Of a DNA stretch of 20,000 nt, positions 1 to 20,000 are shown in pieces. Origin of the DNA: an uncultured virus (IMG/VR IMGVR_UViG_3300030433_003054) (Duplodnaviria; Heunggongvirae; Uroviricota; Caudoviricetes); IMG/VR virus record IMGVR_UViG_3300030433_003054, one strand, 5' to 3'. Position 1 is the stretch's first letter, and each line of letters begins with the position of its first letter. The translations under genes and the position numbers were made by a program. Under the pieces are notes generated by a model, which had not been told where the DNA came from, did no database searches, and saw nothing but the letters and a program-made list of their open reading frames with translations.

Positions 1-1899
1 CAGGGTAAATGCGCTCTTGTTCTGCACTAAAACATGTTCTTTACCATCATTAGCAAGCTGTAAATGAGCCTGAAACGATAGCCAATCAACAACATCATAT
101 TTATGGCCGATCCAGCTAGTTGAACGTTTATTTTTAGGTACAACAGTCACCAATTGAACGATAGAGTTATCAGCCAATTCTTCATGTTTATCCAAAATTT
201 GACCTAATTTTATTCTTTTATCTACTGTTGTCGGATATTTGGATCGTTCATTTTCTGTTATGAGCACCATAATTACATTTCGATCAAAAATATCTTGCTC
301 AATAGGGTATACAGACCAGTTTTTCAATCTTTTCTTAGCGGTAGCCTTCGTTTTCTTCTTTTTCGATTCAGATAGGAGCTTCACTATATCGTCGGATATG
401 TAAGGTTTAAGACTTTCTTGGAATCCAGCTAGGTATTGTTTCGCTTCTTCTAGGGGAACGTATATGTATTCTCTTTCCAATTTTGGGGTTGCTTTACCCT
501 TTGACATATTTAAGTTAATGAAACCAGTTTGTGATGTTGCGATTTTATACCCAGCCTTTTTAAGATCACCTTGAATAGTTGCTTTTAGTAGTTGGGAACT
601 ATCCAATATGCGTTTCAATTTAACCTTACTAGGTATTCTTCCTGAGATGTAAGTCAGCATTAGAAAGAATATCCCGATAGGAGATTCATAGACAAATGCT
701 ATTTTTGTTGGCATTTTTTCTAGGCTTTGTACAAACTCATCGAGATTAGATATCTTTTCCTTTTTAAGGGTCAGATCATATCCCGCCTTATCTTTACTAG
801 TCACAAAAGACGTTTTATAGACGGTCAGCTTTCCTTCCTTCGATGTAGTTTTTACCTTCGATCTAGTTTCTTTCTGTGGGGGTTTTTTATAATCCACACC
901 TGAGTTAAAAGGTATTGTACCCCCTCCCCGATCGAACAGATCATAAAGTATTACACTACCTATTGTTGTAAATACATTTCGGAATAAGAATAGATTCTTG
1001 GCCCATGATTTGTCTGATTTTTCTGCCTCTAAGCTCATATCCCAGCCAAATAATGATTTAAGGGGATTCTCCATTTGAATCTCTAAAATCACGTTCAAGT
1101 ACGTTTTGAGAGAGTCTTTAAAAGGGACTAGGTATCTATCTTTCACCTCTTTTTTGTACTTTTTATGCTCAGGGTCTATAACAACCCGATCTATGAGATT
1201 CAAATCCGACGGCAACACCTTCGACATGGCGAATTTATTATCTTTTTTCTTCATAACATCAGCTATTTTGAGCCTAAATAATTCAAGGAGAAAGTCTAAT
1301 TGCAAAGATACTGATTCCATTTCTCTTGTGTGTGTTATGCGCTGCTTTACCGCATAGTTTTCTTTAAGGTCACTCCAAAAAGTTTTCTCTCTGAACACCA
1401 TTTCGTACATCTGCACTCTGTACCACGTCTGAGTAGTTTTATTGTATAAGACAGGTGCGTACTGTCTAGCCTCATAAATATAGATTGGTTTTTTTGTGTA
1501 ATCTGTATATTTCCCATCTTTATATCGCATCTCCCATGAAAGAGGTCTTGAATCCTCTTTCATCGGAGAGTAATGAGTTTTTGCCATTGGTATAAGTCTA
1601 GGAAAATGTGTATTGTCAGGGTATTTTGCGTGAAGGAAGGCTCCCACCTGCTTCCCTATATCCTGAGAAAAAATAAGGATTTTACGGCCCTTCCTCAGAG
1701 CCAATGTGTACAATCCTAATCCCATAAGCTCATACCCACCATCTTCTAGTAAATCCACGATATCAAAATCCTCAAACAGAGGTAGGCCCTTCATATCCTG
1801 CACAAAGTCGTTGAATTCTAGTTCTATGGTATCGCTATCTATCTCATCGAATCTAGCTTTGAGAGCTATTACAATGGTCTTTTCTTTGTCGTTCAGCAT
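1..1899 (-). CDS. Large protein (>633 aa, runs off the left edge; absent from the ORF track) with an N-terminal protein-kinase-like region and an N-terminal IVIALKARF motif
   Basis: Manual translation: ATG at 1899 overlaps the TGA of the 1398-aa gene (TGATG), and the frame is open to base 1. It starts MLNDKEKTIVIALKARFDEI. It contains GYELMGLGLYTLAL (Gly-loop-like), HFPRL and FGWDMS...FRNVFTTIGSVILYDLF (catalytic-loop/Mg-binding-like). The ORF is well supported; the kinase call is tentative. Confidence 0.85.
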   Translation of the reverse strand, partial: MLNDKEKTIVIALKARFDEIDSDTIELEFNDFVQDMKGLPLFEDFDIVDLLEDGGYELMGLGLYTLALRKGRKILIFSQDIGKQVGAFLHAKYPDNTHFPRLIPMAKTHYSPMKEDSRPLSWEMRYKDGKYTDYTKKPIYIYEARQYAPVLYNKTTQTWYRVQMYEMVFREKTFWSDLKENYAVKQRITHTREMESVSLQLDFLLELFRLKIADVMKKKDNKFAMSKVLPSDLNLIDRVVIDPEHKKYKKEVKDRYLVPFKDSLKTYLNVILEIQMENPLKSLFGWDMSLEAEKSDKSWAKNLFLFRNVFTTIGSVILYDLFDRGGGTIPFNSGVDYKKPPQKETRSKVKTTSKEGKLTVYKTSFVTSKDKAGYDLTLKKEKISNLDEFVQSLEKMPTKIAFVYESPIGIFFLMLTYISGRIPSKVKLKRILDSSQLLKATIQGDLKKAGYKIATSQTGFINLNMSKGKATPKLEREYIYVPLEEAKQYLAGFQESLKPYISDDIVKLLSESKKKKTKATAKKRLKNWSVYPIEQDIFDRNVIMVLITENERSKYPTTVDKRIKLGQILDKHEELADNSIVQLVTVVPKNKRSTSWIGHKYDVVDWLSFQAHLQLANDGKEHVLVQNKSAFTL

Positions 1900-4800
1900 C
1901 ACTTTACTACCTTGTCTGCATAGTCTTTTGAGGTTTCCTGCCATTCCTCTTCATTTCTTATCTCTTTGAGTATGGAGAGGATATATTCATACATCGCTTT
2001 TGCTGTTTCTTCAATGGGGAGAGCTTGTATCAATTGTGGAAGATTTTCTTTAAACTCATTTTTTCCCATATCGGAGTGATCAGAGATTAATAATGCTCTC
2101 TTAGATTCTATGTGCCCATCTTCTCCAAATCCCATGAAAATACTTTTAGGAGGTTGATTTGATAGGCTTGTGACGTTGTAAATAGCGACCTGATTGTACT
2201 CATTAGTCCAGATAAAGAATTTAAAGATAAACGATCGTGCTACCAATTTACGTTCTATCTCATTGTTGCTAAAAGCCATCTTTTTAAACATAGGAATCGT
2301 TATCTTTACTTTTCCCAATTCAGACATTCTTAAAAACCCTGATCCCTTCGGCCTAATAAAACTGACCTTGTTCTGTTTTGCGTCCAGCCAAAAATTAGCT
2401 GAAACAAACTTTTTTATATCAGCACCGTAATTATCTTTGAGAGCATCGAAAATACGTTGCATGTGCGCTGTGGTGGGGTTTTTATCATATGTTTTGCCTT
2501 TACCCCTAGATTTGGGCTTTGATTTGGGCTTCTCTTTTGCACCTGAAAAGTCCTTCATATGGTTCAGAACCTTTAAAAAGTACGTTTTAGCATTTTGTCT
2601 ACGGGGAGAGATATCACCTCCCCCCATTAAAAGGATATCTTTGTATTGCCCATCATCGATCAACACTCTTTTATTTGAACCCCATGCTTGTACTGCTGAG
2701 GTGTGACCAGCGACTGAGAAGATGGATATTTGCATATCCATCATTCGGTAAATAGCAAAGTATTCAGTCAGTCCGTTTCGGATATGAGCATGCACATAGA
2801 GGTCAATGGGGAGCTTGGGGTGGGAGTGATGCAAAGTTACCTCTTCTTTTTCAAATCCTACATCATCTGTCCCTTCTAGCCACTTGTCTACATTGTCGTT
2901 CATAAATTCGAAAAAATCAGTATCCAGAGGCATTGCAATAAGCATTTTCAAGGAACCACTTGAATAGCCTATATTTACGGGGTCGGGATTTGCAATGTAA
3001 TATCTTTGATCTGTGCCTGATCTTGTCGTTTTACATACATTTGCGTTGAATAGACGTAAATATTCGGTCACGATCGGAGTGCGCTTCTTGTGGTCTTTTG
3101 TGCGGATATAGTGTAGCCTATTCTGCATCTTCATTACCATATCTTTGTTTTCTTTGCTTAGTCCATAGTATCCCTTATAGTGACACATGGGTGTGACTCC
3201 TAGTACCGAATCTTTATAGAATTGGGCCACCTGATCAGTATAAAAATATCTTCCACTACCTGACCCACACGCATCTTTTTTGTGTTCTCTTAATGAGTAT
3301 TTTTCAGAGTAAAACGGACGTACAAAAGGGAATTTTTTACCTATATCGTATTTCCCTGCCGCCTTTATTTTTTTGTCGGCAAACTCCTTTAATGGGGTTT
3401 TAAAAGAGTAATTTTTGTCGTGTATCCATATCTTATTATTTCTGTGTGCAAATTTAGCAAAGAATTCCGATGGAACATCACAGCTTCCTACATTGGTCTT
3501 CCAACCCATTGCCTCAAAGTCTTGACCTTCATATGTACCTTTTAATCCCCTGATATCAACATAATAGGGTTCTTCTACGTCGGTTTTAAATGGCGATTCG
3601 CTAGGCTTATCCTCTTTTTCGACTCTTCCTACCTCTACCGTCTTTTTAAAGGCATTGATAACCATATCGGGAATCCCGATCGCTTCCAATAAGTCATAAA
3701 ACCTATTGAGAATCGCTGTCTTGGTCTTGGCTCCACTTTTATGTAAAGCCTTCGCCTCATTGGAACGATGTAAAAAAGCTTTTGATAGAGTCTTTTTCAA
3801 ATTAAAAGAATCTCCCTCCCATAAGTAGTTTTTCCACTCATCATTTTTAAATATCTCATGGAGGGCAACAGCTACGTTGTAAAGATGGGTATTTCTAATT
3901 TTAGGGTCTTTAAAGTTTTCTTTGAGAGCATAAAGCTCTTTATATATGGTTCGATCCAGCTTGATATATCTATCCTTCTCAAACTGACGCATGCTTTGTT
4001 CTTGCAATTTAGGCATGATCTCAGTTCTGACCTCAGCATGTAGCTTTTCAAGAGCCTTTTTTACATAATCAAAGAGGTATTTTTCAGTAATAGGCTCCTC
4101 AGGAGGGTGCTCGTATTTTCTGATAAAGTAATTTTTTGTCTGTTCTAAAATCTCATTTTTACTCATAGGAGAGAGATTATCATCGAACATCTTTTTTATT
4201 TTTTCTAGGTCTGAGAGATCATCTTTAAAATTCGCTTCCAGTGATTCTATGGACTTGGATCGCATTAATTCTTTTTTCAAAGAGGATTTTTTCTCCATAA
4301 TTTTGCTCAAATACTCAATGATATATTCTCTGAACATTTGCTGCTGCTCTTCGTCTATTTCCCCCATCAGTCCCGCATCTTCTTCAATCTCTTGTACCAC
4401 CGATGCGAATCTATCAGGCAATGCGTTCAAAATCAGCAATTCGATGTTTCGTGGTACGACTACTTTCATCATATTATCGACGTACCACTGAGTATAAAAT
4501 GGTGATACAAATCCTGCTTTTGTCGTGTCAATAATAAGATTTTCGGACGCATTTCCTTCGTATATCCAATCTTCTATATCATTCTTAGAGCCTTTATATT
4601 TGAGTCTTGATCTCCCATGAGTAGGATCGCCCAGCGATATTCCATACTCATCATCTGAGATTTTGAAAATCACAAACATATGAGGGGCTATTTCTTTTCG
4701 AACATTGCTCAATTCACTCTCTTGTGGATTCGATACAAGCTCCTGAGCAAGTCGGGGAGGAAGAGTGTGATTTACAAATATTGTATATGCTACCTCTCCA

Positions 4801-6095
4801 TATTCAGAGGGATCATCTTTATCGAACATTGTTGATCCCCCAAAATCTAGTCCTGTCTGTCGCTGCCCATTTGTATAGTTCTCACCTGCTTTAATGTATT
4901 TGACGATATCCTTTACACCTTTTGAGGGGTCGCATGTTTGAGTCATGCGCTTAAAGTATAGGCCCAATGCTACACCCAATTTCCCCATTTCACAAACAGG
5001 GTCAGGGCCGAACATGGACGTTTGCTGTTCGCAATCTCTTTGATAGTCAGCCAGAGCATCAGAATAGCTTTTATAGCGATTTTTGAGCATGAATTGTCTA
5101 GCTGTTTCCAGCTTGGGGAGAAGATCAAACTCTTCGAAAATTTTCCCTTTCTTTATCTTTTGATCCAGTGCTGCCAGTGATGGAAGCACTGAGATAATTG
5201 CGATCTCTTCCTTATCGCTGCCGAATCCCTGACTAATGATCTTTGGAGGCATATATTTACCGACCAATACAGAGGTAATGATATCTAGTGCAATCGGACG
5301 TGTTGATAGGGTTATATTGTTCAATTGGGCTGCCTGTATCTCAGGCAATAGGTCTAGGATACTGTTTGTGAACGCAACATTGCCATTGATAAACCGTTCT
5401 ACCGTCGATACACTCAGAGCCATCGGATTAGCTATCTCTCCCAGCTTCGTATTCTTAGTTATACCTAAACCCCTTGCTCTTGATAGAGCTTGTCTGAGGG
5501 GTGTTTCCTTGCCTGCTGTACTCTCTTGTGATGCACCAGCTAATTGTATCGCCTCAGCAATAGATAAGGGTGTGCCGTCAGTGTGGAATACCTGCCTGAC
5601 CAATAAAGAGCGAAACCCCTGCTTTGATTGCTTATTATACACGTTGAACCATCGCTGTTCTGCTTCCTTTACATACTCCTTATACTTGGAGTCAGAGGCA
5701 ATAAGGAAGGCGATTGTACGACCGTTGCCAGCTAGTACAAAGTGTTTCCCTTTATTGTCCTCCCATACAACGGGCGCACCCAACGTCGGATCACCCGATG
5801 CTACTAGCATACGGGTGGGATCAAACTTATTGGCTATTTTACGAATCTTTGCCGATTCACCAACCGAAGATAAGTCCCTAGCCTGAAATTCTTCTAAATA
5901 TTCTTTGTTTGGTTTAAAGTCAGGAAGGTTTGAGGCAATAGCCCCCCTGCGTCCATCAAGGGACGTAGGGAGGGTTTTATAGACCACCATATACTCACGA
6001 CCTGCTGCATCAAATAAGGGCTGCTGTGCGGAGCACTGAGAGGGTAATACATTGAATCTATCTCTGAGTGCTTTAATAATTATTTCACTGCTCAT
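1899..6095 (-). CDS. Large polyvalent-type protein (1398 aa) with an N-terminal DdrB-like ParB-superfamily domain; remaining domains unrecognised
   Basis: Long ORF coupled to both neighbours. EFQARDLS...IRKIANKFDPTRML...GAPVV...VLAGNGRTIA matches the ddrB-ParB pattern (QxRDR, GAPIV, SGNGR) of phage/plasmid polyvalent proteins. Lys-rich linkers separate modules. Confidence 0.8.
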   Translation of the reverse strand: MSSEIIIKALRDRFNVLPSQCSAQQPLFDAAGREYMVVYKTLPTSLDGRRGAIASNLPDFKPNKEYLEEFQARDLSSVGESAKIRKIANKFDPTRMLVASGDPTLGAPVVWEDNKGKHFVLAGNGRTIAFLIASDSKYKEYVKEAEQRWFNVYNKQSKQGFRSLLVRQVFHTDGTPLSIAEAIQLAGASQESTAGKETPLRQALSRARGLGITKNTKLGEIANPMALSVSTVERFINGNVAFTNSILDLLPEIQAAQLNNITLSTRPIALDIITSVLVGKYMPPKIISQGFGSDKEEIAIISVLPSLAALDQKIKKGKIFEEFDLLPKLETARQFMLKNRYKSYSDALADYQRDCEQQTSMFGPDPVCEMGKLGVALGLYFKRMTQTCDPSKGVKDIVKYIKAGENYTNGQRQTGLDFGGSTMFDKDDPSEYGEVAYTIFVNHTLPPRLAQELVSNPQESELSNVRKEIAPHMFVIFKISDDEYGISLGDPTHGRSRLKYKGSKNDIEDWIYEGNASENLIIDTTKAGFVSPFYTQWYVDNMMKVVVPRNIELLILNALPDRFASVVQEIEEDAGLMGEIDEEQQQMFREYIIEYLSKIMEKKSSLKKELMRSKSIESLEANFKDDLSDLEKIKKMFDDNLSPMSKNEILEQTKNYFIRKYEHPPEEPITEKYLFDYVKKALEKLHAEVRTEIMPKLQEQSMRQFEKDRYIKLDRTIYKELYALKENFKDPKIRNTHLYNVAVALHEIFKNDEWKNYLWEGDSFNLKKTLSKAFLHRSNEAKALHKSGAKTKTAILNRFYDLLEAIGIPDMVINAFKKTVEVGRVEKEDKPSESPFKTDVEEPYYVDIRGLKGTYEGQDFEAMGWKTNVGSCDVPSEFFAKFAHRNNKIWIHDKNYSFKTPLKEFADKKIKAAGKYDIGKKFPFVRPFYSEKYSLREHKKDACGSGSGRYFYTDQVAQFYKDSVLGVTPMCHYKGYYGLSKENKDMVMKMQNRLHYIRTKDHKKRTPIVTEYLRLFNANVCKTTRSGTDQRYYIANPDPVNIGYSSGSLKMLIAMPLDTDFFEFMNDNVDKWLEGTDDVGFEKEEVTLHHSHPKLPIDLYVHAHIRNGLTEYFAIYRMMDMQISIFSVAGHTSAVQAWGSNKRVLIDDGQYKDILLMGGGDISPRRQNAKTYFLKVLNHMKDFSGAKEKPKSKPKSRGKGKTYDKNPTTAHMQRIFDALKDNYGADIKKFVSANFWLDAKQNKVSFIRPKGSGFLRMSELGKVKITIPMFKKMAFSNNEIERKLVARSFIFKFFIWTNEYNQVAIYNVTSLSNQPPKSIFMGFGEDGHIESKRALLISDHSDMGKNEFKENLPQLIQALPIEETAKAMYEYILSILKEIRNEEEWQETSKDYADKVVK

Positions 6096-6096
6096 C

Positions 6097-7416
6097 TTAA
6101 TCCTCTAATGCTCTGAATCGTGGTAACAGAGCTTGTATTATCATATTATCTTTCTGCACCGAACGCATGAGGATATCTACCCTCTTATCAGATTTGGATT
6201 TGCCTTCGGAGCATAGACTTTTGTCTAGCAATCCCTTTTTCCGAAAAAGCCGATATATCGCATCAACCATATCAACAAAGTTTTGTCGGGTATTTTCCTG
6301 AATATATCGTCGTTCTTTCTTTGTGAATTTGGTCTTTTTAACGGGCTTTTTAAAGGAAGCATTGGGATCACCAATATCTTTTCGCACCTGAGCTTGTGCC
6401 TGCTTGGTGCTTAGACCCTTCCATTTATATTTCCCTAATTTCTCTTTCAGGCCGTACCATTCCCCCATTGCATGACGATATTGGGCTGCCCATCTATCCT
6501 CTAATGCTTTCTCTAAGCGGTTTATTGCTCCTCCCCCTTTTTTGAAATTGGTGTCAGCCCACTCTCTATTCGTTTTAATTTTTTGCCGTAAAGAAAGAGG
6601 AATTATACTGTTCTCATCTATCGGATCAGCCCATATTGAGGACTTACAATCTCCACCACAAAGAAGAGAGAGAAAAGCTTTTGTCTTGTCCTTCGCTTTA
6701 ATTACAGAGCATAGTTGAGGTTTTATTATTGACCACAGTGTTTTGTAATACTCATTTTTATCTTTATTGAGCATTACCTCCTGAACGGATTTGCTAAATT
6801 CGTCCCATTCCCCTAAATGTGCTCTAAATTCCGTCCTATTAGGATCATTGACGTATACCAAATACCCATATTTTCTCTTAATTGCACTTGTACCAAACGA
6901 TGTATTAGGGTCTTTTGCATGAGTTAATTCGTGACGAATCACTCTTTTTAGAGAGTTCATGCTATTCCAGTACACTAATGGATCAGAGATATAAGTTCTT
7001 GCAAATGAATCTTTATGAGCATACCCATTAACATAAACATCAATAGCCATTATTGACTTTCTTCTGTCGCCCCATGTTCTAGGGCCAGCATCATATCTTT
7101 CACCGCTTCGATGATCTTTGTATATTTCAATTCCCTGTACTCCACTAACAGGATCAAATAATTTCCATTCCTCAGTATCAGAATAAGCACTTAATTTTTT
7201 ACCAATAATCCTGAATCTTTGTTCTCTTTTAGGAGTGCGCCCAGTATGAGGAGAAGAGGGTACAAAATCTTTGGAGAATAGTCTATCGTTCTCTATTCGT
7301 TCTCCTGATTCCTTCCATTCTCCAAATATCAGACCTTCGATGTGCGCTATGGCTTCATCGAATACTGCTTGATCTTCGGGTGATAGCTTTATGGGATTAG
7401 GATTGTCTGTGTACAT
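6097..7416 (-). CDS. Putative zincin-like metallopeptidase (HEXXH), paralog 2
   Basis: VIRHELTHAKDP (HELTH at 6919-6933) with downstream YVNDPNRTEFRAH supplying a candidate third ligand Glu. The start overlaps the upstream stop (TAATG). Clearly similar to the adjacent gene. Confidence 0.75.
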   Translation of the reverse strand: MYTDNPNPIKLSPEDQAVFDEAIAHIEGLIFGEWKESGERIENDRLFSKDFVPSSPHTGRTPKREQRFRIIGKKLSAYSDTEEWKLFDPVSGVQGIEIYKDHRSGERYDAGPRTWGDRRKSIMAIDVYVNGYAHKDSFARTYISDPLVYWNSMNSLKRVIRHELTHAKDPNTSFGTSAIKRKYGYLVYVNDPNRTEFRAHLGEWDEFSKSVQEVMLNKDKNEYYKTLWSIIKPQLCSVIKAKDKTKAFLSLLCGGDCKSSIWADPIDENSIIPLSLRQKIKTNREWADTNFKKGGGAINRLEKALEDRWAAQYRHAMGEWYGLKEKLGKYKWKGLSTKQAQAQVRKDIGDPNASFKKPVKKTKFTKKERRYIQENTRQNFVDMVDAIYRLFRKKGLLDKSLCSEGKSKSDKRVDILMRSVQKDNMIIQALLPRFRALED

Positions 7417-8609
7417 TAATCCTCCAAAGACTCAAATCGTTGTAACAGAGCTTGTATTATCATCTGATTTTTAGGCTTGTGAACCGAACGCATGAGAATA
7501 GCTGCCTTCTTATCAGATATCCGTTCATACTGCGCATCATCGGATATACAAATTGAGGGGTCTAGTAATCCCTTTTTAGAAAAGAGAGAATAGATTGCAT
7601 TGATCATATCGGTGTAATTATCTTTTCGATAGGCCCGTATCCGATTGCGCTCTTTCTTTGTGAATTTGGTCTTTGGCTTAGGTTTTCGCCCACCTTCTTT
7701 ACGAAATTTATCTAGTTGTGCAAAATAGACCTGTTCCCAATATTTTTTATGCTGTCCTTCATAAAAGTCGATGATGCTCTCTATCTCATCATCGTCAACC
7801 GTCGCAAAATTTTTATTGTGCACCAAATTTCTAGCCAATTGATCGGGTACAAATCCCTCTCCTGACTCCATGTATCTGATAAATCGCTTGTTAAAATTCT
7901 TTCTGCCCTTATGATTCAACACACGAGAGCACCAGCTATCCCTTATTTTCTCCCATACATCTTTGTAATACTCATTTAAATTACGATTTGCATAAACAAA
8001 CTGTATCTCTGACGTTAGATTATCCCATTCACTCAGATGAGAGCGGAATTCTGCTCTCTTAGGATCATTGATATAGGTTCCAAATCCGAATTCATTCGAA
8101 TATGCACTTGTTCCACCAGTCGCAATCGCTTGTGTACCAATCCTCTTTTTCGTGGGGTCTTTTGCATGCGTTAATTCGTGACGGAGAGTGTTTTTAAAAC
8201 CCAAATACGAATTCCAAAAAGAATATGGCTCAAAAGTCTTTGCCCACTCAAAATCTTTTTTTTTCGGCCAGCCATTTAAATATACGAATAAGTGTAGTCT
8301 TGTGACTCTATGTGTTTCGGTTTTTCTAAATGTTTTTAATTCACCATATGTAAAGCCAAAGAGATATTTGTTCTTATTATGCTCCCTTTTAGAACCCTTT
8401 ACAGTAATCGTTAAGGGAATTGGGCCTGTTCCTGCACGATCGATTATTACATCTTTCTCATAAATTAGTGTATTGGCTACTTGTCCTCTCTGAGTCGCCC
8501 ATTTACCGAACATCAAACCTTCTAGTGTATCTAATATTTCATCATATATTTCTTGCTCTTTATGAGAGAGCTTTATCGGATTCGGATTTTCTACATATTG
8601 GATATTCAT
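7416..8609 (-). CDS. Putative zincin-like metallopeptidase (HEXXH), paralog 1 (397 aa from the revised start)
   Basis: TLRHELTHAKDP (HELTH at 8166-8180) and YINDPKRAEFRSH. Start moved to ATG 8609 (MNIQYVENPNPIKLS) because it aligns with the paralog N-terminus MYTDNPNPIKLS, and the longer ORF would run through a terminator and the upstream gene. Confidence 0.75.
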   Translation of the reverse strand: MNIQYVENPNPIKLSHKEQEIYDEILDTLEGLMFGKWATQRGQVANTLIYEKDVIIDRAGTGPIPLTITVKGSKREHNKNKYLFGFTYGELKTFRKTETHRVTRLHLFVYLNGWPKKKDFEWAKTFEPYSFWNSYLGFKNTLRHELTHAKDPTKKRIGTQAIATGGTSAYSNEFGFGTYINDPKRAEFRSHLSEWDNLTSEIQFVYANRNLNEYYKDVWEKIRDSWCSRVLNHKGRKNFNKRFIRYMESGEGFVPDQLARNLVHNKNFATVDDDEIESIIDFYEGQHKKYWEQVYFAQLDKFRKEGGRKPKPKTKFTKKERNRIRAYRKDNYTDMINAIYSLFSKKGLLDPSICISDDAQYERISDKKAAILMRSVHKPKNQMIIQALLQRFESLED

Positions 8610-8620
8610 AATTTTGCCTA

Positions 8621-8655
8621 GAAATAAAAGAGGGGAGGGAGATAACCCCCTCCCC
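8621..8655 (-). terminator. Rho-independent terminator after the 883-aa gene
   Basis: Minus strand GGGGAGGGGG-TTAT-CTCCCTCCCC (10-bp stem with one G-U pair) followed by TCTTTTATTT. Confidence 0.8.
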
Positions 8656-8682
8656 AAACACAAAGGAGATCTGAGTATGTGT

Positions 8683-11334
8683 TTAATAATATCTGCGTCG
8701 TCTAGCGGTATTTCGCCTAGTACGGTGACGTGGATTCGATTTTGTACCGACAATCTGCTGAAAGGTTTTGCCTTCGCTGAGGAGTTTTCGAACCTTGTCT
8801 TCCACAGCGGGAACGTCTTGGGTCTGATATCGCTTCATGGTTTTTGCGATATTATCCACTAAGTCTTGCTGTTTTTTCTGTATCTTAACAAGCTCGGCTT
8901 TGAGTGCTCCCGTTTTACTAGCAATCATCTTTTTCAATATAGGGCCAAATCCCTTAATGCTTTGAAAAAGGGTCAATCCATTGAGCCAATCAAAGATATC
9001 TCTATCAATTTTCTGATCTTTATTCCCCACTTTTATCGTTTGCTGTGGGTATTTAAATTTTTCATCAGGGTTTTTTTTTGAGGGTACATAAAAGTCGTAT
9101 AACGGTTGCTCTGAATAGAGATGGTTATGATCTCTGACACTCATGGGATATGCAAAGTGCATCTGTGGATTCTGTTTGAGCGAAGCCAATCCTTCGGCCC
9201 CTTTATCCAATGCTCCCACTATTCCCTGTAAGAGTCGTCTATCTTCCTCAGACAGTCCATCACTTTGAGTCGCACCGCCAGTTTGAGTCGCACCGCCAGT
9301 TTCGGGTTGACCAGTAAGTTTCTCTTCTTTGTCCTTTATTGCCTCATTCATTTTCTTTTGAAGAGTCTTAAAAGTCTTAGCTGTTGTTTTGTATCCAGCA
9401 TCTTTTAGAGCTTTTTGAATAATCTTAGCGGCATCAGGATATTTGTTGCCTGAATTAATGAGTCTATCAAATGCTTTGTCTATGTAGTCCACACTAAAAT
9501 CAATTTGCTGTTGATCTCCTCTTTTAATCTTCTCATCAAGACCTTCGAAATTGTCAGCAATAGTGGTCGCATCATCTTTTGCATTTTCTAGGGTATATGA
9601 TTCTTTAAACGGCTCTGCGGAGATAGTTACATAACTCTTTATTGTACTTTCCTCCCATGATGGAGTATCTTTGCTCCACATAGGAATATCAAATTTTTCC
9701 TCCACTAGATTGTAATTTTTCTCTAATACAGATTCCAGTTTAGCCACTAGATCATCATACTTCTTTTCAGTGTTTAAAGGTTCGGTTGATTCAATAATCA
9801 AGCTGTAAGTTCCGTTTCCACCAATAGAATCACTATAAAATTGTACTACTGTTCCTTTTTTACTCACACCTTTAATTGAGGTCAGCTTAGATTCTAAGTC
9901 CTTTTCCACCTTCGAAATTAATGTTTTTGATAGCTTTTGTGACTTTTGAGGCTGTGGTGGCTGTGGTGGCTGTGGTGGTGCGACAGTTTTACCTGTTGCT
10001 TTTGCTGCGTCCCGTATAAGCTCTCTATACGAATCGGAGAATGCATCAATATTTGATACACCCACCAATCTAGCTTGACCAGCCAGATCGGAGAAAAATG
10101 CTACCTCTGCGCTGACCTGCTTGGGAGTCGATGAGCCAATTTCTAGGCGCATCGGTACACCATCTTGTATATAGATAACATATCGACCTACAAAGACGTT
10201 TCCATCAGCAAGGTTGTCCATAAAAGACTCAAAGCTGTTTATTTTTTTCGGGGGGTTGAATTTATAGGCCAGTCCAGCACAATGAGGATTCTTTTTACCA
10301 TGCGTCGGGCAATGAGGATTCTTTTTCGTCCCTGCACAATGGCAATGAGGATTGTTGCGACTAGGTACAATTTCGTAATCTGCGTCTTTCAAATCCGCAT
10401 CAGGTATGATGTACATATCCAAATAGTCTATAAAGGTTTTAGGAGCTTTATAGACACCCTCTGAATCATATTCTGAAAAGGATTCCAAATCCCCTAGAAT
10501 ATCCTCTACCTCATATCCCTCTGAACCTAAATATTTGATAGTACCCTTGACTTTGCTACCTCCCGTCAAGAGTAATAAAACATTTCCCATAGAGGAATCA
10601 TAAACAATAGCCTGATAAGGAATACCCTTATGTTCTCCATAAAACTGAGAATATTTTGCATCACGTCCTAGACGATCCAGTTTCGCTAATGTTTGATATA
10701 CCTTGTGGATATCCGATTCGATTTGCTTTTCAGTCGTATATCCCTTTTTGAGCATTTTTCTTAGCCCTTTAAGGTTATCGACAATTGTTTTCCCATCTAT
10801 AACAGGGTTGTGGTGTGTTTGCATTGGGTTGTCCTGTAAAGTAAAATTTAGTGCCTGTTTAAAACTTTTAAAATGATGCAATCTAGGTGGTTCGCCACCA
10901 TATCGTCGCTCATCTATCGTTTCATACCGCTCTCGTGCGTCCTGATACTGTTCCCAGTATTGTTTCGCTTTTGCAAGCTCCAATGGATCACCAGTACGAT
11001 GATATTCGTTCTTAGCTTTTGCAAAAAGCATCGCATAGGCCCCTATTCGGTGTCCATCTCCATCAGGAGTATCTGATTTGCTCTCAAAGATGTTTTTTTT
11101 GTATGGAATTGCCATTGTACCAATAATTGCTTTAATCCCTGTATCGTCACCGAAGGGGATAGTCCTAAAAGACTTGGGTTTAAAATGCTGTGGGTCTATT
11201 TGTCTGAATCGGAGATACCGCTCTGTTTTATCGACCTTCGGAGCAATGTAATCGTTATCACGAAGCCATTTTTTAGCCTGTGTGATATTCCAATCATCAC
11301 GATCGAAGAGGACTGACTGAACGGTGGTACTCAT
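8683..11334 (-). CDS. Modular 883-aa putative virion protein with an N-terminal Tlr6F-like domain; segments separated by NP motifs and low-complexity linkers; Arg-rich C-terminus
   Basis: The N-terminal ~72 aa VQSVLFDRDDWNITQAKKWLRDNDY...VDKTERYLRFRQIDP...GIKAIIG resembles my recollection of the Tlr6F family. Also has NPHC x3, PPQ x3, TGGATQ x2 and the tail SNPRHRTRRNTARRRRYY. Confidence 0.7.
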   Translation of the reverse strand: MSTTVQSVLFDRDDWNITQAKKWLRDNDYIAPKVDKTERYLRFRQIDPQHFKPKSFRTIPFGDDTGIKAIIGTMAIPYKKNIFESKSDTPDGDGHRIGAYAMLFAKAKNEYHRTGDPLELAKAKQYWEQYQDARERYETIDERRYGGEPPRLHHFKSFKQALNFTLQDNPMQTHHNPVIDGKTIVDNLKGLRKMLKKGYTTEKQIESDIHKVYQTLAKLDRLGRDAKYSQFYGEHKGIPYQAIVYDSSMGNVLLLLTGGSKVKGTIKYLGSEGYEVEDILGDLESFSEYDSEGVYKAPKTFIDYLDMYIIPDADLKDADYEIVPSRNNPHCHCAGTKKNPHCPTHGKKNPHCAGLAYKFNPPKKINSFESFMDNLADGNVFVGRYVIYIQDGVPMRLEIGSSTPKQVSAEVAFFSDLAGQARLVGVSNIDAFSDSYRELIRDAAKATGKTVAPPQPPQPPQPQKSQKLSKTLISKVEKDLESKLTSIKGVSKKGTVVQFYSDSIGGNGTYSLIIESTEPLNTEKKYDDLVAKLESVLEKNYNLVEEKFDIPMWSKDTPSWEESTIKSYVTISAEPFKESYTLENAKDDATTIADNFEGLDEKIKRGDQQQIDFSVDYIDKAFDRLINSGNKYPDAAKIIQKALKDAGYKTTAKTFKTLQKKMNEAIKDKEEKLTGQPETGGATQTGGATQSDGLSEEDRRLLQGIVGALDKGAEGLASLKQNPQMHFAYPMSVRDHNHLYSEQPLYDFYVPSKKNPDEKFKYPQQTIKVGNKDQKIDRDIFDWLNGLTLFQSIKGFGPILKKMIASKTGALKAELVKIQKKQQDLVDNIAKTMKRYQTQDVPAVEDKVRKLLSEGKTFQQIVGTKSNPRHRTRRNTARRRRYY
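9264..9299. repeat. 18-bp tandem duplication (TGGATQ x2 linker)
   Basis: TTTGAGTCGCACCGCCAG x2, in frame within the 883-aa gene. Confidence 0.9.
9950..9976. repeat. 9-bp tandem repeat x3 (Pro/Gln linker)
   Basis: GGCTGTGGT x3 encoding PPQ repeats on the minus strand. Confidence 0.9.
10280..10353. repeat. Three spaced copies of CAATGAGGATT encoding NPHC
   Basis: Copies start at 10280, 10310 and 10343. Peptide: RNNPHCHCAGTKKNPHCPTHGKKNPHCAG. Confidence 0.85.
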
Positions 11335-11336
11335 AG

Positions 11337-12194
11337 CTATCTCTTAGGGTTCCAACGCAATTGTCCTACTGCGGGAGAATTAAAGAGCTTCCAATATGCT
11401 TTATGATCTTCTTTATGGGTGATCAAACGCACTCTTACTGTAATAGGTCTTTTACCTAATTTATCTTTGAGGTATTTGTAAGCACCATCGTTTTCAAAAG
11501 AATACACCGCTTCACCTGTTCTTTTATCTTTTCCCTTCACTTGGTGGGTTATGTATTTTACATTGATCTTAAGTTTGCTTCTTGTACTTGATGTTCGACC
11601 TGTTTTTGTTTCCCGACTTGTGTATAATGGAATGAGAGGATCATAAGCCTTTTTGATACCTGTCATGTATGCTCTTGCTGCGGCTCGTGCTGATGGCGCA
11701 CTTGCAAATCCACCCAATATTCTCTCCTTGTCATTTCCCTCATACAGGATTACCATGTAGAGAGTCGATATTTGACCCATCACCTTATCTTCAATATCCC
11801 GAACAGCTACCTTTGATGCTTGTTCTGCTTGTCGTGTATACCTTGCTTGGGGAGATCGGTACTCTTTGGACGGTTGCTTTAAAAACTCTAACATTTCTGC
11901 AAATCTTAGAAGAGTTTTATATTTCTGTCCACCTTTCTTAAACAGCTTCGCTCCCTCTTCATCGGTCGATTTATCTCTGATATCTCGTATGAATTTTGCT
12001 CCACTTTGCAAAGCACTCGGAGAAAATAGCTCAGGGAAATTGCCTAGATATTGCTCAATATGCTTCAAAGTCACGTTCGATGTATCCTTCGCTAGACTCT
12101 TGTTGCCGTTTTGAAGCACCTTAAGGATCGCTTGACGAATCGCTGATTTTCCTGTGGGTACAAATGCTTTCTTTTTCGTTGGGTTGTGTTTCAT
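11337..12194 (-). CDS. Basic hypothetical protein (285 aa), possibly DNA-binding virion protein
   Basis: AAGGA upstream of the ATG; Lys/Arg-rich; begins MKHNPTKKK and ends RWNPKR. Confidence 0.75.
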   Translation of the reverse strand: MKHNPTKKKAFVPTGKSAIRQAILKVLQNGNKSLAKDTSNVTLKHIEQYLGNFPELFSPSALQSGAKFIRDIRDKSTDEEGAKLFKKGGQKYKTLLRFAEMLEFLKQPSKEYRSPQARYTRQAEQASKVAVRDIEDKVMGQISTLYMVILYEGNDKERILGGFASAPSARAAARAYMTGIKKAYDPLIPLYTSRETKTGRTSSTRSKLKINVKYITHQVKGKDKRTGEAVYSFENDGAYKYLKDKLGKRPITVRVRLITHKEDHKAYWKLFNSPAVGQLRWNPKR

Positions 12195-12205
12195 TTTATT
12201 AATCC

Positions 12206-12589
12206 TTACTGTGATGCGGTGATGCGTACATAGATACGGGCTTGGAGTCCAGATGATGTTTCAGCTTGTATGCGTACATATTGGAGAGCCATATCATAAT
12301 TTGAGAATACATAATTGCCTGAACTCATAACCAGCGACAATTGAGGATTCAGATTAAAATACCTAACATCGGCCCCCTCTTGTGCGATACCGCCTTGCAA
12401 AGTAATTTCCACTACCTGAGTCGTGTTGTCACGACTCTCGATCTGTATGGCGATTCTAGGCAATCCCTGTACATTTAAACACTCTGTCCGTACTGTATCG
12501 CCACCAGCTTGTAATTGTATCTGATATTCTTTTGATACAGCACTAGCCGATATTTCGCTTGAACCTATTGCATTGTTACGAATAACCAT
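12206..12589 (-). CDS. Small beta-rich protein (127 aa), candidate jelly-roll minor capsid/vertex protein
   Basis: Alternating hydrophobic beta-strand pattern (RIAIQIES, VVEITLQGG, YVRIQAE, ARIYVRITA); lies in the putative capsid cluster. Function is inference. Confidence 0.6.
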   Translation of the reverse strand: MVIRNNAIGSSEISASAVSKEYQIQLQAGGDTVRTECLNVQGLPRIAIQIESRDNTTQVVEITLQGGIAQEGADVRYFNLNPQLSLVMSSGNYVFSNYDMALQYVRIQAETSSGLQARIYVRITASQ

Positions 12590-12596
12590 GATGAAC

Positions 12597-13175
12597 CTAG
12601 TAAAAGGAGGAGAATATCGTAAATTGAGGGTCAGCAGCTAAAACCTCACCCCATAAAAAATCTAATTTCACTTGCCAATATCGAATAGGATACTCGCCCG
12701 TCGGCTCAAACGATATGTACGTCGCATTTCGTCCACCCTGAGACACAACGAATTGATCACTGACATTGACACAATCTGTCACCTGTACAACAGACTGAGA
12801 ATTATTGGGAGAGATGAATTCTAGGGCCTTAACATCTAGTGATTTTGTTGCACCATCACCAATATTATTGATCACAACATGCAACCTTCCACCACGTCCA
12901 GAACCAGCATATTTCCATATGGCGACTCCCTCTTCTGTACCTCCTCCCGTACTAGATCGAAGGTCAGGGCGAAGATCGAAAACAGGACTTGACCACGTTG
13001 CTTGTTTCCAGTCAGGAGCAGCAGCATTAGCCAGCATCAAGGCAACCTCACCACCGTCCCATAGGCCGATAGGCATACTATTGGGACGGGGATAGGGCAT
13101 TGAGCCGTTAGGATTACGCAGGTATCCTTTATTATTGGGATCTTGGGGTACAAATCCCGTATCTCTAAAATACAT
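12597..13175 (-). CDS. Beta-rich protein (192 aa), candidate minor capsid/penton-type protein
   Basis: Coupled to the upstream gene (TAATG). WSSPVFDLRPDL...GRLHVVI...IRYWQVKLDF looks like a beta-sandwich. Function is inference. Confidence 0.6.
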   Translation of the reverse strand: MYFRDTGFVPQDPNNKGYLRNPNGSMPYPRPNSMPIGLWDGGEVALMLANAAAPDWKQATWSSPVFDLRPDLRSSTGGGTEEGVAIWKYAGSGRGGRLHVVINNIGDGATKSLDVKALEFISPNNSQSVVQVTDCVNVSDQFVVSQGGRNATYISFEPTGEYPIRYWQVKLDFLWGEVLAADPQFTIFSSFY

Positions 13176-13768
13176 TAGCCACCTACTGTATAATTAGAGC
13201 TTCCTCTCATTTCTAGCACGACCAATACAATATCAATACGAAGATTCGGAAATAGAGGACGAATCCCAATTTGCATAGAGGAACCAGTATTAATCGCATA
13301 GCCTGTACCACCCAATTCAGCAGGTTCGGAACCACTACCGCAAATTGTCTTTGCTAGACGTTCTCCGACCAATATCTGATCTCCCGTTGTATAGCTCACA
13401 GAGATGAGGAATTGAGAAAGAGGGTCAGTAGTAAGGGCCACACCAGTAGTAAGCTGTGCATCAGCATTGATAGCTATAAGACGACAAGGCAAATCAAACT
13501 GTATACGTTGGATCGATTGGGTATTTGCCGCACCATTTAAAAGACCCGTTGAGTAGTATCGGGTTTGATATCCAACGGTTTCATTTGTGGAATAAAACGG
13601 GGCCGTCGGGTAAAATGGAGCACGAACAAATTTAGGCTGATCAGGTTGGGTTCCTCCCATATCCTGAGCATAGGGCATTTGTACAAGAGCTTGCTGTGGC
13701 TGTGCGGGACGTTGTGGCTCTTGTCGTCCGTACATTGTCGGCATATTTCCATAAGGATTTTTATACAT
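13175..13768 (-). CDS. Beta-rich protein (197 aa from the revised start), candidate second/small single jelly-roll capsid protein
   Basis: AGGAG-N7-ATG at 13768 (MYKNPYGN). A Gln/Pro-rich N-arm precedes beta strands (IQRIQFD, RLIAINA, FLISVSY, MQIGIRP, LRIDIVLVVLE). Confidence 0.6.
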   Translation of the reverse strand: MYKNPYGNMPTMYGRQEPQRPAQPQQALVQMPYAQDMGGTQPDQPKFVRAPFYPTAPFYSTNETVGYQTRYYSTGLLNGAANTQSIQRIQFDLPCRLIAINADAQLTTGVALTTDPLSQFLISVSYTTGDQILVGERLAKTICGSGSEPAELGGTGYAINTGSSMQIGIRPLFPNLRIDIVLVVLEMRGSSNYTVGG

Positions 13769-13788
13769 CTTTGATCTCCTAGATGCTG

Positions 13789-13824
13789 AATGGGGCAAGG
13801 CATATACAATGCACTTGCCCCATT
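13789..13824. terminator. Strong intergenic hairpin downstream of the putative major capsid gene (partial terminator or mRNA-stabilising stem)
   Basis: AATGGGGCAAG-GCAT-ATACA-ATGC-A-CTTGCCCCATT inverted repeat. The T-tract is on the + strand side (TTTTGTTTT); on the minus strand only TT follows. Confidence 0.65.
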
Positions 13825-13856
13825 TTGTTTTAAAAGTGTAGGATCAACCTAATAGA

Positions 13857-14558
13857 TTATCCAATCTCAATAACGTTCTTATAGAATCCGAAGAGAGCAA
13901 CCTTAACAAATGATGCGTTAGCACCAACGTTGGCGGCACGACTACCGAAACGGAGAAGGATAGAGAAAGTGGTTCCACCGGGTAGGCTTACAGGGTGACG
14001 ACGATACAAGAAGATGTTTGCCGCACCGTTGTTCATGTGACCAGTGTCAGCCTGAGTAGGGGCTGCTTGGTTATCAAGAGCAACACCAACCGCACCGAAA
14101 GCACCGCCACCAGCACCAATAAGATGAAGAGGAGCAATTTCAACGATTGTTTGAGTAAAGTCCCAACTCAGAACAGCATTTTGCTGAATATTCAAAAGCT
14201 CAGTAACAAGAGCATTGGTATTGATAGGTGCGTTCATGGCGAACCCAGCTACACTATCGTCAGCGGCTGAACCTTTACCGACAAGTGCGGAAACACCGTA
14301 AATATCGAATGCAAGCCCATTACTGACCCGACCGGCCTCTTTTTGGGAGGTTTCTGCAATTGTCAAGGAGCTTTGAAAGCCCTGCCCTGAACTAGAAAGA
14401 GGAACGGAAAATAAACGAAAAGTGCTGTTTGCAATAACTGATGCACCAGTAAGAAGCTGTGTACTCCAAATGGTAGTTTCGCCATAACGGAAAAGATTTT
14501 TAGGCTGAGAGAATGGTACTGCGGGGATTGATCCCTGCCCTTCTTTTAAATATTGCAT
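13857..14558 (-). CDS. Putative major capsid protein, single jelly-roll type (233 aa from the revised start)
   Basis: Strong AGGAG RBS before ATG 14558. Gly/Ala-rich, low-charge, beta-rich sequence (FRLFSVP..GQG..LTIAETS..AGRV..FDIYGVS; PVSLPGGTTFSILLRF; FVKVALFG). Followed by a hairpin. Size fits SJR capsid proteins rather than HK97 or DJR. Fold is inference. Confidence 0.6.
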   Translation of the reverse strand: MQYLKEGQGSIPAVPFSQPKNLFRYGETTIWSTQLLTGASVIANSTFRLFSVPLSSSGQGFQSSLTIAETSQKEAGRVSNGLAFDIYGVSALVGKGSAADDSVAGFAMNAPINTNALVTELLNIQQNAVLSWDFTQTIVEIAPLHLIGAGGGAFGAVGVALDNQAAPTQADTGHMNNGAANIFLYRRHPVSLPGGTTFSILLRFGSRAANVGANASFVKVALFGFYKNVIEIG

Positions 14559-14597
14559 GATAACTCCTATAAGCAATAAAATGTTTAAAATGTTTGA

Positions 14598-15938
14598 TTA
14601 TCGTGCCGCACCGATCATGGCGACACCTGAGTAACTATCTGATTCGTATGCTAGTCCAGCCATATCCATTGCGATACCTGAATACCCTTTTGAGGCTCCT
14701 TGATCGAATTTTTGCTGTGCTGCATTGATAGCGGCAATTTTGATTTGAGAGATGGCACGAATTCGGTCAGGTGCGCTCATACGACAAAGTTTAGCGAATC
14801 TATCCCAACCCAATACTTTGATTAACCAGCCCCATCTGTGGCCCATTTTACCAGCATATCGTGATGATCCATCGTGGGAGGAGGAACGATAGGGGCACGC
14901 ACCGAAGATTGCCATGTATCGCTCAGGCCCAGCCGAAGCTGCCATGCGTTCTTTTTGAGAAAGATCGTGACCAACGTGCATAGCATCAACCATCGAAGCA
15001 TCTCCGTACATACCCATATGAGCACCCGCCATAGGTACAACATCATAAGCACCGCCATCACCCATAAAAGCAAGTCCATCGACCGCTTTTTTGCCTTCCT
15101 CTACGATTGCTTCTGCTGAGGCTGCTGACTTGGGGAATAAAGTACCTGCTTTGTGCATAAGATAAAGTTTATGGAATTGTGCCGCACCCGATACTGTTGC
15201 GATCGCTACCGCTGCTGCATTGGCTGTTTGAGCTTTAACCAGCTTGCTCTTTTTGAGAGCATAATTGGTAATTGCTGCCAGTCCCAGACCAACGGCAAAG
15301 ATTCCAGCATATGATTCGCTCTTTTTAAGCCATTGAGGTGCCCATGTTGCTGCTTGGAGCTTCTTAGCTACATAATCATACGACATAGTGAAAGGAACGA
15401 TCACAGCCATACCGATCACAGAACCGCCTAGATATGGAGCCGCCTGTTTGAGCAATGGCACTTTTTTCATGGCTTTTGTGACAGGTTTGAGCAATGCTAA
15501 TTCGGGATTGCGCTTATATGCTGCGTTTCTACGACGACGCATGTATGCTCTACGAGCGGTTTTTCGACGCATACCCTTTTTTGTTCCGTTTTTACGACGT
15601 TTCAGAGCAAGTGCATTTTTACGACGTTTCAGAGCAAGTGCATTTTTACGACGTTTCAGAGCAAGTGCGTTCTTTTTGCGCTTGTGGGCCGCATTTTTTT
15701 TGCGCTTGTGGGCTGCGTTTTTACGACGTTTCATTTTAAGAGGATTCAAACGCAAAACGATAGGCTTCTTTGCTGTTTTTCTTCTCTTAACAGTTCTTCG
15801 CTTCCTAGCATTTGTTTTTCGCTTGACAGGCTTTCTTCGCTTGACAGGATTGCGCTTTTTTCGCTTGGGATTCGATACAAAAAGTGCACCCAATGAGGAC
15901 TTTCTGCGTCGGGGATTGGATCGTAACACGAGGGCCAT
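14598..15938 (-). CDS. Basic core/membrane protein (446 aa from the revised start): Arg/Lys-repeat N-terminal region, about three hydrophobic helices, Gly/Met-rich C-terminal region
   Basis: AGGAG-N5-ATG at 15938 (MALVLRSNPRRRK). About 145 aa of KRRKN-type repeats, then hydrophobic segments YLGGSVIGMAVIVPFTM, YAGIFAVGLGLAAITNY and ANAAAVAIATVSGAA. Confidence 0.75.
   Translation of the reverse strand: MALVLRSNPRRRKSSLGALFVSNPKRKKRNPVKRRKPVKRKTNARKRRTVKRRKTAKKPIVLRLNPLKMKRRKNAAHKRKKNAAHKRKKNALALKRRKNALALKRRKNALALKRRKNGTKKGMRRKTARRAYMRRRRNAAYKRNPELALLKPVTKAMKKVPLLKQAAPYLGGSVIGMAVIVPFTMSYDYVAKKLQAATWAPQWLKKSESYAGIFAVGLGLAAITNYALKKSKLVKAQTANAAAVAIATVSGAAQFHKLYLMHKAGTLFPKSAASAEAIVEEGKKAVDGLAFMGDGGAYDVVPMAGAHMGMYGDASMVDAMHVGHDLSQKERMAASAGPERYMAIFGACPYRSSSHDGSSRYAGKMGHRWGWLIKVLGWDRFAKLCRMSAPDRIRAISQIKIAAINAAQQKFDQGASKGYSGIAMDMAGLAYESDSYSGVAMIGAAR
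15589..15717. repeat. In-frame tandem repeats: 27 bp x3 (ALALKRRKN) plus 24 bp x2 (AAHKRKKN)
   Basis: TTTTTACGACGTTTCAGAGCAAGTGCA x3 (15589-15669, last base variant), then two near-identical 24-mers. Confidence 0.9.
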
Positions 15939-15960
15939 TTTTACTCCTATTTTCATTGAT

Positions 15961-16004
15961 AGTTTGCACCGTTTTGTTTTTGAGTGCAATTTATTTTTTT
16001 GGTT
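15961..16004 (-). promoter_or_regulatory. Putative sigma70-type promoter for the core/capsid genes
   Basis: Minus strand: A-rich UP-like tract, TTGCAC (15989-15984), 17-bp spacer, CAAACT (15966-15961). It overlaps a TTGCAC-N14-GTGCAA inverted repeat. Confidence 0.5.
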
Positions 16005-16023
16005 TTGATCAATAGTGATCAAT
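16005..16023. promoter_or_regulatory. 19-bp TGATCA-N4-TGATCA element, copy 1
   Basis: TTGATCAATAGTGATCAAT is the exact reverse complement of 18931-18949; intergenic. Confidence 0.65.
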
Positions 16024-16025
16024 GG

Positions 16026-16613
16026 TTAATTGACTATTCCTTCGATTTGGCTCTTATAATTTCCACCACAGAGAAAAACTTCACCATCTTTTGCTACCGC
16101 TAGAATAGGTTTGTTTGTCCATTTTTCGTTGCGTTTATATGGTTCTCCGAACGCATGTATGTAATTGGTCAGTCCATCGGACTCTTTGATAGTCCGATAG
16201 ACGATATGGGTGCAATATCCCAGTGGTTTAGCCTTGATATCAGGGTATCGTCGATTGGCCTGATATCCTGACGATAATTTGGCTATCTCTTTTAATTTTT
16301 GAAGAGGCTGTGGATTCTCCTCATAGAGCTTGGCGAATTCTTTTTGTGTTTCAGGGTCAAGTTCGATCATCAAGGGTTTTCTCTTCTTTGCATCATCGAA
16401 AAGTAAATGAGAGGTATGAAGATGAGATTCAGGGATTATCAGGACGATATCAGGCTCCTGTTTTCCATCTTCCTGACTATCCGCTAAATGAATTTCGCAT
16501 ACACGTCCATACTCCACCATATGATTTGAGTGGTGTTTCGATCGTGTATTGATCTTCTTTGACGGTTCCGTACCCCAATGATAGATACGATATGTTTCAG
16601 CTAATTTGCTCAT
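16026..16613 (-). CDS. Hypothetical protein (195 aa), probably virion-associated
   Basis: ATGA overlap with the upstream gene. Distinctive C-terminal pattern IVYRTIK..DG..NYIHAFGE...PILAV..G..FLCGGNY....EGIVN. No function assignable. Confidence 0.7.
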   Translation of the reverse strand: MSKLAETYRIYHWGTEPSKKINTRSKHHSNHMVEYGRVCEIHLADSQEDGKQEPDIVLIIPESHLHTSHLLFDDAKKRKPLMIELDPETQKEFAKLYEENPQPLQKLKEIAKLSSGYQANRRYPDIKAKPLGYCTHIVYRTIKESDGLTNYIHAFGEPYKRNEKWTNKPILAVAKDGEVFLCGGNYKSQIEGIVN

Positions 16614-17482
16614 TTCCGTTTGAGGAGTAAAACAGCAAGGGCCGCTACCCCACCAGCGATCAAGAGAGTATTGGTGTTCATTCCTGATTTGCTTCCTGAG
16701 CCACCTTGTGTAGCCGCATCTATCAGAGATGGGAGATATCCAGCCTGAGCAAGAGATCCGAATCGTGCGATTAATTCTCTACGACACGCATTATACATTC
16801 GAATACGCATGCGAACCACCATAGGATACTGAGCTAATGGGCCTGTGCCGACAAGACTTTGAATTAATTGTCCTGACTCTAATTTGGGAATATCAGATTC
16901 GGTTGGGAACGTTGAAGGAACCAATTTTGATACATAAAATTCCATACGTTGTACCAATTGTTCAGTTGGGATCTCTCCCACAGGTACACCGTCAATGCTA
17001 GTCCGTCGTACAGAGGTATTAGATGATCCCCCTGACCCGATACTTTTTGCCTTATCATAAATTTGTTTGCCAGTATCGATCGCTTGCTGACCCTCTTCAC
17101 TTTGTGACCACTCATAGATACTGAGTGCGGTTCCGATAAGATCAAATCCTCCCTCTTCGCCCGCAGCATCAGCAGCAGCACCACCGACGAGATCACCAGT
17201 ACCAGCACCGTCGGGATTGCCATAAGCCCCTATCGACGATGGGAATAGGCCCTGTGAAAATAATGTTTGGGGTGGATATGCTGTAATTGCCGCAGCAGTA
17301 TAGGGAGATGAAGAAGAATACATACCATTACCATCGGGAAGGAGATTAGGATCTCCACGATACATAAAGTGGTCGCCACCATAATAATCGGGAGGGGAGT
17401 AAGATTTTGTGCCATAGTCGTACTCTGACACTCTTGGGGAGGCTGTCGCTAATCGGACTCTCCCATGTACATAATTAGTCAT
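16610..17482 (-). CDS. C-terminally membrane-anchored protein (290 aa), putative virion membrane protein
   Basis: GAGG RBS and ATGA overlap. Tyr/Pro/Gly-rich N-terminus, Gly/Ser linkers, and the C-terminal anchor NTLLIAGGVAALAVLLLKRK. Confidence 0.75.
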   Translation of the reverse strand: MTNYVHGRVRLATASPRVSEYDYGTKSYSPPDYYGGDHFMYRGDPNLLPDGNGMYSSSSPYTAAAITAYPPQTLFSQGLFPSSIGAYGNPDGAGTGDLVGGAAADAAGEEGGFDLIGTALSIYEWSQSEEGQQAIDTGKQIYDKAKSIGSGGSSNTSVRRTSIDGVPVGEIPTEQLVQRMEFYVSKLVPSTFPTESDIPKLESGQLIQSLVGTGPLAQYPMVVRMRIRMYNACRRELIARFGSLAQAGYLPSLIDAATQGGSGSKSGMNTNTLLIAGGVAALAVLLLKRK

Positions 17483-17730
17483 TTTTTGCCTCTCATTAGG
17501 TTTAAAGCGATACCTGACACGAATCCTATTGCATGGATTCGTGTTTTATTATCCATCACAGGTATTCCATTGATTTTAGGATTCCAATTTTGGAGCTTTT
17601 GAGCGACAAATTTTTGAAAAAGGTCGTCGTCAACAGTGATTCCTCTTTTTTGTAGCTCATCGACGGCACTTTGAAGATGGCTCAATAGAGAGATGGCGAA
17701 CGGGAGTACATGTCGAGTACCTAATTTCAT
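17479..17730 (-). CDS. Small hypothetical protein (83 aa)
   Basis: GGAG RBS, ATGA overlaps at both ends, amphipathic/hydrophobic termini. Confidence 0.7.
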   Translation of the reverse strand: MKLGTRHVLPFAISLLSHLQSAVDELQKRGITVDDDLFQKFVAQKLQNWNPKINGIPVMDNKTRIHAIGFVSGIALNLMRGKK

Positions 17731-18098
17731 CGTATCTCTCCATATGCAAGCTCATAGGCCGCATAGTATATCCATTTAAAGTGACGAATCGCATTTCCTT
17801 CGTCGGCTAAACGATAAGCCTCTGTCCACATCTGAACCTCTATCGGCTTTGATTTGTGATTCTCAGCGATATCGTGTTGACGAGCATAATTTCCCAATTG
17901 CTCCTCCCATATCTGATTCATCACATTTGCCGCCTGTTCCAGTGCCAATAGAATTTTGGGATCACGATTTTTAGCATGGTTAAATGCAAGACTTGACCAG
18001 CGATCGGAACCATAGCTGTTTTTTAGCTGTGCTTCTTTGGCTCTTTTATACGATGTTTCAACGGTGTATCTATCAATGTTTTTGACTAATTCTATCAT
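17727..18098 (-). CDS. Hypothetical helical protein (123 aa)
   Basis: AAGGA RBS upstream of the ATG; fits the operon spacing. Confidence 0.7.
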   Translation of the reverse strand: MIELVKNIDRYTVETSYKRAKEAQLKNSYGSDRWSSLAFNHAKNRDPKILLALEQAANVMNQIWEEQLGNYARQHDIAENHKSKPIEVQMWTEAYRLADEGNAIRHFKWIYYAAYELAYGEIR

Positions 18099-18110
18099 GT
18101 TGTGTCCTTG

Positions 18111-18881
18111 TTATGAGTTTCTTCGTCTTATCTCTTTTAATTTTGCCCTGAGATAATCACGAAATTCGGCAATGGCTATACTTGTAACCGCAGCCACAAT
18201 AATAGTCGGTATCAATGTTTTAGGGTGTAACCCCTTCTTGACCTGACTGATTATAGATTTTTCCTCCTCTTGGGATATGGGAGCTTGGCCCAGTTCAGGC
18301 AATGATGCACCCGAACCATTTTTAGCCTGTACAATATCCCAACCTAATTTTGCGCTTTTTAGGGTAGGTTCCGCATATACCCATTGAGATGGTTTAAATG
18401 GTGGATATCCAATGATTAAATATATATGGCTCCATTGACCGTCCTTCATGGGAGTCCCTTCTATCCAGCGATCAATGCGACCGTTACAACGACCAGCCAG
18501 AACATACCGATAGGGGAGATTCACCGATTCACACATCGCACCCAATAACAAAGCCATATCATCACAATCCCCATACCTGACTCTCAGAGTATAGGTAGGC
18601 TCTTGCAATCGTTCATTTGGTTCATTGACGTAGTAAATATGAGTCTGTACCCATTTTAAAAGAGCTTTTGCCTGTCCCTTATAGTCTCTTGGCTTTACTC
18701 TATTGGTGCGAAAAATATGTACACACAAAGTCGCTATCTCAGGATTCTGACCAGCATAGGACGACACTTGACGTAAAAAAGCCATGCGTTGCGCCTGATT
18801 TTTTTGCGACCAGTCGTTTATTCTCCATGTTTTAGGAGCTTGGGGTGTTGTACCGAAATGTATACGTTCCATCTTATCCAC
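18111..18881 (-). CDS. Transglutaminase-like cysteine enzyme (candidate virion maturation protease) with a C-terminal hydrophobic anchor
   Basis: WVQTHIYYVNEP..ERLQEP..TL..RYGDCDDMALLLGAMCESV (Cys at 18564-18566), WSHIY (His) and WVYAEPT (acidic residue) give the transglutaminase-core motif order. C-terminal LIPTIIVAAVTSIAIAEF. The start is GTG 18881 or ATG 18872. Confidence 0.85.
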   Translation of the reverse strand: MDKMERIHFGTTPQAPKTWRINDWSQKNQAQRMAFLRQVSSYAGQNPEIATLCVHIFRTNRVKPRDYKGQAKALLKWVQTHIYYVNEPNERLQEPTYTLRVRYGDCDDMALLLGAMCESVNLPYRYVLAGRCNGRIDRWIEGTPMKDGQWSHIYLIIGYPPFKPSQWVYAEPTLKSAKLGWDIVQAKNGSGASLPELGQAPISQEEEKSIISQVKKGLHPKTLIPTIIVAAVTSIAIAEFRDYLRAKLKEIRRRNS

Positions 18882-18900
18882 AGTATCTATTGGAGTATAT

Positions 18901-18909
18901 ATTATATCA
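18901..18909 (-). promoter_or_regulatory. Extended -10 promoter (TGnTATAAT) upstream of the transglutaminase-like gene
   Basis: Minus strand TGATATAAT. The -35 position (GTGTAG) is poor and abuts the TGATCA repeat element. Confidence 0.65.
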
Positions 18910-18926
18910 GTACGATCTGTTAGCTA

Positions 18927-18950
18927 CACTATTGATCACTATTGATCAAT
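18927..18950. promoter_or_regulatory. 19-bp TGATCA-N4-TGATCA element, copy 2 (within a 10-bp CACTATTGAT tandem repeat)
   Basis: CACTATTGAT-CACTATTGAT-CAAT; the core ATTGATCACTATTGATCAA is at 18931-18949. Confidence 0.65.
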
Positions 18951-19308
18951 CTGATGGGCCGCCAGAGGGATCTGTTCTTTGTTCTGTTGTACTCCCATAA
19001 GCCGTCGGTGTAAGCTCTAAGGATTTGAATTTTATAGCTACACCAGCCAACGCAGCAAGGACTAAAAATGCGACAATAAACGTATAAAAGATCCGATTCG
19101 TACTTGTTCTAATATCAGAGCGCATGGATTCCATTTGTCGTTCAATCCGATCTCCCAGTGTTTTCATGGCGATATTTTGATGTTCGGTTTGAGTCTTAAT
19201 CGCATCTAAGAAATTCCGTTGAAGATCTTTGCGCTCCTTTGCGGAGTCTTTGCGTTCTTGCTGTATCAATTCGATGTAGTCTAGGCTATTTTGTGGAGCA
19301 GGGTGCAT
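18946..19308 (-). CDS. Small coiled-coil protein with one TM helix (120 aa from the revised start); holin-like architecture
   Basis: GAGG-N8-ATG at 19308. A charged heptad-like helix precedes IFYTFIVAFLVLAALAGVAI. The holin-like call is inferred from architecture only. Confidence 0.6.
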   Translation of the reverse strand: MHPAPQNSLDYIELIQQERKDSAKERKDLQRNFLDAIKTQTEHQNIAMKTLGDRIERQMESMRSDIRTSTNRIFYTFIVAFLVLAALAGVAIKFKSLELTPTAYGSTTEQRTDPSGGPSD

Positions 19309-19338
19309 AAAAAAATCCTCTCTTATCAAAGAGAGGAT
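19309..19338 (-). terminator. Terminator-like hairpin that contains the RBS of the next gene
   Basis: Minus strand ATCCTCTCTT-TGAT-AAGAGAGGAT (perfect 10-bp stem), then TTTTTT and directly ATG. Confidence 0.7.
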
Positions 19339-19374
19339 AGCATATCACGATAATATTGACGATCTCAGTAGTGA

Positions 19375-19848
19375 TCATTCAAGGTGTACCAGCCTCCCAT
19401 GTTTTGAGTATATCGACAAAATTTTGTGCTGATCATAGGTAAGATGCAGAATTCCCTCATCGTTCATAAAAACAACCTCAGAATTAAAACATAGAGGGTG
19501 ATCATCACTGAGCTTGTCGTCCAGCTTCATCGACAATAATAATTCCACGTTTAAGTTCGCAACGATGTTTAAAAGAGCGATCATATTAGTTTTTCGCAAA
19601 TCAGAAGGGAGAGGACGTTCTGATAAGCACTTTTTGAATTTGGCCCATGCACTAGATGAAAAACGTCGGTGACTTGGAGAAAATAGGCTCAAATGCTTTT
19701 CCACGTCACAATCGTCGGCTGATTTGGCTTTTTTTAGAATTGACCGAACACGTTGCATATAGGATTTTGCTGTACGTCCTGATAATCCATTGCTCTCCAA
19801 TAACCAATTTTCAAAGTATTCTAGGTCACTATCTTTGATTATAAGCAT
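19375..19848 (-). CDS. Protein with an integrase N-terminal SAM-like (core-binding) domain and no catalytic recombinase domain
   Basis: GGAG RBS. LEYFENWLLESNGLSGRTAKSYMQRVRSIL matches the F..WL....GLS..T...Y...V..F pattern of XerC/D-type N-termini. Only 157 aa; no HxLR/Tyr catalytic motif seen. Confidence 0.6.
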   Translation of the reverse strand: MLIIKDSDLEYFENWLLESNGLSGRTAKSYMQRVRSILKKAKSADDCDVEKHLSLFSPSHRRFSSSAWAKFKKCLSERPLPSDLRKTNMIALLNIVANLNVELLLSMKLDDKLSDDHPLCFNSEVVFMNDEGILHLTYDQHKILSIYSKHGRLVHLE

Positions 19849-20000
19849 CGCAATTCTCCAATCGTCACGTCAAATTGGTGACGTTTAGCAAATCGCCCAA
19901 AGTGGAAGCGATGGATTCTCCGTATGCGCTCATGCAGGGTTGATCTCCATAGTCGCCTATCATTGAGTCGATCGAACAGATCTCTGAGGTCGTGGACGTA
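19839..20000 (-). CDS. Probable 3' end of an upstream gene (frame ambiguous)
   Basis: Two minus-strand frames are open from the window edge, one ending TAA at 19839 and one ending TGA at 19865. I cannot decide between them. Confidence 0.3.
   Translation of the reverse strand, partial: YVHDLRDLFDRLNDRRLWRSTLHERIRRIHRFHFGRFAKRHQFDVTIGELRCL

What the first reader, a model, noticed from the sequence alone, without database searches (positions are those of the whole stretch)
7380..15938. Pervasive (basic)-Asn-Pro/Asn-Ala motif at termini and domain junctions of putative virion proteins: candidate maturation-cleavage code
Seen in sequence: 446-aa protein RSNP, VSNP, KRNP x2, RLNP and repeated RKN-A/KKN-A/RKN-G/RRN-A; 883-aa protein QDNP, HHNP, RNNP, KKNP x3, KFNP, KQNP, KSNP, RRNT; 285-aa protein at both ends (MKHNP..., ...RWNPKR); 197-aa MYKNP; 192-aa LRNP; both zincins start with (D/E)NPNP. 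The sites fall in linkers or within a few residues of termini. Inference: they are recognition sites for a virus-encoded protease (the transglutaminase-fold enzyme is the obvious candidate) that cuts precursors into small basic peptides and free domains, analogous to adenovirus protease processing of core proteins. Alternatively they are a second sorting signal.
Basis: partly seen in the sequence, partly recalled or inferred. Interest (0 to 1): 0.85.

Follow-up and report, generated by a model that had tools for sequence, protein, structure and literature searches.

The report
Conserved basic-Asn-Pro motif in virion proteins
A short basic-Asn-Pro signature recurs far above chance, and is kept in distant relatives, at the ends and module borders of the particle proteins of an undescribed jelly-roll-capsid bacterial virus; it looks like a processing or recognition mark, but cutting has not been shown.

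Summary
In the nine finding-region proteins Asn-Pro occurs 23 times against 6.7 expected. It is the most over-represented of all 400 dipeptides in the window. 14 of the 23 sites have K/R/H at -2, against 0 of 9 in the window's other proteins.

The motif is under selection. In 10 homologues of the 883-aa protein (43-49% identical), Asn is unchanged in every sequence present at ten NP columns and Pro differs in two cells. Inserted modules are flanked by (K/R)(K/N)NP. In 19 basic-protein homologues nearly every Asn of the basic arm sits in R-K-N-[P/A/G]. Ser-Pro, Thr-Pro and Asp-Pro are not enriched, so the signal is Asn-specific.

Four distant GC-rich relatives keep the gene order and the enrichment. 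The 232-aa neighbour models as a single jelly roll, closest to SPV1's capsid protein.

Cleavage and the enzyme remain untested. The transglutaminase-like protein is conserved with invariant Cys and His. I put cleavage at about 0.37, with an uncut hinge or docking tag close behind.

The scan found this motif before on other DNA.

The parts
14598..15938 (-). 446-aa protein: conserved N-terminal leader, about 120-aa protamine-like basic arm, hydrophobic (membrane) segments, conserved C-terminal domain (GHRWGWLIK). It has 5 NP sites and 8 basic-N-[A/G] sites in the first 145 residues.
   Evidence: 19 homologues. In their basic regions the residue after Asn is P 84, A 46, R 33, G 22 of 223; at -1 K 88 and R 46; at -2 R 116 and K 35 (the automatic region bounds overshot for P0024 and P0028).
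15867..15872 (-). Asn23-Pro24 (GALFVSNP), end of the conserved N-terminal leader
   Evidence: Alignment A3: Asn in 19 of 19, Pro in 18 of 19 homologues.
15504..15509 (-). Asn144-Pro145 (YKRNPEL), junction of the basic arm and the first hydrophobic segment
   Evidence: A3 column 311: Asn 18 of 19, Pro 15 of 19, -1 R/K 17 of 19.
15589..15668 (-). Perfect 27-nt x 3.0 tandem repeat encoding three ALALKRRKN units; a 24-nt x 2.1 repeat lies beside it (15673-15722)
   Evidence: The database copy of this protein (P0011, 100% identical otherwise) has one unit fewer.
8683..11334 (-). 883-aa modular protein with 9 NP sites (residues 169, 176, 328, 339, 349, 360, 722, 755, 867; DNA 10825-10830, 10804-10809, 10348-10353, 10315-10320, 10285-10290, 10252-10257, 9166-9171, 9067-9072, 8731-8736) and an RRNT in the C-terminal basic tail
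   Evidence: 10 homologues carry 8-15 NP each against 1.1-2.6 expected, and across the 117 sites counted in all 11 aligned sequences (window included) -2 is K/R/H in 103 and -1 is K/N in 77. At ten NP columns Asn is unchanged in every sequence present and Pro differs in two cells. Insertions in homologues are flanked by the motif. All 9 sites fall in coil with pLDDT below 50.
10285..10353 (-). NPHCHC...KKNPHC...KKNPHC Cys/His mini-module, each unit opened by basic-NP
   Evidence: Absent from P0007, P0008 and L001. L007 has an analogous RRNPGCGCGG...RRNPGGCGCGG. ANPHC is also inserted in the C-terminal domain of two basic-protein homologues.
11337..12194 (-). 285-aa protein with NP four residues from the N-terminus (12180-12185) and three residues from the C-terminus (11346-11351, RWNPKR)
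   Evidence: The C-terminal site is kept in L001 (RLNPKR) and the N-terminal one is not. Proteins at the matching position in L004 and L005 end KKYNP + Arg-rich tail.
12597..13175 (-). 192-aa protein, YLRNPNG at residues 21-22 (13110-13115)
   Evidence: Conserved in L001.
13175..13768 (-). 197-aa protein starting MYKNPYG (13754-13759)
   Evidence: Not conserved in L001, which has MSNYKNNN.
7416..8612 (-). HExxH (HELTH) protein A, probable start MNIQYVENPNPIK; NPNP at 8577-8588
   Evidence: NPNP is kept in L001 (2 of 2 NP). No Pfam or NCBIfam family even at E 10.
6097..7416 (-). HExxH protein B, a paralogue, starting MYTDNPNPIK; NPNP at 7393-7404
   Evidence: NPNP is kept in L001 (2 of 2).
13857..14555 (-). 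232-aa single jelly-roll protein, the probable major capsid protein; it has no NP
   Evidence: AF2 mean pLDDT 86.7, pTM 0.81. VIA-align best match is the SPV1 capsid chain 6oj0_T (Z 8.4, rmsd 3.4, 139 aligned), then HHIV-2, HCIV-1, STIV and P23-77 VP17/VP16. Foldseek on PDB gave nothing at E <= 0.001. BFVD gave 11 hits at E <= 0.001, several named capsid. 135 representatives at E <= 0.001.
18111..18881 (-).
   Evidence: Pfam Transglut_core E 3.6e-10. Present in L001, L004, L005 and L007 at 40-72% identity with invariant YGDCDDM, HIY and AEPT.

Best explanation
[K/R/H]-[K/N/x]-Asn-[Pro, or Ala/Gly in the basic arm] is a short linear motif under strong, Asn-specific purifying selection. It marks the borders between autonomous modules, basic arms and termini in the internal proteins of a tailless jelly-roll-capsid virus.

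Most likely reading (inferred, not shown): it is a maturation-cleavage code read during assembly by a virus-encoded peptidase. Candidates are the conserved membrane-anchored transglutaminase/papain-fold Cys-His protein and the two HExxH proteins.

Inferred consequences:
- Cutting at the two universal sites of the 446-aa protein (after the about 22-aa leader, and at the arm/membrane junction) would free a protamine-like DNA-condensing arm, which could be cut further at internal RKN[P/A/G] sites.
- Cutting in the 883-aa protein would release its modules.
- Terminal sites would trim short leaders and basic tails.

Shown: the enrichment, the context, the conservation, the linker location and the co-conserved enzyme. 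Inferred: that a bond is cut, which bond, and by what.
For: 1. Enrichment is 3.4x, with a basic -2 context specific to these proteins. PRD1 and lambda show no [KRH][KRN]NP.
2. At ten NP columns in 43-49%-identical homologues Asn is unchanged in every sequence present and Pro differs in two cells, against a mean column identity of 39%. Against L001, Asn of NP is kept in 21 of 29 sites vs 88 of 224 for other Asn.
3. The determinants lie on the N-terminal side and at Asn, with a small residue at +1 and variable +2 to +5. That resembles a subsite pattern.
4. The signal is Asn-specific. NP is 5.9x and 6.9x enriched in the two families, while SP is 0.98 and 0.66, TP 1.59 and 1.35, DP 1.09 and 0.34.
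5. Modules inserted in homologues carry the motif on both sides. One domain (AKKW) is N-terminal in the window and flanked by RRKNP...RRNP in L007; a C-terminal AAKKWIDSHGA stretch in L004/L005 resembles it only partly.
6. The sites lie in low-confidence coil.
7. A Cys-His papain-fold enzyme is a core gene of the module in all relatives whose locus reaches that far.
8. There is precedent for packaged multidomain proteins being processed. The neighbouring 1398-aa protein has a DdrB-like ParB domain, and phage P1 DdrB is reported to be cut before packaging (PMC5512222, passages).
Against: - No datum shows cleavage.
- Pro at P1' is disfavoured by most endopeptidases (recalled knowledge).
- Sites 3-8 residues from a terminus would release only tiny peptides. 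Two of them (MKHNP, MYKNP) and the first site of the basic protein are absent from L001.
- A dozen sites in a 150-aa arm would leave 8-13-aa peptides.
- Several RKNA copies in the window are recent tandem duplicates.
- NP followed by an Arg-rich tail at C-termini in distant relatives fits a DNA-binding hinge equally well.
- The HExxH proteins match no peptidase family.
- The third catalytic position of the transglutaminase-like protein is Glu, not Asp.
- Truncated database forms that end or start near NP sites are frameshifted or lie on short contigs, so they are uninformative.
Confidence: 0.37

Rival explanations
1. Uncut hinge, docking or incorporation tag. The motif is a recognition element or turn at the point where a flexible basic arm meets a folded module or membrane helix. 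It tethers internal proteins to DNA, acidic lipid or the inner capsid face, or targets them into the particle. Each module carries its own tag, which is why fused modules show it at their seams.
For: N-terminal M-(R/K)n-NP and C-terminal NP + Arg-rich tails recur in several unrelated proteins of distant relatives. 11 of 23 sites are within 25 residues of a terminus. In the basic arm the motif recurs every 9-13 residues, like a structural repeat. Sites lie in disordered linkers, as binding motifs do.
Against: A generic turn or cap would tolerate Ser, Thr or Asp, yet those are not enriched before Pro and do not replace Asn at the ten columns. In the 883-aa family the basic residues precede the motif rather than follow it (+2 K/R 26 of 117), unlike SPKK-type DNA-binding turns (recalled). 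No binding partner has been identified.
Confidence: 0.3
2. Enzyme-free Asn-Pro autocleavage (asparagine lyase chemistry). The Asn side chain attacks its own peptide bond, as reported for reovirus mu1/VP5 Asn42-Pro43 and the anti-sigma factor RsgI.
For: Asn is unchanged at all ten NP columns and Pro nearly so. Asn-Pro is the scissile pair in RsgI and in reovirus VP5/mu1 (PMC10328401, passages). A search listing also showed FlhB autocleavage papers, which I did not read.
Against: Known cases have a single site held in a structured turn of a dedicated fold. Here there are many sites in predicted coil. In the basic arm Pro is freely replaced by Ala or Gly. No family match was found.
Confidence: 0.08
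3. Asn side-chain chemistry by the transglutaminase-fold enzyme. This would be deamidation of the motif Asn, or Lys-Asn isopeptide cross-linking of core proteins, rather than backbone cleavage.
For: The motif pairs Lys with an unchanging Asn. The only recognisable enzyme of the module belongs to a fold whose members act on side-chain amides (Pfam Transglut_core). Its Cys and His are invariant.
Against: Transglutaminases use Gln, not Asn (recalled). There are no data on modification. Pro, Ala or Gly at +1 has no obvious role in this model.
Confidence: 0.08
4. Composition, repeat or DNA-level artefact with no function at the protein level.
For: Part of the count comes from internal repeats: NPHC x3, NPNP, and the 27-nt and 24-nt tandem repeats.
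Against: Within-protein shuffles never reach the count. Seven different NP hexamers are used, with AAT and AAC in proportion to overall usage. The motif is conserved across relatives with very different amino-acid composition.
Confidence: 0.02

Closest known systems
Adenovirus protease (adenain) and its substrates pVII, pre-mu, pVI, pVIII, pIIIa, pTP (recalled, not read here)
   Same: A short consensus recurs near the termini of several virion-interior proteins, including very basic DNA-condensing ones. A cysteine peptidase gene sits with the structural genes.
   Different: The consensus differs: (M/I/L)XGX-G from recall, against basic-x-Asn-Pro here. The enzyme family differs: Pfam Transglut_core here, with no Peptidase_C5 hit. 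Here the capsid protein is a single jelly roll and the host appears prokaryotic. Cleavage here is unproven.
Head-maturation protease motifs of tailed phages (T4 gp21 L/I-x-E; phiKZ-type S/A/G-x-E; recalled)
   Same: Short leaders that both target proteins into the head and are then removed; many internal proteins share one motif.
   Different: Those use Glu at P1 and a herpesvirus-assemblin-fold serine protease. No such protease, portal or HK97-type capsid gene was recognised in this 20-kb window.
Asn-Pro autocleavage: reovirus/aquareovirus mu1/VP5 and RsgI (PMC10328401, passages); FlhB/YscU NPTH (recalled; titles only)
   Same: The same dipeptide, with Asn strictly required. In reovirus the protein is a virion protein involved in entry.
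   Different: Those have one site in a structured turn of a dedicated fold. Here there are many sites in predicted coil, Pro is replaceable by Ala or Gly in the basic arm, and a basic residue is required at -2.
Polyvalent proteins of phages and conjugative elements (Iyer et al. 2017, PMC5512222; passages)
   Same: Multi-module proteins packaged with the DNA and proposed to be processed by embedded zincin-like peptidases. A DdrB-like ParB protein lies next to the two HExxH proteins here.
   Different: No junction motif came up in the passages I read. The HExxH proteins here are separate genes and match no Pfam family, so no MPTase family either.
SPKK/SPRR turn motifs and arginine-rich arms of capsid proteins (recalled)
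   Same: A turn-forming residue plus Pro beside runs of Lys or Arg in DNA-condensing segments and terminal tails.
   Different: Ser-Pro and Thr-Pro are not enriched here. In the 883-aa family the basic residues precede rather than follow the Pro.
Portogloboviridae (SPV1) and other single jelly-roll, inner-membrane viruses (PMC8459092, whole text)
   Same: A single jelly-roll capsid protein, best structural match SPV1. The particle model of shell, membrane and nucleoprotein core fits the membrane-anchored and very basic proteins here.
   Different: There is no sequence similarity. Z 8.4 is only at the edge of what the tool calls meaningful. Relatives' contigs are 41-74 kb against SPV1's 20 kb. 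The accessory genes are bacterial-type.

Membership tests
Virion maturation-cleavage system (adenovirus / T4 type) | One short consensus recurring in several virion proteins, near termini or between domains, and conserved among relatives | tested here: met
Virion maturation-cleavage system (adenovirus / T4 type) | A peptidase encoded with the structural genes | tested here: inconclusive
   The Transglut_core protein (E 3.6e-10) is conserved with invariant Cys and His, but peptidase activity is not implied by the fold alone. The two HExxH proteins have no family match. No adenain or prohead-protease family was found.
Virion maturation-cleavage system (adenovirus / T4 type) | Precursors are actually cut at the motif | not testable with these tools
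   Needs protein mass spectrometry or N-terminal sequencing.
Asparagine peptide lyases (reovirus mu1, RsgI, FlhB) | Asn-Pro scissile pair with Asn strictly conserved | tested here: met
   At ten NP columns of A1 Asn is unchanged in every sequence present; Pro differs in two cells.
Asparagine peptide lyases (reovirus mu1, RsgI, FlhB) | Site held in a structured turn of a dedicated autoproteolytic fold; one site per protein | tested here: not met
   8-15 sites per protein, all in coil with pLDDT below 50 in the model (the model is poor). Pro is replaced by Ala or Gly in the basic arm. The structural requirement is taken from passages of PMC10328401.
SPKK-type DNA-binding turn motifs | Ser/Thr-Pro followed by two basic residues | tested here: not met
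   SP and TP are not enriched. In the 883-aa family +2 is K/R in 26 of 117 sites. Some basic-arm and C-terminal-tail sites (NPKR, NPRRR) do fit.
Polyvalent proteins (Iyer et al. 2017) | Multi-domain protein with recognised conflict domains and a zincin-like MPTase | tested here: inconclusive
   The neighbouring 1398-aa protein has ddrB-ParB (E 7.3e-10). The 883-aa protein and its homologues have no Pfam domain. The HExxH proteins matched no Pfam family at E <= 10, so none of the MPTase kind.
Single jelly-roll, inner-membrane icosahedral viruses (Portogloboviridae / Sphaerolipoviridae-like) | Major capsid protein with a single jelly-roll fold similar to theirs | tested here: inconclusive
   The model is confident (pLDDT 86.7). 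Best match SPV1 has Z 8.4, then HHIV-2 7.0, HCIV-1 6.5, P23-77 VP17 5.7. The tool warns that Z near 8 can be a common arrangement. Foldseek on PDB gave nothing at E <= 0.001.

The most novel reading that the evidence does not exclude
The motif is a substrate for Asn side-chain chemistry by the conserved, membrane-anchored transglutaminase-fold enzyme, not a backbone-cleavage site. The enzyme would either form Lys-Asn isopeptide cross-links that weld the core proteins into a covalent network, or deamidate Asn so that basic DNA-binding arms become less basic and act as a switch for genome release. Either would be a new kind of enzymatic virion maturation in a prokaryotic virus.
Probability: 0.08. 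Interest if true: 0.9.

Novelty: new variant of a known kind. Interest (0 to 1): 0.7.

Why it matters
These viruses are uncultured and their structural proteins match no family, so this conserved four-residue code is one of the few handles on how the particle is built.

If the sites are cut, this would be a new protease specificity (Asn at the key position) and a bacterial-virus parallel to adenovirus core maturation, including protamine-like peptides released from a membrane-anchored precursor. If they are not cut, the motif is a new packaging or tethering tag.

Either way it gives a simple sequence rule for predicting which proteins of this virus group travel inside the particle and where their functional modules begin and end. 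It can be tested directly with a few recombinant constructs.

Tried and rejected
- **Whole genome:** none is held for this window.
- **Isolate phage records:** tblastn of the 232-aa and 883-aa proteins against 50,697 records gave no match.
- **IMG/VR scans:** scans with the 239-aa ORF and with alignment A1 gave no relative. A genome-contig scan with A1 gave none. A scan with the capsid alignment A2 was not possible because no stretch was conserved enough, so I used the basic-protein alignment A3 instead.
- **Pfam, PHROGs, NCBIfam:** only ddrB-ParB, Transglut_core and an integrase SAM-like domain were found. The HExxH proteins showed nothing even at E 10 apart from one Peptidase_M91 row at E 0.11 for an L001 paralogue. 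The 883-aa homologues and modular proteins of distant relatives showed nothing.
- **PDB sequence profiles:** A1 gave only rows at E >= 0.09, and A5 (the 195-aa family) gave none.
- **ESM Atlas:** for the capsid protein, only unnamed viral clusters plus weak PM2 P2 / PRD1 P3 leads at 0.75-0.77. For the 195-aa protein, no usable hit.
- **AF2 of the 883-aa protein:** mean pLDDT 52, too poor for fold searches. I used it only as a disorder proxy.
- **Complex prediction:** transglutaminase-like domain (residues 1-205) with residues 155-200 of the 883-aa protein. The verdict was no answer (score 0.00) and controls were not run. This is not evidence either way.
- **Search for split forms of the 883-aa protein:** four hits. 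One is the window's own truncated form, two are truncated forms whose divergent tails I read as frameshifts, and one lies on a 1.6-kb contig. This says nothing about natural gene fission at NP sites.
- **DNA-level explanation:** rejected. NP uses seven different hexamers, with AAT and AAC as in overall usage.
- **Literature:** four peptide strings gave 0 papers. A search on Portogloboviridae, single jelly-roll and bacterial viruses listed nothing on this group by title or abstract start. The two SPV1 primary papers are not held, so I could not check whether its nucleoprotein is processed.

Full report
**Setting.** All long ORFs of the window lie on the minus strand and are tightly packed. Only three recognisable domains were found: a DdrB-like ParB domain in the 1398-aa protein (E 7.3e-10), a transglutaminase core in the 256-aa protein (E 3.6e-10), and an integrase SAM-like domain. 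No genome is held for the window. No isolate phage record matches the 232-aa or 883-aa protein.

The 232-aa protein (13857-14555) has 135 representative relatives at E <= 0.001. With a 46-sequence alignment it folds confidently (pLDDT 86.7, pTM 0.81) into a beta sandwich. Its best structural match among 48,161 PDB representatives is the single jelly-roll capsid protein of Sulfolobus polyhedral virus 1 (Z 8.4, rmsd 3.4, 139 aligned). Capsid proteins of HHIV-2, HCIV-1, STIV and P23-77 follow.

- Foldseek on PDB gave nothing at E <= 0.001.
- BFVD gave 11 hits at E <= 0.001, several of them named capsid proteins.
- The tool warns that Z near 8 can reflect a common arrangement, so "virion proteins" is well supported but not proven.

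SPV1 particles consist of a single jelly-roll shell, a membrane and a nucleoprotein core (PMC8459092, whole text). That is a reasonable working picture here, given the membrane-anchored and extremely basic proteins.

- NP is the most over-represented of the 400 dipeptides in the window's proteins: 32 vs 13.0, z 5.4.
- In the finding-region ORFs it is 21 vs 6.0, z 6.4, and 0 of 1000 within-protein shuffles reach it. Outside it is 11 vs 6.7, p 0.067.
- With refined starts and both HExxH proteins included it is 23 vs 6.7. The window's other nine proteins give 9 vs 6.1, PRD1 21 vs 11.9 and lambda 22 vs 18.5.
- 14 of the 23 sites have K/R/H at -2, against 0 of 9 in the other proteins. In the non-basic virion proteins alone it is 10 of 18, against a K/R/H content of 16%.
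- 11 of 23 sites lie within 25 residues of a terminus, where 14% of the residues lie. 0 of 5000 shuffles reach this.
- NP is encoded by seven different hexamers, with AAT and AAC used as elsewhere, so the signal is at the protein level.

Some counts are not independent. A perfect 27-nt x 3.0 repeat and a 24-nt x 2.1 repeat encode five of the RKN-A units. NPNP and NPHC x3 are internal repeats.

**Conservation.** The 883-aa protein has 10 homologues among 5.8 billion clusters.

- Each carries 8-15 NP against 1.1-2.6 expected. Across the 117 sites counted in all 11 aligned sequences, the window's included, -2 is K/R/H in 103 and -1 is K/N in 77. Positions +2 to +5 are variable.
- At ten alignment columns Asn is unchanged in every sequence present and Pro differs in two cells, although mean column identity is 39%.
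- Modules present in only some homologues are bracketed by the motif. Examples are PMKKNP-[about 90 aa]-KKVKKNP in P0008 and HGNP-[about 70-90 aa]-K(K/R)NP in P0001, P0009 and P0010.

The 446-aa protein has 19 homologues down to 25% identity.

- All begin with a conserved leader ending GALFV(S/K/T)NP (Asn 19 of 19, Pro 18 of 19).
- All have R-(K/R)-N-P at the junction of the basic arm and the first hydrophobic segment (Asn 18 of 19, Pro 15 of 19).
- Within the basic arms, the residue after Asn is P 84, A 46, R 33, G 22 of 223. At -1 it is K 88 and R 46. At -2 it is R 116 and K 35. The automatic arm boundaries overshot in two sequences.

A syntenic 45-kb metagenome contig (L001) keeps 17 of 22 NP sites of the finding-region proteins. 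Over all 14 compared pairs, Asn of NP is kept in 21 of 29 sites against 88 of 224 for other Asn. In that call the basic protein's first nine residues were left out by my error.

Sites not kept in L001:
- MKHNP (285-aa protein)
- MYKNP (197-aa protein)
- two NPHC units
- LRLNP in the basic arm
- the first site of the basic protein (seen by eye)

Four IMG/VR contigs of 41-73 kb were also recovered. Their basic proteins are about 28-37% identical over the best matching segment, and their amino-acid composition is very different (Arg/Ala-rich). Three of them (L004, L005, L007) keep the order transglutaminase-like, p123, p83, p195, basic protein, capsid protein, p197, p192. L006 is cut upstream.

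Their plus-strand ORFs again show NP at 17 vs 6.9, 25 vs 9.4, 15 vs 6.5 and 36 vs 12.0. These ORF lists include some spurious ORFs.

Typical contexts there are N-terminal MMRRNP or MARRRRNP, C-terminal NP + Arg-rich tails, and module seams such as PRRNPSIGRG...GRRNPSIGRG. The last brackets a module that is absent from the sister contig.

**Asn-specificity.** In the two protein families NP is 5.9x and 6.9x enriched. By contrast SP is 0.98 and 0.66, TP 1.59 and 1.35, and DP 1.09 and 0.34. Asn is not replaced by Ser, Thr or Asp at the ten conserved columns. A generic helix cap or turn would tolerate those residues, so something reads or uses Asn itself.

**Location.** The AF2 model of the 883-aa protein is poor (mean pLDDT 52.2; 441 of 883 residues below 50). 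All nine NP sites fall in segments below 50 and in DSSP coil. Taken as five clusters, that is only modestly unlikely by chance. Together with the insertion pattern it places the motif in linkers.

**Candidate readers.** The transglutaminase-core protein is present in L001, L004, L005 and L007 at 40-72% identity, with invariant YGDCDDM, H-I-Y and A-E-P-T and a C-terminal membrane anchor. The third catalytic position is Glu.

The two paralogous HExxH proteins are conserved in L001 but match no family. The conserved 195-aa protein has invariant His, Ser, Asp, Lys and Glu residues but no recognisable relatives.

**Interpretation.** The data establish a conserved, Asn-specific short linear motif at module borders and termini of internal virion proteins. 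Its architecture has three parts: a basic residue at -2, an Asn that is unchanged wherever the motif is kept, and a small residue after it. Flanks beyond that are variable.

A cleavage code fits this architecture, its recurrence across unrelated proteins, the co-conserved papain-fold enzyme, and the precedent of processed packaged proteins. For the last point, P1 DdrB and proposed zincin processing of polyvalent proteins are described in PMC5512222 (passages). I rank cleavage first at 0.37.

An uncut hinge, docking or packaging tag explains the terminal sites and the NP + Arg tails at least as well (0.30). Enzyme-free Asn-Pro autocleavage, as in RsgI and reovirus VP5/mu1 (PMC10328401, passages), is disfavoured for two reasons: there are many sites in coil, and Pro is replaceable (0.08). 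Asn side-chain chemistry by the transglutaminase-fold enzyme is not excluded (0.08). Chance or composition is excluded.

**Novelty and earlier notes.** Searches of the held literature with four peptide strings and for bacterial relatives of portogloboviruses found nothing on this group or motif.

Earlier notes of this scan report the same kind of motif in other genomes and reach the same open verdict. One describes the capsid module of a related virus group. I tested the enrichment, conservation, seam location and SPV1 likeness independently here.

- the Asn-specificity control
- the column-by-column conservation of the NP sites
- the two universal sites that bracket the basic arm

Noticed in passing
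window 7425-7460, 6106-6141, 6045-6080, 1840-1875 (minus strand); L001 14067-14102, 15253-15288, 15315-15350, 18913-18948: A second shared motif, (I/V)(I/V)xAL..RF..L. It closes both HExxH proteins (…MIIQALLQRFESLED, …MIIQALLPRFRALED) and opens the large proteins that follow (MSSEIIIKALRDRFNVL…, …TIVIALKARFDEI…). The same pattern is seen in L001. It may be a shared tag or a recombination seam.
   Followed up: partly
window 15589-15668 and 15673-15722: A perfect 27-nt x 3 tandem repeat (ALALKRRKN units) and a 24-nt x 2.1 repeat in the basic-arm coding region. The database copy of the same protein (P0011) has one 27-nt unit fewer, so the arm length is polymorphic.
   Followed up: partly
window 10285-10353; L007 17678-18757; L001 4863-6284: A Cys-rich mini-module, NP-x-C-x-C, repeated: NPHCHC…KKNPHC here and NPGCGCGG…NPGGCGCGG in L007. 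It is absent from some homologues. A single ANPHC is inserted in the C-terminal domain of two basic-protein homologues. It could be a metal-binding or disulfide knuckle.
   Followed up: no
window 16026-16613: The 195-aa protein is conserved in all five related loci, with invariant H12-W-G, H42, D55, S68, D73, K143, D146, H153 and E163. No family, PDB or Atlas match was found. It is an unrecognised enzyme candidate in the structural module.
   Followed up: partly
window 1899-6095 and 1-1944; L001 15291-22938: Very large proteins lie downstream of the structural block: a DdrB-like ParB domain protein of 1398 aa here, and in L001 a protein of at least 1351 aa that looks by eye like a methyltransferase-helicase (not scanned). 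These resemble the packaged polyvalent anti-defence proteins of phages and plasmids.
   Followed up: partly
window 1-20000: No terminase, portal, HK97-type capsid or FtsK/HerA-type packaging ATPase family was detected in the 20 kb, despite a full set of putative particle genes. The window is only part of a 74-kb contig, so absence from the genome is not shown.
   Followed up: partly
P0166, P0167 (homologues of the 883-aa protein): Two database homologues diverge into unrelated sequence and end early close to basic-NP sites (after …GTKK, and near …FDQ). I read these as frameshifts. They could be sequencing errors in A-rich runs or real variants.
   Followed up: no
window 5236-5886 (+): A 216-aa plus-strand ORF lies inside the ParB-protein gene, in the window's most GC-rich part of that gene. 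It is probably a spurious antisense ORF.
   Followed up: no
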